In this document: positions 1-64,000 of the stretch, piece after piece
Layout of the letters: the number at the start of each line of letters is the position of its first letter
Position numbering within the stretch: the first letter of the stretch is position 1
Assembly: GCA_963844965.1 (NCBI GenBank)
Contig: CAWJQC010000007.1
Coordinates: forward strand, 160,001-224,000
DNA length: 64,000 nt
Reading direction: 5' to 3'
Origin: an uncultured bacterium
Lineage (GTDB): Bacteria; Patescibacteriota; Minisyncoccia; UBA6257; 2-01-FULL-56-20
Program-made: the position numbers and the translations under genes
Notes under the pieces: model-generated
The model's input: the letters and a program-made list of their open reading frames with translations, nothing else
The model's database searches: none
What the model was told of the DNA's origin: nothing

Positions 1-38
1 GAGGTTGAGCGGGTGGAAAATTAAGTATTATGTATGTG

Positions 39-66
39 CCGTCCCTTTGTGGGACGGTATTTTTTT
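39..66 (+). terminator. rho-independent terminator hairpin (CCGTCCC-TTTGT-GGGACGG plus T-run) ending an upstream gene outside the window
   Basis: GC stem-loop followed by a T7 run, read directly. Confidence 0.45.
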
Positions 67-89
67 GTCTGACTGCTCTGAACAGCGCG

Positions 90-190
90 TTTTGCGACTG
101 CTCTGCTGTTGCAAAACGCGCGTGGGGTTTTGCGACAAATTACCGATTTGTTGCAATAACCCCCGTTTTGCGACACTTTGTGATATAATG
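90..190 (+). promoter_or_regulatory. promoter region of the recombinase gene: three direct TTTTGCGAC repeats (90-98, 128-136, 166-174) plus related GTTGCAAAAC/TTGTTGCAA sites, then an extended -10 TGTGATATAAT (179-189)
   Basis: repeats and TGnTATAAT read directly; the -10 overlaps the first ATG, so translation probably starts at the second ATG (197) as a leaderless mRNA. Confidence 0.5.
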
Positions 191-196
191 GAATCA

Positions 197-1108
197 ATGT
201 CGGAAGTAGAAAATTTGGTTCGGGACTACCTGAATTATTTGGAAATAGAACGGAATCGCTCGCCGAAGACGCGGGAAAATTATGAGCGGTATCTTAGGGA
301 ATTTTTTAAGTTTTCAAAAGCGAAAACGCCCAGCGACATTACGGAATCCGCCGTGCGGGATTTCCGCATGTACCTCGCTCGCCCCGCCAATCGTGGCGGG
401 GTAAACCGCAGCATAAAAAAGGTGACGCAAAGTTATTATGTGATAGCCCTGCGTAATTTTTTGAAATATCTCGCGAGGCACGACATAAAAGTTCTGGCGC
501 CGGAAAAGATAGAGCTTCCCAAGATTCCCGAACGGCAGATTGAAGTTCTGGAATACGGCGACCTGGAACGGTTGCTTGCCGCACCGAAAGGCACGGACCT
601 CCGCAGCCTGCGCGATAAGGCGATACTGGAACTTTTCTTTTCAACCGGTCTGCGGCTTTCCGAACTGTGCGGTCTTTCGCGTTACATTGACCTCAAGCGC
701 GGAGAGTTGTCCGTCCGCGGCAAGGGCGACAAGTTGCGCGTCGTCTTCCTCTCCGATTCCGCGAAAAAAGCGATACAGAATTATCTTGATAAGCGGACGG
801 ACGCCGAAGAGGCGCTTTTCGTGAGTTTAACCAGGGCGGGGAAGGTTATCGGCAAAATAATTCCGCGGGCGGTTGAGAGAATCATAGAACGGCGCGCGCG
901 CGAAGCCGGCATCGCGAAAAAGATACATCCGCACCAATTGCGGCATTCGTTCGCGACGGATCTGCTCGTGAACGGCGCCGACCTGCGTTCCGTTCAGGAA
1001 CTTTTGGGCCACGCGAACATTTCAACCACACAGATTTATACGCATCTCACGAACAAGGAACTAAGAGAGGTCCACGAGGCGTTCCATGCCCGCCGCAGGA
1101 AAGAATAG
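197..1108 (+). CDS. xerC: tyrosine site-specific recombinase, XerC/XerD (phage integrase) family
   Basis: C-terminal HPHQLRHSFATDLL...LLGHANISTTQIYTHL catalytic motifs with R-H-R-Y; XerD-like N-terminal SAM-like domain. The ORF-track start at 5 is unlikely because the -10 box is at 184-189. Confidence 0.8.
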   Translation: MSEVENLVRDYLNYLEIERNRSPKTRENYERYLREFFKFSKAKTPSDITESAVRDFRMYLARPANRGGVNRSIKKVTQSYYVIALRNFLKYLARHDIKVLAPEKIELPKIPERQIEVLEYGDLERLLAAPKGTDLRSLRDKAILELFFSTGLRLSELCGLSRYIDLKRGELSVRGKGDKLRVVFLSDSAKKAIQNYLDKRTDAEEALFVSLTRAGKVIGKIIPRAVERIIERRAREAGIAKKIHPHQLRHSFATDLLVNGADLRSVQELLGHANISTTQIYTHLTNKELREVHEAFHARRRKE

Positions 1109-1135
1109 CTGGCCGGTTTCCACGGATGTTTTCAA

Positions 1136-2519
1136 TCAAAGTCCGTAAGTGAACGGCGCGGCATAAAGGAAACCAGCGAAGCTCAAAATGGCGATGACGG
1201 CGAGTACCGCGCCCCGCCGAAGCGTAAGAGAATTCCAGTCGTCAACTTTCAGTATCTTCGTTATGGACCAGACGAGAAGGCCAATGGCGAAAATGTAGGC
1301 GGGGAAGTAGTGGTAAAGAAACGTGCTGCGGCGAACGATTGTGGCGAAGGGCAGGATGGATACAACGAAACCGGCGAGGAGAACGAAAAACGGCTTGTTC
1401 TCCCCGAAAGCGCGTGTTCGGAGGAATTTTTTAAGATAGCGCGGCAGGATGGCCAAGGCGCAGATCGCGGCGAGAGTACTTGAGTACCAGATGAAGGGAT
1501 TGCCGGTAAGGACAATTTGTTTCACGTGGTTCGCGACTGTCTCGTAAAAATATGTCATGGGAATTTGCATCGCCGGCCAGAGAGTACCACGGACTCTGAA
1601 GTATATTTGGACTACCCACGACATAGTTGCCGAAAGAAAAGAAGAGATCGGCAAGCGGAGCTGTGAGGTAGGGGAGACGAGGTGTTGCCGTGTAGGATAT
1701 CATGCCCAAAGATTTCAGAACGTCCAGATGCTCCATCGGCGTAAATATCGCGTAATTTACGGAAAAGACAATAAGGAACACAAGCACCGCGGCTATAGAA
1801 AATTTTTTCAGGTCGCTTTTCTCTGCAGCGGTTTCGCCGGTTTTTTTCTTCAGTAGATAATAAATCAAGAGGGGTCCCGCGAATACTACGGCCGTCATCT
1901 TCACTCCCAAGGCGAGTCCCCAGACGGCGCCCGCGGCCGTGGGCCACTGCGGTTTTTTGAAATAAAGCGCTAGAGCGGCAAAACCGAAAGCGAGGTACAT
2001 CCCGTCCATGAGAATCAGGCGCGTTTCAAGAAGCAATGCGTTCTCAAGTGTCAAAAATAACGCCCCTAAGATGGCGCCAATATTCGGCACGCCAAGGCTT
2101 CTAAGGAACCAATAAAAAATTAAGGCGAGCGCCGCGCCGAAAATCGCGCTCACTACTCTCAGAGGTATGTATGGAAAATTATTGAATGGTGAATTGCCGC
2201 CGGTAACGGTTATCTCGTCGCCGCCGGCTTTTTCTTGGCCTTTGATTATTACGAAATCGGTATTCTTGACGTTCTGCGGCGTTGCCGCGAGGGACAGGGT
2301 CGCCGAGTAGATTAACTTGCCGAACGGCGGATGGATGTCAAAGAACGGCACGCCCTTCACGTAATCCGCGGCGTAGGTCGCGAAATGCGCCTCGTCAAAA
2401 ACCGGTCGCGGCGGATAAGAAATATTCAAAAGGTGAAGATAAAAGCCGAGAGCCGTTATGGCGACAAGCGTGGCGAACGTGAAAATTTTATTTTTGGACA
2501 TTTCCGTTTTTCCGACCAC
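1136..2519 (-). CDS. membrane glycosyltransferase, GT39/PMT (dolichyl-phosphate-mannose protein mannosyltransferase)-like; reading frame broken between ORFs 1431-2519 and 1136-1654
   Basis: multi-TM N-terminus with PMT-like motifs (FDEAHFATYA, HPPFGKL); the two overlapping ORFs together span a typical ~460 aa PMT protein; apparent frameshift in the 1431-1654 overlap. Confidence 0.55.
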
Positions 2520-2613
2520 CCATTTCCCCTTTTGTTTAATCTACCAGATTATAAAACAAAATCAGCCAATCGCAAGGAGTAACAAAAACCCCGCCAGTGG
2601 GGATTTTTATTGC

Positions 2614-2633
2614 TCGTGGACCTGGGGGGAATC
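2614..2633. repeat. 20-nt direct repeat TCGTGGACCTGGGGGGAATC, a duplicate of the 3' end of tRNA-Ala(GGC); second copy at 2805-2824
   Basis: exact 20-mer present twice, 190 bp apart; candidate att-type duplication. Confidence 0.6.
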
Positions 2634-2772
2634 TCACGCGCTCGGTCGCCTGAGGCGACCTGTGCTTTTTAAAACCCTCGGTTTTTAATATTTTCCTACA
2701 CGGGGAACCGAGCGCGGTTCCCCGACCCCCTCCGCTGTTCGATTCCCTCAAAACCAGGTAACAAAAGAAAAA

Positions 2773-2800
2773 GGCGGCCGTCGCCGACCGCCTTTTTCTT
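2773..2800 (-). terminator. bidirectional rho-independent terminator (GGCGGCCGTCGCCGACCGCC plus T-run) just downstream of the tRNA-Ala gene
   Basis: GC-rich hairpin flanked by A/T runs on both strands. Confidence 0.5.
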
Positions 2801-2807
2801 TTGTTCG

Positions 2808-2878
2808 TGGACCTGGGGGGAATCGAACCCCCACCTCTTCCATGCCATGGAAGCGTTCTGCCACTATACTACAGGCCC
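2808..2878 (-). tRNA. tRNA-Ala (anticodon GGC)
   Basis: cloverleaf folded by hand: acceptor GGGCCTG/CAGGTCC with G3:U70, anticodon loop AUGGCAU, T-arm GGGGG-TTCGATT-CCCCC, discriminator A, no encoded CCA. Confidence 0.8.
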
Positions 2879-3244
2879 ATTGGCAGATTTTGATCTGTTA
2901 TTCTTGAACTCGGGAGAATGTATCGTGTCGTAGATGCTGCCGTTCGGATTGATTATTATCGCCTTTATAACGGTTTCTATTGTTGGGTTGTCTGTTATAG
3001 TTTTGCCGTCTTCATCTTCCTTGCAGATCGGGATTTTATCCATTTTCATTAGGTGGTGGGCGACGCCGTTCATTGAAATAATAAACTGCGTCGGCGTTTT
3101 TTCAATGCCGAATCTATATCCATCCTCTTTCAATTTCGCCGCCACCTTCTCCACGCGTCCATCAATCTCCCTCATCTTTTCCATTCTCTGTCTTTCTAGC
3201 TCTTTTCCTTGCTCGGCAGTTACATATCCGCCGTTTGTTTTCAT
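2864..3244 (-). CDS. hypothetical protein (126 aa)
   Basis: ORF only; the C-terminal codons overlap the 5' end of the tRNA-Ala gene, so the true stop and the gene's reality are uncertain. Confidence 0.35.
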   Translation of the reverse strand: MKTNGGYVTAEQGKELERQRMEKMREIDGRVEKVAAKLKEDGYRFGIEKTPTQFIISMNGVAHHLMKMDKIPICKEDEDGKTITDNPTIETVIKAIIINPNGSIYDTIHSPEFKNNRSKSANGPVV

Positions 3245-3258
3245 CGTCTTGCACTTAC

Positions 3259-3510
3259 TTATTTTACAGGCTGATTATCCGCGGAGGAAGATTTCTTGCT
3301 GAAAACGTAGAGATACAAAATCTCCAAAATGCCGACCGTGTTTACTACAAGCAAAACAACAAACCAAATTTTACTGCCCAAGTGTGCTGCTCTCCATAGG
3401 GCAAGGCCCTTCCACGCGAGCGACCAGATGACGAGGATGGCGAGGACGAATCCCGCGCCCGCGCTGAGCGCGCCGAAGCCGAACACGGCGCCCAACGAAT
3501 TACTCCACAT
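3259..3510 (-). CDS. small membrane protein (two predicted TM helices)
   Basis: hydrophobic 83-aa ORF. Confidence 0.4.
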   Translation of the reverse strand: MWSNSLGAVFGFGALSAGAGFVLAILVIWSLAWKGLALWRAAHLGSKIWFVVLLVVNTVGILEILYLYVFSKKSSSADNQPVK

Positions 3511-3615
3511 ATATTTGTTAATAATGTCCGATGTTTGCGACCTTTGCCTCTCAAGCCATAATCATTTATAGTTTATACGATTCGCCCCCGTAGTTCAACT
3601 TGTTTCGCATTGGTT

Positions 3616-3687
3616 CCCCTTGTAGCTCAACGGATAGAGCAGTCCCGTCCTAAGGGAAAGATGAGGGTTCAATTCCTTCCAAGGGGA
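3616..3687 (+). tRNA. tRNA-Arg (anticodon CCU), unusual C1-G72 start
   Basis: hand fold: acceptor CCCCTTG/CAAGGGG, D-stem GCTC/GAGC, anticodon stem GTCCC/GGGAA with loop GUCCUAA, T-arm GAGGG-TTCAATT-CCTTC, discriminator A. Confidence 0.55.
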
Positions 3688-3770
3688 CACGGAGTACCAG
3701 TTTCCATTTTGAAGAATCGTAGTTCGTCTTTCCCAGCGGAGCCGCCTTTTTGTTTTCGTGTTAAAATTTA

Positions 3771-3828
3771 CTTATGCCCGGTAGTAGAACTGTGATATCG
3801 GGCAATCAATAAAAATCGCAGTTCACTA
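3771..3828. mobile_element. miniature (~58 bp) copy of a MITE-like element: left TIR CCCGGTAGTAGAACTGTGATAT plus a degenerate right end ATCGCAGTTCACTATCGG
   Basis: matches the terminal inverted repeats of the 157-bp element at 16191-16347. Confidence 0.45.
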
Positions 3829-3835
3829 TCGGACT

Positions 3836-4327
3836 ATGCAGGAATATCTGGGCGAAGCCGTAATTTTGAACCGCGAGCCTGTGGGCGACCTTGACCTGCG
3901 CCTTTCTATTTTTACGAAGCGGTTCGGTAAGTTTGTGGCGAAGGCCAAGAGCGCGCGCAAGATAACTTCCAAGCTTGCCGGACACTTGCAGCCCGGAAAT
4001 CTTGTTGACGCAAGGATTGTTGAAAAGAATGGTCTGCAGATAGTTGATGTGCTGAAAAAACTGCGGCTGAGTATTGCTCCTGCCGATCTGCATCGCCTGA
4101 ATTTGATTCTCGCGGAAGCCGAGCCGGATTTGCGACTCTGGCGCGAGCTTGTAAGTGGCGAATTCGGTTGGCCGGAGGTGTTGAAAATTTTGGGGTGGGA
4201 TCCCAGCGTGGCGCGATGCGGCGCTTGCAATAGCGCGGAGAAGCTCGCTTTCAGCATTCCCGGGCAGGATTTTTTTTGCGGGAATTGCGTTTCAAAATTG
4301 GACCAGAATGAGGTAATATATATTTAA
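3836..4327 (+). CDS. recO: DNA repair protein RecO (short form)
   Basis: N-terminal OB-fold region typical of RecO and a C-terminal CxxC...CxxC zinc finger. Confidence 0.65.
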   Translation: MQEYLGEAVILNREPVGDLDLRLSIFTKRFGKFVAKAKSARKITSKLAGHLQPGNLVDARIVEKNGLQIVDVLKKLRLSIAPADLHRLNLILAEAEPDLRLWRELVSGEFGWPEVLKILGWDPSVARCGACNSAEKLAFSIPGQDFFCGNCVSKLDQNEVIYI

Positions 4328-4329
4328 TG

Positions 4330-4420
4330 TCTGTTGATTAACGAATTAACGGATTGCGTATTAACGGATTCGGTTTTTGATTCGTTAATTCGTTGATGCG
4401 TTAATAAATAATTTTTAACT
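4330..4420. repeat. palindromic TTAACG(G/A)ATT repeat array ending CGTTAATAAATAAT; same family at 20906-21012 and 46880-46960
   Basis: direct and inverted copies of ATTAACGGATT/AATCCGTTAAT read directly; shared terminal 14-mer. Confidence 0.6.
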
Positions 4421-4423
4421 CGT

Positions 4424-6252
4424 ATGTCACCGAGCAACAAGTACAACGAAAGTTATATTTCGCCTTGGGAGGGTGATAAAGACGCCATGGTGGGCAAGAG
4501 CGGAAGGTCTAAATCGGCGAAGCACCGCAACCGCGGCCCCATATTGATCGCTGTGGCGGCGCTTATCGCGGTAATAGCCGTCTTATTTTATTTCGCGTTT
4601 CTGCGGAAACCGGCGGGGCCGGATGTGGGCATGGAATTTCTGAATCCTGGAGCGATACTGGCCGGCGACGGGTTCACTCTCACAGTTTCGATTTCCAATT
4701 ATTCGGACATTGTTCTCCGGGACGCGAGGGTTTCGCTTGTTCTGCCCGACGGCGTTTCGTTTACGGAATCGCAGGCCGACCAGCGCGTTGATGAGAGAAC
4801 CATAGGCGATTTCGGGCCCGGGAGCGTCAATCAACAGTCCTTTAATTTGATAGTTACGAACGGCAGCAATGTATTGAAACATATCCAGGCTAAATTTGAC
4901 TACGCGACGGGCGGGAGCACAAGCGCCGAATTTGAGAGTGTCGGAGAATATGATCTCTCGGTTGGGCAACCGGCAATCGGTTTGAATCTGAGCGCGCCGC
5001 AGAGCATTTTCAACAGCCAGGATTTCACAGTCAAGGTTTCGTACATAAACAACACCAGCCACGATTTCAAAAATTTGCATTTAAACGTTGATTATCCGCC
5101 GATATTCGGATTCAAATCCAGCACGATGCAGCCCGAGTCCGGGAGCAATAATTCTTGGGATTTAGGGACGCTCGCTTCCGGCTCCAGCGGCGTTATATCC
5201 ATAACCGGCAGCGTTGTTGGGCCGGAAAAGTCGTTTTTCAACTTCGGCGCTTCTTTAACATCCGACCTTATGGGTAATACTTACACGATCAATAGCCAGA
5301 CGGCGTCCGTGGCCATTTCCGCGGCGCCGCTCGCGCTTCAAGTCACGCGCCGGAGCACGGCGGATAATGCACTGCATGCCGGTGACCCCGTTACTTACAA
5401 TCTTAATTACGTGAATAATTCCGATGTTACCATGCAGGACGTTACGATAAGCGCCAAACTTACCGGTGAAATGTTTGATTTCACGACGGTTGACACCAAA
5501 GCCTACTTTAATTCGCTGACCGATACGATTAATTGGTTCGCGGCGAACACTCCGGAGCTCCAGAGCATCGCTCCGGGACAGGGAGGGTCGGTTGCTTTCG
5601 CGATCAAAGTCAAAGATTCTTTTCCGATCCGGCTGATGAGCGACAAAAATTACACCTTGCGGCTGGACGCGCAGATTCATCCCCGACGGTTCCGGCAAAT
5701 ACGGCCGCGAACAAGACGGTTTCCATTGCCAGCATTGAAGACAAAGTCGCGGGAAAAATTGATCTGGCGGCGGAAGCGTATTGGCGCGACGCGCAGAGCG
5801 GGATTTTAAATCAAGGGCCTTACCCGCCGAGAGTGGATCAGCCGACGCAGTACACCATACACTGGCGGCTCACAAATTATTCCACAGACGTGGCAAATAT
5901 CACGGTTTCGGCGTATCTGCAGTCAGGCAGCCGGTTCACTGGAGTTGTGAGTTCCAATATCGCGAGTAGCACGCCGACGTACAATCCGGATTCCGGCCTG
6001 GTTACGTGGCAGGTCGGTTCTTTGCCGGCAACGAAAGGGATCACTGGAGCTCCGGCCGAAGCGGTTTTCCAGATAGAAAACACGCCGTCACTCACGCAGG
6101 TCAACCAAAACGTGTCGCTTCTGGGGGAAACGAAAGTTGAGTGGACGGATTCTTTCGTTGGAGCGGTGTACGACGCTACTGCTCCGCCGCTGGACACCTC
6201 CCTTCCGTATGATAAAACGATAACGGATACAGGCAGGACGGTGGAGAATTAG
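4424..6252 (+). CDS. large secreted or surface protein with DUF11-type conserved repeat domains; frame broken near 5683 (C4 run), joining ORFs 4424-5809 and 5533-6252
   Basis: N-terminal TM/signal anchor, repeated beta-rich modules rich in N/S/T; one extra C would join the two ORFs into a ~609-aa protein. Confidence 0.55.
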
Positions 6253-6310
6253 AAATTAGGAAGCAGAAAATAGAAAACAGGGATATGCCCAAAACAGATA
6301 AAGGCGATTA

Positions 6311-7675
6311 ATGGACAAGATTGTGTCTTTGGCGAAGCGCAGAGGGTTTATTTTCCCCGGCTCGGAAATTTATGGAGGACTTGCCAACTCCTGGGATTAT
6401 GGGCCGCTTGGTGTGGAGCTCAAGAATAATATCAAAAATTTCTGGTGGGACAGATTTGTGCACAGGCGCGACGACATCGTGGGATTGGACGCGGCTTTAA
6501 TAATGAACCCCAAGGTGTGGGAAGCGAGCGGTCATCTCAAAGAATTTATTGACCCGTTGATTGAATGCAAAAAGTGCCACGAACGCTTCCGCGCCGACGA
6601 GCTTTTTAAAAAAGGCAGCTGGAAGAAAGAGCAGGAATTCTTGGGAACGCTTTCGGAAGCCGACAAAGAGAAAAGGGTCCGCGACCTGTTTGACAAATGC
6701 CCGAGTTGCGGTGCGGAAGACCAGTTTACGATACCGCGCAATTTCAACATGATGTTTAAGACGTTCATCGGCCCCGCCTACGGCGAGAAATCCGTCGCTT
6801 ACTTCAGGCCGGAAACGGCGCAGGCGATGTTCGTTGATTTCAAGAGTATTTTGAACACAACGCGCAAGACCGTTCCTTTCGGCATCGCCCAGGTTGGAAG
6901 GGCGTTTAGGAACGAAATAACGCCGGGCAATTTCGTTTTCCGGACAAGAGAATTTGAGCAAATGGAAATAGAATATTTCATCCGCGAGAAGGACTGGGAA
7001 AAATATTTTGACTATTGGCGCAAGGAGATGCTGGATTGGGTCGGGGATCTGGGTATCAAACCGGCGCGCATCCACGAGAGCGAAATCAAAGAGGAAGACC
7101 GCGCGCATTATTCGTCAAAAACCGTGGATTTTGAATACAATTTCCCGTTTGGCAGAAAAGAACTTTACGGCTTGGCGTATAGAACGGATTTTGACCTCAA
7201 GAATCATGAAAAGTTTTCCGGCGCTAACCTGAAGTACCGCGATCCGAAAACCGGAGAGGAGTTCTGGCCGCACGTCATTGAGCCGAGCATGGGTGTTGAG
7301 CGCCTTTTGCTTGCCGTAATGCTTGAAGCGTATGCCGAGGATGGCGACAGAGTTATTTTGAAACTTCCGGCAAAATTGGCGCCGCATAAGGCGGCGGTGT
7401 TTCCGCTCTTGGCCAACAAGCCAGAACTTATAAAGCTCGCAAAGAAAATATATGACGATTTGCGCCAACAGTTCGTGGTCGCTTGGGACGACCGCGGCAA
7501 CATCGGCAAGCGCTACTACGCGCAGGATGAAATCGGCACGCCCTGCTGCATCACCGTTGATTTTGATTCGCTGGAGGAGGACGACGTTACCGTGCGTGAT
7601 AGAGATACGGCGAAACAGGAGAGGATTAAAATAGCCGAACTCGAAGAATATTTGAAAGAGCACATAGGACCATGA
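6311..7675 (+). CDS. glyQS: glycine--tRNA ligase (class II, alpha2 type)
   Basis: strong similarity to GlyRS (FPGSEIYGGLANSWDYGPLGVELK...; class II motifs; anticodon-binding C-terminus). Confidence 0.9.
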   Translation: MDKIVSLAKRRGFIFPGSEIYGGLANSWDYGPLGVELKNNIKNFWWDRFVHRRDDIVGLDAALIMNPKVWEASGHLKEFIDPLIECKKCHERFRADELFKKGSWKKEQEFLGTLSEADKEKRVRDLFDKCPSCGAEDQFTIPRNFNMMFKTFIGPAYGEKSVAYFRPETAQAMFVDFKSILNTTRKTVPFGIAQVGRAFRNEITPGNFVFRTREFEQMEIEYFIREKDWEKYFDYWRKEMLDWVGDLGIKPARIHESEIKEEDRAHYSSKTVDFEYNFPFGRKELYGLAYRTDFDLKNHEKFSGANLKYRDPKTGEEFWPHVIEPSMGVERLLLAVMLEAYAEDGDRVILKLPAKLAPHKAAVFPLLANKPELIKLAKKIYDDLRQQFVVAWDDRGNIGKRYYAQDEIGTPCCITVDFDSLEEDDVTVRDRDTAKQERIKIAELEEYLKEHIGP

Positions 7676-8664
7676 CGGAAGTAATCGAACAGAAGGAGGA
7701 GCAGGTGGAAGCAGAAAAAGAACCGAAAATGAATTTTACGATATTTTATTCGGGTCATGTCAGAGCAGGAGATTTTGATAAATTGAAAGCGCTCTTCGAA
7801 GAAGCTGATATATACGTTCCGGAATCTATTGGATGGGATAAAAGGGAAAAGGAACTCTTTAGCAGGATGTCGGCTGGAGAGATAGACGGGGAAACATTTA
7901 AAGAAATGTTGTCGAAGTTCGAAAAAGACGACCCCGTCCTAGCCGAGGAATATAAGATAATTTACAATTCACATAAACCGATAGAATTCCTCGATGTTCC
8001 CGGAGATAATCAGACACATAAAGACACCGTGATGGCTCTTGAGGGCGAGTACGACGCTTATCTCGGTTTTTTGGACGGAGAATTTGACGAGGCGGTCTCG
8101 GAAATGAAGGGAGCTTCGGAAAAGTATGCAATTGCGCAGCAGGAACGGGAAAAGTACATAAAGTCGTTGGCGAACAGCAGATTGAAAGATTTAGTCGAGA
8201 AAAACCAGGCGCTTAAAGACAAGATTAAAAAAGGAGGCGGTATAAATGTTTTAATGAGCATAGGCGCGGATCACACGGCATTGGCCAGCGGTTTAAAAAA
8301 GGATTGGCCAGGGGGCGTAGAGACGAAATTCAGCGACTCGCCCTTTATATTCGATTATGACGCGGAATTGTACCGGCGTTATATGTTCAATAAGGAAGTT
8401 GGCGATGAATTGGTTGCCAAAGCCTTACTTTCCAGAGGATTGGTCTATAAATTTCGAAATTTTTGCAGAAATCATCAAGAGATAAGCGTTGTTTCAAGAA
8501 AAATTATTTCCGGCTTGACGTTTAATGATATAAGGAAAATTTCCGAAAGTTTGGGGGCTGGCGACGATTTGCAAAAAGCTTTTGATTCGTTGGGCAGGGA
8601 TATAAAAATCCCCGAATCGCGCGAAGAAGTAGATAAAATACTAGGAAAAAATAATAAATCATGA
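7672..8664 (+). CDS. hypothetical protein (330 aa), translationally coupled to glyQS (ATGA overlap)
   Basis: ORF with a start overlapping the glyQS stop; no family recognised. Confidence 0.5.
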   Translation: MTEVIEQKEEQVEAEKEPKMNFTIFYSGHVRAGDFDKLKALFEEADIYVPESIGWDKREKELFSRMSAGEIDGETFKEMLSKFEKDDPVLAEEYKIIYNSHKPIEFLDVPGDNQTHKDTVMALEGEYDAYLGFLDGEFDEAVSEMKGASEKYAIAQQEREKYIKSLANSRLKDLVEKNQALKDKIKKGGGINVLMSIGADHTALASGLKKDWPGGVETKFSDSPFIFDYDAELYRRYMFNKEVGDELVAKALLSRGLVYKFRNFCRNHQEISVVSRKIISGLTFNDIRKISESLGAGDDLQKAFDSLGRDIKIPESREEVDKILGKNNKS

Positions 8665-8803
8665 ATCCCGTTAAAAGCCCTGCCTGGCAGGCAGGCGCGG
8701 TCGCGTTGCAATAAATAAATTTATCAATACTATACTATGAAAAAGTTGAGTGAGGTAAAAAAATGTATGCAGGGCGGTACGACCGCGACCTGCTTCTAGC
8801 GGG

Positions 8804-10069
8804 ATGAAATTCATTATCCACGGCGGTAAAAAACTTTCGGGCGAAATAGAAGTGATGGGCGCCAAAAATTCGGTTTTGAAGGCGATGGCGGCTTCGCTTT
8901 TGTTCGCGAACCCCGTGACGATAGAAAATGTCCCGCAGATTGAGGACGTGGCGCGTATGTCCGAATTGCTTATGGACTTGGGAGCCGCGATAAAGAAACC
9001 GGACGAGCGGACGCTCGTGATTGATTGTGGCGTCGTCAGAGAAACGGCGATAAAAACCGAAATTGCCAACAAACTCCGCGCTTCAATCGTTCTCGCGGGA
9101 CCGCTTCTCGCGCGGAGCGGCAATGTTATTTTTCCGCATCCCGGCGGCTGCGTGATAGGGAAACGCCCAATTGATATATTTCTGGACGGCTGGCGGGCGA
9201 TGAGGGCGAAAGTGGAGGAAAAGAAAAATCGTTTTGGGGTCTCGGCGAAGAAACTTTTCGGCGCGGATTTCACTTTCCGCGTCGTCTCGGTGACGGGAAC
9301 GGAAACGTTAATGATGACGGCGGCACTGGCGCACGGGAAGACGGTTTTGCGTAACGCCGCCTGCGAGCCGGAAATTCCGGCTCTCGCGGAATTTTTGAAC
9401 AACTCCGGAGCGAAGATAAAGGGAGCCGGAACACCGATGATTGAAATTGAAGGGACCGGCGGCAAGTTGCTCAAAGCGAAGCGTCCGTTCCGCGTCATTC
9501 CGGATAGGATTGAAGCCGGAAGTTTCCTGATTTTGGGCGCGGCTCTCGGGAAAAAAGTCAGAGTAACCGATTGCGACCCCGAGCACCTTTCGGCGCTTAT
9601 GATTCAACTCAAGGACGCCGGCGTGAATTTGAAAGTTGAAAAAAATTGGATTGAGGTCGGGCGGCCGAAGCATCTCAAGGCCGCGAATGCCAAAACAAAA
9701 GAATATCCCGGCTTTCCCACGGACCTTCAGGCGCCGTACGCCGTGCTTATGACGCAAGCCGAAGGCGAAAGCATGATTTTTGAAACGATTTTTGAGGGGC
9801 GGCTGGCTTACGCTGACGACCTGAAGCGAATGGGAGCGAATATCGTCCTATGCGACCCGCATAGGATTTTGATTAAGGGTCCGACGCCGCTCCACGGCCG
9901 CGAGATGGAAATGCCGGATCTCCGCGCCGGTCTCGCGTTTGTCATCGCCGCTTTATTGGCGGAAGGCGAATCAACGATAGGTAACGTTTATCAGATAGAC
10001 CGCGGCTACGAAAAGATAGATGAGCGACTGAGGAAGCTGGGAGCGGAGATTGAAAGAACGGAACGGTGA
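8804..10069 (+). CDS. murA: UDP-N-acetylglucosamine 1-carboxyvinyltransferase
   Basis: full-length similarity to MurA (EPT family; KNSVLK, active-site C in GGCVIG). Confidence 0.9.
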   Translation: MKFIIHGGKKLSGEIEVMGAKNSVLKAMAASLLFANPVTIENVPQIEDVARMSELLMDLGAAIKKPDERTLVIDCGVVRETAIKTEIANKLRASIVLAGPLLARSGNVIFPHPGGCVIGKRPIDIFLDGWRAMRAKVEEKKNRFGVSAKKLFGADFTFRVVSVTGTETLMMTAALAHGKTVLRNAACEPEIPALAEFLNNSGAKIKGAGTPMIEIEGTGGKLLKAKRPFRVIPDRIEAGSFLILGAALGKKVRVTDCDPEHLSALMIQLKDAGVNLKVEKNWIEVGRPKHLKAANAKTKEYPGFPTDLQAPYAVLMTQAEGESMIFETIFEGRLAYADDLKRMGANIVLCDPHRILIKGPTPLHGREMEMPDLRAGLAFVIAALLAEGESTIGNVYQIDRGYEKIDERLRKLGAEIERTER

Positions 10070-10082
10070 GTGAGTCATTCTG

Positions 10083-10107
10083 AGCGTAGCGAAGAATCTC
10101 CACGCGC
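10083..10107 (+). repeat. bipartite motif GTCATTCTGAG-N5-CGAAGAATC placed 13 nt after the murA stop and 18 nt before the GIY-YIG gene start; second copy at 54011-54046
   Basis: 11-mer plus 9-mer shared between the two sites in the same orientation relative to the downstream gene. Confidence 0.55.
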
Positions 10108-10125
10108 AGTTATTTCACATATATC

Positions 10126-10425
10126 GTGACTAACAAGTATAATTCGGTTATTTATACTGGTATCACGAACGACATCGTGCGGCGAATGGGTGAGCATGTT
10201 CGCAAAGCGGTTCCGGGTTTTACATCAAGATATAGTGTATGTAAATTGGTGTGGTTCGAAGAATTCAAGACACCGGAGGAGGCCATCACCGCAGAGAAAC
10301 GAATCAAAGGGTGGGTGCTAAAAAAGAAAGTGGCGTTGATCAAAGAGAAAAATCCTGAATTCATAGATTTATTGCATGGAGATCCTTCGGTTTTGCCTCA
10401 GGATGACAATGGGGAGAGGCGTTGA
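10126..10425 (+). CDS. GIY-YIG nuclease family protein (COG2827/UPF0213-like small protein), GTG start
   Basis: GIY-YIG motif VIYTGITNDIVRRMGEH; ~99 aa, typical size for this family. Confidence 0.7.
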   Translation: MTNKYNSVIYTGITNDIVRRMGEHVRKAVPGFTSRYSVCKLVWFEEFKTPEEAITAEKRIKGWVLKKKVALIKEKNPEFIDLLHGDPSVLPQDDNGERR

Positions 10426-10457
10426 TTTTTATACTCAAAAGATATAGATTTAAGTCA

Positions 10458-11466
10458 ATGTTCACCAAGAAAATCGGTATTGACTTAGGCACGACCAACA
10501 CCGTGGTTTTCGTGCCTGGCAAGGGATTTATCATCAACGAGCCGACTATTGTCGCCTTGATTAAGCCCGACAATACGGTGCTTGCCGTGGGTGTGGAGGC
10601 GAAGGAAATGATCGGGCGGACGCCGGAAGAAATCGTCGCCTACAGGCCGCTTAAGGATGGCGTGATTGCCGACTATTACATCACGAAGGCGATGCTTACG
10701 TATTTCATCTCCAAGGCCTCTGGCTGGTTCAATGTTTTCAAACCGGACGTTGTCATCTCGGTTCCGGCTGGAATTACGCAGACCGAGCGGCGCGCCGTTA
10801 CGAACGCCGCGAAAGAAGCCGGAGCGGGAAACGCTTTTATCGTGCGCGAGCCGGTTCTCGCCGCTTTGGGCGCTGGAATTCCAATTAACGCCCGTTCGGG
10901 GAACATGATCATCAACATCGGCGGCGGCACTTCCGAAGTCGGCGGTCATCGCTTTGGGCAGCATAGTTTCCTGGACGAGCTTGCGCATTGCCGGCAACAG
11001 ATTTGACCAGGCAGTCAGCGATTATGTGAAAAGGAAATACGCCTTGGCCATCGGCGAGCAGACGGCCGAGAACGTGAAAATTGAGATCGGCTCGGCATGG
11101 CGACAAAAGAAAAGATGGAATATGAACTCCGCGGCCGCGATTTGATAACCGGGCTGCCGAAAGATATATGTCATCAATTCCAACGAAATAGCGGACGCAC
11201 TGAATCCGTTCCTCGTGGATATCGCCGGCTCAATTCAAAGCGTTTTTAACGTGACTCCGCCGGAGCTTGTCGCGGACATCATGGAGAAGGGGATTATTCT
11301 TTCCGGCGGCAGCGTCCAGCTTCACAATATGCCGGAATTTTTTGAAAGATTTTTGGGCGTGCAGGCCTATGTCGCCGAGGATCCGTTATTCTGCGTCGCC
11401 AAAGGCACGGGGCTGATTCTGGACCACTTGGATATGTATAAGAGGACGCTTTTGAACAAGAGATAA
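10458..11466 (+). pseudogene. mreB: rod shape-determining protein MreB, interrupted by three frameshifts (~10935 extra G; ~11110 missing A in an A-run; ~11180 extra T in ATATAT)
   Basis: three ORF pieces (10422-11006, 10954-11145, 11215-11466) each align with consecutive MreB segments (GIDLGTTNT..., IGGGTSEV..., EYELRGRDLITGLPK..., C-terminal GGSVQL...); may be an assembly artefact. Confidence 0.6.
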
Positions 11467-11467
11467 T

Positions 11468-12395
11468 ATGGAAGCTGGGTTGCAAAAACTGTTTCGCTGC
11501 ATACTTCACGGGAGTTTTGGGAGGTATTTTGACGAGATAAAACGGGTTCGTCGCATTTTTGTTGCCGCCGGCATTGAAGTGCTCGCGCCGAGAGCCGAAG
11601 AGATCAAAAAGATCGAGAATGGTTTCGCGATTTTTGATGGCGACGGCGATGCGGATCCGCGTCTGATTGAACTTCGCTATTTACATAATCTTAAATGCCT
11701 TGGCGAGGACGGTTTCAGTTATTTTGTAAATCCCGAGGGATATATCGGCAAAAGCGCCTCTTATGAACTCGGCATTGCGCAAGTTTCAAACGTGAGATGT
11801 TTCTTTGTGGAAAAACTGGCCGATCATCCGGCGTATCTCCACGCGAACTCCATCTGGAAACCGGAATTGCTGGCTGAATTCATAAAAGAAAAAAAACGCT
11901 TACCTGAGCCGCAAATCAAGCCGAACGAGGTTAAGATACACAAATTATGGGAAGAGCTTATGGTACCCGGCTCGGTGGTTGCCGTCGGCGGCATTATTGA
12001 ATACGTGTCGGACAAGAAAGAAAAAGAAATTTTACTTGTGAAGACGCACAAGTGGGGCGGGCGGTACTCTATCGTCGGCGGGAGGGTGCGCAGGAATGAG
12101 CGACTTAATGATGCGTTAACCCGCGAGTATCAGAGAAGAAACTGGTTTAAAATCGTACATCGGCGAACACATATGCACCTTTGATCAGATAAAAAACTCC
12201 GGTTATTACTTGAGCGGCATTCAGCATGTTTTTGTGGATAAAATCGTGCGCGTGACAGATAAGCGTGTCCGTTTGAACGAGGAGGCGCAGGAATTTTTAT
12301 GGGTTCCGCCTAAGATTGCGCTCGGCGAATTAGACATAGAACCCAACGCGCGGCAAACCCTGAGCCTTTATTCAAAAATGACCGTTGTATCATAA
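11468..12395 (+). CDS. two-domain protein with an uncharacterised N-terminal domain and a C-terminal Nudix hydrolase domain; frameshift near 12128
   Basis: Nudix box GGRV...NERLNDALTRE / IREETGL is split across two frames (ORFs 11468-12184 and 12210-12395). Confidence 0.5.
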
Positions 12396-12403
12396 CAAAG
12401 AGC

Positions 12404-13283
12404 ATGCTCATCGGCCACGGAAAAATCATTGAGGACCTGAAACGGCTGGCAGCCGAGAAAAAACTTTCGCACGGCTACATTTTTTACGGTCCGGCGATGG
12501 TCGGGAAGCGGCTTGTGGCTCAGAACTTCGCGAATTTTTTGGAGACCGACGATTTCAGCGAACCGAAATTATTAAGAGATACTCTGCTCATTGCGCCGGA
12601 CGCGAAAGGAACGGTAAGCATTGATTCCATCCGCACGATAAAAAATTTCCTCTGGCAAAAGCCGAACACTAGTGCCTATCGCACGGTTATAATTGACGAT
12701 GCCGAACTTATGACGTCGGAGGCACAGAAACGCCCTGCTCAGAGTTGCCGAGGAGCCGCCGCATTCCACACTCCTCATTTTGATTACAAGCGATATTGAC
12801 GGGTTAGCGGAGACGATAACTTCGCGGCTCCAGAAAATTTATTTTTCTGTTGTTCCCCGGAGGGCGCTGGCGGATTGGGCGAGGCGAGAGTTTCCCGACG
12901 CCAAAAATTTGGAAGGATTTGTGGCGCGTTCGTTCGGGAAACCGGGCCTCCTTTCGGCGATGATTCGGGATAAAAAATTCCAGGCGCTTTTGAAGTTGGC
13001 CGATGATTTGCTAAAATTAAAAGGCGATAAGCGTGATTTCATAAAAAGATTGCTTGCACCGGAAGATTTTGACCTCCCGAAATTTCTTGACGCGCTAATA
13101 CTTGTTATTTCATCGGAAGCGCCTTGCCCTCCTAACTTTTTGCGAACCAAAGCGATGATTGATGCCAACTCAATCGCGCAAAAAGTTTGGAGGGTGAACT
13201 GGCACAAGTTTCTGGAGTTGAGGCGCGAAGTTGCCTACTTTAATCTCAATCCGCGTTTGCAATTGGAAAATTTATTTCAATAA
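12404..13283 (+). CDS. holB: DNA polymerase III delta-prime subunit-like AAA+ protein; frameshift near 12735 (AAA/AA)
   Basis: Walker A GPAMVGKR, then IIDDAELMTSEAQ / NALLRVAEEPP and SRLQ continue in the next frame (ORFs 12404-12799 and 12780-13283). Confidence 0.6.
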
Positions 13284-13295
13284 TCCACCGAATCA

Positions 13296-13859
13296 ATGCC
13301 TCCCATAGCAGAACAATATCTAAAAGAATTGGAATCCGCGCTTAAAACCGTCGTGGATAAATTGCACGAGGAACTTCGGGCGATTCGGGGCAACCGGCCG
13401 TCGGCGGATATTATCTCGGACATCAAGGTTAACGTCTATGACCAGTGGATGACGGTGAAGCAGCTGGGTTCGCTCTCGGTTCTTCCGCCGCGCGGCGTTC
13501 AGGTTAATGTCTGGGACAAGAATGCCGTGGGCGCTGTCGCTAAAGCGATTGAGAGCGCGAAAATCGGGCTTTCCGTTACGAATGACGGCAACAACGTGAT
13601 AGCGACACTTTCGCCTTTGGGCAACGAGCGGCGGGAAGAGCTCACAAAGCTTGTCAAAAAAACCGCCGAGGGCTACAGAATTCAAATCAGGGCGAAGCGG
13701 GACGAGGCGATAAAGAAATTGAAAGAAGCGGAGACGAGCAAGCAGGCGAGCGAGGATGAGGTTTTTAAAACGAAGGAAAAAATTCAAAAAGCTGTGGACG
13801 AAGCGAACAAGAAAGTGGAGGAGATGGTTGAAGGAAAACTGAAGGAGCTGGCGGAGTAA
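13296..13859 (+). CDS. frr: ribosome recycling factor
   Basis: full-length RRF similarity (RGNRPSADIISDIKVNVY...). Confidence 0.85.
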   Translation: MPPIAEQYLKELESALKTVVDKLHEELRAIRGNRPSADIISDIKVNVYDQWMTVKQLGSLSVLPPRGVQVNVWDKNAVGAVAKAIESAKIGLSVTNDGNNVIATLSPLGNERREELTKLVKKTAEGYRIQIRAKRDEAIKKLKEAETSKQASEDEVFKTKEKIQKAVDEANKKVEEMVEGKLKELAE

Positions 13860-13939
13860 GCGGCCAGCCCCCTGCGTTATTCATAATTCACGCGAATCAA
13901 CTCGCTAACTAATTAACCGACTAATTTAACTAATAATCT

Positions 13940-15013
13940 ATGTTAATCGTCCTTATCGTTATCATCGGTCTTTCGCTTTTGATTCTCGGCCACGAAGCCG
14001 GCCATTTTTTTGTGGCCAAACTTTTCGGAATGAAAATAGATGAATTTGGTTTCGGTTTCCCGCCGCGGATTACCGCGAAGAAGAAAGGGGAGACGGAATA
14101 CAGCGTAAATTGGCTGCCGTTCGGCGGGTTCGTGAAAATCGCCGGCGAGGACGATTCAGCGCCTTCGGGTAAAGTCGGAGAACAGGCGGACGGACAAGCC
14201 GGCGGTGTTTCGGAAGAAGAAAAGAAAAAATTGTTTAACTTCCGGCCGGTTTGGCAGAGAGCCCTCGTTCTTTTTGCCGGCGTCGCCGCGAATATGATAA
14301 TCGGCTGGCTTCTGCTGTCGCTTGTCTTTTTTGTCGGGGCACCCTCTGCGCTTGCGATAGCCGCCGTGCAGAAAAATTCTCCGGCGGAAAAAGTGGGTCT
14401 CTTGGCTGGCGACGTCATAGAACATTACGCGAACTATACGGATTTCATCAAATTTGTGGATGACAATCGCGGCAGACCGATAACCATAAGCGTCCTGCGC
14501 GCCGGCAAAGAGCTGACTTTCAGCGTTGTTCCGAGAACCGAAACCGCTCCCAACGAAGGAGCCATAGGAATTGAGATCGCGGAAGGCGGGCCAGTGGCCG
14601 AAAGTTTGCCGAGCTCGCTCTATGATGGTTTTAGGGTATCCGTTGAAATTTTGGGATTGACCTACGTGGCGTTGTATCAGCTTGTGGTCGGTTTGCTTCT
14701 GCACGCCTCTTTGATTCCCGGCGTGGTTGGTCCGATCGGCATTGTCGCGGTCGCGTCCGAGACGAGCAAGCTCGGATTTATGTACTTCGTTTCTATTATC
14801 GCGCAGATATCCTTGGGACTCGCGGCGATCAACTTCATCCCGTTTCCCGCGCTTGACGGAGGCAGATTCTTTCTTCTTTTGATCGAAAAAATCAAGGGCT
14901 CCCGCGCCTTTTCGCAAAGAGTTGAGGCCACGATCAACAACGTCGGATTGGCGTTCCTGATAGTTCTGATTCTTTTGATAAGCATCCGGGATTTTTCGTA
15001 TTACATACTGTAA
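13940..15013 (+). CDS. rseP: RIP metalloprotease RseP (site-2 protease, M50 family)
   Basis: HEAGHF zinc motif in TM1, PDZ-like middle region, multi-TM. Confidence 0.8.
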   Translation: MLIVLIVIIGLSLLILGHEAGHFFVAKLFGMKIDEFGFGFPPRITAKKKGETEYSVNWLPFGGFVKIAGEDDSAPSGKVGEQADGQAGGVSEEEKKKLFNFRPVWQRALVLFAGVAANMIIGWLLLSLVFFVGAPSALAIAAVQKNSPAEKVGLLAGDVIEHYANYTDFIKFVDDNRGRPITISVLRAGKELTFSVVPRTETAPNEGAIGIEIAEGGPVAESLPSSLYDGFRVSVEILGLTYVALYQLVVGLLLHASLIPGVVGPIGIVAVASETSKLGFMYFVSIIAQISLGLAAINFIPFPALDGGRFFLLLIEKIKGSRAFSQRVEATINNVGLAFLIVLILLISIRDFSYYIL

Positions 15014-15119
15014 ACGATTGCTGCGCCCGAGCTTTTTCTGGTTTTTTGTAGCCGGAAAAATTGTACGTTACGGGCCGAATGCTTTTGTGAAAGTTATATT
15101 TATGGTATGATAGACGGCA

Positions 15120-16121
15120 ATGAAAAAGAAAAGCGTGGTTCTTATCGGCGGAGGGGTGGGCGCGTCAACATTTACGAAGGCGTTGAAAGATTTGCCCATC
15201 AGTTTGACAACAGTTGTCAGCGTTTTTGACGACGGCGGTTCCACTGGCGCGATCAGGCGCGACTATGGCGGCATTGCTCTCGGCGACTTTCGGCAGTGCG
15301 TTTTCGCGAGTTTGGGGTTGGATGGAAAGATTTTGCAGTCGTTGAACCACCGCTTTGGGCGGGGGAATCTTTTTGGCGTGAACGCGGGAAATCTTCTGTT
15401 GCGGTCCTTTTTGGATCAGTGCGAAACGGAACGCGACGGCGTGCGCGAATTGCATTGTTTATTGGGTCTTCGGAATCGGGTAATGCCGATTTCATACGAT
15501 TTCGCGCGTCTTTGCGGGAAGTTATCCAATGGAAGGATTCTCGGTGACCAGCAGCAGATAGCCGATCATTTAAGTTTCGCGGAGGCATCTATCAAAGAAT
15601 TATATCTTGATCCCGGCGCGAGGATTAATCCTGACTTACGAAAAGTGATAAGCGAGGCGGATTATCTTATTTTCGCACCGGGTCACTTCTTCACGAGTGT
15701 TTTACCGCATATTTACGTTAAAGGTTTCGCCGCCGCGTGGAAAGAAAGTAAGGCGAAGAAAATGTGGTTTTTTAATCTATTGGCGCACAGAGGGCAGGAC
15801 AGCTATTATACGCTCCGCGATTATTTACGATGGTTTGAGCGTGTTTTGGGGAGGCACCCCTTTGATGTTCTCGTGCTGAATAAGGATGTTGATAAGAAGA
15901 TTTTGGAAATCGTGAAAGACCGATTTGAGAAAACAAGAGTCACCGACGATGATTTGCGGTACGCGAAAGGCATTGGCGTGGAAATCGTGGTTGCCGATCT
16001 CGTGTCCTCCGAACTTCGTCCACAGCAAAAAAATGACGTGATAATGCGTGCGCCGCTTTGCCACGACCCCCGGAAAATAAAAAAATTCTTCGCTGGCCAA
16101 ATTCTCGCAAAGCGACGGTAG
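15120..16121 (+). CDS. YvcK/CofD (UPF0052) family protein (gluconeogenesis factor / 2-phospho-L-lactate transferase-like)
   Basis: N-terminal VLIGGGVGAS...VFDDGGSTGAIRR motif typical of UPF0052; -10 TATGAT 8 nt upstream of the ATG (leaderless-like). Confidence 0.7.
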   Translation: MKKKSVVLIGGGVGASTFTKALKDLPISLTTVVSVFDDGGSTGAIRRDYGGIALGDFRQCVFASLGLDGKILQSLNHRFGRGNLFGVNAGNLLLRSFLDQCETERDGVRELHCLLGLRNRVMPISYDFARLCGKLSNGRILGDQQQIADHLSFAEASIKELYLDPGARINPDLRKVISEADYLIFAPGHFFTSVLPHIYVKGFAAAWKESKAKKMWFFNLLAHRGQDSYYTLRDYLRWFERVLGRHPFDVLVLNKDVDKKILEIVKDRFEKTRVTDDDLRYAKGIGVEIVVADLVSSELRPQQKNDVIMRAPLCHDPRKIKKFFAGQILAKRR

Positions 16122-16133
16122 ATTGAATCGGTG

Positions 16134-16205
16134 TTACAACTTGATTTTCTTCGCGAAGTCTTTGTAAAGCGCGATTTGTCTGAACGTGCGGGCGAGCCCG
16201 GTAGT
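16134..16205 (-). pseudogene. degraded 3'-terminal fragment of a phosphotransferase gene, encoding ...GLARTFRQIALYKDFAKKIKL*, duplicating the C-terminus of the adjacent APH-family gene
   Basis: ~70% nucleotide identity to 16350-16420 on the same strand; reading frame preserved up to a stop codon. Confidence 0.45.
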
Positions 16206-16347
16206 GATTCTGCGATTGCAATTCGGATAGTATAAATTTTGTCGAGCGAGGTGCTGTTTCTTAAATAGCTTATCTTGATTGTGGCTATGAAATTGCTCCG
16301 AATTGTGGTGGAAAATATCGCAGAACTACTACCGGGCGAGATTGTGT
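16191..16347. mobile_element. MITE-like palindromic element (~157 bp) with ~24-nt terminal inverted repeats (GAGCCCGGTAGTGATTCTGCGAT ... ATCGCAGAACTACTACCGGGCGAG)
   Basis: TIRs read directly; inserted into a tandemly duplicated 3' end of the APH-family gene; a mini copy sits at 3771-3828. Confidence 0.55.
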
Positions 16348-17435
16348 TCTTTGCGCGAGTTTGGTTTAGTTTTTTTCATTTTTCTGACAAAGTCCTTGTA
16401 TAGAGCGGTTTGCCCGAGAGCCCTAGCAAGGTTGTGCTCCTTTCTTGATTTATATCTGGACTTGTCCCAGCCGAAATAAAAATCATCAATGTAGTCGTTA
16501 AGGAAGCGGCTCGCGAGACCGAGAATCACGAGTCCGGTGGCTTTGGGCATGAGCCGCCACTCGCGTTCACTCAAGTAGTTTTTTGAGCCAAGCTTATAGC
16601 CGCGGAGGAAGGCGCGGTATTTTTTTGTATCAAATGTGTTTCGCTGGTCGTCCTCTTTTTTTCCGCAAAGGGAACGCAGGGCGTCGCCGAGATCGCAAAG
16701 AGGGGAAAGTTTCTGGATCGTGTCCATGTCAATCATGGCCACGGCGCAGTCGTTGTCGTCAAAAATAAAGTTGGAAATTTTCGGGTCGGTGTGGATGAGG
16801 CGGCGCGGCAGATCTTTCGGCAGGAAATGAGAAGGAAATTCGGAGATTAATAACTTCGCGGCGTTGTGCACACGGGCGTCCTTATCCTGAATCAATTTTT
16901 TATTGTGTTCGCGCAGTTTTTTGAGAACGGCGTCGTATTGGAACATGGGAAGTGGCTTCTTGACGGGCGTTTTAAAGTTTTTGAGTGTCAGGTGGAATTT
17001 CCCGAGCTCGCGTCCGGCCTCTTCCGCCATTTTTATATTTTTGGCTCGCGTGTACACATGGCCGGGAATCGCCGTTAACAGTCGCCAAAAACAAGCGCCG
17101 TTTTTGGCGAGGAGCTTCCCCCTTTTTGTGAGAATAATGCGTTGCGCGGGAAAGTTTTTGCTCGCGAGAAATACGGAAGCTGCCAGATAATTTTCCGTTG
17201 GTTCCTTCCGCGAAATAAGCGGATGGAGTTTCTGAAGAACGTAAACCCCGGTATTCGCGCGGACGATATACGTTTCGTTGAAAATGCCGGTCTTCACTGG
17301 ATAGAGTTTGGATATCTTGCCGATATGCCAGTTTTTGATGGCTTGCCTTGGAGACATTGTGCTTATATTACACAATTTATGGTTTTTAAAACAATACCCG
17401 GCAGGACCTGAAATTGATATAATTCTCGTATGCAA
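16329..17435 (-). CDS. phosphotransferase-family kinase (APH/ChoK-like); start uncertain (possibly M at 17358)
   Basis: Brenner-type HTDPKISNFIF and MIDMDT motifs; C-terminal tail SRKEHNLAR-ALGQTALYKDFVRKMKK-SRKEHNLAR is internally duplicated and its last codons lie in the MITE TIR. Confidence 0.6.
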   Translation of the reverse strand: MHTRIISISGPAGYCFKNHKLCNISTMSPRQAIKNWHIGKISKLYPVKTGIFNETYIVRANTGVYVLQKLHPLISRKEPTENYLAASVFLASKNFPAQRIILTKRGKLLAKNGACFWRLLTAIPGHVYTRAKNIKMAEEAGRELGKFHLTLKNFKTPVKKPLPMFQYDAVLKKLREHNKKLIQDKDARVHNAAKLLISEFPSHFLPKDLPRRLIHTDPKISNFIFDDNDCAVAMIDMDTIQKLSPLCDLGDALRSLCGKKEDDQRNTFDTKKYRAFLRGYKLGSKNYLSEREWRLMPKATGLVILGLASRFLNDYIDDFYFGWDKSRYKSRKEHNLARALGQTALYKDFVRKMKKTKPNSRKEHNLAR

Positions 17436-17926
17436 CTTTTAATGACGCTCGGAGAAAAAGATTCCCCCGGAACTATAAGATACGCAAAGCTGCGCGAGCT
17501 GTTGTTTTTGATTCAGAAGGGAAAATAGCATTACTCCATGTTACCAATCACCATTATTATAAAATTCCTGGTGGTGGCATCGAAAAGAACGAGGATGTCT
17601 TAGCGGGTCTCAGAAGAGAATGTCTAGAAGAAATCGGTTGCGATATTGAGATTGCGGGGGAGATAGGAAAGATAATCGAACATCGTCATTTTCCTGATGC
17701 CCAGGATGAGGAACAGGAATCGTTTTGCTATACCGCCAACGTAAAAGGAGAGAAGGGAAACCCTCATTTTGAGCAGGGTGAGATTGATGATGGATTTCAG
17801 GCACAATGGGTAGACTTGAAAACTGCGATCAATTTGTTGAGAAACAGCAAGCCCGATACTTATGAAGGTTCATTCATCGTTGCGAGAGATCTTAGATTTA
17901 TCGAGGAAGCCATTAAGAATACCTAA
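17423..17926 (+). CDS. Nudix hydrolase with no canonical in-frame start; probable 1-nt indel near the A5 run at 17455-17459, with the ATG at 17442 in the other frame
   Basis: continuous 168-codon frame ...RKAARAVVFDSEGKIALLHV...PGGGIEKNEDVLAGLRRECLEEIGC (Nudix box) lacking ATG/GTG/TTG; inserting one base joins it to MTLGEK...; absent from the ORF track. Confidence 0.55.
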   Translation, partial: FSYATFNDARRKRFPRNYKIRKAARAVVFDSEGKIALLHVTNHHYYKIPGGGIEKNEDVLAGLRRECLEEIGCDIEIAGEIGKIIEHRHFPDAQDEEQESFCYTANVKGEKGNPHFEQGEIDDGFQAQWVDLKTAINLLRNSKPDTYEGSFIVARDLRFIEEAIKNT

Positions 17927-18157
17927 AAATCGAGATACTTTCTTAATTTGCGGTAGCCTGCTTGCCGGCATCGCCGTCTTTCTATGAGCATAAGGCGCTT
18001 GCTCTGAGAAGCTTGCGGAGGCGATAAAAGCTGGGTTTTTGCGCAGCAAAATTTTGTCGTCGAGCGGCAGCGAAAAACTTCCGCAGGGGAAGTTTTATCG
18101 CGGTTCTTGGAGCAAACGCCCGGAGCGGGGTTATCCACACCATCCCCACAGACGCCT

Positions 18158-18186
18158 TGACAGGGTTTTGGGGAGGAGTATAATTG
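18158..18186 (+). promoter_or_regulatory. perfect sigma70-consensus promoter TTGACA-17 nt-TATAAT upstream of the tRNA-23S-5S operon
   Basis: both hexamers exact with 17-nt spacing. Confidence 0.6.
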
Positions 18187-18261
18187 AAATCAAGAATGAA
18201 CGAGCTCAAAAAACTTTCAGGTAGAAGCGGCTGATTTTCGCGCGCTTTTCGGCGCACGGAA

Positions 18262-18286
18262 AAACCGCTTTACCAGCGGTTTTTTG
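18262..18286 (+). terminator. terminator-like hairpin AACCGCT-TTACC-AGCGGTT plus a T6 run ~75 nt downstream of the predicted TSS; leader attenuator or small RNA end
   Basis: stem-loop plus T-run read directly. Confidence 0.4.
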
Positions 18287-18506
18287 GTTCTTCAGAGCCG
18301 ACCGAAGCTTGAAATAATGCCCGCCCTTATTGGCGCGGACAGCCCCGAAATGTAGAGTCGGGGTTTGTATATCGGAAGCCCTGCGTCACATCTCATTCCG
18401 ACGCAAGTCGGGATTCTCGAAAAATATATAATCGCATTATTGTTTTTCGGGACAATTTCTCGTGGCGAGCAGGGCATAGCCGAGACTGAGAGAAGGAAAT
18501 TTGTGT

Positions 18507-18586
18507 GGGCCCCGTAGCGCAGATTGGTCAGCGCGCCCGACTGTTCAAGCGGGAGGTCGCTGGTTCGAATCCAGCCGGGCCCACCA
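18507..18586 (+). tRNA. tRNA with an aberrant 8-nt anticodon loop (CUGUUCAA); best guess Asn (GUU); CCA encoded
   Basis: acceptor GGGCCCC/CGGGCCC with a 7-66 mismatch, D-stem GCGC/GCGC, T-arm GCTGG-TTCGAAT-CCAGC; the anticodon stem is only CCCG/CGGG, so identity is uncertain (possible indel). Confidence 0.45.
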
Positions 18587-18614
18587 AATCTTTAGCTCTT
18601 TGGTTTTTGTTTGT

Positions 18615-18703
18615 GGCGGGATGGCGGAGTGCTAATCGCGGCAGGCCGTAACCCTGCTCTCCCATCGCGGAGTTCGAAGGTTGAAATCCCTCTCTCGCCA
18701 CCA
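18615..18703 (+). tRNA. type II (long variable arm) tRNA, Tyr-like (anticodon GUA) with an unusual C33; CCA encoded
   Basis: acceptor GGCGGGA/TCTCGCC, anticodon stem GCAGG/CCTGC with loop CCGUAAC, variable stem-loop CTCC-CATCGC-GGAG, T-arm GAAGG-TTGAAAT-CCCTC. Confidence 0.5.
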
Positions 18704-18717
18704 AATTTTTTGGATTC

Positions 18718-18788
18718 GGCGCGGTCGTCAAGTGGCAAGACTGAGGGCTTGCAAGCCCTTATCGGGGGTTCGATTCCCTCCCGCGCCT
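18718..18788 (+). tRNA. tRNA-Cys (anticodon GCA)
   Basis: acceptor GGCGCGG/CCGCGCC, anticodon stem AGGGC/GCCCT with loop UUGCAAG, T-arm GGGGG-TTCGATT-CCCTC, discriminator U. Confidence 0.75.
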
Positions 18789-19455
18789 ACACCCTACACA
18801 TTTTTTGAAACTAAAATGTGTAGGGCTCTTTCTCTCAGTCTCGGCAACCCCGACGTAAAGTCGGGGTTAAAGTCAGCATTGGGATGGTTGGCATTTCCGC
18901 CGCAAGGCGGAAAATTAAGAGCGAATGGTGGATGCCCTTGACATCAAAAGGCGACGAAGGACGCGGCGTAGCGGCGATACGCCTCGGGGAGGTGCGTAGC
19001 AACCTGTGATCCGGGGATTTCCGAATGGGGAAACCCAATTGAGCAAACCTCAATTTTTTTGCCGCAAGGCAAAAAGCAAACCCGCTGAAGTAAAACATTC
19101 CAGTAAGCGGAGGAATAGAGAACTAATGTTATTCCCTTAGTATCGGCGAGAGAAAAGGGAAGAGCCTAAACCTAAGTTTTCGCAAGAAAAGTTTGGTGTT
19201 ATAAGGTAAAAACACTTTGGATATAACGTTGAGCGTTATCCGCCAACGGCGGAGCGGCGACCAGCGTTATATCTAAAAAGGAGTTACAAATTGATTTGTT
19301 AGCCGAAGCCCACTGGAAAGGGGCGCCAAAGGGGGTGATAGCCCCGTAGGCGAAAACGAATCAACTTCTCGTTTTTATCCTTGAGTACTCTGAGGTAAAT
19401 TAGCTTCGGAGGAATTCGCCTGTACTATCAGGCAAGGCTAAATACTTTTGATGAT

Positions 19456-19492
<37 letters not shown>

Positions 19493-19687
19493 CAGGCCGG
19501 TGAGGCCGTTGAAATAGAACCTGAAACCATTCGTTTACAAGGAATTGAACCACGAACGTTCTGCCGCAAGGCGGGACGAGTGGGACAATGTGCCTATTGA
19601 AGAATGAGCCAACGACTTATTTTGCATTGCTCGTGTAAGCATCTATAAGATGCGTACGCACAGCGAAAGCGAGTCTTAATAGGGCGA

Positions 19688-19972
19688 AAACCATCTCAAA
19701 TTTTTGGACTGAAAAATAAAAACCGGTCAGTTTTTAGCTGCCGGTCTGCGAGATACCAATTCTTGTTCTAATTTTCTGACCTGAGCGTCCAGTTTTTCTT
19801 GAAGGCCACGATGCCTCAAGTATCTCCTGCCGCTTACGTGCGATCGATGTTTTTTCCTGGTCCAGATGGAATGTTGGGCCACGCAAACTCCTTTTGTCGG
19901 GCGACTGTAGATCTGGAAGGATTTTAGGATGAGCCGAATAGAAAGTCAACAGTCCAAAAATTTGAGATGGTT
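19688..19972 (+). other. 23S IVS-a (~285 nt) at the helix-25 position, flanked by a perfect 21-nt inverted repeat CCATCTCAAATTTTTGGACTG / CAGTCCAAAAATTTGAGATGG
   Basis: conserved 23S sequence resumes on both sides; long perfect stem typical of RNase III-processed IVS. Confidence 0.65.
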
Positions 19973-20479
19973 AGGCAGTGCAACATAGACCCGAAGCCAG
20001 ATGAGCTTGCCTTGGCCAGGGTGAAATCCGCCGAAAGGCGGATGGAGGCCCGAACTGGTGGGTTGTTCAAAACCTTCGGATGAGCTGAGGTAAGGAGTGA
20101 AAAGCTAATCGAATCTGGTAATAGCTGGTTCTCTCCGAAATAGTTTTACGACTAGCGGCGCAGAAAATTTCGCGGGGGTAGAGCACTGGATGATTCGTAA
20201 AGGCCGAAAGGCCGACGAATCAATCAAACTCCGAATACCGCGATTGGAACCTGCGCTAGTCAGACTGCGGGGGCTAAGCTCCGTGGTCGCGAGGGAAAAA
20301 GCCCAGATCGTCAGCTAAGGTCCCTAAATCCATGCTAAGTGTTAAAGGTAGTCTTCTGCCATAAACAGATAGGAGGTTGGCTTAGAGGTAGCCATCCTTT
20401 AAAGAGTGTGTAACAACTCACTATTCGACGGCAGGGGGCGCGAAAATGTACCGGGGCTAAGCATGGTACCGAAGCTACG

Positions 20480-20585
20480 AATTACCTTGTGCTCCGCACA
20501 AGAATTTTCAGGTAATAATTTTCAATTTTCAAATGGTTTGGAAATTGTAAATTGCAAAATTGGAAATTCTCGCGCGCAGCGCGAG
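20480..20585 (+). other. 23S IVS-b (~105 nt) at the helix-45 position; interior is related to IVS-d
   Basis: an insertion lies between GTACCGAAGCTACG and GTAGTGGTAGGAGAGCATTC; interior aattttcaaatggtttggaaattg is similar to 21275-21330. Confidence 0.6.
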
Positions 20586-20885
20586 GTAGTGGTAGGAGAG
20601 CATTCGTATTGCACTGAAGCTCGACCCGCGAGGGCGAGTGGAGCGGTACGAAGAGACAATGTTGGTATGAGTAACCACAATCCCAATGAGAAATTGGAAC
20701 CCCGAAAATCCAAGGTTTCCGTGGCACTGGCAATCAACCACGGGTTAGGCGGCCCTAAGCCGATCCCGAAAGGGGCAGGCGATGGACAGACGGTTAATAT
20801 TCCGTCCCTTCCCTATGGTTATCTGCCGCATGACGGAGGAAATAAGCTTGCGTGCCTTATTGGTTTGGCATGGTTTGCCTCAAAG

Positions 20886-21033
20886 CGTGTCTCACTGCGT
20901 TCGACACTATAGTTAAACAATTTTTCAGTTAACGAGTTGCGAGTTAACGAGTTGAAAACAAAAAACCCGTTAACACGTTAACTCTTTAACTCGTTAATAA
21001 TTAATTATTGGGTGGCGAGCGGAGCGAGGCACG
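20886..21033 (+). other. 23S IVS-c (148 nt) with terminal stem CGTGTCTCACTGCGTTCG / CGAGCGGAGCGAGGCACG; interior made of TTAACG-family repeats
   Basis: 18-bp terminal pairing with 2 mismatches; interior matches intergenic repeats at 4330-4420 and 46880-46960. Confidence 0.6.
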
Positions 21034-21238
21034 TTGGAGGCCGACCGAAGGTTCGGTTTTTACCGGGCCGACGCAGGCGAAGAGCCTTCCAAGAAAAGCG
21101 CGGCGGTCACGCCGTAGAGAATCCGTACCGGAAACCGACACAGGTGGATTGGGCGAGAAGCCCTAGGGGAACGAGTGATTTGCCTCTAAGGAACTCGGCA
21201 AACAAGCGGCCGTAAGTTAGCAATATGGCCTGCCCGAC

Positions 21239-21352
21239 CGTGCCTCACTGCGTTCGGCGCGGAATTTAAAATTTTACAATTTTTAATTTTCAAACTGTTT
21301 GCAAAATTGAAAATTATATATTGAAAATTCCGCACGAGCATAGCGAGGTGCG
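21239..21352 (+). other. 23S IVS-d (114 nt) with terminal stem CGTGCCTCACTGCGTTCG / CGAGCATAGCGAGGTGCG
   Basis: left terminus identical to IVS-c and IVS-g at 17/18 positions. Confidence 0.6.
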
Positions 21353-21479
21353 GTTGGGCCGCAGCGAAAGTCCCTTTGGCGACTGTTTACCAAAAACACA
21401 GCTCCCTGCGAACTCGCAAGAGGATGTATAGGGGGTGACGCCTGACCGATGCGAGAAGGTCAAGGCCGACGGTGCACGT

Positions 21480-21565
21480 AGCACATAGCATGTAACACAA
21501 AACAAGAAAAAATAAATAAAACCTGCTCCATGTTACATGTTGCGTGCTGCGTGTGCTGATTGGCT
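21480..21565 (+). other. 23S IVS-e: expanded helix insertion with inverted repeat GCACATAGCATGTAACAC / CATGTTACATGTTGCGTGC
   Basis: extra ~70 nt relative to the conserved flanks AGAAGGTCAAGG ... GGTAACTATAACCG. Confidence 0.45.
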
Positions 21566-21887
21566 CAAGCCCTCGTCAATGTCAGCGGTAACTATAACCG
21601 TTCTAAGGTAGCGCAATTCCTTTTCGGGTAAGTTCCGAAGCGCACGAAAGGCGTAACGATCAAAGGACTGTCTCAGAGGCAAGCTCGGTGAAAATGCGAT
21701 TCCCGTGAAGACGCGGGATACCTGCAGCGGGACGAAAAGACCCCGGAAGCTTTACTGCAGCTTGGTATTGTTTCTAGGGCTTTGATGCGTAGCGTAGTGG
21801 GGAGCCTTTGAAGCTCCGCTCTCGGGCGGGGTGGAGGCGACAATGAAACACCCATCTTCAAAGTTTTAGCGACTAACCAGTTGGGGA

Positions 21888-21932
21888 CCCTACACTCTCT
21901 AGATAAATTTTGGAAATCCAGAGAGTGTAGGG
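21888..21932 (+). other. 23S IVS-f: hairpin insertion CCCTACACTCTCT-AGATAAATTTTGGAAATCC-AGAGAGTGTAGGG
   Basis: perfect 13-bp stem; its CCCTACAC...GTGTAGGG ends are shared with the hairpin at 18792-18825. Confidence 0.5.
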
Positions 21933-22297
21933 AAACCCAACCGGGACAGTGCTTGGTAGGCAGTTTAAATGGGGCGTTTTCCTCCAAAAAAGTAACGGAG
22001 GAGTTTATTAAGGTCGGCTTAGCCCGGATGGAAATCGGGCAGGACGTGCAAACGCAAAAGCCGGCTTAACTGCAAGGCCTACAAGCCGCGCAGATGCGAA
22101 AGCAGAAGTTAGTGACCCGACCACACATTATAGAATGGTGGGAGACACCGGACAAAAGCTACTCCGGGGATAACAGGCTGGTGAAGTCCGAGAGTCCCTA
22201 TCGACGACTTCGCTCGGCACCTCGATGTCGGCTCGGCACAGCGCGGGGGTGAAGAAGCTCCCAAGCGTTTGGCTGTTCGCCAATTAAAGTGCCACGT

Positions 22298-22338
<41 letters not shown>

Positions 22339-22456
22339 TGCTGCAGGCGTTTACACTTGAGGGGAGTTGGCCCTAGTACGAGAGGACTGGGCTGAACTGA
22401 CCTCTGGTCTACCGGCTTTGGTACCAACTGAAGCGCCGGGTAGCTATGTCGGGAAG

Positions 22457-22490
<34 letters not shown>

Positions 22491-22510
22491 ACCCCAAGAT
22501 TAGGTGTAGT

Positions 22511-22648
22511 CGTGCCTCACTATCGTTCGGCACGGTATCGATGCAAATATACTAATCGTACTAATGATGCGAATTTGATTCCATTGGTATCATTAGCATT
22601 CACTTGCATATTGGTATCGATACTCGTGATGAGCGGCAGCGAGGCACG
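22511..22648 (+). other. 23S IVS-g (138 nt) near the 3' end (helix-98 region) with terminal stem CGTGCCTCACTATCGTTCG / GAGCGGCAGCGAGGCACG
   Basis: same terminal stem family as IVS-c and IVS-d; interior is palindromic. Confidence 0.6.
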
Positions 22649-22962
22649 ACAAGGTTTCGTTGAAGACTACAACGCATATAGGCTCTAGGTGTAAGATCCG
22701 TAAGGATTTCAGCCAAGGAGTACTAATAACCTGTTTTGCCAACCATCCCAATGCTGACTTGTGTGCTGTTTTGGAGAACCGCGGTTCGATTCGCTCCAGC
22801 GGCGAATCGCCCGCTGCTTCTCGCTCCGACGGCTCGCTTCAGGCGAGACCAAGCCCGTCGGAGCTCCGAAAGCTTCTCCAAAACAGCACACTGCGTCCGT
22901 TCAGAAAGTTTAGGTGTTTTCGCGAAGCGAAAACAGCAATTTAAAGATTAAAACGACTCTTT

Positions 22963-23086
22963 GATGTCGGTGTTTTATTCTCGTGTGTCCCACCTCTTCC
23001 CATTCCGAACAGAGAAGTGAAAGCACGAGCATCCGATGATACTACCGCCTTCGGGCGAAGGGAAAGTAGGATATGCCGACATCAAA
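22963..23086 (+). rRNA. rrf: 5S ribosomal RNA
   Basis: CCCATTCCGAACAGAGAAGTGAAAGC...GATGATACTACC...GGGAAAGTAGGATATGCCGAC with terminal helix TGATGTCGGTG / ATGCCGACATCA. Confidence 0.8.
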
Positions 23087-23208
23087 GAGCCGTTTTTTTG
23101 TTTGAAAAAAAGTTTTCCTGCTCAAATTTTTGGAGATATTGACAAAATTTACTACCAAGAATTATCATTACTGCGGAACCTTTTTATGACCCAGGAGGTA
23201 AATAACCT

Positions 23209-23490
23209 ATGCGAGTTGAAGCGACACGTTTTGCTTGCGGCGATCCCAACGTTAAATCCCACATACTAATCTCTATTCTGGATGTCACGCCGGCGCCGGA
23301 CACACCAAACATTCTGCAAAGGGTCGTGACGACACTCAGGTCCGCGGCAGGATATCACGGAATCAAGTTTTCAATAAACGCACCCTACGAAGCCGGCAAT
23401 TCACTTTGGCTCCGTTTCGATGAGGGAGTGGGTCAATTTGAGGAAGATCCCATCGAGGCACTAAGAAAAGCGGGCCTTCTGGACGCTTAG
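23209..23490 (+). CDS. hypothetical protein (93 aa) with a strong RBS (GGAGG) and an upstream TTGACA promoter
   Basis: ORF plus expression signals. Confidence 0.5.
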   Translation: MRVEATRFACGDPNVKSHILISILDVTPAPDTPNILQRVVTTLRSAAGYHGIKFSINAPYEAGNSLWLRFDEGVGQFEEDPIEALRKAGLLDA

Positions 23491-23658
23491 ATTATTTACA
23501 ATTGTTACCTTGTGGCCACATCTGAATTTGACAATGTGACCACTTTTTTCTCCAAAAATTTGAGCAAGAGGATATTAAGGTTTTGATATTTTTTCTCCAG
23601 ACGACAGAGAAAAAATTTAGCCACGTTGTTTGCGTGGCTGTGTGGCGTGCTCGGAGTT

Positions 23659-23931
23659 TTACGAAATTTTCGCTTCGGTGAGGTGCATATGTTTTTTGAT
23701 GGCCGTCACCAGTAAATCATATTTATCTTGCTTGATGGTAAATCTCACATTGAACGAACTGAAGGAATGGGCGGATCGAAGTGAGCGGATTTGGAAGTCG
23801 GCTATGTTAAATTCGTTAGCGACTCCGATAAGCCTTGGTAGCCCGGTATTATTTACGTCAATGCAGACAACTCTCGTTTCGTCCGTTTTGGACTGAATTA
23901 GGCTGGCCATTGCTGCGACCTCCTTTTGCAA
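23659..23931 (-). CDS. hypothetical protein (90 aa)
   Basis: ORF; forms a tandem pair with 23987-24304. Confidence 0.4.
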   Translation of the reverse strand: MQKEVAAMASLIQSKTDETRVVCIDVNNTGLPRLIGVANEFNIADFQIRSLRSAHSFSSFNVRFTIKQDKYDLLVTAIKKHMHLTEAKIS

Positions 23932-23986
23932 GTGCCGGTTACTATAATACTTCGGGTCAAATTTTTTCGCAAACTTACCTGCCCGT

Positions 23987-24304
23987 TCAGTGGCACAGGA
24001 TTTTCTCTATAAACTCCGCCATATGGGACCGGGCTCCGACGAATCGCCAAGTATATTTCAGGTGTTTGCCGGTGCGACCCTCCGGTGAGTTTGTATAAAC
24101 GTTGTTTCCATGGCCGAAAATAACTTTCGTTTTGCAAGCAAGGCATTCAAGTTTTCCAATTTCCCCCTCCGCCTCTTTAAAACTGCCCCTGAAAGGAATT
24201 ACGAGAATTGCCAAGCTTTCCCCCTGTTTATCTTTCCACCCACCGGCCCCGCCCCGCTTTTCAATTTTCAAGGTCATTTTGCGCCCGTCTTTTAAGATCA
24301 TCAT
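23987..24304 (-). CDS. hypothetical protein (105 aa)
   Basis: ORF only. Confidence 0.4.
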   Translation of the reverse strand: MMILKDGRKMTLKIEKRGGAGGWKDKQGESLAILVIPFRGSFKEAEGEIGKLECLACKTKVIFGHGNNVYTNSPEGRTGKHLKYTWRFVGARSHMAEFIEKILCH

Positions 24305-24354
24305 CTACCTCCTCTAAGCTGCCGTGTTTATTCTACGGCGCTTTTTGTTTTTTA

Positions 24355-24804
24355 TCAAGAGCCTAATTCGTGCACTTTGCCGCGGCCGGCCTTCTTCTCG
24401 CCGGTTATCTTTTTATTTTTTAGTCGTTCTTCACGGGCCGAGTGGGGCACTTTTGTCGCGATGCGCGGGGCGCACTCGGCGAGCGCTTCGTTCACGAAGC
24501 GGTTGAGTTTTTCCGCTACAATGTCTTTGTTCTGCTTCTGCGTTCTTTGTGATTGTTCATAAAGAACTACCTCACCTACGTCATTCACACGGTTCGCGAG
24601 CGGAGCGTATGCCAATATTTTTTCTTTTTGTTCGTCACTCAGAACTTTTGATCCGCGGACATTCCAGCGCAAAACCGCCTTGGTCTCCACCTTGTTTACG
24701 TTTTGCCCGCCTTTGCCGCCGCTCCGCGCATGGGTGATCACGTATTCCGATTCGGGGATAGTAAGCTTGCTGCTCATTTCGTTGTCATTGGTTTCAAGGC
24801 CCAC
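24355..24804 (-). CDS. arfB: peptidyl-tRNA hydrolase ArfB-like (class I release-factor domain, GGQ motif)
   Basis: SGGKGGQNVNKVETKA GGQ motif; ~149 aa with a basic C-terminal tail. Confidence 0.75.
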   Translation of the reverse strand: MGLETNDNEMSSKLTIPESEYVITHARSGGKGGQNVNKVETKAVLRWNVRGSKVLSDEQKEKILAYAPLANRVNDVGEVVLYEQSQRTQKQNKDIVAEKLNRFVNEALAECAPRIATKVPHSAREERLKNKKITGEKKAGRGKVHELGS

Positions 24805-24860
24805 AATATCAATTATTTTTTATTTCCGCGATATTATCAAGTTGTGAATTATGCGCGTTT

Positions 24861-24889
24861 GACTTGTGGAGCGCGGTCGTCTATAATTT
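24861..24889 (+). promoter_or_regulatory. rpsB promoter TTGACT-17 nt-TATAAT with the ATG 8 nt downstream (leaderless-type)
   Basis: hexamers read directly. Confidence 0.5.
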
Positions 24890-24897
24890 TCTCTTAT

Positions 24898-25714
24898 ATG
24901 GCTGATATGGCTGAAGATAAATTGGCTGCCGCTGGCGGCCAGACAATTGCATATCCGGAAGAAGCTTCCCGCGAAATGATTGACGCGGGTGTTTTCTGCG
25001 GCCGCAAGAAGTCAAAGATCAACCCGAAGATGAAAGACTACGTCATCGCTAACCGCGGCGGCATCGGAATCATCAATTTGGCGAAAACCGTTGAAGCTGT
25101 GGACAAGGCCGCCGGACTTCTAAAAGAAAAAGTCAAAGGCGGCGGTCTCCTGCTTATTGTTGGCACGCAACCTCCTGCCGAGGAAGGTATTTTAAAACTG
25201 GCCAACAAATTTAACCTGCCGAGCGTGACTACGAGGTGGGCCGGGGGAACCATTACGAATTTCAAGATCATTTCCAAGCGGATCGAATATTTTAAAAAAC
25301 TTCGCGGTGACCTTGCATCCGGAGCTTTGACGGATAAATACACCAAGAAAGAACGCCTGATGCTTGAAAAGGAATTGGGCCGCCTTACGGAACTTTTCGG
25401 CGGGCTTGAAAGTTTAACAAGAGAACCGGACGTGCTGATAATTATTGATCCGAATCTTCACGAGCACTGCGGTTCGCGAAGCAAGGCGCATGAAGATCCC
25501 CGTGATTGCCCTGGCAAATGTTGATGCCGACCCGGATATGGTGGAATACCTCGTTCCAGGAAACGATAAATCGCGCAAGAGTATAAATTGGTTTTTGGGA
25601 AGGATTGAGTCGGCAGTGGAAGAAGCCGCGGCTATGCGCGCATCCGCCAAACTTGCCGAGGAAAAAGCGAAGGCAGAAACCCCCCCGGCAGATAAGGCAA
25701 AAAATAGTTTATAA
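24898..25714 (+). CDS. rpsB: 30S ribosomal protein S2; 2-nt frameshift near 25468 (CACAC collapsed?)
   Basis: DAGVFCGRKKSKINPKM...TRWAGGTITNF...IIDPNLHEH then TAVREARRMKIPVIA in the next frame (ORFs 24703-25524 and 25445-25714). Confidence 0.75.
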
Positions 25715-25726
25715 TTATTTTATACG

Positions 25727-26212
25727 GTGGCTTGCGCGGTCAAATCTGTTTTTTATGGTATGAGAAATAACGCAAAGGACATACAAAAACTACGTGAAAT
25801 TACAGGAGCCGGCGTGATGGACTGCAAGAGGGCGCTCGGTGAAGCCGGCGGCGATTTTGATGCCGCTATAAAATTAATACGTGAACGCGGCCTTGTAAAA
25901 GTTGAAAAACGGGCCGACAGGGACACCGGCGCCGGGCTTGTCCATTCCTACGTCCACAACGAAAGAATCGGCGTGCTTCTGGACTTGCGGGCCGAAACCG
26001 ATTTCGTCGTCCGCTCCGATCCTTTTCGGAAGCTCGCGCACGAACTTGCCATGCAAATAGCCGCGTCCGCGCCAGCCGATGTTGAAGAACTTCTGAATCA
26101 GTTATATATTAAGGATGAAACCCGAAAGGTAGTGGATGTCGTGAATGAGGTTATAGCGAGAGTAGGCGAGAATATCAGAGTCAACAAATTTTATAGGATA
26201 GAAATCAATTAA
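25727..26212 (+). CDS. tsf: elongation factor Ts (short form)
   Basis: LREITGAGVMDCKRAL UBA-like N-terminus and dimerisation core; the rpsB-tsf gene order is conserved. Confidence 0.8.
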   Translation: MACAVKSVFYGMRNNAKDIQKLREITGAGVMDCKRALGEAGGDFDAAIKLIRERGLVKVEKRADRDTGAGLVHSYVHNERIGVLLDLRAETDFVVRSDPFRKLAHELAMQIAASAPADVEELLNQLYIKDETRKVVDVVNEVIARVGENIRVNKFYRIEIN

Positions 26213-26243
26213 TTTGTAACTTGCCCTCGCGGGCGAAGTTGGC

Positions 26244-26555
26244 ATGTTCCAATTCATTTTCACCAATATTCTGATGATCTCCGCGGGCGCGCTTATCTAC
26301 GTGGTGGCGCGCGCATTGCCGCGGCTTGAACCCGAGCCGCAACCGGAGAAGAAAAATATTCTGGAACGCTGGATCGCGTCCGAAGTCCCGGAGAAGGTTG
26401 ACACGGCCCTGAACGGTTTTACGGTGAAGTTTCTGAGGAAGGTCAAGGTTCTGCTTCTCAAAACTGATAACGCCCTGAGCGGCCATCTGCAAAGGATCAA
26501 ACCGGAGGCGAATGGCGCACCAAAACGGCAACGACAAGCCGAAGCCACTTATTGA
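26244..26555 (+). CDS. hypothetical membrane-anchored protein (103 aa)
   Basis: ORF with an N-terminal TM helix. Confidence 0.4.
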   Translation: MFQFIFTNILMISAGALIYVVARALPRLEPEPQPEKKNILERWIASEVPEKVDTALNGFTVKFLRKVKVLLLKTDNALSGHLQRIKPEANGAPKRQRQAEATY

Positions 26556-26651
26556 TTTCAAAGAAATCGCCGCGGAAAAGAATGCGGAAAAGGAGGTTGC
26601 CAACACGGAAAATTTAGGCGATAATCAAACACAGAAGGAAGCATAGCTTGT

Positions 26652-26734
26652 GGCGCAGGTGGCAGAGCGGTCAATTGCACCAGACTGTAAATCTGGCGCC
26701 TTCGGGCTACGCAGGTTCGAATCCTGCCCTGCGC
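26652..26734 (+). tRNA. tRNA-Tyr (anticodon GUA), type II
   Basis: acceptor GCGCAGG/CCTGCGC, anticodon arm CCAGA-CUGUAAA-TCTGG (identical loop to E. coli tRNA-Tyr), long variable arm, T-arm GCAGG-TTCGAAT-CCTGC, discriminator A. Confidence 0.8.
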
Positions 26735-26740
26735 ACAAAT

Positions 26741-26767
26741 AAAAAAGCCCAAATGGGCTTTTTTATT
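26741..26767 (+). terminator. rho-independent terminator AAAAAGCCCAAATGGGCTTTTTT
   Basis: hairpin plus T-run immediately after tRNA-Tyr. Confidence 0.6.
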
Positions 26768-26829
26768 TGTGCGCCTTGCGACATTCAGTTCTGTCCCGCG
26801 CGTGAAGTGCGCCGTGCTATAATTAAGCT

Positions 26830-27012
26830 ATGAATCCCTCGCACTCTCTTACGGTATACGTGATCGGCGTTATCATCGTCCTTGCTGTTGTTAACGGCAT
26901 CACATGGCTTGTGGGTGGCATGGGAAGGTTCAGAACCATGGAATTGGTTTCTCTTGGCTTTTTATTGGGAATGCTCGCGATGTATATAGCAATGCATGTT
27001 TATAGGTGGTAA
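26830..27012 (+). CDS. small membrane protein (60 aa)
   Basis: two hydrophobic helices; TATAAT box 8 nt upstream of the ATG. Confidence 0.4.
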   Translation: MNPSHSLTVYVIGVIIVLAVVNGITWLVGGMGRFRTMELVSLGFLLGMLAMYIAMHVYRW

Positions 27013-27122
27013 GAATTGGAGCACTGTCCGAAAGATTTTTTGTCAAAATTGTTTGAGGGTCGTCTGCTTCGGAACCCTGATATTTGCGCGATTTTGCATT
27101 TGTATGCATAATTTGATGGCGA

Positions 27123-27152
27123 GGGCCAGTAGTTTAGTGGCAGAACACCTCA
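27123..27152 (+). pseudogene. 5' half of a tRNA-Ala-like gene (acceptor GGGCCAG, D-arm, anticodon-stem strand CCTCA)
   Basis: pairs with the 3' half at 27288-27325 (acceptor with G3:U70; anticodon stem CCTCA/TGAGG). Confidence 0.5.
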
Positions 27153-27182
27153 GGCGCGCAACCCCGCACCAAAAAGCAAACC

Positions 27183-27253
27183 GGGCCTGTAGCTCAGTGG
27201 CAGAGCATCCGGTTTGCATCCGGAAGATAGGGGTTCGATTCCCCTCGGGTCCA
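27183..27253 (+). tRNA. tRNA-Ala (anticodon UGC)
   Basis: acceptor GGGCCTG/CGGGTCC with G3:U70, anticodon arm TCCGG-UUUGCAU-CCGGA, T-arm AGGGG-TTCGATT-CCCCT. Confidence 0.85.
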
Positions 27254-27287
27254 CAACAAAAATTTTGCTTTTTTGGTACGGGGCAAG

Positions 27288-27325
27288 TGAGGAGATCGCG
27301 GGTCCGATTCCCGCCTGGTCCACCA
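27288..27325 (+). pseudogene. 3' half of a tRNA-Ala-like gene (TGAGG, T-arm GCGGG-TCCGATT-CCCGC, acceptor CTGGTCC, A, CCA)
   Basis: complements the 5' half at 27123-27152 across a 135-nt interval that contains tRNA-Ala(UGC). Confidence 0.5.
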
Positions 27326-27374
27326 CGTTACGGTCAGAAGGATTCCATTTTTTCCGCCGCTGCGGTAAGATATT

Positions 27375-27463
27375 TCTGAACTATGGTGGGGTGGCCGAGT
27401 GGTTGAAGGCGACGGTCTTGAAAACCGTTATACCCCCAAAAGGGTATCGTGAGTTCGAATCTC
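27375..27463 (+). tRNA. tRNA-Ser (anticodon UGA), type II
   Basis: acceptor GGTGGGG/CCCCACC, anticodon arm ACGGT-CUUGAAA-ACCGT, variable stem TATACCC/GGGTAT, T-arm GTGAG-TTCGAAT-CTCAC, discriminator G. Confidence 0.8.
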
Positions 27464-27540
27464 ACCCCCACCGCAGAGTTGGAAAAGTTCCATCTTTGAC
27501 TCCACCGATTTTGTTGGTGTATAATTTACTTACCATTCAG

Positions 27541-27951
27541 ATGAAACGTGTTGTTACAATTTTAATAGTCGTTAGTTTCGTCGCCATTTCCGTTTTCGGA
27601 TTCATCGGGGTTGAGTTTATGACGAGTCACCACGAGGCCTGCATCGTTTCCACGGTGCATGGCGGAATGTGCCCGGAAGCATCGGCGCCGTTGGATTACA
27701 TAAACTTTCACATGAACGCGCTCAAGAGTTTTTCAACGGCGGTTTTCGGTTATAGTTCGGCGCTCGGCGCGCTGCTTTTGGTTTCAATTTTAGCCCTTGC
27801 GGCCGCTTTTAAACTTGTGGCGCCCGGTTTCGCGGACACGAACCTTGCAATTGCCCGTTTCGGAGCGGAACTTGCAAAACCCAGTTCGCCGCTTACGCGG
27901 CGGCTTTTGCGTTGGCTTTCTCTTTGTGAAAACAGTCCTGCTTTTTCCTAA
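27541..27951 (+). CDS. hypothetical membrane protein (~137 aa)
   Basis: start chosen at MKRVVTILIVV; the upstream part of ORF-track entry 27214-27951 overlaps the tRNAs. Confidence 0.45.
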   Translation: MKRVVTILIVVSFVAISVFGFIGVEFMTSHHEACIVSTVHGGMCPEASAPLDYINFHMNALKSFSTAVFGYSSALGALLLVSILALAAAFKLVAPGFADTNLAIARFGAELAKPSSPLTRRLLRWLSLCENSPAFS

Positions 27952-28085
27952 GAGCGCCCGCTTGGAACCGCTTCATCCCGCTGAGGGCGGGATTGGTCGC
28001 GGCGGATTTTATCGCGCGCTCATTTTCCCGAAAAAGGGATTTTTTGTTGTTAGTTGAGCGGTAAAGTAAATCAAAAGTAAAAATT

Positions 28086-28865
28086 ATGCTGAAAAAAAGA
28101 TTATTTTGGCTGGTGCTTGTCGCCGTGGCGGTTCTCGGCGTGGGTATCTACTTCAATTCCGCCGGCGCGAATATTTTTGCTGGTGCGTCCGCGGGCGGCA
28201 AGTGGTTCCTGCTAATTCTCATCGTCGCGGCCTTAGCCGAGAGCTTAAATCCCTGCGCTTATTCGGTTTTGCTTCTTACCATCGCTTTTCTTTTCAGCTT
28301 GGGCAGGTCCAGAGCTCATATTCTACAGGCGGGAGGCGCGTTCATTTTGGGAATTTTTCTCGTCTACATCGGCATCGGCCTCGGCGCTTTGCAGGCGTTG
28401 CAGTTGTTCAACACGCCTCACTTTATGGCGAAAATCGGCGCGGTGATTCTCTTCGTTTTGGGGTCAATAAACCTCATAAACTCTTTCTTCCCGAAGTTCC
28501 CCATAAAATTGAGCATTCCGCAGTCGGCGCACAATAAAATGGCGCTGCTTATGGAAAAGGGTTTCATTCCCACGGCGTTTGCCCTGGGAGCGCTCGTCGG
28601 TCTCGGCGAATTTCCCTGCACGGGCGGGCCGTATCTCGTGGTGTTGGGGCTCTTGCACGATCAGGCGACGCGACTTGCCGGTTTGGCGTATTTGCTGCTC
28701 TTTAATTTGATTTTCATCTTGCCGCTCGTTATATTCTTATTAATAGCGAGCGAACAATCACTTCTTGCGAAAGTGCAGGAGTGGAAAAAATCAAGCACGG
28801 GAAACATGCGATTCTGGTCGGGAATCGTAATGGTCGTTCTGGGAGTGATAATTTTCTTCCTCTAA
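28086..28865 (+). CDS. ccdA: cytochrome c-type biogenesis / thiol:disulfide transmembrane protein, CcdA/DsbD family
   Basis: conserved Cys pair in TM regions (NPCAY, EFPCTGGPY), 6-TM topology. Confidence 0.75.
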   Translation: MLKKRLFWLVLVAVAVLGVGIYFNSAGANIFAGASAGGKWFLLILIVAALAESLNPCAYSVLLLTIAFLFSLGRSRAHILQAGGAFILGIFLVYIGIGLGALQALQLFNTPHFMAKIGAVILFVLGSINLINSFFPKFPIKLSIPQSAHNKMALLMEKGFIPTAFALGALVGLGEFPCTGGPYLVVLGLLHDQATRLAGLAYLLLFNLIFILPLVIFLLIASEQSLLAKVQEWKKSSTGNMRFWSGIVMVVLGVIIFFL

Positions 28866-28874
28866 CGGCTAAAA

Positions 28875-28945
28875 TTATATAATGCGAAAATTGCGAATAC
28901 TGTATGCGAATAATGCGAAAAATTTTCGCGGTATTCGCATAAATA
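28875..28945 (+). promoter_or_regulatory. array of four direct ATGCGAA(T) heptamers followed by inverted copies (TTTTCGCG, ATTCGCAT) overlapping a TATATAAT box; candidate operator
   Basis: repeats read directly. Confidence 0.4.
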
Positions 28946-28955
28946 ATTCGTAGAT

Positions 28956-29468
28956 TTGCATTATGATCCTATGGACGAAATAAAGGATTTTGAAGCGTTG
29001 GTTAAAAAAGTTGAAGCGATGAAAAAATCCGGAACGGTGGATTTGTCCACCGAAGAGGATTTGAGCATCGCGATAATGAACCTCGTCAGCTTGGAAGAAC
29101 ACTTCTTTTTCACCGGCGAGAAAACCGGCAAGGAGGAATATTTTGACCTGCTCGGCGAGGTGCGGGAAATGCGCAAGAAACTTCTCGCCAAAATGATAGA
29201 CAAACACGAAGGCGAGACGTGGTGCATTTCCAAGCATCTCTTGGCGACAACGATGCGCTTGATAGAGGTCGGGACGAAGTTGCGGGGCGACAAGAAGCTG
29301 AAAGAAGCGAAAGAAGTTTTTGAACAGGCGTTCAAGATCTATTCCATGTTTTGGGCGCTGCGCCTGAAGTTGATTGATGCTTCCGGATTTAAACAAGCCG
29401 CGGCTAGCGAAAAACCCTGGACCCTGAAAGATATCGTTAATAAATTAGTTGATTGCTGCGATGAATAG
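28956..29468 (+). CDS. hypothetical protein (170 aa); TTG or a later ATG start
   Basis: ORF only. Confidence 0.4.
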   Translation: MHYDPMDEIKDFEALVKKVEAMKKSGTVDLSTEEDLSIAIMNLVSLEEHFFFTGEKTGKEEYFDLLGEVREMRKKLLAKMIDKHEGETWCISKHLLATTMRLIEVGTKLRGDKKLKEAKEVFEQAFKIYSMFWALRLKLIDASGFKQAAASEKPWTLKDIVNKLVDCCDE

Positions 29469-29865
29469 GAAATACATTATCCTGGTATTTGTGGTTTTGG
29501 GCATCGCCATTCTCCTTATCGCTTTTCTCTTTTACCCGAGATCGCCCTATGCCAAAGGCACGCTTGACGGGTTTGCCCAGTGCCTTTCGTCAAAAGGAAT
29601 TAAAATGTACGGCGCTTATTGGTGTCCTCATTGCCAGAACCAAAAGGCGGCTTTCGGCGATTCGTTCAAGTACGTGAATTACGTGGAGTGCACACAGGAG
29701 GTAGCGGCCTGTGAATCTGCCGGGGTCGTGGGCTATCCGACATGGGTTTTTCCGGACGGCAGGCGGCTTGAAGGCGAACAGAAACTTGAGGATTTATCCT
29801 CGGCAAGCGGCTGCGCATTGCCCGGCAGCGAACCGAGCGCATCGCCTTCTTCCACAACGCCCTAA
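29449..29865 (+). CDS. membrane-anchored thioredoxin-fold protein (CPHC active site, DsbA/VKOR-associated type)
   Basis: WCPHCQNQK motif after an N-terminal TM helix; adjacent to the ccdA-family gene. Confidence 0.65.
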   Translation: MIAAMNRKYIILVFVVLGIAILLIAFLFYPRSPYAKGTLDGFAQCLSSKGIKMYGAYWCPHCQNQKAAFGDSFKYVNYVECTQEVAACESAGVVGYPTWVFPDGRRLEGEQKLEDLSSASGCALPGSEPSASPSSTTP

Positions 29866-29968
29866 CGCGAGCGGCTTCAGCCGCGTCCAATGACGCCACT
29901 TGACCCCTTCCGATGTTATTTGCTAACATCTTCGTGGCTTTGTTGCCAATCCAAGGAGGAGTATAAAA

Positions 29969-30430
29969 ATGAAGAACAGAGCGAACGGAGGGACGATTCC
30001 CGCATTTCCGAATTCATTTCCATACAACGAGTTGCTATTTCGCGGCAAGCTTTCGGCGAAAACGCGCACATGGCGCTGGAACCACACAGGGTTGACACTT
30101 CTTTACACATCTACGAGCACTGCTCGGGATGTGGCGGAGGCGCACGGTCTTGATCCGAAGAGTGCCCCCCGCAGTGTACTGGTCGGCATTGGTGAGCTTG
30201 TTCCGGTCCGTGAGCTTACCAGTGCTGAGGCGGATCAAATCGAGAAAGAATTCGCCAACGGAAGGCCCGACATTTTCATTGGCGCCGGACGATATCGCTA
30301 CGAATTCAAAAACCTGAAACGTTTCAAGAAGCCCGTTCCGTTCAAGCCGCCACAGGGAGCGGTGAGGTTATTCAACGTTCCGGTTTTCCTTGTAGCCAAA
30401 GCCCTCAAGGAAGTCGGCGTTTCTCTCTAG
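29969..30430 (+). CDS. RES-domain (ART-fold) toxin-like protein
   Basis: R...LYTSTSTARDVAEAH pattern resembling the RES/ADP-ribosyltransferase R-S-E motif; strong RBS AAGGAGG; no Xre/DUF2384 partner seen. Confidence 0.4.
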   Translation: MKNRANGGTIPAFPNSFPYNELLFRGKLSAKTRTWRWNHTGLTLLYTSTSTARDVAEAHGLDPKSAPRSVLVGIGELVPVRELTSAEADQIEKEFANGRPDIFIGAGRYRYEFKNLKRFKKPVPFKPPQGAVRLFNVPVFLVAKALKEVGVSL

Positions 30431-30457
30431 AACGTGGACTGAGCCGGACCAAGTATG

Positions 30458-30487
30458 GGACAGCAGTAATGCTGTCCTTTTCGTTTT
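30458..30487 (+). terminator. rho-independent terminator GGACAGCA-GTAAT-GCTGTCC plus T-run
   Basis: read directly. Confidence 0.6.
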
Positions 30488-30561
30488 CCTGAATCATCGT
30501 GATTCGAATATTGTCCGCCCATCAGGAAAATAATACCCGCTTCTGTTAGAATAAATAGGTA

Positions 30562-31842
30562 ATGGGTAAGATACGGAATCTTGACCAACTCGCGATAACC
30601 GAACTCCGGCGTTCGGCGCTTTTGCTCGCCGAGGCAGGACTTGAAGCCATTGATACGGAGAAAATCATAAAGAACAACGTCCGACTCAAAAACGGCACGG
30701 TTGAGGTCGGGGGACAAAGCTTTTCGCTGAAAAATATCGGCAAGATAATTTTTGTGGGCATCGGCAAGGTTGCTTCGGAAGCCGCGGCAACCGCGGAAAA
30801 GATTTTGGGAAAACATCTCGCCAGCGGGATTTTGGTTGACGTGAAACCCGCGCCGAAGCTCAAAAAAATAAAAGCGTTCCAGGGGACCCATCCTCTGCCC
30901 TCGGCGAAAAATGTTGTGGCGGCGAAGGCGATAGTCAAAACCTTGCATGGTCTTAAGGAAAACGATCTGGTTATTTTCGTGGTATCCGGCGGCGGCTCAA
31001 CTCTCTTGTGCCTGCCGTCTGATGATCGGAAAAGCGGCGAAGAATCGCGGATAATGAAAATTTTGATAGCCAAAGCGGCGACAATCCAAGAAATCAACAC
31101 GCTCCGCAAGCATTTGTCCCTCGCCCGCGGTGGATATTTGGCGAAGTGCGCCTATCCCGCGAATGTCGTTTCTCTGATCTTCTCAGACGTGCCGGGAGGC
31201 GATCTGGGCTTTGTGTCTTCAGGCCCGACGGTGAAGGACGGAACGACGGTTGAAGACGCCGAGAAAATAGTGGAAAAATATCAAGTTGAGAAACGCAAGC
31301 TCAACTTGATAGATACGCCGAAGGAAGATAAGTATTTCCAAAAGGTCAAAAACGTCCTCGTAGTTTCCAACGACACCGCGCTCACGGCGATGGAGGCGAA
31401 AGCTGGCGAGCTCGGTTTCAAGGCGCAGATCATGACGACATGCCTCGCGGGCGAGGCGGCGGACGTCGGTTTGCGCACCGTTCAAAATTTGCATGATGTC
31501 GGCGCGAAATCGGTTTTTCTATACGGCGGGGAGACGACGGTAGCCGTGAGAGGTACTGGACGCGGCGGACGGAACCTGGAACTCGCGCTCTCCGCCCTAC
31601 GGGAAGTGCGCGAAGGAGAACTCGTTCTGTCTTTGGCCTCCGACGGCCACGACAACGGCGAGTTCGCCGGCGCGATTTGTGATACAATTACAAAGGAAGC
31701 AGTGGAGAAAGCCGGTTTTGATATTGAAGCAGAACTGGAGAATAGCAACTCATATCCGGTTTTTGAAAAATCCGGGAATTATTTGCTCACCGACCATACT
31801 GGTTCAAATGTTTCGGATTTGGTGATTGCGATAAAAGAATAA
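30562..31842 (+). CDS. glycerate 2-kinase (MOFRL family; DUF4147 plus MOFRL domains)
   Basis: VGIGKVASEAAATAE, VVSGGGSTLLCLP, C-terminal SDGHDNGEFAGA motifs. Confidence 0.7.
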   Translation: MGKIRNLDQLAITELRRSALLLAEAGLEAIDTEKIIKNNVRLKNGTVEVGGQSFSLKNIGKIIFVGIGKVASEAAATAEKILGKHLASGILVDVKPAPKLKKIKAFQGTHPLPSAKNVVAAKAIVKTLHGLKENDLVIFVVSGGGSTLLCLPSDDRKSGEESRIMKILIAKAATIQEINTLRKHLSLARGGYLAKCAYPANVVSLIFSDVPGGDLGFVSSGPTVKDGTTVEDAEKIVEKYQVEKRKLNLIDTPKEDKYFQKVKNVLVVSNDTALTAMEAKAGELGFKAQIMTTCLAGEAADVGLRTVQNLHDVGAKSVFLYGGETTVAVRGTGRGGRNLELALSALREVREGELVLSLASDGHDNGEFAGAICDTITKEAVEKAGFDIEAELENSNSYPVFEKSGNYLLTDHTGSNVSDLVIAIKE

Positions 31843-31851
31843 ACATCAATC

Positions 31852-31940
31852 TTACGAAAATACGAAAATATACGAAATTACGAAAACTAAATTTGAGGTG
31901 ACCACATTTCGTACGTTCGTAAAATTTCGTACTTTCGTAA
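31852..31940 (+). promoter_or_regulatory. array of four direct TACGAAA heptamers followed by three inverted TTTCGTA copies immediately upstream of ppsA; candidate operator/iteron-like sites
   Basis: repeats read directly. Confidence 0.45.
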
Positions 31941-31958
31941 GAGCGGGCAATAGCGAGC

Positions 31959-34436
31959 ATGAAATCCAAAAAATTAATTCTCAAATTTGAAGAAGTCGGC
32001 ATCAAGGACGTTCCGCTCGTAGGCGGCAAGAACGCGTCCCTAGGCGAGATGATACGCACGCTCAAGAGCAAGGGCGTGCCCGTGCCGTCCGGCTTTGTCG
32101 TCACCGCCACCGCTTATTTTTATTTTCTGAAGAAAACGAAACTTGATAAATTCATTAAGGAAACGCTTGAAGGGCTGGATACGAAGAAGCTGAAAGACCT
32201 GCACGACCGCGGCTCGGCCATCAGATACGCCATAACACGCGCGGAATTTCCCAAAGACCTTGAGCGTGAAATCGTGAAAGCGTATCGCGAACTTGAAGCG
32301 CGCTATGGCAAGGACGTTGACGTCGCCGTGCGTTCTTCCGCCACGGCTGAAGATCTTCCCGGAGCGTCCTTCGCCGGCGAGCAGGAGAGCTACCTCGGCA
32401 TCCGCGGGGCCGCGGAAGTGTCCAAGGCCGTGCGTGCCACAATGGCTTCGCTTTTCACCGACCGCGCCATTTCTTACCGCCACGACCGCGGTTTTGACCA
32501 CTTCAAAGTCGGCCTTTCCGCCGGCGTCCAGAAAATGGTGCGTTCCGACCGCGCCTGCTCCGGCGTGATGTTCACGTTGGACACCGAGTCCGGTTTCAAG
32601 GACGTCGTTCTCATCAACGGCTCGTGGGGTTTGGGCGAGATGATAGTGAAAGGCGAGGTGACTCCCGACGAATTTTTTATCTGGAAAGAAGGGCTGAACA
32701 AGGGAGTGAAGCACCCCATCATTGAAAAGAAACTCGGAGTGAAACTGCGCAAAATGATTTACCACCGCGGCGCGGCAATTCAGCAGACGAAGATAATTCC
32801 CACGGACGAGAAGGAGCGCGATTCGTTCGTGCTCAAAGACAAGGAAATAGAAGAGCTCGCGCGCTGGGGAGTCATCATTGAAAAGCATTACACGGAGCAC
32901 TACAAAAAGTGGACGCCTATGGATATGGAGTGGGCGAAGGACGGCGTCACGGGCGAACTTTTCATAGTTCAGGCAAGGCCGGAGACCATCCACGCCAATC
33001 AGGATTTTTCAAAAGTCAAAGAATATATTCCGCTTGAACGCCGCGAGCCGATCGTGATGGGCGCGTCCGTCGGTTCCAAGATTGCCACGGGAAAAGCACG
33101 CGTGATACTGGACGCCAAGCGCATCGGTCAGTTCAAAAAAGGAGAGGTGCTTGTGACCACGATGACCGACCCCGACTGGGAGCCGATAATGAAAATGGCT
33201 TCCGCGATAGTGACGGACAAGGGCGGTCGCACTTCGCACGCCGCGATAGTGAGCCGCGAACTCGGAATTCCGGCGGTGGTCGGAACCGAGAAGGCGACGA
33301 GAATTATAAAGACCGGCGATCCCATCACGGTGGACACGACCGGGAGCGCCGGCAACGTTTACCGCGGTTTTTTGAAATTCAAAGTGGTTGAGCACGACCT
33401 GAAAAAAATTCCCCGGCCGAAGACGCACATCATGGTGAACGTGGCGATTCCCGACAGCGCCTTTGAAACCTCGTTCCTGCCGACGAGCGGCGTCGGGCTC
33501 GCGCGGGAAGAATTCATCATCGCGTCCAGGATGGGAGTGCATCCGATGGCTTTGCTCAACTTATCCAAGCAGCCGTCCGTTATCCGGCGCGCGATTGAAG
33601 CCAAAATGCGCGGCTGGAAAGATCCGAAGCAATATTATATAGATAATCTTGCTTTTGGCATCGCGAAGATCGGCGTGGCTTTCTCACCGAACCCCGTCAT
33701 CGTCCGCTTCTCGGATTTCAAGACAAACGAATATCGCACCTTGCTCGGTGGCGGACCGTATGAACCGAAGGAGGAAAATCCGATGATCGGCTGGCGCGGC
33801 GCTTCGCGCTACTATGACCCGAAATTCAGGCCGGCGTTCATGCTTGAGGCGGCGGCCGTGAAAAAAGTCCGCGAAGAGATGGGGCTCACGAACGTTATTC
33901 CCATGGTGCCGTTCTGCCGCACGGTGGAAGAGGGAATTAAAACGCAGGAAGCGATGGCCGAAGCCGGACTCATCACGGAATATATTGCCAATCGCCATCG
34001 GGACGGCACAAAAAAACTTCCGCGTCATTCCGCGTCAGTTCCGCGTAGTTCTGCGACCGTGCCGGTGTACGTGATGTGTGAAATTCCTTCCAATGTCCTA
34101 CTCGCCGACAAGTTCCTGGATATTTTTGACGGCATGTCCATCGGTTCCAACGATTTGACACAGCTCACGCTGGGATTAGACCGTGACTCCGGCATTGTGA
34201 CGAAGATTGCCAACGAAAAGAACGACGCGGTGAAAAAACTCATCGCGGAAGTGATAGCCCGCTGCCACGCGCGCAAAAAATACATCGGCATCTGCGGCCA
34301 GGGGCCATCCGATTATCCGGATTTCGCGGAGTTTTTGGTGGAAGCGGGAATAGACAGCATGTCCCTGAACCCCGACACCGTGGTGCGCACGACGGTCGCG
34401 GTAGCGGAGAAGGAGAGGGAATTGAAGAGAGGGTAG
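31959..34436 (+). CDS. ppsA: phosphoenolpyruvate synthase (pyruvate, water dikinase)
   Basis: ATP-grasp N-terminus, phosphohistidine domain GGRTSHAAIVSRELGIPAVVG, PEP-utilising C-terminal domain. Confidence 0.9.
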   Translation: MKSKKLILKFEEVGIKDVPLVGGKNASLGEMIRTLKSKGVPVPSGFVVTATAYFYFLKKTKLDKFIKETLEGLDTKKLKDLHDRGSAIRYAITRAEFPKDLEREIVKAYRELEARYGKDVDVAVRSSATAEDLPGASFAGEQESYLGIRGAAEVSKAVRATMASLFTDRAISYRHDRGFDHFKVGLSAGVQKMVRSDRACSGVMFTLDTESGFKDVVLINGSWGLGEMIVKGEVTPDEFFIWKEGLNKGVKHPIIEKKLGVKLRKMIYHRGAAIQQTKIIPTDEKERDSFVLKDKEIEELARWGVIIEKHYTEHYKKWTPMDMEWAKDGVTGELFIVQARPETIHANQDFSKVKEYIPLERREPIVMGASVGSKIATGKARVILDAKRIGQFKKGEVLVTTMTDPDWEPIMKMASAIVTDKGGRTSHAAIVSRELGIPAVVGTEKATRIIKTGDPITVDTTGSAGNVYRGFLKFKVVEHDLKKIPRPKTHIMVNVAIPDSAFETSFLPTSGVGLAREEFIIASRMGVHPMALLNLSKQPSVIRRAIEAKMRGWKDPKQYYIDNLAFGIAKIGVAFSPNPVIVRFSDFKTNEYRTLLGGGPYEPKEENPMIGWRGASRYYDPKFRPAFMLEAAAVKKVREEMGLTNVIPMVPFCRTVEEGIKTQEAMAEAGLITEYIANRHRDGTKKLPRHSASVPRSSATVPVYVMCEIPSNVLLADKFLDIFDGMSIGSNDLTQLTLGLDRDSGIVTKIANEKNDAVKKLIAEVIARCHARKKYIGICGQGPSDYPDFAEFLVEAGIDSMSLNPDTVVRTTVAVAEKERELKRG
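34386..34433 (+). repeat. copy 1 of CGCACGAC(G/C)GTCGCGGTAGCGGAGAAGGAGA... (native 3' end of ppsA); further copies at 35590-35628 and 36349-36385
   Basis: 32-40 nt near-identical direct repeats read directly. Confidence 0.65.
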
Positions 34437-34484
34437 TCAGAGTTGAGCAGGTTTTTGGCCAAAATGTGCGGATTTGAGCAATAA

Positions 34485-34517
34485 TGTATAGATTTAGAGT
34501 CTGCTTGTATAGATTTA
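34485..34517 (+). promoter_or_regulatory. two direct TGTATAGATTTA 12-mers spaced 21 nt apart upstream of the MerR-family gene; candidate operator
   Basis: read directly. Confidence 0.35.
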
Positions 34518-34563
34518 AAAAATATGCTAAACTACGCCTAAGGCACAAAGAGCCCGTTTTCTT

Positions 34564-35289
34564 ATGGAAAATGAGGATGATTTGATAACTATAGGCCAGG
34601 CCGCCGAACTGCTTGGGGTTTCTATCATGACACTTCGCCGTTGGGACGAAAGCGGGCGTTTTCTATCCATAAGGAAACGGCCCGGCGGCGACCGCTACTA
34701 CAGAAAAAAAGACGTGGAACTATTTTTAAGCGATCTGTTTCGCTTGGCGTACGACTGGGTTCTCTCGAATGCCGAATTTCCGGAAACCCTTTATTGCCAG
34801 ACGAGCGCGACCTTTCAAGCGCGCCTCACGAGAATGCAGGATGACATGATCCGCAGCGGGACCGTGAAAGAGCTATTTTCGCTTCTCGTTTCGATTGCGG
34901 GAGAGATAGGAAATAATTCATACGACCACAATCTCGGATCGTGGCCCGACACGCCCGGAATATTTTTCGGATATGACCTCAATAAAAAGCATATCGTGCT
35001 TGCCGACCGCGGACTCGGCGTTCTTGAAACATTAAAGAGAGTAAGGCCGCAACTGGACAACTTTGAAGATGCGTTGCGAGTTGCTTTTACGGAAGTGATT
35101 TCGGGGCGTGCTCCCGAAGGAAGAGGAAATGGATTAAAATACGTAAAGGAAGTAATCTCGGAAAACCCGATTAGCCTGCTCTTCCAAAGCGGAGATGCGG
35201 AACTTACGATGAATGGCAAAAGTCAAAACTTCACGGTAGCTAAAAGCAAAAATAGTTTGCGCGGCTGCTTCGCATTCATATCGTATTAA
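34564..35289 (+). CDS. fusion of a MerR-family HTH with a GHKL (RsbW/SpoIIAB-like anti-sigma kinase) ATPase domain
   Basis: N-terminal ITIGQAAELLGVSIMTLRRWDESG HTH; C-terminal N-box EIGNNSYDH, G1 DRGLG, G2 GRGNGL. Confidence 0.6.
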   Translation: MENEDDLITIGQAAELLGVSIMTLRRWDESGRFLSIRKRPGGDRYYRKKDVELFLSDLFRLAYDWVLSNAEFPETLYCQTSATFQARLTRMQDDMIRSGTVKELFSLLVSIAGEIGNNSYDHNLGSWPDTPGIFFGYDLNKKHIVLADRGLGVLETLKRVRPQLDNFEDALRVAFTEVISGRAPEGRGNGLKYVKEVISENPISLLFQSGDAELTMNGKSQNFTVAKSKNSLRGCFAFISY

Positions 35290-35294
35290 AATCA

Positions 35295-35588
35295 ATGATC
35301 ATTGAGCTCAAAAAATTCGGCACAACGCTCATTTCACGGCAAATGGGGCGCGAATCGTTCGCTGCCCTGCAGCCGCTTTTGCGCGACGTGAGAGAAGGAG
35401 AAAACATCGACATCGATTTTGATGGCGTTTTGACATTCTCTCCGTCGTGGGGCGATGAATTCCTGACGCCGCTCGGAAAGACTTATGGCAAAAGAATTTT
35501 ATTAAGGAATACGGGCAATCCATCGGTACGGGCCACGTTGGAATTACTGGAGAAAACCACGAACGTTAAGTTTTCCGTACAGGATTGA
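35295..35588 (+). CDS. STAS-like (DUF4325 / anti-sigma-factor-antagonist-like) protein
   Basis: size and pattern match STAS/DUF4325; 5 nt downstream of the GHKL gene. Confidence 0.5.
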   Translation: MIIELKKFGTTLISRQMGRESFAALQPLLRDVREGENIDIDFDGVLTFSPSWGDEFLTPLGKTYGKRILLRNTGNPSVRATLELLEKTTNVKFSVQD

Positions 35589-35589
35589 T

Positions 35590-35628
35590 GTCGCGGTAGC
35601 GGAGAAGGAGAAAGAATTGAAGAGGGGA
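35590..35628 (+). repeat. copy 2 of the ppsA 3'-end repeat, immediately after the STAS gene stop
   Basis: TGTCGCGGTAGCGGAGAAGGAGAAAGAATTGAAGAGGGG versus 34394-34433. Confidence 0.65.
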
Positions 35629-35733
35629 TAAGCGGCTGACCGGCACTTTTGGCGTCCCGTTAACCACCCGAACTGCCGTAGTTTACACGCCGGGTGGAGA
35701 TGCCGCTTTACAAAAATAATCGATGGCTGTATA

Positions 35734-36210
35734 ATGCGACCAGCCATTAATTTGATTCGGAAAGGGGTGTTTTATGGCGGTAGGGCGAAAGTGCAAGAAT
35801 ATTTTGAGGCGGCGGAGCTTGTTGAACAATATGTGGCTATGACTGAGCAGATGTATGACCAGCTACGCAGTTCCTTGGAATTGGCGGGGGACACCGCCGG
35901 CGCTAAAGCCACGAACATTCAAAAGAAAATTTACGCCGTGGTTCGTGACAGGGTTTTCGATTTTGTCTATGGAACTTACGAGGACCTTCTTACGAACGAA
36001 GAGGTGGACCAGCTTATTGAAATGGAGCGGCTTCCGATTGTTAAAAAGATGAGGGAGCTCACTCCGGAAATTCAGAACAGGATTATCGGATTCGTTATGT
36101 CTGCATATAAAGAGCTGGAAAAAGAAATAGAGAGAATTATCCACTCCGAACTCATAGGTGCCGACATCCTGCAAAAAACGTTTCCGCAGAAAACCAACCT
36201 GCCGAACTGA
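35734..36210 (+). CDS. hypothetical protein (158 aa)
   Basis: ORF with an upstream TATAAT box and a downstream terminator. Confidence 0.45.
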   Translation: MRPAINLIRKGVFYGGRAKVQEYFEAAELVEQYVAMTEQMYDQLRSSLELAGDTAGAKATNIQKKIYAVVRDRVFDFVYGTYEDLLTNEEVDQLIEMERLPIVKKMRELTPEIQNRIIGFVMSAYKELEKEIERIIHSELIGADILQKTFPQKTNLPN

Positions 36211-36250
36211 TTTCCTGTCGCGCCTCTCGTAGTGAACAATACATAATGCT

Positions 36251-36275
36251 GCCCGGTTTACCGGGCGGTTTTTTT
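36251..36275 (+). terminator. rho-independent terminator GCCCGG-TTTA-CCGGGC GG T7
   Basis: read directly. Confidence 0.65.
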
Positions 36276-36348
36276 GCTTGTATCTTATCGGGCGGCGTGG
36301 CTCAAATGGTGGACCTGCCGGCAGGCGGGGATGATACAGTCGGCCGCG

Positions 36349-36385
36349 CGCACGACCGTCGCGGTAGCGGAGAAGGAGAAGGGGA
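36349..36385 (+). repeat. copy 3 of the ppsA 3'-end repeat between convergent terminators
   Basis: CGCACGACCGTCGCGGTAGCGGAGAAGGAGAAGGGGA. Confidence 0.6.
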
Positions 36386-36408
36386 TGGGGAGGAAGTAGG
36401 ATATTTGG

Positions 36409-36444
36409 AAAACAAAAAGCGGACAGGGTTTGACGCCTGCCCGC
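36409..36444 (-). terminator. minus-strand rho-independent terminator (GCGGGCAGGCGTCAAACCCTGTCCGC plus T-run) for the gene at 36489-36749
   Basis: hairpin plus A-run on the plus strand. Confidence 0.55.
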
Positions 36445-36488
36445 CGAGTTTCTGGTCCTCGTCAGATTTGCCGTTTTGCCGTTGGAGT

Positions 36489-36749
36489 TTAACCGGAGTG
36501 GGGGTCGACTCTCGATACGAACCACCCGAAGTTAACCCCGAAGGGTTCATATTCGATCACATCCCTTTCGTGGAGTTTCTTTGCAATCGCCGGAGAAGCG
36601 ATGATGTGAAATCCGCCAAGGAATCGTGCCGGCGTCCGCGCCGTTCCAAGGCCGAGGTCGCGAATAACCTGGTCATCATCCGCCGGATATAACAGGATGC
36701 GGTCCCCGTCGTCTTCTATCTTTCCAATCGTCAAGGTTGGGTTAGCCAT
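36489..36749 (-). CDS. hypothetical protein (87 aa; MANPTLTIGKIEDDGDRILLYP...), start overlapping the stop of the upstream gene (ATGGCTAA)
   Basis: RBS GGAGGTGG, terminator downstream; ORF-track entry 36489-36947 reads through from further upstream. Confidence 0.5.
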   Translation of the reverse strand: MANPTLTIGKIEDDGDRILLYPADDDQVIRDLGLGTARTPARFLGGFHIIASPAIAKKLHERDVIEYEPFGVNFGWFVSRVDPHSG

Positions 36750-37260
36750 TGTCCACCTCCGACCTTTGGAGATAGTGCGCTTCGCGGCAGTGATAACAGC
36801 GAACCTTCTTGTCTGCCGCTGCAACTGCATCAGCGAATTGCGCAGCCGCTTCCTCGTTGTCCCATTGGCCAAGTTCGCGCTCCGCCACGGGCTCCAGGAA
36901 GAAGATTTCCTTTTCCTTGCCGGAGACCTTGCCGACATGCCCGTCAACGCCGGGGTTTTTCGCTACGACTCTCGCGATTGCGATGCGGGTATCGTTGCGG
37001 TCAGCATTGGCGAACACGAAGCAATCGCCGGGTAGTATGGCGAAAAGAGCGTGTTCGCGGTTCGCGTATCCCTTGCGTGGGACGAAGATGGGCTTTTTGG
37101 ATTTTCCTTCGCGGTCACAGATGATGACCGCATCGCCGGTGTTGGTGTACCCACCGCCGCATTCCCAAGCGGCGGTAAGACGTGACTTCGTTCGGTGGAC
37201 GGTGACGGTAGTATCCATTGTCGTGTCCTTTCTTCTCTCGCGACCGATTTGAATTAGCAC
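36741..37260 (-). CDS. hypothetical protein (~158-172 aa), translationally coupled to 36489-36749
   Basis: ORF only; likely start at MDTTVTV (37218). Confidence 0.45.
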
Positions 37261-37548
37261 GCGAAGTGCTGTCGGTTGCGGCCTTGCAGGCTCCCTTTTC
37301 GTCGGGGAATGTCTCTGAACTTATTTTCTCAAAGAGCCCTTAAAGCGGCTGCTCAAATGGCTTGTGCGTCTGTTCTCCTAGCACCGGTTCTCAAAATCCC
37401 CTCATTGGAGGGGGTTTATTTTAACAGCTAGGATTTATCGTTTTCCTTCTCCAAAAAATTGGGTTGTGGGACGTTAGGGGTCAATGCACACAAAAAAAAC
37501 GACCCACGCAGTGCGTGAGTCATAAATTTTCAGCGAGTTCTGGTTTTC

Positions 37549-38274
37549 TCAGTATAAGCCCTTCGTTCTGAGGTGAGTGATTATCTTTTTGGCGATGACC
37601 ATCGGCAGTTCCCTCCGCCACATTATGCGCGTGTCCGTTCGCGGAAAAAGTTTCCAGATAGCCGTACCTTCTTTGGGATTGCCCTTGTCGTCTATTTCAA
37701 TCCTGAAATCCTGGAGTTTGAGTTCGTTTATCAGCCAATCGGCTGTGGGACGATATTCCAGGTGGGGGCCGAATTGCAGGTCTCCGTCCTTCATTCCAAT
37801 GATAGGTGACCTCGCGAAACCGCTGCACCACTGATTGACAATGGCCCTCTGCAGTTTTTCCTGGTTGTGGATTTTCGTGGAAGACCACAAAATTATGATG
37901 TCGTTCTTGTACCTTTCGCCCACGTAATAGCCGGCCGGCCATTTGCATCCCAAACCGATAGCGAAGCAGGTGCCATTGAACCTGACGACGCTGAAATATT
38001 CGTAACGCATGTAGGCCGTGCGCGAGTTGCAGTCGCCGGGCCGGGTATCGTCGGCGATTCTTGAAAACGCGCCGTCGTAGCTCCAATGATCTCCCGGGTC
38101 TTCCTTGGGAAAGAAAACCCTCGCCAATTCATTTTCGGTGAGAAGTTTGTAAACTTCCTCCACCACTTCTTCTCCGTAGAGGCCGCGTTGATTTGTAGCC
38201 CTGAGCGCGGCATCAATGTGCCTCACAAGAACTCCCCGAAGTTTCCACTTGAATTCCCGTATGTTCTGAAACAC
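37549..38274 (-). CDS. hypothetical protein (241 aa)
   Basis: ORF with a strong downstream terminator (GACCCACGCAGTGCGTGAGTC plus T8 on the minus strand); no family recognised. Confidence 0.45.
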   Translation of the reverse strand: MFQNIREFKWKLRGVLVRHIDAALRATNQRGLYGEEVVEEVYKLLTENELARVFFPKEDPGDHWSYDGAFSRIADDTRPGDCNSRTAYMRYEYFSVVRFNGTCFAIGLGCKWPAGYYVGERYKNDIIILWSSTKIHNQEKLQRAIVNQWCSGFARSPIIGMKDGDLQFGPHLEYRPTADWLINELKLQDFRIEIDDKGNPKEGTAIWKLFPRTDTRIMWRRELPMVIAKKIITHLRTKGLY

Positions 38275-38360
38275 TGTCCACCTCCTGCGTTTCTATATAA
38301 CTGGTTAGTGCCACCTTGGATTGTAGTCGCCGAAACCACCGTCGTCAAGTTTTTAGGCGC

Positions 38361-38390
38361 CGTTTTCCTTTCCCGAAAAATGGGGTTAAA
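38361..38390 (+). promoter_or_regulatory. conserved 30-nt upstream element CCGTTTTCCTTTCCCGAAAAATGGGGTTAA; second copy at 40009-40038 upstream of eno
   Basis: 30/30 identity between the two sites, each ~20 nt upstream of a start codon; followed by TATACT 4 nt before the ATG. Confidence 0.5.
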
Positions 38391-38409
38391 ATTTTTTTGC
38401 TATACTTGA

Positions 38410-39168
38410 ATGATGGCTACAAATATCAACCCCGTTCTTGAGGTGCGTGAACTGCGGAGATTGTACGGCGAAACGGTTGCCGTGAACGATATTTCGTTTG
38501 CGGTGTACCCGAACGAGATTGTCGGTCTTCTCGGACCGAATGGCGCGGGAAAAACGACGACTATCAATATGATTCTCGGAGTTTTGGAACCCACCGGGGG
38601 TTCCATCCGGATAAAAGGAAAAGATATCGCAAAGAAGCACAGCGAGGTGCTCTCGCGTACCAATTTCGCGGCGGTCTACGCGCAAGTTCCCGGCAATCTG
38701 ACGGTCTTTCAGAATCTCCATATATTCGGGCTGATGTACGGCGTGCCGGATTTGCGCAACCGCATCGAGGAATGCCTCGGAAATTTTGACCTTAAGGATT
38801 TCAGGAATACCAAATGCGGCGTGCTTTCCTCGGGCGAGCAAACGAGGGTGGGTTTGGCGAAGGCGATGCTCAATAATCCCGACCTTCTTCTCCTTGACGA
38901 ACCGACGGCTTCGCTTGATCCCTCGAGCGCCCAGATCGTCCGCGCGAAAATTAAAGATTATGCCGCGAGCGGCGCCGGGGGAATTTTGTGGACATCCCAC
39001 AATATGCATGAAGTAGCGGACGTCTGCGACCGCGTTCTTTTTCTCTCGCACGGCAAGATTATTCTTGAAGGCGATCCCAAGATGCTTCCCGGCGAATATG
39101 GCAAAAAAGACCTTGAAGAACTTTTTATCGCGATTGCCCGCGAACCGCTCGCTTTGGAATCCGTATAA
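38410..39168 (+). CDS. ABC transporter ATP-binding protein (ABC-2 type)
   Basis: Walker A GPNGAGKTT, signature LSSGEQ, Walker B LLLLDEP. Confidence 0.85.
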   Translation: MMATNINPVLEVRELRRLYGETVAVNDISFAVYPNEIVGLLGPNGAGKTTTINMILGVLEPTGGSIRIKGKDIAKKHSEVLSRTNFAAVYAQVPGNLTVFQNLHIFGLMYGVPDLRNRIEECLGNFDLKDFRNTKCGVLSSGEQTRVGLAKAMLNNPDLLLLDEPTASLDPSSAQIVRAKIKDYAASGAGGILWTSHNMHEVADVCDRVLFLSHGKIILEGDPKMLPGEYGKKDLEELFIAIAREPLALESV

Positions 39169-39177
39169 TAATTTTAC

Positions 39178-39981
39178 ATGAGCATAAAACGCATTTACGC
39201 AATATTCCTCCGCCAAATTTATCTCATTCGCGGCAACGGCACGCGCTTCATTCAGATATTTATTTGGATTACCGTAGACATCACGCTGTGGGGCTTCATC
39301 AGTAAATACCTTACCGGAATAGCCGGCTCCGGGTTCAGTTTTGTGCCCATCTTGTTGGGTGCGGTCCTCCTGTGGGATTTTCTGATTCAAGTTATGCAAG
39401 GCATCACCATGTCATTCTTTGAAGATGTGTGGTCCCGCAATTTTTTGAACATTTTTGCGTCACCGCTGAGGATATCCGAGTATATTGCCGGCCTCGTGCT
39501 TACGGGAATTATGAGAAGCATACTGGCCCTCGTTGTCATGCTTATGTTTGCGACTCTCGTCTTCGGGCTTTCAATTTTCATCTACGGCGTTTCTCTTGCG
39601 TTATTCCTCCTCATCCTCTTTCTTTTCGGCATCTCTTTGGGAATTTTCGGCATCAGCATTGTGCTCCGGCTTGGACCATCGGCCGAGTGGTTCGTCTGGC
39701 CTATTCCTGCCCTGCTTTCCCCGTTTGTGGGAGTGTTTTACCCCTTGACGACGCTGCCTCAGTGGATGCAATACGTCGGGCAGCTTCTCCCGCCTTCATA
39801 TGTTTTTGCGGGCATCCGCAGCATCATTAACGGCGGAGGGTTTTCTCTTCCCACGCTCATCTGGGGAATTATTCTTTCCATATTTTATATTATTCTTGCG
39901 TATAGTGTTTTTACGGCGATTTACCGAAAAGCGATGCGTACCGGTCTTATCGCTCGCTACAGCGCGGAGAATGTAAGTTGA
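39178..39981 (+). CDS. ABC-2 family transporter permease
   Basis: 6-TM hydrophobic protein directly downstream of the ATPase. Confidence 0.7.
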   Translation: MSIKRIYAIFLRQIYLIRGNGTRFIQIFIWITVDITLWGFISKYLTGIAGSGFSFVPILLGAVLLWDFLIQVMQGITMSFFEDVWSRNFLNIFASPLRISEYIAGLVLTGIMRSILALVVMLMFATLVFGLSIFIYGVSLALFLLILFLFGISLGIFGISIVLRLGPSAEWFVWPIPALLSPFVGVFYPLTTLPQWMQYVGQLLPPSYVFAGIRSIINGGGFSLPTLIWGIILSIFYIILAYSVFTAIYRKAMRTGLIARYSAENVS

Positions 39982-40008
39982 CGCTATCAAAATGCAATTT
40001 CTCTAGCT

Positions 40009-40038
40009 CCGTTTTCCTTTCCCGAAAAATGGGGTTAA
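40009..40038 (+). promoter_or_regulatory. second copy of the CCGTTTTCCTTTCCCGAAAAATGGGGTTAA element, upstream of eno
   Basis: identical 30-mer. Confidence 0.5.
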
Positions 40039-40047
40039 TATTATTGT

Positions 40048-41226
40048 ATGACATACAAAATGATGTTAACCGCTCGTCAGATTCTTGATTCGCGCGGGGA
40101 ACGGACGATAGAAGTTCAACTGGTAACTGGTAACCGGAAATTGGTAACTGGTTCTGTGCCGCAGGGGAAGAGCAAGGGTTCTTTTGAGGCGCATTACGTT
40201 CCGCCGGAGGTTGCCGTGCGGAATGTGGAGAAAATTATCGCGCCGAAGCTTAAAAATTTTGACGTTACGCGCCAGCGCGACATTGATTCATTTTTGATAA
40301 GGTTGGACGGCACGCCGATGAAATCCCGCCTCGGGGCGAACGCCATTTTGGGCGTTTCCATTGCTTGCGTGAAAGCCGGAGCGGCGGTTAAAAACGTGCC
40401 GCTTTGGAAATATATTGGGAAATTGCTTGGTGGCGTTCCGGCAAAAAAATCTGCAGGCCCGCGGCCATACGTCAACATGATCAACGGCGGCATGCACGCC
40501 GGAAATAATCTGCGTTTCCAGGAATATCTTGTGATTCCCAAGGCGAAAACTTTTTCGGAAGCCGTGTGGATCGCGACCGAATTGTACCAATCGCTAAAAA
40601 TTTATTTGGAAAAAACAAAAGGCAGAAGCGCGGCTAATTTGGGCGATGAAGGTGGCTTCGCGCCGGATTTCAAGGATGCGCTTGAACCCTTCGCCATATT
40701 GGAGAAAGTCGCGAAAAGCGCCGGCCTGCGCGGCAAAATTGATTTCGGACTGGATGCCGCGGCGACAGATGCCGGTTTGAACGTGAAAAAATTTTCGGAA
40801 ACCTACGCGGTGATGGCGAAGAAATTTAATTTGTTTTATTTGGAAGACCCGCTTCCCGAAAATGATTTTAAAGGATTCGCCGCTTTGCGGCAAGAGTTGC
40901 CGCGGCATCTTCTCGTCGCCGGCGATGACCTTACGGTGACAAATCTGGAACGGATGGAACTTGCGCACGATTCGGAGAGCGTGAACGCGATGATAGTGAA
41001 ACCGAATCAGATAGGCACGGTAACGGAGGCGATTGACGCCGTGCGCAAAGCGAAAGAATGGGGCTGGGCGGTTGTCGTTTCTCATAGGAGTGGTGAAACG
41101 AACGACGATTTCATCGCCGACTTCGCAGTAGGCGTTCGCGCCGACGGTTTCAAGCTCGGCGCTCCCGCCCGCGGCGAACGGATCGCGAAATATAACAGGT
41201 TGCTGGAGATCGAACGGGAATTCTGA
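40048..41226 (+). CDS. eno: enolase (phosphopyruvate hydratase); likely start at M5 (40060)
   Basis: ARQILDSRGERTIEVQL..., SHRSGETNDDFIADFAV and other enolase signature blocks. Confidence 0.9.
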   Translation: MTYKMMLTARQILDSRGERTIEVQLVTGNRKLVTGSVPQGKSKGSFEAHYVPPEVAVRNVEKIIAPKLKNFDVTRQRDIDSFLIRLDGTPMKSRLGANAILGVSIACVKAGAAVKNVPLWKYIGKLLGGVPAKKSAGPRPYVNMINGGMHAGNNLRFQEYLVIPKAKTFSEAVWIATELYQSLKIYLEKTKGRSAANLGDEGGFAPDFKDALEPFAILEKVAKSAGLRGKIDFGLDAAATDAGLNVKKFSETYAVMAKKFNLFYLEDPLPENDFKGFAALRQELPRHLLVAGDDLTVTNLERMELAHDSESVNAMIVKPNQIGTVTEAIDAVRKAKEWGWAVVVSHRSGETNDDFIADFAVGVRADGFKLGAPARGERIAKYNRLLEIEREF

Positions 41227-41289
41227 TTATCTATTAAGTTAATTTATGTTCCAATAAAAACGCCGCGCCTGTTGCGCGGCTGTTTTGTC

Positions 41290-41928
41290 TCAGAGGATAA
41301 TTTCCCATGGGTGATAATGTATTCTGCCATGGCTTTCAAGTTCAAAAATGCCGATTTGGTTTTCCAGCGGGCTCATGATGATGTGATAGCGGGAAATACG
41401 CCTGTTCTTGCGCATCCAGTCGCGCATTTCGCGGTAGTCCTCGCCGTGGCGGTGGGTTCTCTTGTAGTAGATGTTGGAACAGAGTGCTCCGTAGCCAACG
41501 GGATGTGTGTGGCCGAGCATGACCTTAAGCCCGCGTTTTTTCGCCCGTTCCAGTGATTTCGGGAGCAGAGGTCCCTCTTCCCAATGACAATCGCCGTATG
41601 AGCCGGTGATTCCGATAAGAGTTTCAAAGATGACGCCACTTGTTTCATCTATGAGGCACGTGAACGGTATTTCGCGACAGAGTTCCGCGGCCTTTATGAA
41701 AATGTGCTCCAGGGAGTTTCTGCCGCTCAAGGATTCCAGGAACGCTTCGCGGGCGATGCCTATCGGCCGCGGCCTGGTTCCGGTCCGCAATCTATCGTCG
41801 CCTCTGTAGCATGTAATGATCGCGTCTGCCATTCCGAGTTTTTTTGCGACAAGCAAAAGGTCGTGAAAATCGATCAGTTGTTTCACCGCTATCTTCCTCC
41901 CAAAAATGCTTCCGGTATTATAAGACAT
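41290..41928 (-). CDS. hypothetical protein, possibly a JAB/MPN-type metalloprotease
   Basis: weak JAMM-like pattern E...HTHPVGYGALCS; low-confidence assignment. Confidence 0.3.
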   Translation of the reverse strand: MSYNTGSIFGRKIAVKQLIDFHDLLLVAKKLGMADAIITCYRGDDRLRTGTRPRPIGIAREAFLESLSGRNSLEHIFIKAAELCREIPFTCLIDETSGVIFETLIGITGSYGDCHWEEGPLLPKSLERAKKRGLKVMLGHTHPVGYGALCSNIYYKRTHRHGEDYREMRDWMRKNRRISRYHIIMSPLENQIGIFELESHGRIHYHPWEIIL

Positions 41929-42015
41929 TTTCGTTTAAAAAGCAAGGGCCGCACTTTTGCAGATCAAAAACCGGAAGCTCGTGCCTCCGGTTCGTTCATC
42001 TTTAATTCAGGATGT

Positions 42016-42966
42016 TTATGCGAGGATTTCTCCGGCGATTTGCCTGACCCGCTCTCTGACCTCGGCTTTCTGGCTCTTTGTCCGGATTTTCGGGCCGGTG
42101 TATTTGCCGTGGAAGTCGTGGATTCGTGCGAAATAGACACTCACTATTTTTTCGGGATAGCGGGCCTTCGTCTGCCGGAAAATTTCGGAGCATTCCGTCG
42201 TGGAGGCCGGATTCCATTTTCCCTGTCGCCAGAGTGCGTGTCCGACCGAGCCCATGCGTGGAATGCAGCAGCAGAAAGCGACCTCTTTCGCCTCCATGAC
42301 TTCAAAAGCGAATTTTGCGGTTCTGAGCGCTTTGCGGATGGGGTCCAGGATGAGTGGCGGGGCGATAAGAACGTTCGCTCCGACCTGCGCGCCGTAAGAA
42401 TGCAGAAATTCCGCGAACGCGACGTAGTCCTTAAGTTCGCATCCTTTGTTGACGAGCGCGAGGTCGGCGTCGTCGGCGACTTCAAGGCCGGTGAAGATCT
42501 GCATATATGGTTTGAGTTCGGTGTGAAGGGCCTCAAGTATTTCTTCCACGCGCGTCTCAAGGAGGTTTGCGTCGTAGTCGTCAAACGCTCCATGGTGCCT
42601 CGCTCGTATCATTATCTCCAGTTCGCTTCCCAGCTTTTTCGCGTTGACGACCGTTGCGCGGCATTGCGTATGAAGTTCAAGGCCGTTGGATTCCACGAAA
42701 CGGTAGATGTGCTGCCGCAGGCGCCTCGGGATTTCCACGAACCAGCTGCCGTTGGTTTCAACCAGAATTTTGCCGGCTTTTAGAATATCCCCATAGTTCT
42801 TCCTGTCGTTTACGAACTTGTTGAAATGCCGGATCATCTGTTCGGCGGAGAGCGGCACGGGCGATACGCAACTTTTCATCAGGTGGAAGCCGCAGAAACT
42901 GCAGCCGCCGTTGTTGTAGACGTGATGGCAGATGTTGTAAGAATACGGATAGTATCTGTGACTCAT
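42016..42966 (-). CDS. hypothetical Fe-S protein, possibly radical-SAM-like with a non-canonical Cx8Cx2C cluster motif
   Basis: CHHVYNNGGCSFCGF near the N-terminus; family not firmly recognised. Confidence 0.3.
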   Translation of the reverse strand: MSHRYYPYSYNICHHVYNNGGCSFCGFHLMKSCVSPVPLSAEQMIRHFNKFVNDRKNYGDILKAGKILVETNGSWFVEIPRRLRQHIYRFVESNGLELHTQCRATVVNAKKLGSELEIMIRARHHGAFDDYDANLLETRVEEILEALHTELKPYMQIFTGLEVADDADLALVNKGCELKDYVAFAEFLHSYGAQVGANVLIAPPLILDPIRKALRTAKFAFEVMEAKEVAFCCCIPRMGSVGHALWRQGKWNPASTTECSEIFRQTKARYPEKIVSVYFARIHDFHGKYTGPKIRTKSQKAEVRERVRQIAGEILA

Positions 42967-43096
42967 TTCGTGACATCTCCGAATCGGATTGTTTTGAGCT
43001 AATCATAGGGTAGTGCATCGGCGCCCGGCCGTCAATATAGGAGATGTGACAGGCGCGGTATTTTCCTTGTTCCGAGTTAATGATAAACTGGAACAA

Positions 43097-44416
43097 ATGG
43101 CAAAAAGAAAAATCTATCTTGACCACGCCGCGACAACGCTGATGGACCCGCGCGTTTTGCGCGCGATGATGCTGTATTTTTCGGAGGAGTTCGGCAATCC
43201 GTCAAATTTGTACGGGCTCGGGCTCAGGGCGAAAAAAGCTGTCGCTGAGGCAACGCGGAGAATAACGGACGTCCTGAACTGCGCGCCGGATGAGTTCGTT
43301 TTTACCGGTTCGGCGACGGAGGCGGATAATCTGGCGATTGCCGGCACGGCGCGGGCGAACCGTAAGGCCGGGAATAAAATTATTATTTCTAACATAGAAC
43401 ACAAGGCGGTTCTTTCAACCTGTGAGGCGCTCAAAAAAGAGGGCTTTGAAATCGTGGAATTGCCTGCCCACAAAGACGGGCTCGTCCGCCCCGCCGAGTT
43501 GCGTAAACTTCTGGACAACAAAACGACTCTGGTCTCGGTGATGTATGCTAATAATGAAATCGGTACGATACAGCCCATTTCTAAAATTTCGGAAATTATC
43601 AGAAATTTTAGAAATGGAATTTCTAATTCCCAATTTCTAATTTCTAAAAAAGATTCCAATTACCCAATTACCAATTACCAATTACCGCTATTCCACACGG
43701 ATGCGGTGCAAGCACTGCAGTTTTTGGATTGTGACGTAAACAAGCTTGGCGTGGACTTGCTCACGATTTCCTCGCACAAGATTTATGGGCCGAAGGGCGT
43801 CGGCGGCTTGTACGTGCGGCGCGGCGTTGCGATCCAACCCATAATTTACGGCGGCGGACAGCAGCGCGGTCTGCGTCCGGGAACGGAAAACGTGCCGGCC
43901 ATCGTCGGCTTCGGCGAAGCGGTGAGGTTAGCGACAAGTAAAAAGCGACACGAAACAAGTAGAGTTAAAAAACTGCGGGACAAGCTGGAGAAGGGGATCC
44001 TCAGGTCAATTCCGAAGGTTGTCCTGAACGGCCACCCGACAAAGCGCCTGCCGAATTTTTTGAACGTTTCCATTTTGGACATTGAGGGCGAGGCGCTGCT
44101 TCTTTGTCTAGATGAGAAAGGAATCTTTGTTAACACCGGCTCGGCGTGCAATTCGGAAAGCTTGGAGCCGTCTCATGTTTTGACCGCGCTTGGAAATCCA
44201 TACGAATATATTCACGGGAGCATCCGCTTCACGCTCGGCAGGGGGACGACCTCCCGCGATATTGACTACGTTCTCCGCGAACTGCCGCCCATTGTGGCAA
44301 AATTGCGAAAAATATCGCCCCTTGATCTCAAACTTGGCGCGAAGAAAAAAATATCCGAGCCCAAGGCCTTCGTCGGCGGCCAAACGCCGCATTTTCTGCG
44401 GAAAAAACATGGATGA
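43097..44416 (+). CDS. nifS: cysteine desulfurase (NifS/IscS family) with an in-frame low-complexity insertion encoded by tandem repeats
   Basis: PLP-binding [25 protein letters not shown]; ~20-aa insertion [27 protein letters not shown] relative to IscS. Confidence 0.85.
43590..43680 (+). repeat. in-frame mini/microsatellite inside nifS: AATTTCTAA units and CAATTAC x4
   Basis: tandem units read directly; reading frame maintained. Confidence 0.6.
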
Positions 44417-44909
44417 ATTTCAGATAAGCAATAGCAAAATAATTCTTGTTCTCGGCAATATCACTAAAATTAAGGCCGATGCTATAGTTAACGCAGCGAA
44501 CAATTCCCTGATGGGTGGTGGCGGAGTGGACGGGGCGATACACAGAGCGGCAGGACCGGAGTTGGACGAAGAATGCAGGAAGCTCGGAGGATGTGCGGCC
44601 GGTGAAGCGAAAATAACGAAAGGATACGCTTTGCCGGCAAGGCATATAATCCACACGGTGGGACCGGTTTGGCGGGGCGGCAAAGAGAAAGAGGAGGAAA
44701 TTCTTGCGAGCTGTTACCGCAATTGCCTCGCGCTCGCGGCGGAGAACGGCATAAAATCTATCGCGTTTTCCTCAATTTCCACCGGAGCTTACGGTTTTCC
44801 AATCGAAAAGGCCGCGCCGATCGCTGTTCGTGAGGCGTCTAATTTTCTAAAAAATAGCGAAGTGCCTTCATCAGTAATTTTTGTTTTATTTTCGGATAAA
44901 GATTCTTGA
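44409..44909 (+). CDS. macro-domain protein (O-acetyl-ADP-ribose deacetylase, YmdB-like); start overlaps the nifS stop
   Basis: [23 protein letters not shown] and [14 protein letters not shown] motifs. Confidence 0.8.
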
Positions 44910-44930
44910 AAATTTACGAGCGTTGCCTCG

Positions 44931-45635
44931 GTGCTTTGTAGTAAAATAATAGTTATGCAAACCAAGACAAAAAAGCGTAAATCCAAGCCGGACGTCGTGA
45001 ACAAATTCACCGGCGGGAGCTGGGCGTATTCAAAAACGGTGCGCGACCATTTTTTCAGTCCCCGCAATCTGCTATTGGAGAAGCCGGGGCGGGGGAAATT
45101 TGACGCGGAAGGGATTGTCGGCTCGCCGGCCTGCGGCGACGTGATGCGCGTCTGGCTCAAAATTGACCGGAAGACCGACCGCATCAAGGAATTTAAGTGG
45201 CGGACATTTGGCTGCGCTTCGGCCATCGCCGCGACTTCCATGCTCTCGGTAATGGTGACTGAAAAAGGCAGAATGAAAGTTAACAAAGCGCTGAAAATCA
45301 AGCCGCATGACATAATGAAACGCCTCGGAGGACTGCCGGACAGAAAAATTCATTGCTCCGTCTTGGGCGATAAGGCGCTCCGTTCGGCGATAAATAATTG
45401 GTTCAAGAAAACCGGACAGGTTTCGCGAATCATAATTGAGGGCTCGCGCGTTTTGGACCCGAATACCAAGACGACGGAAGCGGACATTGAAGAAGCCGTT
45501 TTGGACGGTGCAACGACGCTTGAAGCGGTGCAGAAAATGACCAAGGTCGGCATCGGCTACCCGAAATGCGTTCCGGAAGTTGAAGAATTGATTAGATTTT
45601 ACAGGGAAAAATATTTCGGGCCGGATAAGAAATGA
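44931..45635 (+). CDS. nifU: NifU-like Fe-S cluster scaffold (IscU/NifU N-domain plus BFD-like [2Fe-2S] domain)
   Basis: GSPACGDVMRVWLKI...FGCASAIA scaffold cysteines; C-terminal BFD-like CxxC region. Confidence 0.75.
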   Translation: MLCSKIIVMQTKTKKRKSKPDVVNKFTGGSWAYSKTVRDHFFSPRNLLLEKPGRGKFDAEGIVGSPACGDVMRVWLKIDRKTDRIKEFKWRTFGCASAIAATSMLSVMVTEKGRMKVNKALKIKPHDIMKRLGGLPDRKIHCSVLGDKALRSAINNWFKKTGQVSRIIIEGSRVLDPNTKTTEADIEEAVLDGATTLEAVQKMTKVGIGYPKCVPEVEELIRFYREKYFGPDKK

Positions 45636-45676
45636 AAAAAGAGCGTAAAAATAAAATATAATTAGATAGCAAGTCA

Positions 45677-46342
45677 ATGCTCGGCGGAAACGATAAAGAT
45701 AATAAAATCAAGGCGGCGGTTTTTGATATTGACGGGACGCTGTCGCCGGACATTTCCTGGACAAAAGTCACTTTGCAACTGGGATTGCGAGTATCACACC
45801 ATTTGGAGATTTATGAAAAATTTAGAAGTGGAGCCATGAGTTACGATGAGGGGAGAAAAGCAATCTTATCACTTTGGACTTCGCTCGGGCCATTGAGCAA
45901 ATCCAGGCTCACGGAAATATTTGAGAATTGGGAACTCAGAAAGGGTGCGGTTCCTATTTTTCAGTATCTAAAATCAAAGGGCTATATCACTTGTCTCATA
46001 AGCGGTTCAGTTGATTTGTTCGCGGAGGTTGTGGCCAAGAAGGTCGGCGCCGACTTTTGGTACGCGAACACCAGCTTGATCTGGGATGATAAGGGCAACT
46101 TGGTTGATATGATTTACGAGAGGAACGCTTCCTGGAAAAAACTGGAACAGCTCAAAGAATTTTGCGCGTCAAATTCCCTGAAGCTTGACGAGTGTGCGAT
46201 AGTCGGCGATGACAGCAACGATATTGAAGTGTTCAAGGCGACGGGAAAGGGGATCGCGGTGGAGTCGCCGACCTCGGAGGCGGTGGAGCCTTATGCCTGG
46301 CGGATGGCTGATGACTTGGAAGAAATAAAAAATATTTTATAG
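45677..46342 (+). CDS. HAD-IB family hydrolase (phosphoserine phosphatase-like)
   Basis: DIDGTL motif I, conserved S/T, K, DD motifs. Confidence 0.65.
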   Translation: MLGGNDKDNKIKAAVFDIDGTLSPDISWTKVTLQLGLRVSHHLEIYEKFRSGAMSYDEGRKAILSLWTSLGPLSKSRLTEIFENWELRKGAVPIFQYLKSKGYITCLISGSVDLFAEVVAKKVGADFWYANTSLIWDDKGNLVDMIYERNASWKKLEQLKEFCASNSLKLDECAIVGDDSNDIEVFKATGKGIAVESPTSEAVEPYAWRMADDLEEIKNIL

Positions 46343-46349
46343 AACACAG

Positions 46350-46577
46350 ATGGCTATTCGCAGAAAGAGAATAGAAACAGTGCTTCAAAGAGTCCGTCCG
46401 TATATCCAAATGCACGGTGGAGACGTGCTTTTGGTTGAAGCGAAAAGAGGTACTGTGAAACTGAAAGTATACGGCGCCTGCGTCGGTTGCCCGCTTGCGG
46501 ATTTGACCTATAATAAAATGTTAGGGGAACTTTTGAAGGAAGAGATACCTGAAATAAAAAAAGTCGAAATAATTTAG
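46350..46577 (+). CDS. NifU C-terminal-domain (Nfu-type) Fe-S cluster carrier protein
   Basis: GACVGCP CxxC motif in a ~75-aa Nfu-fold protein. Confidence 0.7.
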   Translation: MAIRRKRIETVLQRVRPYIQMHGGDVLLVEAKRGTVKLKVYGACVGCPLADLTYNKMLGELLKEEIPEIKKVEII

Positions 46578-46616
46578 AAAGAAAATAGAAATTAGAAAAT
46601 AGAAAATAGAATAAAA

Positions 46617-46877
46617 ATGGCCAATACCAAAGAATACCCTCGGAGCAGGCCCGGTTCCAAAATAGGGAAGATAGTCATTGACCGCGACCTTTGTATCGGC
46701 GCGGCTTCCTGTATCGCCGTTTCCGCCGAGACCTATGAATTGGACGGCGAGAATAAAGCCGTGGTGAAGGGCGCTGACGCCGTTGATGACGATGTGGTCA
46801 TCATGTCAGCCGAATCCTGTCCTGTGAAAGCGATTTTGCTTTACGACAAGGACGGAAAGCAGATCTTTCCCAAATAA
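46617..46877 (+). CDS. ferredoxin (single [4Fe-4S]/[3Fe-4S] cluster type)
   Basis: IDRDLCIGAASC...ESCP cysteine pattern. Confidence 0.65.
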   Translation: MANTKEYPRSRPGSKIGKIVIDRDLCIGAASCIAVSAETYELDGENKAVVKGADAVDDDVVIMSAESCPVKAILLYDKDGKQIFPK

Positions 46878-46879
46878 AC

Positions 46880-46960
46880 GAATTATCCAATTAACGGATT
46901 AACGCATTAACGAATTTAATCCGTTAATTCGCAATTCGTTAATAAATAATCGAGCAATCT
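46880..46960. repeat. TTAACG-family palindromic repeat (CCAATTAACGGATTAACGCATTAACGAATTTAATCCGTTAATTCGCAATTCGTTAATAAATAAT)
   Basis: same family and terminal 14-mer as 4330-4420. Confidence 0.6.
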
Positions 46961-46962
46961 TT

Positions 46963-48192
46963 GTGAATAGTTATAAGTATTTAATAATCGGCGGGGGAAT
47001 TGCGGGCACGACGGCGGCTGAAACAATACGTGCGAAGGACGCGGACGGTTCCATCGCCATCATAACGGACGAGCCGTATCCTTTGTACTCGCGCGTGATG
47101 CTTTCCAAGCCATCTTTTCTTTTGGACAGGACGGGCAAGACGAATATTTGGCTGAAAACTACGGATTGGTACGAAAAGAACCGCATTGAATTAATGAGCG
47201 GGAAGTCGGCGACCGCCCTGGATGCCAAGGCAAAAATTCTTACCGTCGGCGGCGAAGCCATCGGCTACGAAAAATTGCTTCTGGCCATCGGCTCTCGCGC
47301 AAGGAAGTGGGCCGTTCCGGGCGCGGACAAGAAGGGAGTTTGTTACCTACGCACGCTTGACGAAGCGAAAGAGATCGCGGCGCAAATGAGAACGGCAAAG
47401 CACGCCGTCGTCATCGGTTCAAGTTGTGTCGCTTTTGAGGCGATAGACAATCTGCGAGCGGCTGGCAGTGAGGTTACTGAAGTTATGCTTGAAAAATATT
47501 TCTGGGAGCCGATGCTTGACGAGGAAGGCGGGCGCATCGTGGAAAAAGCGTTTACCAATGCCGGCGTGAAAATTGTCCGCCAATCGGAAGTGGGAGAGGT
47601 TCTCGGCGGCGCAGAAGTTGAAGGCATTCTCACGAAAAGCGGCGAGAGAATTGACTGCGACATGATTTTGTGCGGCATCGGCGTCATCTATCCGCTGGAT
47701 TTTGTGAAAACGGCGGGCGTGAGGACGAATCGCGGCATTGTTGTAAACGAATTCATGGAAACAAGCGCGTCGGATGTCTGGGCAGCCGGAGACGTGGCAG
47801 AATGCAATGATATCGTGCTCAAAGAGCAATGTATTGCCGGCAATTGGATGAGCGCGCGCGAGCAAGGAAGAGTTGCCGCTTTAAATATGACTGGCGCCAA
47901 GCAACCGTTTAAATTGGTTTCGTTCTACACGAGCCACGGTTTCGGGCTCAATGTCGCTTTCGGCGGCGACATCCGTTTGTTGCCCGAGCGGACGGCTGTA
48001 AGCCGCGGCTCCGCCGAGAGCGGTTCGCATACCCGTCTTATTCTCCGAGGCGGAAAAATCGTCGGTGTCTCAATGGTAAACAGAATTTTTGAATTGGGAA
48101 CCATCGTGAAACTTATTGAGAGCCAAGCCGATGTCTCGGCGAAACAAAAAGAACTTGCCGACCCGGAGTTTGATTTGAAACAGCTCGTTTAG
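46963..48192 (+). CDS. FAD-dependent pyridine nucleotide-disulfide oxidoreductase (putative ferredoxin/rubredoxin--NAD(P)+ reductase)
   Basis: GGGIAG FAD-binding motif and a second NAD-binding GxGxxG; gene lies next to the ferredoxin. Confidence 0.75.
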   Translation: MNSYKYLIIGGGIAGTTAAETIRAKDADGSIAIITDEPYPLYSRVMLSKPSFLLDRTGKTNIWLKTTDWYEKNRIELMSGKSATALDAKAKILTVGGEAIGYEKLLLAIGSRARKWAVPGADKKGVCYLRTLDEAKEIAAQMRTAKHAVVIGSSCVAFEAIDNLRAAGSEVTEVMLEKYFWEPMLDEEGGRIVEKAFTNAGVKIVRQSEVGEVLGGAEVEGILTKSGERIDCDMILCGIGVIYPLDFVKTAGVRTNRGIVVNEFMETSASDVWAAGDVAECNDIVLKEQCIAGNWMSAREQGRVAALNMTGAKQPFKLVSFYTSHGFGLNVAFGGDIRLLPERTAVSRGSAESGSHTRLILRGGKIVGVSMVNRIFELGTIVKLIESQADVSAKQKELADPEFDLKQLV

Positions 48193-48214
48193 AGTCCTTA
48201 AACCTGCAGCCACC

Positions 48215-48799
48215 TTGAGATGGGTTCGGAGTTCGAGGAGTATTGTTATGACCAAAAAACTCAAAAAATTGAAACGTTTCGCCACGGCTTCGTTCGCCGT
48301 GTGGCCGTTTGATCCCGAGAGAGATTCGGAAAAAATCCATAATCGAATCGTAATAATCGGGCTTAATCCTTCTGCAAAGATTAAGTTCGGACAAAATTTT
48401 CACGGGGGGCGGCGTGATGGCTGGTATAAAGAAGGTTTTTCTCGGCCGCTATTCAGAGGATCTTATATGACCGATCTCATATCTCATTTTGAACCTAAAG
48501 CCAAAGTTGTAGAAAAGAAATGGAAGAAGGATGGGGAATTTAAGAGAAAAAATATAAAAAACTTAGAAAAACAGTTTAAGATTCTCGGGATTAAAAAATC
48601 TACACCTATCTTGTGTATTGGGCAAAATACAGGAAGACTTTTTTCTTCTACATTTCCAGAATATAAAGTATTCCCCATTAATCATCCTAACAGCTCCAGC
48701 TATCGCATGCCGAAAAACAATCGGGAGGTATTTCTAGAGAATCTTAGGAAAACTGGAAAGAAAATGCGGCCATATGTCCGAAGAGGATCAGCTTGGTAA
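48215..48799 (+). CDS. uracil-DNA glycosylase superfamily protein (Mug/TDG family-2-like)
   Basis: IIGLNPS...GW and C-terminal PINHPNSSS resemble the Mug GINPG / PNPSGLS motifs. Confidence 0.5.
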   Translation: MRWVRSSRSIVMTKKLKKLKRFATASFAVWPFDPERDSEKIHNRIVIIGLNPSAKIKFGQNFHGGRRDGWYKEGFSRPLFRGSYMTDLISHFEPKAKVVEKKWKKDGEFKRKNIKNLEKQFKILGIKKSTPILCIGQNTGRLFSSTFPEYKVFPINHPNSSSYRMPKNNREVFLENLRKTGKKMRPYVRRGSAW

Positions 48800-48893
48800 A
48801 ATCAGGACATACCCCGAGAGTCTTGCGGCGTAATGATTTTCAAAAAACCGCTACCAGCAGGCCAGCTAGCCTATATAATTATCCTTGCGCCCA

Positions 48894-49670
48894 CTACGGA
48901 CGCTTTTTTATTGTCTGGTTGTCCGTATTTTCCGTCGCGTTTCTGCATAGTTCTTCGGCAATGTCGCTCGCCAAAAAATAATATCCTTTTTTCTTTTTCG
49001 TGAGCAGGTCGGCGATTTTGTTGCCGAGAGCCGCCGCTTTTTTCGCCGCGTCCAAGAGGGAAAATCCTCGTGCGAGGAAGCCGGCGCAGAGTCCGGCGAG
49101 AATGTCGCCCGTGCCTGCCTTTTCCAAGCCACGGTTCACGCGGCTCATGTGGAAGGTTTTTGCCGCGGAAATGATGGCTGTAGGAAAGCCCTTTCTGACA
49201 ATAACGATGTTTTTCTTGAGAAGTTTGCGGATATTATTTTCCTCGTTGAGAATTTTCCATTCTCTTTCATTCGGCGTGAGAATGGCATTTGCCGTGGCGT
49301 TGCGGCGGAGAACTTTGAGCGCGTCGGCGTCTACCACTTTCTTGCCGGGCCGGAGCATGAGCGAACGCAGTAGCGCCGCCGTTTCCACCCGCGTGGTCGC
49401 ACCGTTGCCCAAAACAAGAATGTCGGCGGTTTTAAGCTGGCGGCATATCGCCGCAGTGTGACGCAGAGCAAGGTATTTTCCCTTCAGTTTTTTGGTGATG
49501 AGGTCAGGCGAGAGGGCGTTGATTGCCCAGGCAACTTTTTCCGGCGCCATAATGATGACCGATTCCGCTCCCGAGCGGAGAGCGGCAATTCCCACGAGAA
49601 ACGGCGCGCCTATGAATTCATCCGAACCGCCGACCACGAGAACGCGTTTTCCCATAAACAAATTATACAT
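48894..49670 (-). CDS. nnr: ADP-dependent NAD(P)H-hydrate dehydratase (YjeF C-terminal domain)
   Basis: carbohydrate-kinase-like fold with GTGDILAG motif. Confidence 0.8.
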   Translation of the reverse strand: MYNLFMGKRVLVVGGSDEFIGAPFLVGIAALRSGAESVIIMAPEKVAWAINALSPDLITKKLKGKYLALRHTAAICRQLKTADILVLGNGATTRVETAALLRSLMLRPGKKVVDADALKVLRRNATANAILTPNEREWKILNEENNIRKLLKKNIVIVRKGFPTAIISAAKTFHMSRVNRGLEKAGTGDILAGLCAGFLARGFSLLDAAKKAAALGNKIADLLTKKKKGYYFLASDIAEELCRNATENTDNQTIKKRP

Positions 49671-49723
49671 CTTCGCCGTTGTTTTTGTTTTTCTCTTCTT
49701 ACATAATTCGTTAGTATTAAGAA

Positions 49724-50215
49724 ATGGATTATCATCCGGTTACAAAGCAAATCACGGAACTTTTGCGGAGCAATAATTGCTGGTTTGAAACTTTTGAACA
49801 CGCGCCCGTCCGGACAAGCGAAGAAGCCGCGAGATTGAGGCCGGAGTTTTCTCTTCACCAGGGCGCGAAAGCGCTTATAGTGAAAACGGGAAGTTCGGGG
49901 AAAGAAACGAGGTTCGTGATGCTCGTTTTCCCAGCCGATCTCAGGTTCAACGCGAAAAAAGTGAAAGCAATGCTCGGCGTGAAAGAAATAAATTTCGCGA
50001 CCGAGGAGGAGGTCGGCGCCGCGACCGGCGGGATATTTGTCGGCGGCGTCCCGCCGTTCGGTAATCTGTTCAATCTGCCGGTTTTCGCCGACGAATCGCT
50101 TTTCGGGAATGAAAGAATGATTTTCAACGCCGGCGACAGGAGTTTCTCCGTGGCGATGCTACCCGCCGATTACAGAAAACTTGTCAATCCAACGGTTGGC
50201 AAGTTCGCGGAATAG
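49724..50215 (+). CDS. ybaK: YbaK/ProX-type aminoacyl-tRNA deacylase domain protein
   Basis: similarity to the YbaK/ProX editing domain (GGVPPFG). Confidence 0.65.
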   Translation: MDYHPVTKQITELLRSNNCWFETFEHAPVRTSEEAARLRPEFSLHQGAKALIVKTGSSGKETRFVMLVFPADLRFNAKKVKAMLGVKEINFATEEEVGAATGGIFVGGVPPFGNLFNLPVFADESLFGNERMIFNAGDRSFSVAMLPADYRKLVNPTVGKFAE

Positions 50216-50247
50216 ACGCTACGATTCGGCTTCAAACCGCCGCGTTC

Positions 50248-52188
50248 CTACGCGGTTTTCGGAGCAGCTGACTTTTCCGTAAGGACTTTTCTTATCTGCT
50301 CAACGCTTTCGGGGTTGGAGAGGGTGCTAAGGTCTCCGAGGTCCTCGCCACTTATGAGTTTCCTGAATATGCGCCGCATTATCTTTCCCGACCGCGTCTT
50401 CGGCAGGTCCTTCACGAGATAAACTTCTTTCGGCAGGAAAACGGGACCGACGCCTTTCTTCACGAGGTCGATCACTTCTTTCTTGGCTTCGTCCGGCGCG
50501 ATTTCCTTATTGTAGACGACGAACGCCACGGGCACTTCGCCTTTTATTTCGTCGGGCACGCCGATGACGGCGCATTCAATTATTTCTTCGGGAGCGTTGA
50601 TGATATTTTCCAGTTCGCCGGTTGAAACTCTGTGGCCGGCGACTTTGATGGCGTCGTCCACCCGCCCGACAACGCGTATCAGTCCGTTCTCGTCCTTGTA
50701 AGCGCCGTCGCTTGTGAGATAGATCTTGTCCCCGTACTGGCTCCAGTAGGTTTCCAAATATTTTTTCGGGTTCTTGTAAACGTCGCGCAGAAGTCCGGGA
50801 GCGAAGGGCGGAAGGATGACGAGGTTGCCGGTTTGTCCCGGCGGCAGCGATTCTCCTTTTTCGCCGAGGATGTCAAATTTCACGCCGGGGAAAGGCAAGC
50901 CGGTGAAGGTCGGTTTCATGGGACCGATCCCTGGCAGGGAAGTTATGAGGATGCCGCCGGTTTCCGTCTGCCACCAGGTGTCCAAAAGAGGACAGCGTTC
51001 GCCGCCGACTTCTTTGAAATACCAGAGCCAGGATGCCTCGTCTATAGGTTCGCCGACGGAACCCAGCACTTGAAGCGTCACAAGTTTGTGCTTGCGCACG
51101 ACTTCGGCGCCGTATTTTTCGAACATTCTAATGGCGGTCGGCGCCGTGTAGAAAGTGGTTACGCCGTATTTTTCTATGGTGTCGCACCATCTGTCGGGCG
51201 CCGGCCAGTCGGGACTTCCTTCGTAAATTATGAAAGTGACGCCGGCGAGGAGTGGGCCATAGCAGCTGTAGGTGTGGCCGGTGATCCAGCCGACGTCCGC
51301 CGTTGACCAGAAAATATCGTCTTCCTTGAGGTCAAAGATCCATTTGGCCGTGAAGTTCGCCTGGACGGCGTAGCCGCCGCAAACGTGGCAGCATCCCTTG
51401 GGCTTCCCCGTGCTCCCGGAGGTATAGAGGATGAACATCAGGTCTTCGCTATCCATCGCTTCGGCTTCGCAGGAATCACTTTCTCCTTTTACCGCGTCGC
51501 TCCACCAAAGGTCGCGGCCTTCGGCCCACTTCACTTCGTTCCCGGCACGCTTCACGACGACGACTTTTTTCACCTTGGTATCTTTCGCGCCTTCGTCGGC
51601 GGCGTCTTTGAGATTGACAACTTGTCCGCGCCGGTAGTAGCCGTCCGCAGTCACGAGAACTTCCGCTTCGCTGTCTTCAAGCCGCGCCTTGAGGGCATTC
51701 GGGCTGAAGGCGGAGAATACTACCGAGTGCACGGCGCCTATCCTTGCGCAGGCAAGCATGGAAATGAGCACCTCCGGGATCATCGGCAGATAAATGCCGA
51801 CGCAGTCGCCCTTTTTCACGCCGAGTTTTTTCAAGGCATTCGCGAATCTGCCGACTTCCCGTGAAAGTTCGTAATAAGTGAACACCCTTTCTCTTTCGCC
51901 CGTCGGTTCCGGTTCCCAGATGAAAGCGATCCTGTTCCCGTTTTTCTCCAGATGCCGGTCAATGGCGTTCAAGGTTATGTTTATTTTTCCGCCCTCAAAC
52001 CATTTGAAATAAGGTGGATTGTGAACGAAGGCCTTGTCCCACGTCTTGAGCCAGGAAAGCTCCTTCGCCAGCCCTTCCCAGAATTTAACCGGGTCCTTGA
52101 GCGCCTTTTTGTAAATGTTTTTGTCGTTTAACAAAGCTTTTTTTTGAAACTCCTCGTCCGGAAAATACAGACCTTCTTTTTTTATCAT
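50248..52188 (-). CDS. acs: acetyl-CoA synthetase (AMP-forming)
   Basis: YTSGSTGKPKG AMP-binding motif, ~646 aa, ACS-specific blocks. Confidence 0.9.
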   Translation of the reverse strand: MIKKEGLYFPDEEFQKKALLNDKNIYKKALKDPVKFWEGLAKELSWLKTWDKAFVHNPPYFKWFEGGKINITLNAIDRHLEKNGNRIAFIWEPEPTGERERVFTYYELSREVGRFANALKKLGVKKGDCVGIYLPMIPEVLISMLACARIGAVHSVVFSAFSPNALKARLEDSEAEVLVTADGYYRRGQVVNLKDAADEGAKDTKVKKVVVVKRAGNEVKWAEGRDLWWSDAVKGESDSCEAEAMDSEDLMFILYTSGSTGKPKGCCHVCGGYAVQANFTAKWIFDLKEDDIFWSTADVGWITGHTYSCYGPLLAGVTFIIYEGSPDWPAPDRWCDTIEKYGVTTFYTAPTAIRMFEKYGAEVVRKHKLVTLQVLGSVGEPIDEASWLWYFKEVGGERCPLLDTWWQTETGGILITSLPGIGPMKPTFTGLPFPGVKFDILGEKGESLPPGQTGNLVILPPFAPGLLRDVYKNPKKYLETYWSQYGDKIYLTSDGAYKDENGLIRVVGRVDDAIKVAGHRVSTGELENIINAPEEIIECAVIGVPDEIKGEVPVAFVVYNKEIAPDEAKKEVIDLVKKGVGPVFLPKEVYLVKDLPKTRSGKIMRRIFRKLISGEDLGDLSTLSNPESVEQIRKVLTEKSAAPKTA

Positions 52189-52197
52189 TTTTATAAT

Positions 52198-52971
52198 TTA
52201 TAATTGTTCTTCAAATACCGGCCTTTCCGCACTGTAAAAAATTCCGAAAGGAATTTTGTCGCCGTACTCGCGCGCTTTTTCCGTGGCCATTGTGATGTCA
52301 TTTGTCGGGAATTTTTCGTCCAGCCAATAAATGCGCTTGCCGAAGTAATCACGCGTGTCGTTGAATGTGAGACAGGGCTGGACGATGTCTACGAAGGAAA
52401 ATCCTTTGTGAGCGATCGCCGCCTTCATTATTTCCTTTGTTCTTGCGATATCCGGAGCATAGGAGCGGGCAACGAACGTGGCGCCTACTGAGAGCATGAG
52501 GAGCAGGGGATTGAACGGTTCTTCAATCGTGCCCAAGGGAGTTGACCTGCCCCTGAATCCTTTTGGACTTGTCGGCGTCGCCTGGCCGGTCGTGAGAGCG
52601 AAGACCTGATTATCGTGGATGAAAAGATTCACATCGGAGTTCCGCCGCGCGGCGTGGACAAGATGATCCAGGCCTTCATCGTAGGAGTCGCCGTCGCCGC
52701 TGAAGCCGACTACCGTGAGCGCGGGATTCGCGGCCTTGATGCCGGTCATGGTCGGGACAAGGCGCCCATGGAGGGAAGTGAACGTGTTCATATTCAGATA
52801 ATCGGTAATTTTTCCGTGGCAGCCGATGCCGGAACAGGCGACGAAGTTCTCCGGCTTAGAATTTGCATTCACAAGTTCGGTCACCGCTTCGCGGAAGGCG
52901 ACGAGTATAGCGTTGTCCGGGCATCCCGGGCACCAGGTTATTTTCTCTTTTGTTGAAAGATTGAGGTCCAT
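52198..52971 (-). CDS. korB: 2-oxoacid:ferredoxin oxidoreductase beta subunit (TPP-binding)
   Basis: WCPGCPDNAI and GIGCHGK TPP/Fe-S motifs. Confidence 0.8.
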   Translation of the reverse strand: MDLNLSTKEKITWCPGCPDNAILVAFREAVTELVNANSKPENFVACSGIGCHGKITDYLNMNTFTSLHGRLVPTMTGIKAANPALTVVGFSGDGDSYDEGLDHLVHAARRNSDVNLFIHDNQVFALTTGQATPTSPKGFRGRSTPLGTIEEPFNPLLLMLSVGATFVARSYAPDIARTKEIMKAAIAHKGFSFVDIVQPCLTFNDTRDYFGKRIYWLDEKFPTNDITMATEKAREYGDKIPFGIFYSAERPVFEEQL

Positions 52972-52972
52972 G

Positions 52973-53407
52973 TTATTTTTGCGACATATATTTATCTAAA
53001 ATTTGTTTGCTCGGGAAGAAAATAGGCGAAGGAAGATTCTTTAGGTCAAACCACCTCCATTCCGTGATTTCGTCGGGTTCCGTCACTTTCGGTTCGCCCT
53101 CGGCGTTTTTATACAGGAACCCTATCGTCACGAAATGCGCGTCTTCAACGATATTGTTGGTCACGCTTATCGTTTCCAGTTTTTCTTTGGCGATTTTCAT
53201 TCCGGTTTCTTCCAGGGCTTCCCTGCAAACGCCGTCTTCCAGCGTTTCCTTGAAATTAAGTTTTCCGCCGGGCATCGTCCATGTTCCCTCGCCGTGCAAT
53301 TTACTGTCGGCTTTCGCCGGGTCAGCGTGTCTTTTGCCTAGAAGCACTTTGTTATTTTTTAGGATCATCACGCCGAAGCCGACGCCGGGCCTTTTTGCCT
53401 CTTCCAT
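52973..53407 (-). CDS. Nudix hydrolase
   Basis: Nudix box GGKLNFKETLEDGVCREALEETG. Confidence 0.75.
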   Translation of the reverse strand: MEEAKRPGVGFGVMILKNNKVLLGKRHADPAKADSKLHGEGTWTMPGGKLNFKETLEDGVCREALEETGMKIAKEKLETISVTNNIVEDAHFVTIGFLYKNAEGEPKVTEPDEITEWRWFDLKNLPSPIFFPSKQILDKYMSQK

Positions 53408-53471
53408 GTTATTTAAAAATTTTATTTATATTTTCCTATTCGCGCGAATTAGAAAATAGGACCAATTTTGT

Positions 53472-53987
53472 TTATTTTAGAACTTTGTAATGGAGTTGTA
53501 TCTCGTCGGCGGACAATTTTTTGGTTTCAAGCAATTTCAATTTCATCTCAAAATTTTTTCCGCCGAAAAGATCAATTCCCTTGCCGAAAACGGCGGGTTC
53601 AATGTCCAGATAAATTTCGTCAATCAGGTTTTCCGCCGCGAACGAGGTATTCAGTGCTCCGCCGCCACCCAAAAGCGCTTCGCTCGTGCCGTCTTCCGCC
53701 AAAAGCGACAGTGCTTCGTGCGGCGACGTAGCCGCAAAGTGATTCGGCTGGCGAACTTCGTACGAGTTATCGTTAGTGACCACGATTATTTTAATGTTGC
53801 TGAAATTTTGAAATTCCCCGCTTTCTTCCATTAACTCATAAGTTCTTCGTCCAACGATGAGGTTACCAACTCTATTGACCATCGCTCGATAGTCATCCCA
53901 CCCTAAGGGCGAAATGAAGTTAACGTCGTCGTTCTCTCTGGCAATGAGGCCGTTCGGCGTTGTTGACATGTATAAAGTAACTTTCAT
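53472..53987 (-). CDS. dihydrofolate reductase family protein (RibD C-terminal domain type)
   Basis: similarity to the PF01872 DHFR-like fold (MKVTLYMSTTPNGLIA...). Confidence 0.65.
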   Translation of the reverse strand: MKVTLYMSTTPNGLIARENDDVNFISPLGWDDYRAMVNRVGNLIVGRRTYELMEESGEFQNFSNIKIIVVTNDNSYEVRQPNHFAATSPHEALSLLAEDGTSEALLGGGGALNTSFAAENLIDEIYLDIEPAVFGKGIDLFGGKNFEMKLKLLETKKLSADEIQLHYKVLK

Positions 53988-54010
53988 GATTTCATTTTAA
54001 TTTGCATGGT

Positions 54011-54046
54011 GATTCTTCGTCCGCCTGAGGTGGACTCAGAATGACT
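54011..54046 (-). repeat. second copy of the bipartite GTCATTCTGAG...CGAAGAATC motif (on the minus strand) with an inner hairpin GTCCACC-TCA-GGCGGAC; lies between the korA stop and the DHFR-like gene start
   Basis: shares GATTCTTCG and CTCAGAATGACT with 10083-10107. Confidence 0.55.
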
Positions 54047-54057
54047 TTATTTATTGG

Positions 54058-55779
54058 CTAAAGTATCGCATTAAGTTCTTTCGCGAGTTCAAGGGTGTCA
54101 AACGGCATTGAATCATAGCGCAGGATTTTGTCGCTTACGGCGATGCCGGTTTTTTCGCGGATTAACATGGCAAGCTGCCCCAAGCGGTTCGCTTCCACGT
54201 CTATGGTTTTTTCGGCGCCTTTGAACTCTTCCGCTACTTTTTCCGTATCAAACGGCACAAGCCAGAGAATTTGCACGAGCTTCGCCGGTTTGTTCAGATG
54301 TTTCGCGGCTTCAAGCACCGCGCCCTTAGTTGAGCCCCAGAAAACAATCACGTTTTTGCTTTTTGCGTCGCCGTAAACTTTTACCGCGGCGGCATGTTTC
54401 ATTTCGTGCTTGATCCCGGCGGCCTTGGCGAATCGCTTATCGGCCATCGCTTTTACAAGTTCGGGCTCGTCGGTTGTTATTCCGTTCTCGCCGTGCTCGT
54501 AGCTGTCGGCTTTGACGATGGCGCCGGGCGTGCCCGGGAAAGCCATCGGCGAAACGCCGCTTTCTGTTATGGCATAGCGGTGGTAGCCGTCTTCCGTGGT
54601 GCGTAGGATTTCGCCGTTTTCAACTTTGATTTTGCCTGCGTCCAGTTTCGCCGTTGATAAGCTTTCGGAAATCTGCTTGTCCAAAAGCACGATTGCCGGA
54701 AGCTGATATTTCCAGGCAAGATTCAGTGCCGCTGCACCGCATTCAAACGCTTCTTCCGCATCACCGGGTGCAATAACTATGCGCGGGAATTCTCCGTGGC
54801 CTGCGTGCATAGCGAATTGCAGATCTCCTTGTGCGGTGTGCGTGGGAACACCCGTAGCCGGCGCCTGCCGCTGCGAGAGCGCGACGACAATAGGCGTCTC
54901 CGACATTCCCGCCAGACTGAATGCTTCCTGCATCAGGGCGAAACCGCCGCCAGCGGTGCCGATAGCAGCGCGTTTGCCGGCATAAGCCATGCCTAAGGCC
55001 ATATTGATAACTGCGAGTTCATTTTCCGGCTGGATGACTTTTATATTGAAATTTTTCTGGTTCCTCGCGAGGTGGGTAAGGATGGAAGACGACGGCGTCA
55101 TCGGGTAGGCGAGATAGAAATTAAGTCCGGCGGCCACGAGCCCGTTAGCAAAAGCAGCGTTGCCCTCAATAAGTTCCTTTTTGTCGTAAACTTTTTCCCT
55201 ATACAGCTGCTTCGGATGCCTGAAGCCGAGTTTTTGCATGAACTCGTATCCCATCTTGGCGAGCGTGATGTTGGCCTCATACCCTTTTTCCTTGAATACG
55301 AGTCGCAGTCGCTCAATCATAATTTCAAGCGGCAGGTCTAGGAGATAGCAAGTCGCGCCCAAGGCAACGGAGTTGCGCATGATCGGCAGTGCGTTTATCT
55401 CTTTGGCGAAGGCTGACATCGGCAGTTCCACGGCGTGCGCGCCGAGTTTGGCTTTGTCCTCGTCCTCAAAACTATCGGCAAAAATCACGCCGCCTTCGGC
55501 GAGCTCCTTCATGTGAAATTTCACAGTTTCCTCGTTCAAGGCGACCACGGTGTCCAAATTGGAATAATCGCTCCAGATCTTTTCTTTGGAAAAACTTATG
55601 CGGCTTGAGTTGTGCCCTCCGCGGATGAGCGATGGGTAGTCAACCGACAAAAAAACATCGTAGCCAACCTTGCCGAGGAGTTGTCCCAGACTTATGCCGG
55701 CTTCGCGAACGCCGTCGCCGGCCGCTCCGCCGATAAGCACGGTGTGGATCTGTTTGTGCAGACGATGCGGTTTGAGCAT
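54058..55779 (-). CDS. korA: 2-oxoacid:ferredoxin oxidoreductase alpha subunit with a fused gamma-like N-terminal domain
   Basis: N-terminal LIGGAAGDGV...GG gamma-type domain and the large alpha/TPP domain. Confidence 0.8.
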   Translation of the reverse strand: MLKPHRLHKQIHTVLIGGAAGDGVREAGISLGQLLGKVGYDVFLSVDYPSLIRGGHNSSRISFSKEKIWSDYSNLDTVVALNEETVKFHMKELAEGGVIFADSFEDEDKAKLGAHAVELPMSAFAKEINALPIMRNSVALGATCYLLDLPLEIMIERLRLVFKEKGYEANITLAKMGYEFMQKLGFRHPKQLYREKVYDKKELIEGNAAFANGLVAAGLNFYLAYPMTPSSSILTHLARNQKNFNIKVIQPENELAVINMALGMAYAGKRAAIGTAGGGFALMQEAFSLAGMSETPIVVALSQRQAPATGVPTHTAQGDLQFAMHAGHGEFPRIVIAPGDAEEAFECGAAALNLAWKYQLPAIVLLDKQISESLSTAKLDAGKIKVENGEILRTTEDGYHRYAITESGVSPMAFPGTPGAIVKADSYEHGENGITTDEPELVKAMADKRFAKAAGIKHEMKHAAAVKVYGDAKSKNVIVFWGSTKGAVLEAAKHLNKPAKLVQILWLVPFDTEKVAEEFKGAEKTIDVEANRLGQLAMLIREKTGIAVSDKILRYDSMPFDTLELAKELNAIL

Positions 55780-55847
55780 TTTATAATTGTAGCACGAATT
55801 GGATTTAATTTTTGAAAAAGAAAATCCCTGCGAAAGCCGTGGGGTAT

Positions 55848-56609
55848 TTAGTTCGTGGCGTACTTCAAAATTAGCGATAATGCCTCATACCAGCTCGCCG
55901 CTGCTTTGACTGGATATTTGCGGCCCAATTCGGCCAGCATGATACCAGCGATGCAACCGTCGGTGACGACTATTCCTCCGGAATCTCCTGGGACAGCCTC
56001 CACGTCACAGAGCGTAGTTCGCAATTCTCTGCCGTGGTCGTTCGTTTCGTGCGTTTCTATCGTGAACCCGCCCCTCACAACGATTGAGCCGTTCCTTCTC
56101 GTCAATAAGACCACCGGTTTCTTGTGGGACTTGGAAAAAGTGTCCGTTTGCATGAAGCGGTAAAGTTTCGCGTCCGCCAGACCTTCAAGTTCGGCTTTGG
56201 CAAGAGCAATATCCGCCTTTTCATCCTTGATGCAGACGCGCGATATGCGGGCGACCCTTCCCGAGTGCATCCTTATCTTCTCGTTCGTGATGTCTTTTGC
56301 GACGCAATGTGCGGCAGTTATGAAATAACCGTTCTCGGTTATGAGAAATCCATTACCGCGGTGAGTTCCGTTTTCACAGAGCAGTTCCACTACGCCGTTT
56401 TCCACCAGTTGCTGGGCTTCGCCGACCGAGAGAGCTTCGCCGTAATAAAAGTTTTGCGTGAATTTCAACAGCGCGGCTCTGTCTTCGTCGCTCTTTTTCT
56501 CGGAACGAAGCTTTCTTGCGAGCAAGGCAAGCCAATTTTTCAAGATTGCCACCTCCTGTATCCGCCGTGTTCTGTTGCGAAGTATAATGTCGTTACAATC
56601 AACTTGCAA
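55848..56609 (-). CDS. trypsin-like serine protease (S1 family)
   Basis: catalytic triad context TAAHC, D, GDSGG. Confidence 0.75.
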   Translation of the reverse strand: MQVDCNDIILRNRTRRIQEVAILKNWLALLARKLRSEKKSDEDRAALLKFTQNFYYGEALSVGEAQQLVENGVVELLCENGTHRGNGFLITENGYFITAAHCVAKDITNEKIRMHSGRVARISRVCIKDEKADIALAKAELEGLADAKLYRFMQTDTFSKSHKKPVVLLTRRNGSIVVRGGFTIETHETNDHGRELRTTLCDVEAVPGDSGGIVVTDGCIAGIMLAELGRKYPVKAAASWYEALSLILKYATN

Positions 56610-56649
56610 GCGTATATGCGCCAGCGATTATTTGACCCGCTCCGCCGCA

Positions 56650-57205
56650 AGCCCCGGCCTTTAGGCCGAGGATAAGGCGACCCCGTAGCCCCGAGCGAAG
56701 CGAGGGGCGGAGGGCTTATTTGCCTGTTCCCACTGGTTTCTGCCGGTGCGATAATGAAGATAATGCCCTCTGGATTCTGGCCAAGCAACCACAGCTATAC
56801 GCGATGTTTGTACCACGTTGTTTTCTGCCCAAAGTACCGCCGCTCGATACTGCGAGGGGACATGGTCGGGCGACTCAAGACATTGTTCTTTCAAGCCGCC
56901 AAGATGAATAAATGGTTCATCCATGAAGCGCAGATAATGCCCGACCATGTCCATCTATTGCTTCAAATTCCTGCTACCCTGACGGTTGCCAAAGCGGTGT
57001 TTTATCTCAAAGGCGGTACGTCCAGGGCTGTCAGAAAAGAATTTCCCGAGCTGGAAGAATTCCTCTGGGGAGACAGCTTGTGGCAGGATGGTTACTTTGC
57101 CGAAACCGTTGGCCGTCAAAACGAAAAAGCGATGAGAGAATATATCAGAAACCAGTGGGAACAGGAGCCGAACACAAGCCGCGGGCTTTAGCCCGCGGTG
57201 ATTGA
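56650..57205 (+). mobile_element. IS200/IS605-family element (tnpA only) with subterminal hairpins CGGCCTTTAGGCCG (left) and GCCGCGGGCTTTAGCCCGCGG (right)
   Basis: Y1 HUH transposase gene flanked by imperfect palindromes with a shared TTTAG loop. Confidence 0.65.
56754..57191 (+). CDS. tnpA: IS200/IS605 family transposase TnpA (HUH Y1 transposase)
   Basis: YHVVFCPKYRR and HVHLLL (HUH) motifs, ~145 aa. Confidence 0.85.
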   Translation: MKIMPSGFWPSNHSYTRCLYHVVFCPKYRRSILRGDMVGRLKTLFFQAAKMNKWFIHEAQIMPDHVHLLLQIPATLTVAKAVFYLKGGTSRAVRKEFPELEEFLWGDSLWQDGYFAETVGRQNEKAMREYIRNQWEQEPNTSRGL

Positions 57206-57270
57206 CAATTGTAAAAGAGGCATGTTACAAGGTAGGAAGTTCGCCCACACCGTTCAGTGGGAGGTACGAA

Positions 57271-57573
57271 ATGACCATAACCGAAGAAGATTTCATGGTT
57301 GGAGACACCGTGGAGTGGAAAGGAGATGAATCCCTGCCAGAGGAAGATGACAGGGAAAATATCAAGCTCCTCAAGAAGCTTTTCGGCCCCGGACCATTTT
57401 CTGTAAGAAGAACTGCGCCGATAGAGAACGATGAAGCAATTCATACCAGGCATCACCAGTTTTTGGAATTAAGTGATGCTACCGGAGAAACGGTGAACCG
57501 CCTGGATTTGGGCATAGGCGGTAAGCTTTCAGGTTTTTGGTTCGTGAAGGTTTCTTCGGCCAAGCCAAACTAA
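57271..57573 (+). CDS. hypothetical acidic protein (~100 aa)
   Basis: RBS GGGAGG; start chosen at MTITEED. Confidence 0.4.
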   Translation: MTITEEDFMVGDTVEWKGDESLPEEDDRENIKLLKKLFGPGPFSVRRTAPIENDEAIHTRHHQFLELSDATGETVNRLDLGIGGKLSGFWFVKVSSAKPN

Positions 57574-57725
57574 GAATAAACAAGCCGCTACGCAATCGCG
57601 TGGACGGCTTTTTATTTTTAACTACTTTTTGCCAATTGCGCAGCAAGAGGCGCCGGAGTTTTTGGCGGGAGTGGAAATAAAAACAAGCTGCCGGTCTGTC
57701 CGGCAGCAATTGAATTTTTCTTAAA

Positions 57726-58271
57726 TCACTTTACGTTTCTGATGAGCGCGTAAGCGGCGAGGCCGCCCACGAGAGCTGTGAAAAGCTGGGGCCAGCCCAT
57801 CATCGCGAGCAGGGCAGGGGGAATCTTTACGGGGAGAATTTTGGAGATTAGGAAGTAGGCAGCTCCGTAGAGCAGGGTGAATTTGAGGAGTGCGGCGAGG
57901 CCGATACCGAGAATGGCGTTTTTCCGGCGGGCATAATGAAAAATGACAATGAGAATGGTATTTCCCAGCATTATGAAAGGAATCATAGGCGCGAGCGGTG
58001 CGGGCAAAGTTCCGCTCGCGAAAGCAATGACGCTCGGTACGAGTCCCAAGAGTATTGCGCCCGCGGGGCCGAGGATAACGGTCGCGGCAAAAAGAGCGGC
58101 ATTAACAAAAGTTCCCGTTACGGCCTGACTGTGAATTGCGAGTGGCGCCAAAACCGTCGCTGCGAGAAGTGCGAGAAATATTGAAATCTTAGTGGGAACG
58201 TTTAACGAGAGCGCATATGATTCCATTGATTTAATTTTAGATGATGGAAGCCGGAAAATCAACGGCAACAT
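57726..58271 (-). CDS. multi-TM membrane protein, possibly an ECF-transporter S component / BioY-like
   Basis: 5-6 hydrophobic helices; weak family resemblance. Confidence 0.35.
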   Translation of the reverse strand: MLPLIFRLPSSKIKSMESYALSLNVPTKISIFLALLAATVLAPLAIHSQAVTGTFVNAALFAATVILGPAGAILLGLVPSVIAFASGTLPAPLAPMIPFIMLGNTILIVIFHYARRKNAILGIGLAALLKFTLLYGAAYFLISKILPVKIPPALLAMMGWPQLFTALVGGLAAYALIRNVK

Positions 58272-58323
58272 TTCGGAATTTAGAATTGGCGGCTGTTTGT
58301 GTTAAAATCATATAAAACAAACC

Positions 58324-59112
58324 ATGAATGAAGTCGCCAAACTTATTGAACTTTTAAACAATAAAGCGAAGCTCACCGCTATGCTCGCTCCGTCGTTTCC
58401 GGTTATGTATGAGTATCCGCAAATCATCGGCAGGCTGAGGCAGTTGGGTTTTTCGCATGTTGTTGAAGTCGCGGCGGGCGCTAAAAGAACAAACGAGGCG
58501 GTCGTGAAGTTGCTGCGGGATGACCCTAAGTCGCGATTCATCACGAGTCCATGTCCGAGTTTTGTGCGTCTCGTGAGGACCAAACATCCGCAGCTTCTGC
58601 CGTACCTTGCGTTCAAGGCCGATTCGCCGATGGTCGCGACCGCGCGTATCGTGAAAGAAAAATTTCCCGACTGCCAGCCGGTTTTTATCGGTCCCTGCAT
58701 CGCCAAGAAACTTGAGGCCTCGGAGGATTATCCGGAACTCAATATTTTAGTCATAACCTACAGAGAGCTTGAGGTGGTTTTCAATACGTTCCATGTGGGG
58801 AATGCGGTTGCTCGGGTAGATGGTGGGTTTGACATCGCGGAACAGGGGACGCGCATTTATCCGACTGACGGCGGGCTCACGGAATCGAGCGGTGCGAGGA
58901 GTATTCTCGAGGACGAGGAAATAAGAATCGTTTCCGGATGGAAGAATTGCGAAGCGGCTCTCGCAGAATTTGAAAAAAATCCAAAAATTCGGCTGCTTGA
59001 TATTTTATTCTGCGAAGGCGGGTGCATCATGGGGCCGGGAATAGTAAGCGCCTTGCCGCTTGAGGAGCGCAAAAAGAAAATTATGGAGTTTTCGGCGAGA
59101 AGAGATTCATGA
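58324..59112 (+). CDS. [FeFe]-hydrogenase large-subunit C-terminal-domain-like protein (degenerate H-cluster motifs)
   Basis: TSPCPSF, GPCIAKK, EGGCIMGPG correspond to H-cluster motifs L1-L3. Confidence 0.55.
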   Translation: MNEVAKLIELLNNKAKLTAMLAPSFPVMYEYPQIIGRLRQLGFSHVVEVAAGAKRTNEAVVKLLRDDPKSRFITSPCPSFVRLVRTKHPQLLPYLAFKADSPMVATARIVKEKFPDCQPVFIGPCIAKKLEASEDYPELNILVITYRELEVVFNTFHVGNAVARVDGGFDIAEQGTRIYPTDGGLTESSGARSILEDEEIRIVSGWKNCEAALAEFEKNPKIRLLDILFCEGGCIMGPGIVSALPLEERKKKIMEFSARRDS

Positions 59113-59152
59113 TTGGAAAAATTTGCGGAAAAGCGGGAGAATGGGGATATTA

Positions 59153-59869
59153 ATGAAAATAAAAAAACCAATCAAGATTACACCCCAACGTTCCTCGACA
59201 GAACTGGACTACCACGCCTTACTCGCAAAATACCCCTGGATGGCTAAGCGAGGACAAAATTGTATCGTAAGCCCAGATAGTGATGGTCTGCTTTGCGGTC
59301 TCCTTATGTCGTACTATCTAGGATGGCGGATTTGCGGATTTTATGACGGGAAAGTTCTCGTTCTCGAAGATGGTTGCAATCCTCAAGAAAGTGTTTTTCT
59401 CGACATGGAAATATTCCGGCCGAATATCCGCAGCGTTGGACAACATATGGTCATGTATGACAAGGCGGACCTACCACCAAACTGGCAAAATTTCGACAAT
59501 TGTATTGCTGCAAATAATCTAAGGAATTACGACTTTAAAAATGATTTCAAGCTCAAATATCCGCTTGGAACAGTTCATCTCCTGCTTGCTATTTTAGGAC
59601 AGAGCAACACCATCCCTATCACCAAAAATGGAGTGAGCCCGTTATTATATACCGACGGAACTTTTAAGAATCAATTTAACTATCCAGAAAATTGCTTGAG
59701 TTGGTTGGATTTTTTGGGAGCAAATCAGGCAAATAGTCCACTTCAAAAAATCTTTCTAGACAGACATTATTCAACTTATGAATTAATGGTTGAGCTGAAA
59801 GATTTATTTTTGAAATTCAATGTCATTGGAGGAGGAAAACGTGGCGGTGATAAAATCAAGAATCTCTGA
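59153..59869 (+). CDS. hypothetical protein (238 aa)
   Basis: ORF; start chosen at MKIKKPIK with GGGGA RBS. Confidence 0.45.
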   Translation: MKIKKPIKITPQRSSTELDYHALLAKYPWMAKRGQNCIVSPDSDGLLCGLLMSYYLGWRICGFYDGKVLVLEDGCNPQESVFLDMEIFRPNIRSVGQHMVMYDKADLPPNWQNFDNCIAANNLRNYDFKNDFKLKYPLGTVHLLLAILGQSNTIPITKNGVSPLLYTDGTFKNQFNYPENCLSWLDFLGANQANSPLQKIFLDRHYSTYELMVELKDLFLKFNVIGGGKRGGDKIKNL

Positions 59870-60155
59870 TTCGCGAGGAAATATTGTTAACATCGACTCT
59901 CGTACCAACCTCCTCAAGACAGAAACTAGGACTCAAGCAGAAAATCTTTTGGAAATGTTGGCAGACAAAACTAAGTGGACATTTACGTCCGCTCATTGGC
60001 CGTGGGGTCCATATCAAACCACTCGATTTAGAAAAGGCAGCGTAAAACCTGGGAAGGCTCGTTACAACGCGCTTCTTGCTCAAAATCCCATATCTCTCGC
60101 GATTATCAGCCGAGAGAGTATTGAATATACGATAGACGAAAACGGAATGTTCTAG
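59841..60155 (+). CDS. hypothetical protein (~104 aa), GTG start with a GGAGGAGG RBS; its stop shares TCTAGA with the convergent gene
   Basis: ORF plus a strong RBS. Confidence 0.4.
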   Translation: MAVIKSRISDSRGNIVNIDSRTNLLKTETRTQAENLLEMLADKTKWTFTSAHWPWGPYQTTRFRKGSVKPGKARYNALLAQNPISLAIISRESIEYTIDENGMF

Positions 60156-61609
60156 AGCAATCTGTTTTGTGACGCCAAAACGCATTCTTCCTTCATGCGT
60201 TTTTCTGCAATCGCACAGTACTCGGGCGCAATATCAATTCCGATATACTTGTGCCCCAAATTCTTTGCCGCAACGGTAGTAGTGCCACTTCCAACAAAAG
60301 GATCTAAGACGACCCCATTTTTGGGACAGAAGCATTGTATGAAATCGTACGGCAATTGATTTGGAAATGTTGCCGGATGTTGATGTTTTAGTCGGCTGCC
60401 GTCACCGGCCGTGAGATATTCCCAAATCGTCCCCCGGCACTTCATGGGATTTATCTTGATGGGTCGGGTGTTTATCCGTGTGCCATTTGTCAGGCGAGTG
60501 CCTCCGCCTGTCAATGTTTTCCCGCCCCACTTAGACGGTATTTTGAGTGGTTCTTTATTGAAATGCTGTGGCCTTTCTCCTTTTAGGAAAATTGGCATAT
60601 ATTCGTGGTCGACACGGAAGCGTTTATTCCACCAAGCGCCCTCCGCGCCGTACTTTCTATAGATGGTGGTCTCAAAAAGTTTAAATCCTACATTATCACA
60701 CCAATCTATTATTGTTTTGAAAGAGGTCAGCGATTTCGCGAAATTTTTTGTTTGATCTTGGATGACCATTACGGCTACTCCGCCGTCTTTCAGCGCTCTG
60801 TATATTTCTCTTCCTGTCTCGTGGAGATTAAATTTCGGCCTTCCTTTGTAGTCGCGTACGGCATCGTACGGAGGCGAAGTGACTACAATATCCACCGAAT
60901 TGGGGGGAAACTCTTTCATTATATCTACCGCATCGCCGCAAATGATTTTATTTAGCGGCAATTCTTCATATTTTTTAACTTCTTTGTGCTCGGGAAGTTG
61001 TATTGTTGACGCTCCTTCTTCCCGGATAACATCAAGCACTATTCCTTGGATTGAAACATCTCGTCCGTTTCGGAAGATAAGCGGCTCCATATTTTTATTG
61101 GCCGGTTGCAAACGAATATGTCCTCGTTCTTTATAAAATTTCTTAAGTGTTGCTTCGTGATTATCAATAAGCGCCACCACTTTTTGTCCGTTCTCGGCGA
61201 TTTTCTGCTGTTTTACCAAAACGATATCTCCATCGTTGATATTCTCATCAACCATGCTATTACCGACAACCTTTAGTGCGTAAATCTGGCCAGAACCGGG
61301 TAATCTACTTTGAGGAACAGCGATGGTCTCTCTGTCTTCTATGGCCTCAATCGGTTGGCCTGCGGCTATGGTTCCCAGCAGAGAAATACTTATCATCTTT
61401 TCTGATTTTGAAATTTCTATCCCTCGCGGCTGACTCGTCGCCTTTGTCAATAATCCTTTCTCTTTCAACGATTCAATATGCTGGTGAATAGTTGAGACCG
61501 AACTTAACCGGAAATGCTTTTTAATTTCCTCAAGCGATGGAGCGAACCCCCTTTTCTTGGTAAAACTTTTTATAAAATCCAAAATTTGTTTTTGGCGTTT
61601 GGTTAGCAT
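60152..61609 (-). CDS. fusion of a full-length LexA-like repressor (HTH plus S24 peptidase) with a beta-class N4/N6 DNA methyltransferase
   Basis: N-terminal 205 aa align to LexA (cleavage site AAG, catalytic GNSM Ser and K in ATLKKF); the C-terminal ~280 aa carry motif IV TSPPY before motif I DPFVGSGTT; one continuous 485-codon ORF; TATAAT 6 nt upstream of the ATG. Confidence 0.7.
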   Translation of the reverse strand: MLTKRQKQILDFIKSFTKKRGFAPSLEEIKKHFRLSSVSTIHQHIESLKEKGLLTKATSQPRGIEISKSEKMISISLLGTIAAGQPIEAIEDRETIAVPQSRLPGSGQIYALKVVGNSMVDENINDGDIVLVKQQKIAENGQKVVALIDNHEATLKKFYKERGHIRLQPANKNMEPLIFRNGRDVSIQGIVLDVIREEGASTIQLPEHKEVKKYEELPLNKIICGDAVDIMKEFPPNSVDIVVTSPPYDAVRDYKGRPKFNLHETGREIYRALKDGGVAVMVIQDQTKNFAKSLTSFKTIIDWCDNVGFKLFETTIYRKYGAEGAWWNKRFRVDHEYMPIFLKGERPQHFNKEPLKIPSKWGGKTLTGGGTRLTNGTRINTRPIKINPMKCRGTIWEYLTAGDGSRLKHQHPATFPNQLPYDFIQCFCPKNGVVLDPFVGSGTTTVAAKNLGHKYIGIDIAPEYCAIAEKRMKEECVLASQNRLL

Positions 61610-61749
61610 AGTTTGATTATACCAGCATCCCCAATCTTTTGCCTGTGGATAACTTTCGGTTTATTTTCGGTATGGTTTATGTTATAATGTAATCAACAAC
61701 AAAAGGCGTAAGGTACCAAGAAAATAGAGCAAAAATTTAGTTTTTAAAC

Positions 61750-62226
61750 ATGTGGCAATTTACCGAACAATATAAAAGGGTTGAAAGGTGGCACGCTAGA
61801 CTAAAAGCAATCTGTCGGAAAGTTCCAAAAGATATTGGAGACGATGAAGACATTCAAGGCAGAGATGACATTTTGGCGTTTTTTCAAAATTGTTACCATC
61901 TGAAAGATTGGGTTGAGAATGATGGTTCATGCCAAATTGCCGACAAGAAAAATGTAGTCGAAAATTTCATTAAAAATTCAGAATTTTTAAAGGTGTGCAA
62001 AGATGTTTGCAATGCGTCTAAGCACTTAGAGGTGGGACATCAAAGAATAGATCCGAGCGAGATTGTTAATTATGAGTTTTTTATATCAGGACCAAGTTTT
62101 TCTAACGGTGTTGTTACGAAACGCAATTTTAAAATTAGAGAACAGTATGAGGCGTTAGATCTCGCAGATAAATGTATGGGTGAGTGGCACGACTTTTTTA
62201 ATAAACAAGGAATGTCTTGGTCATGA
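61750..62226 (+). CDS. hypothetical protein (158 aa)
   Basis: ORF only. Confidence 0.4.
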   Translation: MWQFTEQYKRVERWHARLKAICRKVPKDIGDDEDIQGRDDILAFFQNCYHLKDWVENDGSCQIADKKNVVENFIKNSEFLKVCKDVCNASKHLEVGHQRIDPSEIVNYEFFISGPSFSNGVVTKRNFKIREQYEALDLADKCMGEWHDFFNKQGMSWS

Positions 62227-62331
62227 TTGCCTACCCCATAATCCGAAAATCCCACGAATCCTGCGAAAAAGCGAAAGAATTATTAGAAGAAGCCAAACGA
62301 AAGGTCGAGGAAATGATAGAAAAGAAATAAA

Positions 62332-62628
62332 ATGCCCAAATTTAGTAGGCTCAAAAAATTTACGAAAACGAACATTGAGAAAATACCTAAAAATAAATCA
62401 ATAGTATATAAGCTTACAAATACTGCTGGCAAAAACTTATATACGGGTATTGCTGGACGTGGCAGAACCGTTAAGCGCCTGCTCGAACACAAAAAACTTA
62501 AGAAGGACGAGATAAAGGGGGCGTCTCGTTTTAAGATCGCTCAAGTATCTACCAAAAAGCGAGCGGCTCAGATTGAAAAGCAAATTATAAAAAGGGAAAA
62601 ACCAGAGTTTAACATCCAGCATAAGTAA
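62332..62628 (+). CDS. stand-alone GIY-YIG nuclease domain protein (homing-endonuclease-like catalytic domain, 98 aa)
   Basis: SIVYKLTNTAGKNLYTGIAGRGRTVKRLLEH matches the GIY...YIG...R...E pattern. Confidence 0.6.
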   Translation: MPKFSRLKKFTKTNIEKIPKNKSIVYKLTNTAGKNLYTGIAGRGRTVKRLLEHKKLKKDEIKGASRFKIAQVSTKKRAAQIEKQIIKREKPEFNIQHK

Positions 62629-62648
62629 ATTATGCTATAATTTATATT

Positions 62649-63452
62649 ATGAAAACCATTAAAGAATTACTGGAACTTTCGGGGAAAACGGCGATCGTAA
62701 CCGGCGGGGCGGCCGGCATCGGTTTTGGCGTGAGTTCGCGCCTCGCGGAAGCGGGTGCGAACGTCCTTATCGCGGATATGAACGCGGAGAACGCGGAAAA
62801 GGCGAAAAAAGAATTGTTGAGCGGCGGCTGGAAGGCGGAGGCCGTGCATGCAGACGTTTCAAACGAGGATGACGTTCGGAAAATGGTGGAGAAAGCGGTT
62901 GACGCTTTCGGCGGCGTGGACATTCTCGTGAACAACGCCGGAATTTATCCGAGCATCCCCGTGATGAATATGTCGGCGGCGGATTTTGAAAAAGTTATCG
63001 CCGTTAATCTTAAGGGCGTTTTCCTTTGCACGAAAAAAGCGGCGGAGCGGATGATATCGCAGGGGCGCGGCGGGAAAATTATTAACATCACTTCCATTGA
63101 CGCTCTGCATCCTTCGTCCGTCGGCCTTGCCCACTACGATGCTTCCAAACATGGCGTCTGGGGTTTCACGAAGAACGTGGCTTTAGAGCTCGCACCGCAC
63201 AATATCTGGGTGAATGCCGTGGCTCCGGGCGGCATAGCGACTCCGGGAGTTGCCGATTCGCAGAAAACGGCTCCGACCGCGGTCGGAGTGGATATGAAGA
63301 AAGTGCTTGAAGGATTTCTCGCCAAAATCCCGATGAAGCGGATGGGGGAGCCGGACGATATCGGCAAGGTTGTGCTTTTTCTCGCCTCGGAAATGTCTTC
63401 TTATATGACGGGCAGCCAGATAGTGGTGGACGGCGGATATTTGCTGATGTAA
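62649..63452 (+). CDS. SDR family oxidoreductase (FabG/glucose dehydrogenase-like)
   Basis: TGGAAGIG cofactor motif, NNAG, catalytic YxxxK. Confidence 0.85.
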   Translation: MKTIKELLELSGKTAIVTGGAAGIGFGVSSRLAEAGANVLIADMNAENAEKAKKELLSGGWKAEAVHADVSNEDDVRKMVEKAVDAFGGVDILVNNAGIYPSIPVMNMSAADFEKVIAVNLKGVFLCTKKAAERMISQGRGGKIINITSIDALHPSSVGLAHYDASKHGVWGFTKNVALELAPHNIWVNAVAPGGIATPGVADSQKTAPTAVGVDMKKVLEGFLAKIPMKRMGEPDDIGKVVLFLASEMSSYMTGSQIVVDGGYLLM

Positions 63453-63549
63453 TAAACGACGAATTTTCTTCGTAAAGTATTCCGCTATTGATATTTTGAA
63501 TGAAGTTAGTTATGATATGACACAGTCCTGAATTGATAAGGAGGGAGCG

Positions 63550-64000
63550 TTGAAGACAAAATATAGAATATTAGATACAAGCAGAGTTCTGGGGATAATC
63601 TGCGCCGGCGGCGACGGAACCAGAATTGAGCCGCTTTCAAGATACAGAGCCAAACCGGCCATTCCGATCGGCGGCAGCCACCGGCTGATAGACATCGCGC
63701 TTTCAAATAGCCTGAATTCCGGATCACGCACAACTGCGTGATCGTCCAGAAACGTCCCCAATCTCTTGTCGCGCACCTTGACGGCTACTCCAACGGCGTG
63801 GCGCAGATGCGCGGGCAGTTCATCCACACGCTTTCTCCTCCGAGAGAGGAGGAGAGATTTTTCGCGTCGGATGTTGATTCGTTCATCCAGCTCCGCGGCC
63901 ACCTTGTGGCTGAGGGTTTTGATATCGTCCTCATAACTATGGCCGACCAGGTGGTAAAAATAGATTACCGGCAGGTTATTGAGAGTTTACTTGAGGGGAA
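63550..64000 (+). CDS. glgC: glucose-1-phosphate adenylyltransferase (partial, runs off the window end); frameshift near 63726 (missing A), TTG start
   Basis: [46 protein letters not shown], then conserved GlgC blocks continue in the +1 frame. Confidence 0.7.

Follow-up and report, generated by a model that had tools for sequence, protein, structure and literature searches.

The nifS gene of an uncultured bacterium carries, in frame and within a hypervariable loop of the encoded cysteine desulfurase, an insert of short tandem repeats that is probably tolerated repeat DNA, having arisen in situ by slippage and template switching in a permissive loop. The gene is located in a 64-kb stretch of DNA (hereafter the window) that belongs to a Patescibacteria (Paceibacteria/Minisyncoccia-like) genome, and its insert is one instance of repeats that are spread over this genome and those of its relatives. 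The coding sequence was delimited as follows:

43100-44416, + strand: intact nifS/iscS-type (group I) cysteine desulfurase gene, 438 amino acids, assigned by family, PDB and fold matches

The deduced protein matched the Pfam family Aminotran_5 (PF00266; E 2e-73), with an alignment that was cut in two by the insert, as well as cysteine desulfurases of the PDB (E about 1e-109), and its AlphaFold2 model (pTM 0.84) resembled IscS, NFS1 and NifS with TM scores of 0.90-0.94. The characteristic motifs are complete, including the PLP lysine in SSHK227, the PLP contacts H199-T-D201-A-V-Q204 and the catalytic GSAC350, and the residues H101, D201, Q204, K227 and C350 represent invariant columns in an alignment of 51 sequences. 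The score obtained with the NCBIfam profile TIGR03402 (FeS_nifS) was 492 bits and thus below the curated equivalog cut-off of 530.75, because the insert splits the match into residues 6-169 and 197-408; accordingly, the protein was filed as a NifS/IscS-type enzyme and not as a strict NifS equivalog. The nifS gene is followed by a NifU_N plus Fer2_BFD gene (44931-45635) and by genes for a ferredoxin and a ferredoxin reductase, and the nifS-nifU-ferredoxin cluster is the same in the relatives. Judged from its sequence, the nifS product is predicted to be a housekeeping Fe-S assembly enzyme that is otherwise ordinary and intact and that would have retained its activity.

The original prediction of an in-frame low-complexity insert made of tandem repeats was confirmed with Tandem Repeats Finder (TRF), which detected arrays in the preserved reading frame. 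The relevant features of the insert region are:

43575-43617, + strand: hairpin H1, a perfect 16-bp inverted repeat (arms 43575-43590 and 43602-43617) with the 11-nt loop GGAAATTATCA
43584-43615, + strand: array (AAATTTCAG)x3.4 detected by TRF inside the span of hairpin H1
43618-43647, + strand: array 1, (AATTTCT)x4.3, TRF with 82% matches, encoding G173-S182
43646-43657, + strand: AAAAAAGATTCC, encoding K-K-D-S, a probable remnant of the native loop as suggested by loop alignments (clade consensus FRKKN-S)
43656-43686, + strand: array 2, (CCAATTA)x4.3, TRF with 95% matches, encoding N187-Q194

Array 1, whose seed is formed by the native N-F / G-I-S codons, repeats the AGAAATT units of the right H1 arm in reverse complement. 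Array 2, which can also be written as AATTACC(C), has unit lengths of 8/7/7/7 and continues into the conserved L-P codons TTA CCG. The 9-mer AATTTCTAA of the original prediction was found at positions 43618 and 43632 and CCAATTACC was found three times; the ATTTCTAA units located downstream are copies of the left arm of H1. The GC content is 0.23-0.33 (about 0.25) over positions 43550-43700, compared with 0.45-0.73 (about 0.5) in the rest of nifS. In relation to the clade norm of 28-30 amino acids, the insert adds 19 amino acids (57 nt), and in relation to canonical IscS/NifS proteins, with a segment of 23 amino acids, it adds 24. The stretch RNFRNG, counted as insert in the original prediction, is native, since its alignment partner is the NFRxx motif that the clade conserves where the preceding helix ends. 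Translational bypass or an intervening sequence need not be invoked, since the used frame is the only one that is open through the insert.

The strongest feature of the region, which had been overlooked in the original prediction, is hairpin H1. Its inverted-repeat score is 16 (z 10.2), and the fold of the repeat region yielded z = -4.45 as RNA and z = -5.93 as DNA. The left arm CCATTTCTAAAATTTC encodes P-I-S-K-I-S and the right arm GAAATTTTAGAAATGG encodes R-N-F-R-N-G, both being part of the native coding sequence. With respect to 17 in-register positions, 16 Watson-Crick pairs are formed in the window, 15 in the relative L005 with a different sequence and 12 in L168, and the median elsewhere in the clade is about 6, with 3-9 pairs in the closer relatives L002, L166, L172 and L173. 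A clade-conserved RNA structure at H1 was rejected, since pairing is high only in the first three genes. The perfect stems of the window and of L005 are placed in the same register, and the amino acids of both arms are changed between them (PISKIS/RNFRNG and PLFEIR/ENFKKR).

The insert is located between the motif NNEIGTIQ and the next conserved block and is absent from IscS and NifS references, as had been noted, and all family-profile and PDB matches break at this point (residues 169/170-196/197). The structural modelling that had been suggested as a check placed the extra residues in the loop between the helix 160-178 and the strand 197-201, with pLDDT values below 50 for residues 179-192 in the AlphaFold2 model. 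According to this model, the insert is predicted to form a disordered extension of a surface loop whose structure is permissive. Since the loop tolerates almost anything and the enzyme appears intact, the consequence for nifS itself is presumably small, and the insert may be neutral.

Across the homologs, the length of the loop segment ranges from 23 to 89 amino acids, the latter value being found in one further homologous protein. The segment comprises 23 amino acids in 50 of the 68 distant homologs and 28-34 amino acids in most Patescibacteria, and it reaches at least 35 amino acids in 27 of the 80 Patescibacteria loci. These long loops are nearly always hairpins, often consisting of inverted 7-8-nt tandem units (z up to 17), and an inverted-repeat score of at least 10 was obtained for 14 of the 27 long loops compared with none of the 46 loops of 28-34 amino acids. 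The loop sequences are unrelated even between relatives with 76-84% amino acid identity and also differ in length and GC content. The site had been regarded as a potential instability hotspot, and it is indeed unstable over evolutionary time, as the lengths of 23-89 amino acids and the unrelated sequences indicate; its designation as a phase-variation or contingency locus was not supported.

The relative L005, with 79% amino acid identity to the NifS protein of the window, carries both arrays with about 4 units each, and its counterpart of array 2, (AATTACCN)x4, runs into the native codons TAC CCG. The insert DNA of the two genes is about 90% identical; at the third codon positions of the remaining gene, the identity is 54%. 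The inserts of the closer relatives L002 (84% amino acid identity) and L166 (82%) are unrelated to that of the window. Relatives with an empty site reveal the native sequence: L172 contains AAA GGG ATC GGT TCT at the position of array 1, and in both L172 and L173 the native codons GGG ATC GGT TCT and CCG TTC TTC CAC are present where the arrays of the window start and end. Insert types are patchily distributed on the NifS tree, with 85-90% DNA identity within a type as opposed to 69-79% protein identity, and insert DNA is conserved above synonymous sites in the pairs window/L005, L169/L170 and L006/L171. The nifS product of the window is the only member of its 90% protein cluster; a metagenome scan yielded mostly relatives at 45-50% identity, which are of use as an outgroup only.

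The same class of repeats is present throughout the window. With a TRF cut-off score of at least 40, nine arrays of period 7-8 were detected, while 100 composition-preserving block shuffles of the window yielded 0.03 such arrays on average and never more than 1, and these periods account for 9 of the 13 window arrays above the cut-off. A cut-off score of at least 30 was discarded, because the resulting density of about 65 arrays per 100 kb in Patescibacteria and distant loci alike represents noise. The repeat features outside the insert are:

4336-4405, no strand assigned: intergenic hairpin of inverted (GATTAACG)n arrays, z -3.1, filling the spacer of two co-directional genes
20517-21553, + strand: four repeat-hairpin insertions at helix tips of the 23S rRNA, namely 20517-20568 (AATTTTC/GAAATT), 20927-20997 (AGTTAACG), 21265-21329 (AATTTTN) and 21475-21553
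28887-28957, no strand assigned: hairpin (ATGCGAA)n / (TTCGCAT)n, z -6.3, after the ORF 28086-28865
31853-31940, no strand assigned: intergenic hairpin (TACGAAAA)n / (TTTCGTAC)n, z -5.7
40118-40152, + strand: in-frame array (AACTGGT)x5 of the enolase gene, located in the N-terminal hairpin loop
43930-43964, + strand: second nifS site, a stretch with degenerate heptamer periodicity (AGCGACA AGTAAAA AGCGACA CGAAACA AGTAGAG)
46580-46611, no strand assigned: array (AGAAAAT)x4.6 in the spacer that precedes the ferredoxin gene within the nifS-nifU cluster
46873-46943, no strand assigned: intergenic hairpin of (AATTAACG)n and inverted units, z -4.8, between the ferredoxin and ferredoxin-reductase genes

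The second nifS site corresponds to the helix after GFGEA and is unchanged in length; in the relatives it is occupied by a perfect (AGCGACA)x4.3 in L169, by (AGTGACA)x4.3 in L168 and by (GTCAAGA)x4 in L005 and L173. At the site of the enolase array, L005 carries (GCGATTG)x3.9, and L002 and L172 are without an array. The array at 46580 is the sequence of the window that most resembles the unit of array 1, although this likeness is loose. According to a greedy, uncurated ORF map, the arrays at 4336, 31853, 46580 and 46873 are each located between + strand ORFs. The 23S gene comprises 3839 nt compared with 2925 nt of the model, and its insertions occur at hairpin-loop positions of that model. As in the rRNA insertions of candidate phyla, hairpins were added at conserved helix tips with an undisturbed core, and they may be considered the RNA counterpart of the insertion into a protein surface loop, a comparison that concerns the 23S gene and not nifS.

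This distribution resembles that of prokaryotic heptamer repeats, such as GGGNATC in Xanthomonas and Nostoc, TAACTGA in Beggiatoaceae and the STRR-type repeats of cyanobacteria, which typically form genome-wide arrays of about 4 units; most of these separate co-directional ORFs, some are arranged as tandemly inverted pairs and a few lie within ORFs, and polymerase slippage was proposed as their cause (PMC4692102, PMC4679880). The arrays of the window show the same pattern but differ from these systems in that no single unit is favoured, many arrays are paired into hairpins and the AT-rich units cannot form G-quadruplexes. Moreover, the Patescibacteria arrays occupy rRNA helix tips and are found in frame at the same nifS and enolase loops in several genomes. 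In this small-genome lineage, arrays and hairpins of 7-8-nt units thus recur at permissive protein sites, rRNA helix tips and spacers, a pattern for which no description in Patescibacteria was found in the searchable literature and from which the sites of NifS and enolase that tolerate insertions can be read as from a natural map. Repeats within ORFs are also known from Borgs, where fast-evolving, lineage-specific tandem repeats give rise to intrinsically disordered regions (PMC9879509). The nifS repeats are likewise tolerated in an ORF and yield a low-complexity segment that is predicted to be disordered; the intragenic units of Borgs, however, are always divisible by three and encode perfect amino acid repeats, whereas the nifS units comprise 7-8 nt and the frame is kept by the total length only.

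The insert is proposed to have originated from two brief runs of native codons, one at either margin of the loop, both of which replication slippage would have expanded on the spot into about 4 tandem copies. The seed AATTTC(T) would correspond to the N-F / G-I-S codons at the end of the helix 160-178, and the seed AATTACC to the (N)-Y-P / L-P codons ahead of the strand 197-201. A weak quasi-palindrome, inherent to the coding sequence because the E-I codons (GAAATT) are the reverse complement of the N-F codons (AATTTC), would have been converted into the perfect 16-bp inverted repeat by template switching. Those versions would have survived whose total length keeps the frame without introducing stop codons, so that the DNA would be translated into a disordered extension of 19 amino acids and the enzyme left working. 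The same lineage-wide process may have generated the 7-8-nt arrays and array hairpins in spacers, at 23S helix tips and in other permissive protein loops; in some relatives, dispersed hairpin elements are added to it. Simple stepwise slippage is an incomplete account, since a +7 slip in an essential gene would be lethal unless it was compensated at once.

An origin in situ is favoured because native codons (N-F/G-I-S and Y-P/L-P) mark the start of both arrays and because no second copy of the insert was detected in the 64-kb window, in which AATTACC arrays are found nowhere else. The K-K-D-S residues between the arrays match the native FRKKN-S loop and support this origin as well. Template switching is known to cause one-step multi-base changes that perfect hairpins, also in rRNA and coding sequences (PMC8794818; PMC8604942). 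The feature that points to this process in nifS is the formation of 16 and 15 of 17 pairs by different sequences of the same register in the window and in L005, as opposed to the 3-9 pairs of L002, L166, L172 and L173, although, unlike in the published studies, the mechanism is deduced from the end products. The wider pattern of the lineage would provide a clear case in which slippage, template switching and dispersed hairpins, acting at the DNA level, rewrite the amino acids of conserved proteins.

Some observations run counter to an in situ origin. The inserts of the window and L005 share about 90% of their DNA despite the low identity of the third codon positions, and the inserts of closer relatives are unrelated; this pattern fits horizontal spread of an element or selection at the nucleotide level at least as well as shared ancestry. 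As a tentative explanation, identical native seeds, being constrained, would have been amplified again in both lineages. Insertion at this site does occur, as is demonstrated by L026 and L041, in which a dispersed element forms the loop insert. The search for further copies spans about 64 kb of the genome.

The insert is unlikely to be an in-frame copy of a dispersed, non-autonomous palindromic element (RPE-, REP- or MITE-like) that was later decayed or reshaped, even though such elements clearly reside in the nifS loops of relatives. In L026, the loop insert aligns with three intergenic hairpin copies of about 80 nt within 2 kb, with 52 invariant columns including the loop bases. In L041, a GC-rich 58-nt hairpin is present in the nifS loop; one further copy, 98% identical, occupies the second nifS site without breaking the frame, another, 96.6% identical, is found farther downstream on the opposite strand, and L027 contains a second copy with 84% identity; the copies per locus thus amount to four in L026, at least three in L041 and two in L027. 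The patchy insert types on the NifS tree, with their excess of DNA over protein identity, are in line with an element, as is a Y1 (RAYT/IS200-like) transposase that is encoded by L172 beside enolase-nifS and is flanked by REP-like hairpins. The 12-mers of the window's insert, by contrast, gave three matches elsewhere in the window versus 1.5 for control segments and thus no excess, and no homolog of the Y1 transposase was detected in the window by tblastn. Towards the outside, both arrays pass over into native codons, and between them lies the K-K-D-S remnant, a structure not expected from a single inserted element; the insert is able to form a hairpin, but discrete boundaries or a target-site duplication are absent. 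A precedent is provided by the Rickettsia palindromic elements (RPEs), translated in-frame hairpin repeats at fold-compatible positions of unrelated housekeeping genes (PMC10969869). The nifS hairpin repeat is in frame as well, and the inserts of L026 and L041 truly are copies of a dispersed intergenic hairpin. RPEs comprise about 150 bp and form defined multi-copy families with a conserved peptide, whereas the insert of the window consists of 57 nt of 7-8-nt units that are continuous with native codons, without a second copy in 64 kb and without a conserved peptide.

Both nifS sites and the enolase loops may also be recurrent specific targets of an undescribed hairpin-repeat system of Patescibacteria, an assumption that we consider rather improbable. 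Such a system might rely on a Y1 (RAYT/IS200-like) transposase able to recognise quasi-palindromes of coding DNA, with insertions directed by single-strand hairpins, or, in another version, the resulting hairpins might have been recruited as RNA or DNA signals inside operons. If true, either version would account for the recurrence of insert types in distant NifS lineages and for the conservation of insert DNA, which exceeds that of synonymous sites.

Slightly less credit still is given to the assumption that the hairpin and the arrays form a functional nucleic-acid element within the coding sequence and that the peptide is a by-product. Examples of such an element would be a site for mRNA processing or stability, a translational pause site of nifS-nifU-fdx or a protein-binding DNA site. 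Two lineages have a perfect H1 stem, with compensating changes even at the price of amino acid replacements, the insert DNA of the three pairs mentioned above is conserved beyond synonymous sites, and similar hairpins occur in spacers of the same cluster here and in L026 and L169. H1 is not kept clade-wide, however, the closest relatives forming 3-9 of the 17 pairs and the median being about 6, the inserts of the relatives are unrelated in sequence, length and GC content, and perfect Watson-Crick stems without G-U pairs fit copying at the DNA level. A search of the nifS insert yielded no Rfam family at threshold (best E 0.19) and no terminator-like or promoter-like signal above chance.

It is very improbable that the (AATTTCT)/(CCAATTA) arrays represent a phase-variable contingency tract in which slippage by one unit toggles nifS off and on. 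The claim that units of 7-8 nt can slip out of frame is correct, as these lengths are no multiple of three: changes by one or two units (+/-7 and +/-14 nt) lead to stop codons at amino acids 185-218, ahead of K227 and C350, and changes by +/-21 nt remain in frame; the loop is, moreover, extremely variable among species. In hmw1A of Haemophilus influenzae, gain or loss of a 7-nt unit likewise alters expression, but this phase-variable tract comprises 13-24 heptanucleotide units and is part of an adhesin gene's promoter (PMC8262952). Contingency loci of this kind generally contain 13-24 or more units, reside in the promoter or at the 5' end of genes for surface or restriction functions and vary among isolates; they are defined by a long tract with few imperfections, which in multi-nucleotide repeats usually exceeds 8 units by far. 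The nifS arrays, in contrast, comprise about 4 imperfect units in the middle of a gene (4.3 copies, 82% and 95% matches, lengths 8/7/7/7), and the gene encodes a housekeeping Fe-S enzyme outside the surface, restriction-modification and virulence classes in which switching is adaptive.

The comparison of alleles also speaks against a switch, as the same two arrays with an unchanged number of about 4 units each are present in L005 at 79% amino acid identity, and, as weaker evidence, the two assemblies of the gene (the window and the Logan contig L001) are identical. A frame-broken loop was not observed in the 151 of 170 homologous loci with a readable loop, eight loci in which the motif was not found remaining unread; among the loci that failed the pattern search, all those inspected proved to be pattern mismatches in genes that are not broken. 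Equivalent arrays occur in enolase, rRNA and the second nifS site, and the similar in-frame arrays in enolase and at the second nifS site point to a genome-wide mutational habit and not to a locus-specific switch. From a practical point of view, inserts of this kind split profile matches, as in the NifS protein that scored below the curated cut-off, and they may pass for contingency loci.

That the insert is an assembly or binning artefact, namely a collapsed or chimeric repeat as might be suspected for a low-complexity AT-rich region in a metagenome-derived genome, has next to no probability, since the reading frame is kept with all catalytic residues intact, the Logan contig L001, separately assembled from run ERR10755942, contains an identical nifS gene, L005 shows the same architecture in a different sample and dozens of independent assemblies carry inserts at the same loop.

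The stretch 43570-43690 of the window is strongly repetitive and lies inside an intact open reading frame of 438 amino acids (43100-44416, forward strand), the nifS gene, whose product is a cysteine desulfurase of the NifS/IscS type. The deduced protein matches Pfam Aminotran_5, and its NCBIfam FeS_nifS score of 492 bits falls slightly short of the curated threshold (530.75), as the alignment is interrupted at residues 169/197. Cysteine desulfurases of the PDB match at 1e-109, and the AlphaFold2 model (pTM 0.84) reached TM values of 0.90-0.94 on the IscS, NFS1 and NifS structures. An alignment of 51 sequences shows no variation at the PLP lysine K227, at H199/D201/Q204 or at the catalytic C350, and the top homologs belong to bins of Minisyncoccia, Paceibacterota and other Patescibacteria. 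According to a greedy ORF map, nifS is followed on its 3' side by genes encoding a macro-domain protein, NifU, a HAD hydrolase, a ferredoxin and a ferredoxin reductase. The macro-domain gene (44403-44909) begins within the last nifS codons (start/stop overlap) and intervenes between nifS and nifU, which are directly adjacent in most relatives. In L171, one of the homologous loci from other assemblies (L numbers), the NifU gene (7148-8986) specifies 612 amino acids with a weak LAGLIDADG_3 match, pointing to an intein or a homing endonuclease inserted into this scaffold protein.

Tandem Repeats Finder detected three arrays within nifS:

43584-43615, (AAATTTCAG)x3.4
43618-43647, array 1, (AATTTCT)x4.3
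43656-43686, array 2, (CCAATTA)x4.3

In addition, the repeat finder detected an inverted repeat of 16 bp without mismatch, along with several other ways of pairing AGAAAT with ATTTCT units; the stem arms of the resulting hairpin H1 are located at 43575-43590 and 43602-43617. The GC content of the repeat stretch is 0.23-0.33, compared with about 0.5 for the nifS gene, and it folds much more stably than shuffled sequences, with z = -4.45 (RNA) and z = -5.93 (DNA). The tandem repeats that had been noticed in nifS are real and not due to chance, since the window contains nine arrays of period 7-8 with a score of at least 40, as opposed to an average of 0.03 in 100 block shuffles preserving the local composition.

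The affected loop segment comprises residues 155-201, and its counterpart has 23 amino acids in canonical enzymes and 28-34 in most Patescibacteria. The insert is missing from the references, as originally stated, and the PDB alignments show a gap at this position. The empty site is represented by two sequences with short loops from the same subclade (L172, ...EKFRKGIGSSTVPFFHTD; L173, ...KKFRGTTALPIFHTD), and comparison with them resolved the following order:

NFRN, end of the native helix
Array 1, AATTTCT units, 10 residues, starting on the native G-I-S codons GGA ATT TCT
K-K-D-S, native remnant between the arrays (clade consensus FRKKN-S)
Array 2, AATTACC units, NYPITNYQ, continuous with the conserved codons TTA CCG (L-P)
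LFHTD, following array 2

The net gain is 57 nt or 19 amino acids, and no frame other than the one used can be read through the insert without a stop. The residues RNFRNG, previously counted as part of the insert, belong to the native helix. The original prediction had also raised a surface-loop position. The AlphaFold2 model located the addition between helix 160-178 and strand 197-201, with pLDDT values below 50 for residues 179-192. The insert is probably surface-exposed and remote from the cofactor, because it joins the strand opposite to the end that carries the PLP-binding Asp; this assignment draws on model confidence, secondary structure and the overall layout typical of fold-type I enzymes.

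The insert is probably repeat DNA that a permissive loop tolerates, and one case of a lineage-wide class. Slippage of native codon seeds would produce the arrays in place, template switching would shape the hairpin, and selection for an open frame would filter the products. The segment varies from 28 to 89 amino acids across 51 close proteins, with unrelated loop sequences even between relatives of 76-84% amino acid identity, and it has at least 35 residues in 27 of 80 patescibacterial loci. An inverted repeat score of at least 10 was obtained for 14 of these 27 long loops but for none of 46 loops of 28-34 amino acids, and the shuffle z of loop inverted repeats rises to 17. Many hairpin arms consist of inverted 7-8-mer tandems, as in L026, (GGGTACA)n/(TGCACCC)n, L006, L169, L032 and L002, and the loop of L037 contains a perfect 23-bp stem. 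According to a rough neighbour-joining tree, certain insert types reappear in separate NifS lineages. Same-type inserts share 85-90% of their DNA sequence, the corresponding proteins being 69-79% identical (window/L005, L169/L170 and L006/L171). In L005, a relative with 79% amino acid identity, the layout equals that of the window, with AATTTCC x4, an A-run and AATTACCN x4 running into native TAC CCG. The similarity of this pair might be explained by arrays that are continually re-homogenised against an anchor unit, which protein-level selection on N-F and Y-P would hold constant.

Insertion of a dispersed palindromic element is an unlikely alternative for the window, even though such insertion was demonstrated in relatives. 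In L026, the insert of the loop can be aligned with three copies of a hairpin element (about 80 nt; 52 columns without variation, loop bases among them) that occupy the spacers behind nifS, behind nifU and ahead of the ferredoxin gene. In L041, a GC-rich hairpin element of 58 nt is present in the nifS loop. A further in-frame copy (98% identity) lies at a second nifS site (2308-2357), another (96.6%) is located downstream on the other strand, and the spacer behind nifS holds partial copies. L027 likewise has a second copy (84%). In L005, a GC-rich 30-nt hairpin (CCGCCTGCGCCGAGGCTTCGGTGGGCAGGC, about 3567-3596) lies in frame exactly mid-way in the four AATTTCC units and therefore represents a second insertion layer inside the repeat. 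The nifS insert works like an RPE-type in-frame palindromic insertion (PMC10969869), but it could not be assigned to a dispersed element in the window because further copies and discrete boundaries are lacking: its borders are native codons, its 12-mers are no commoner elsewhere in the 64 kb than 12-mers from control segments, and no AATTACC arrays occur beyond nifS within the window. In L172, a Y1 (IS200/RAYT-like) transposase gene (1055-1603; HUH motif HFH, YIHLNP) adjoins enolase-nifS and has one and the same GC-rich hairpin, GTAGCAAGGG...CCCTTGCTAC, on either side (about 900-930 and 1605-1640), an arrangement typical of REP-associated transposases; no homolog of this transposase was detected in the window.

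A functional RNA or DNA hairpin is improbable. It would account for the perfect stems and for insert conservation above that of synonymous sites, but clade-wide conservation is absent, the inserts of close relatives are unrelated and no known RNA family or signal was found in the insert.

The H1 arms CCATTTCTAAAATTTC and GAAATTTTAGAAATGG encode P-I-S-K-I-S and R-N-F-R-N-G, which are antisense translations of one another. A weak palindrome is expected here, since GAAATT for E-I is the reverse complement of AATTTC for N-F, both pairs being conserved residues. Watson-Crick pairs at 17 positions in the register of the window were counted in 83 Patescibacteria sequences, yielding 16 for the window, 15 for L005, 12 for L168, 10 each for L169 and L167, and at most 9 in all remaining sequences (median about 6), including the closest relatives L002 (3), L166 (7), L172 (9) and L173 (7). 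H1 is therefore not a clade-conserved structure. The stem of L005, CCGCTTTTTGAAATT / AATTTCAAAAAGCGG encoding PLFEI / NFKKR, is likewise perfect and differs in sequence. Judged from these comparisons, H1 is a lineage-specific perfecting of a quasi-palindrome that altered amino acids on both arms. Template-switch mutations leave such a footprint (PMC8794818, PMC8604942), and H1 probably originated in this way.

The proposed phase-variation hotspot is very improbable: a slip of +/-7 or +/-14 nt would truncate NifS at amino acids 185-218, but about four imperfect units face 13-24 in a known heptanucleotide system (PMC8262952), the unit number is common to the window and a distant relative, nifS is a housekeeping gene, and the tests for a contingency locus did not place the insert in this category. 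An assembly artefact is hardly credible, as nifS is identical in a separate Logan assembly of run ERR10755942.

In the favoured explanation, the repeat DNA of nifS belongs to a class of 7-8-nt arrays and array-built hairpins that accumulate where structure allows, namely between genes, at the tips of rRNA helices and in surface loops of proteins. Hairpins of inverted 7-8-nt arrays occupy spacers between co-directional genes of the window, and the 23S rRNA gene (18905-22743) measures 3839 nt compared with the 2925-nt model. In the stretch examined, at least four 23S insertions, all 7-8-nt-repeat hairpins, coincide with hairpin-loop positions of the model (helix tips). The intergenic and 23S sites are:

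4336-4405, intergenic array hairpin
31853-31940, intergenic array hairpin
46873-46943, intergenic array hairpin
28887-28957, array hairpin after an ORF
46580-46611, single array upstream of the ferredoxin gene
20517-20568, 23S insertion
about 20900-21030, 23S insertion, array hairpin at 20927-20997
about 21262-21365, 23S insertion, array hairpin at 21265-21329
about 21474-21555, 23S insertion, array hairpin at 21475-21553

Moreover, the enolase gene contains (AACTGGT)x5 (40118-40152) in frame in an N-terminal hairpin loop. L005 has (GCGATTG)x3.9 at the same site (1772-1798) with almost equal protein length, and L002 and L172 have no array there, which points to unit homogenisation without length change. 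Heptamer arrays of unchanged length also occur in several relatives at the second nifS site, the helix after GFGEA:

L169, 2328-2357, perfect (AGCGACA)x4.3
L168, 2346-2375, related array
L005, 3912-3939, related array
L173, related array
Window, 43930-43964, degenerate version

The units at orthologous sites differ between genomes and are homogeneous within each genome, which indicates ongoing homogenisation. The insert is similar to the long heptamer SSR arrays described for Xanthomonas, Nostoc and Beggiatoaceae (PMC4692102, PMC4679880). It is unlike the tandem repeats of Borgs, in which the length of an intragenic unit is invariably divisible by three (PMC9879509). No description of this pattern for Patescibacteria was found in the searchable literature, and its main interest lies in the recurrent, site-specific occurrence across essential genes and rRNA.

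Several inverted repeats and irregularities were also observed near tRNA genes. Shortly upstream of the 23S rRNA gene, ARAGORN reported two tRNA genes (18508-18586 and 18718-18788) with irregular anticodon loops, one with an apparent 8-nt loop CTGTTCAA (anticodon 'gttc', Asn-like) and the other with an apparent 6-nt loop TTGCAA (anticodon 'gc', Cys-like). Rfam recognises both as tRNAs (51 and 48 bits); they may be genuine tRNAs of unusual structure, or the sequence may contain one-base errors. A 17-nt inverted repeat, CCGAGACTGAGAGAAGG / CCTTCTCTCAGTCTCGG-like (18480-18496 and 18827-18843), brackets the three-tRNA cluster before the 23S gene and may form a processing stem of the rRNA/tRNA transcript; the hairpin CCCTACACAT...ATGTGTAGGG (18790-18826) follows the last tRNA of this cluster. 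In an imperfect 44-nt inverted repeat (2737-2828), one arm overlaps tRNA-Ala(GGC), encoded on the minus strand, in its 3' portion (T-arm, GGGGGAATCGAAC), which makes the second arm a partial copy of the tRNA in inverted orientation. Finally, a perfect 21-bp palindrome, GCGCACAAATAAAAAAGCCCA / TGGGCTTTTTTATTTGTGCGC (26731-26774), extends from the last bases of tRNA-Tyr (26653-26736) into the downstream DNA and looks like a bidirectional terminator.

Follow-up and report, generated by a model that had tools for sequence, protein, structure and literature searches.

A 3.5-kb block of low GC content (59.1-62.65 kb; 0.35-0.47, compared with about 0.50-0.55 on both sides) stands out within the window, the whole 64-kb stretch of DNA that we analysed. 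Its central gene (60152..61609, minus strand) is an uninterrupted open reading frame of 485 aa with three domains: LexA_DNA_bind (PF01726, aa 2-63, 63.1 bits against a cut-off of 23.7), Peptidase_S24 (PF00717, aa 77-191, 99 bits) and the DNA methyltransferase (MTase) domain N6_N4_Mtase (PF01555, aa 239-470, 128.7 bits, with the model covered over its full length, 1-221 of 221). The N-terminal half also scores well above the cut-off of the NCBIfam lexA equivalog (TIGR00498, aa 2-197, 194.5 bits against 110.95), and its best sequence match in the PDB is the full-length LexA of Thermotoga (3k2z, E 2e-36).

The DNA-binding winged HTH domain (aa 1-63; 61421..61609, minus strand) contains the recognition helix S39-T-I-H-Q43-H, and is the only domain in which the AF2 model of the fusion reaches a pLDDT of ~85. 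The S24 autopeptidase and dimerisation domain (aa 77-197; 61019..61381, minus strand) contains the scissile bond Ala83-Gly84 (nt 61358-61363) and the catalytic dyad of Ser118 (nt 61256-61258) and Lys156 (nt 61142-61144). The Ala-Gly site, the serine and the lysine are invariant in all 57 distinct fusions compared, which otherwise diverge to ~50% identity.

A linker of ~21 aa, modelled by AF2 with low confidence, fills the space between the Pfam boundaries of the S24 and MTase domains (60956..61018, minus strand), and it is at this point, at query residues ~205-220, that homologs consisting of the MTase alone start. The MTase domain itself (60155..60955, minus strand) carries both the catalytic SPPY and the AdoMet FxGxG motifs expected of the DNA MTase of a Type II restriction-modification (R-M) system. 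Motif IV (SPPY, aa 245-248, nt 60866-60877) lies N-terminal to motif I (FVGSGTT, aa 438-444, nt 60278-60298), the circularly permuted order of the beta class. PADLOC matches (oMTase, E 5e-43; MTase_II, E 1e-42) and PDB relatives (TTHA0409 and N4C MTases) place the domain among DNA MTases, and the SPPY motif makes m4C its likely product. The reading frame, the Pfam and TIGR00498 matches and the motif order therefore bear out the central claim of the sequence-only reading, that a complete LexA, to all appearances able to cleave itself, is fused in frame to a beta-class MTase. Continuity across the junction, on which that claim hung, is seen in over 120 independent clusters of proteins ~484 aa long, mostly from Patescibacteria, that share the same three domains in identical order at 70-82% identity. 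On this comparative evidence, the fusion is not an assembly artefact.

The end of the fusion gene overlaps that of a convergent gene in CTAG (60152-60155), inside the TCTAGA noted earlier. The region beyond it (59153-60155) had been read as two convergent hypothetical genes. These are the halves of a single 324-aa gene (59141..60155, plus strand) that is intact in relatives; in the window, one extra base near 59861 shifts the frame and splits it into 59141/59153-59869 and 59820-60155, both halves being 78% identical to the homolog at locus L001. This partner adjoins the MTase in ~55 loci, including loci in archaea and Bacteroidota that have no LexA. The linkage is tight, convergent or tandem with ends overlapping by 4 nt, and holds across domains of life. 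The partner diverges faster (33-86% identity, against 63-86% for the MTase) and is occasionally the only gene of the pair to decay. In about half of the related cassettes, a controller-like HTH_3 gene lies directly upstream of the nuclease gene and convergent with the MTase gene, an arrangement also known from C-protein Type II systems; the window has no such gene.

Sister cassettes bear on the role of the partner. In some, its slot is occupied by a PADLOC REase_II/Endonuclease_7 His-Me nuclease (E 5.5e-47), in others by a protein with a PD-ExK-like motif, and sister cassettes with other MTases also carry a conserved, C-protein-like HTH_3 gene. The earlier statement that no obvious restriction endonuclease is present is probably wrong, given a constant MTase partner whose slot holds Type II endonucleases elsewhere, and we consider the partner a likely endonuclease. 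It is rather unlikely that MTase and partner instead form another kind of two-gene module, devoted to modification-linked repair or nucleotide processing rather than R-M. The partner matches no restriction endonuclease model and belongs to no known family of restriction endonucleases, a fold hint points to RecJ/NrnA-type exonucleases and phosphodiesterases and not to known restriction endonuclease folds, and site-avoidance analysis yielded no target site. Neither HMM nor profile comparison detects similarity to the DHH/RecJ phosphoesterase superfamily, and a Foldseek search with the partner returned nothing significant; we know of no DHH-fold restriction endonuclease. Against such a module stand the genetic signature of R-M (linkage, 4-nt overlaps, cross-domain spread, faster divergence of R, HTH_3 companions and R-only decay) and the bona fide endonucleases found in the same slot in sister cassettes.

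Upstream of the fusion gene lies a predicted operator for the LexA module, the direct repeat TTTCGGT-TTAT-TTTCGGT, whose period is 11 bp (61654..61671, plus strand). This is the only exact site in the 64-kb window. The same element lies upstream of ~55 fusion genes; it occurs once per locus, at LexA-linked promoters only, and is missing from loci with stand-alone MTases. A residue of the recognition helix tracks the repeat in 56 of the 56 loci with an identifiable repeat (Q with CGGT; F, Y or H with [G/T]AT; E with CGGG), a co-variation that, being drawn from related sequences, represents few independent events. One nucleotide ahead of the operator is the invariant box TGTGGATAA(C) (61644..61652, plus strand), separated from it by one C at 61653; read on the opposite strand, the box gives the DnaA-box consensus TTATCCACA. 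This DnaA-box-like TGTGGATAAC adjoins the operator across the fusion loci and is also found at promoters of divergent LexA types.

Two putative extended -10 elements can be read from the sequence on either side of the operator. That of the fusion gene, TGgTATAAT (61616..61624, minus strand; hexamer 61616-61621), is followed by CAAACT and the ATG at 61609. With the start codon only 6 nt after the -10, a spacing that recurs in 28 of 52 relatives, the transcript is probably leaderless. At the level of the family, the predicted operator sits at the fusion gene's own promoter, overlapping or abutting the -10 in 42 of 52 loci. The window is an exception, in that the operator-promoter unit is inverted and the operator falls at roughly -38 to -55 relative to the MTase promoter, upstream of the core promoter and without overlap, so autorepression of the fusion gene may here be weak or indirect. 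The operator instead covers the -35 region of the divergent promoter (TGtTATAAT, 61680..61688, plus strand) that faces the other two genes of the island; in loci L045 and L035, an equivalent unit drives the fusion gene. The earlier suggestions of autorepression and of damage control fit both the conserved operator at fusion promoters and the invariant cleavage site and dyad.

The first gene faced by the operator-bearing promoter (61750..62226, plus strand) encodes an ORFan-like accessory protein of 158 aa with only four homologs, one of which sits in a lexA-led Type I/IIG R-M operon. A nuclease fold had been proposed as worth looking for in this protein; no family match was found in Pfam, NCBIfam or PADLOC. 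The second (62332..62628, plus strand) encodes a stand-alone GIY-YIG domain of 98 aa, an identification that passes the Pfam threshold narrowly (PF01541, aa 23-91, 26.1 bits against 22.6). It lies beside a fusion gene at one other locus only (L027), and its membership in the system is doubtful. Neither gene is a conserved part of the system, though both share the low-GC island with the fusion and the operator-bearing promoter of the window points towards them.

The LexA-MTase architecture extends well beyond close relatives of the window's fusion. A further ~40 clusters (at 50% identity) with fusion architecture were found among the top 150 representatives, and all 18 of the long representatives tested are DNA MTases. 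The LexA module is joined to N6_N4, D12 (Dam-like), gamma-class N6_Mtase/Eco57I/TaqI_C and C5 MTases, and the architecture is also present in Omnitrophota and Auribacterota. Some loci keep lexA and the MTase as separate genes (L057, L085), one has an unfused lexA together with a DpnI-family endonuclease in an operon headed by the LexA module (L092), and two encode fusions with the DNA-binding domain but no S24 domain and with the same operator (L055, L074). The fusion is neither a one-off nor the host SOS system's switch for methylation throughout the genome; it belongs to a large family of R-M cassettes that have been shuffled horizontally and in which the LexA module is joined to four or more classes of MTase. 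That no LexA-MTase fusion had been described agrees with the literature that we searched, which contains none, and with a 2025 review of R-M systems in which LexA is absent. LexA-fused MTases would constitute a widespread and apparently undescribed route linking a bacterial immune system to a DNA-damage signal.

It is quite improbable that the fusion is a housekeeping SOS repressor with an orphan MTase attached, that is, the cell's only LexA, governing a genomic SOS regulon and setting damage-switched epigenetic marks unrelated to restriction. The main suggestion of the sequence-only reading, a methylation switch under damage or SOS control, falls under this explanation. Such a role would suit an N-terminal half that scores as a LexA equivalog, the sharing of the direct-repeat operator type with the stand-alone LexAs of the clade, and an MTase that is effectively orphan because its R-like partner is broken. 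Moreover, no other lexA is encoded within the 64 kb; a motif search of the same window found no recA. The distribution of the fusion is nonetheless patchy and its modules are shuffled (L045 has a LexA of 79% and an MTase of 39% identity, L006 a LexA of 64% and an MTase of 82%), the architecture recurs in Omnitrophota and Auribacterota, and one contig carries two fusions. Endonuclease and controller-like genes are constant companions, the sole operator in 64 kb is the cassette's own, and the whole lies in a low-GC island.

We therefore favour, with moderate confidence, the view that the locus is a Type II R-M cassette whose R gene has decayed here and whose M protein is a LexA-type regulator of the cassette control region. 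The low-GC block would have been acquired horizontally by this Patescibacteria (CPR) bacterium. An N-terminal LexA dimer is predicted to bind TTTCGGT-N4-TTTCGGT (61654-61671) in the control region; in most relatives, where the operator lies over the -10 of the M gene, binding would bring about autorepression. Strict conservation of the Ala-Gly bond and of the Ser/Lys dyad leads us to expect self-cleavage with RecA-ssDNA, by which the M subunit is probably inactivated as a regulator. RecA-ssDNA filaments arising from self-restriction, repair synthesis or phage attack would thus trigger self-cleavage of the module, releasing the DNA-binding domain, derepressing the cassette and raising the supply of MTase. 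We infer this direction of the physiological effect; damage could instead lower methylation. Damage would thereby set off a protective response in a Type II system, akin to restriction alleviation. In the window, where the frameshift inactivates the partner, a LexA-controlled orphan MTase would remain.

The same cleavage might serve the opposite end. The cleaved MTase would be degraded and methylation would drop, leaving the partner to kill the cell in a damage-triggered suicide, an abortive infection or post-segregational killing. Strict conservation of the cleavage machinery is compatible with such an outcome, and cleavage would leave an N-terminal fragment with ...IAA as its last residues, similar to the terminus that ClpX recognises in cleaved E. 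coli LexA; E. coli LexA fragments are degraded by proteases of the Lon/ClpXP type. In the DpnI-family operon headed by the LexA module, damage would induce the nuclease, not a protector. We nevertheless regard this outcome as improbable: cleavage of an autorepressor would also derepress new synthesis of full-length M, the instability of the S24-MTase fragment is an assumption, and the window's nuclease candidate has already been inactivated. It is also conceivable, though very improbable, that the LexA module is a scaffold for DNA binding and dimerisation only, giving an SsoII-like autorepressor that dimerises a beta-class MTase and whose capacity for self-cleavage is physiologically unused. 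Several characterised beta-class MTases are dimers, and the fusions that have lost S24 but keep the same operator indicate that regulation does not require this domain. Unless proteolysis is under selection, however, it is difficult to account for cleavage residues that are invariant in 57 of 57 fusions.

Autorepression through an N-terminal HTH is an established mode of regulation for R-M MTases (PMC3874152; PMC12707154). M.SsoII, M.Ecl18kI, M.EcoRII, M.ScrFIA and M.MspI resemble the fusion in that an N-terminal DNA-binding domain is joined to the MTase and has its operator at the M promoter, a layout seen here at family level (42/52 loci); in these systems, binding leads to autorepression and coordinates the R-M genes. 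The fusions L055 and L074 are functionally equal to them in design. By this analogy, the fusion would be a new variant of the SsoII-type regulatory MTases. The simple HTH and C5 MTase of SsoII and Ecl18kI are replaced here by LexA_DNA_bind, Peptidase_S24 and N6_N4_Mtase, and the regulatory domains have no sequence relationship to the SsoII-type HTH; with both regulatory and MTase families different, the likeness is analogous and does not reflect a shared family. In contrast to the SsoII type, which is confined to C5 MTases, the regulator here is a complete LexA with winged HTH, S24 peptidase and intact catalytic residues, the operator is a direct repeat of 11-bp period, the MTases are of the beta, alpha, gamma and C5 classes, and a RecA/DNA-damage input is a potential feature of the LexA fusions only.

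The SOS repressor LexA (TIGR00498) and the LexA-like S24 repressors of mobile elements, lambda CI and SetR, match the fusion in the order of their domains, in the Ala-Gly site and the Ser/Lys dyad, and in having an operator at the promoter of their own gene; LexA boxes in direct repeat, likewise spaced by 11 bp (GTTC-N7-GTTC), are known from Alphaproteobacteria (PMC8565304). Unlike these repressors, the fusion carries an enzyme on the same polypeptide, resides in shuffled R-M cassettes and has an operator adjoining the invariant TGTGGATAAC box. In the 64-kb window the single operator is at the cassette, with no sign of control over DNA-repair genes. Type I restriction alleviation guards the chromosome against the cell's own enzyme when DNA damage or repair gives rise to sites that lack the modification (PMC12707154). 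For EcoKI this occurs by ClpXP proteolysis of the nuclease subunit HsdR, whereas the route proposed here would be derepression of a Type II MTase via LexA self-cleavage, making the analogy a functional one only. If the proposal is true, a self-cleaving M would do for a Type II system what restriction alleviation does for Type I, or else provide a damage-induced boost to defence.

More tentatively, and with rather less than even confidence, the observations can be combined into a broader proposal. LexA-fused or LexA-adjacent MTases and nucleases would form an unrecognised class of damage-sensing R-M systems, widespread among Patescibacteria and neighbouring phyla. RecA-stimulated self-cleavage of M would re-tune the balance of methylation and restriction, the LexA modules would carry a readable helix-operator code, and the window's partner would represent a new restriction endonuclease of DHH/RecJ fold. 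As set out for this class, the helix-operator code also pairs K with CACC.

The gene at 60152-61609 on the minus strand encodes, in one uninterrupted 485-codon frame, a LexA repressor joined to a DNA methyltransferase (MTase). The cassette context found in related genomes changes how this fusion is read: it is probably the LexA-regulated modification (M) subunit of a mobile restriction-modification (R-M) cassette, the nuclease gene of which is decayed here. Comparison of the loci shows a Type II R-M-like cassette in which M carries a complete LexA, a matching predicted operator lies at the promoter, and the candidate restriction (R) gene is frameshifted here. An earlier sequence-only reading had proposed an SOS-controlled methylation switch without a nuclease; the LexA-MTase half of that proposal stands, and the nuclease-less half is probably wrong.

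Pfam models place LexA_DNA_bind at residues 2-63 of the fusion, Peptidase_S24 at 77-191 and a full-length N6_N4_Mtase at 239-470. The assignment of the N-terminal domain to LexA holds against profile models, the LexA_DNA_bind match being joined by 194.5 bits to the NCBIfam lexA equivalog (cut-off 110.95), and full-length Thermotoga LexA is the closest relative of solved structure for the N-terminal half. The autocleavage site and Ser/Lys dyad first seen by that reading are present as the Ala83-Gly84 bond, Ser118 and Lys156, and the MTase is indeed of the circularly permuted beta class, with SPPY preceding FVGSGTT. Furthermore, the three domains and the length recur at 70-82% identity in at least 120 protein clusters of independent assemblies, for the most part Patescibacteria/Parcubacteria MAGs, so the fusion is more general than had been supposed. 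An assembly or frameshift artefact is ruled out by the continuous ORF in more than 120 independent clusters. Their annotation goes no further than 'transcriptional repressor LexA' or 'site-specific DNA-methyltransferase', and the former label would mislead SOS-regulon reconstructions in CPR genomes. An AF2 model of the whole fusion, made for the linker, was uninformative outside the winged HTH (pLDDT 59), as the alignment was shallow and low in diversity.

The Ala-Gly site, nucleophilic Ser and general-base Lys are unchanged in 57/57 distinct fusions whose LexA modules diverge to ~50% identity, which argues that self-cleavage of these proteins is functional. An unlikely alternative is a purely structural role for S24, for instance in keeping the fusion dimeric, to be weighed against the invariance of all three catalytic features. 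Two loci (L055 and L074) have an MTase joined to the LexA DNA-binding domain only, S24 having been lost by a clean deletion; these variants show that S24 is an added input and not a requirement for regulation.

The association of LexA with MTases is broad. An exhaustive search of 1.8 billion representatives returned 663 at E < 1e-30, and in about 40 of the best 150 the LexA module occupies residues 1 to ~200 of a protein of 418-890 aa. All 18 of the long representatives scanned are DNA MTases, drawn from four families: N6_N4_Mtase, Dam-like D12, N6_Mtase/Eco57I/TaqI_C and C5 DNA_methylase. Unfused arrangements also occur, with a LexA-like gene directly upstream of an MTase of the window's type (L057), lexA 1 nt ahead of a Type I/IIG MTase operon (L085), and, in L092 and L093, a LexA 70% identical to the window module encoded 14 nt upstream of a DpnI-family endonuclease. 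Such arrangements form a Rosetta-stone pattern that functionally connects LexA-type repressors with restriction-modification genes. This large family comprises dozens of clusters at 50% identity and four MTase classes, and is found mainly in CPR bacteria, which are poorly understood. On one contig two LexA-MTase cassettes occur together: in an Omnitrophota locus (L044) two different fusion cassettes lie within 6 kb (564-2429 and 4992-6299), the first fusion, of 621 aa, being followed by a 249-aa putative endonuclease. A phage origin of the fusion was rejected, as no phage record with the fused architecture was found.

Several further arrangements were seen among the relatives. The L085 operon (433-5817) encodes a 218-aa LexA 27% identical to the module, an HSDR_N_2/N6_Mtase/Eco57I Type I/IIG-like MTase, a DUF3800 protein, a protein homologous to the window's 158-aa product, and HsdS; the operon's promoter contains a TTATCCACA box and, between -35 and -10, a palindromic, C-box-like CGACTATTTAGTCG. 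The DpnI-family enzyme of the lexA-dpnI operons (L092 1125-2551, L093 743-2169) is methylation-dependent, and its promoter follows the same box-operator-promoter design as the fusions (GTTCGGTAAATGTTCGGT), making it a candidate damage-inducible Type IIM enzyme. Three MTases 65-69% identical to that of the window (P0241, P0243 and P0244) have N-terminal extensions of 100-210 aa in place of LexA, with no Pfam annotation, which may be fused regulators of other kinds.

The two convergent hypothetical genes reported beside the MTase gene turn out to be halves of a single gene (59141-60155, plus strand), which is intact at 324 aa in a related locus (L001). The intact protein is 78% identical to the first ORF over residues 2-227 and to the second over residues 225-324, and DNA alignment locates one extra base in the window near 59861, outside any homopolymer run. 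None of the 634 members of this partner family is annotated; they are typically 324 aa long, and the copy in this genome is the only truncated one. AlphaFold modelled a close, intact homolog with confidence (pLDDT 94, pTM 0.92), and the residues invariant in the family alignment (SPDSDG, D75, Q88-H89 and TDG159) resemble DHH motifs I-IV. The DHH fold assignment stays tentative, because a Foldseek search against the PDB gave no significant match and neither a profile hmmsearch of PDB sequences nor hhalign against the DHHA2 protein of locus L004 gave any match. Pfam, NCBIfam and PADLOC models likewise did not match the partner. With motif likeness on one side and negative structure, profile and model searches on the other, we regard it as a candidate nuclease of unusual, possibly DHH-like, fold, and as such a candidate new fold among restriction enzymes.

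From genetic context only, we infer that the partner is a putative restriction enzyme; a partner of some other function is the alternative, which the empty searches would suit. The context comes from a scan of species-representative genomes, in which 247 genomes had relatives and 80 loci were kept, with tblastn of the four components against all loci for linkage, divergence and shuffling. The partner immediately adjoins the MTase, mostly convergently and sometimes in tandem, in essentially all loci with an MTase at least 63% identical, including those in which the MTase stands alone, with no LexA, in Bacteroidales, Ignavibacteria, WOR-3, Kapaibacterium, Ratteibacteria, and Pace- and Woesearchaeota. 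MTase and partner are thus a mobile pair, and LexA is an add-on. The partner is the faster to diverge (33-86% identity, versus 63-86% for the MTase); R genes usually diverge faster than M genes. The LexA module, at 59-79% identity, is joined elsewhere to quite different MTases (30-42% identity). In these sister cassettes the nuclease slot is the convergent downstream gene, with a conserved HTH_3 gene before it, and is filled either by an Endonuclease_7/His-Me-finger protein, which PADLOC calls a Type II restriction enzyme (E 5.5e-47), or by a protein with a PD-ExK-like motif.

About half of the loci also have a small HTH_3 gene immediately upstream of the partner gene. This controller-like gene is 73-84% identical across cassettes with unrelated M and R genes (L046-L053, L060, L065, L078 and L080, where it lies downstream of the nuclease slot), and so behaves as a portable regulatory part that, like the LexA module, recombines with different enzyme pairs. 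At L004 (7707-11737) a fusion gene without partner stands beside an HTH gene, a weakly RT-like gene and a cassette of Dcm-type MTase, unknown gene and Vsr, a setting that resembles a defence island.

Upstream of the fusion genes lies a conserved composite element consisting of TGTGGATAAC followed by a direct repeat, xTTCnnn-N4-xTTCnnn, with 7-nt units at 11-bp spacing. Each locus has a single copy, invariably placed immediately upstream of the LexA-linked gene, regardless of the type of MTase. Loci of stand-alone MTases lack the element, and no operator was found upstream of partner or HTH_3 genes. A forward-oriented repeat is present in 52 loci; in 42 of these it overlaps or adjoins the -10 hexamer, and in 28 the start codon follows within 10 nt of the -10, a gap that suggests leaderless fusion transcripts. 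Three variable bases change together in both units and track one recognition-helix residue (Q43 in the window): Q pairs with CGGT (13 loci), F, Y or H with [G/T]AT (37) and E with CGGG (6). This co-variation holds in 56/56 loci with an identifiable repeat, representing few independent events since the sequences are related. The unfused LexA at the lexA-dpnI promoter pairs helix STVHQH with GTTCGGT, and a more distant unfused LexA with K at this position pairs with TTTCACC/TCTCACC. Direct-repeat LexA boxes of 11-bp period, GTTC-N7-GTTC, are known from Alphaproteobacteria (PMC8565304). From its conservation at LexA-linked promoters and its co-variation with the recognition helix, we conclude that the repeat is the predicted operator of the LexA module, and such natural helix-operator pairs are useful for understanding how LexA specificity evolves.

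The TGTGGATAAC box, identical to the DnaA-box consensus, is retained where divergent LexA types have other operators at their promoters, and it therefore probably binds a conserved factor other than LexA. A role as MTase target or C-protein site is unlikely, as the box is invariant across different MTases and present without an HTH_3 gene. The 9-mer is ~8-fold commoner in all loci than permuted controls, with 68% of copies outside long ORFs and most of those at LexA-linked promoters. The exact consensus (TTATCCACA / TGTGGATAA) occurs three times in the 64-kb window against 0.24 expected, each time between genes (61644-61652, 18131-18139 and 12233-12241); one copy lies ~20-25 nt upstream of the TTGACA -35 of the TTGACA-N17-TATAAT promoter of the tRNA-23S-5S operon.

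The window's composite element, at 61644-61671, is its sole such site in 64 kb. That the fusion is simply the housekeeping LexA, as its equivalog score might suggest, is an unlikely alternative to be set beside this single site in the cassette's own control region; a motif scan of the 64-kb window did not find recA, uvrA or a second lexA. The element is inverted relative to most relatives, a layout common to the window, L078/L080 and L010. Here the unit CTGTGGATAAC-TTTCGGTTTATTTTCGGT-ATGGTTTA-TGTTATAAT faces the 158-aa gene (61750-62226, plus strand), and the operator therefore covers the -35 region of that gene's putative promoter. The fusion gene's own putative TGgTATAAT ends 6 nt before the ATG, leaving the operator at about -38 to -55 of the fusion promoter. 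The 158-aa gene and the GIY-YIG gene (62332-62628, plus strand) were considered and rejected as conserved components of the system, neither being kept beside fusion genes: the 158-aa protein has only four homologs, and the GIY-YIG gene recurs beside a fusion gene in L027 only.

R-M systems must balance a toxic nuclease against a protective methylase, and are known to do so through C proteins, promoter methylation, antisense RNA and MTases that bear a simple HTH at the N-terminus. We propose that the fusion would dimerise via S24, bind the direct repeat and repress transcription from the control region, which in most cassettes means the M gene itself; in the window, the divergent promoter would be repressed and possibly the M promoter too. 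RecA filaments formed after DNA damage, including self-restriction and phage attack, would stimulate A83-G84 cleavage and free the DNA-binding domain. Repression would then be lost, more MTase made and unmodified sites protected, a Type II analogue of restriction alleviation. Suicide through loss of the MTase is a less likely alternative outcome. To our knowledge, a damage response among R-M systems has so far been known for Type I only, by the quite different ClpXP route.

MTases whose N-terminal HTH represses their own promoter are established for SsoII, Ecl18kI, EcoRII and ScrFI (PMC3874152; PMC12707154), and damage-induced alleviation of Type I enzymes acts via ClpXP (PMC12707154). The fusion resembles these SsoII-type regulatory MTases but differs in that its methylase would contain a self-cleaving sensor of damage; with a LexA repressor as part of the methylase, the immune system's own subunit would sense the RecA/DNA-damage signal directly. 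That putative sensor, a helix-operator code that can be read, and what may be a new REase fold are the novel elements. LexA-fused MTases are not mentioned in these two R-M reviews, and the word LexA has zero occurrences in the 2025 R-M review. The impression that no LexA-MTase fusion had been described agrees with the literature searched, in which we found no account of one, a 2017 paper on the Patescibacteria SOS network lying outside that scope.

The M and R genes, together with the 158-aa and GIY-YIG genes, lie within a low-GC island at 59.1-62.65 kb (GC 0.35-0.47, versus ~0.50-0.55 in the flanks). An IS200-type Y1 transposase gene (56754-57191) is found 2 kb away from the cassette. The gene adjoining the cassette (58324-59112) codes for no more than the C-terminal domain (262 aa) of the large subunit of an Fe-only hydrogenase, and the low-GC block begins directly past this fragment gene. 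Palindrome avoidance, compared between 733 kb of loci with this MTase and 164 kb with other MTases, identified no specifically depleted site as the MTase target. TCGA is strongly avoided across the whole 64-kb window (79 observed versus 283 expected, O/E 0.28), which suggests past or present TaqI-like restriction pressure in the genome; the avoidance is unrelated to the cassette, since genomes sharing its MTase do not share it. Finally, the window is CPR-like, given its tRNA-23S-5S operon without an adjacent 16S, typical of CPR, and a 23S rRNA gene (18905-22743) that must carry insertions, as it spans 3.8 kb against a 2.9-kb model. An ORF inside this 23S gene (20406-20912) encodes 168 aa with no Pfam match.
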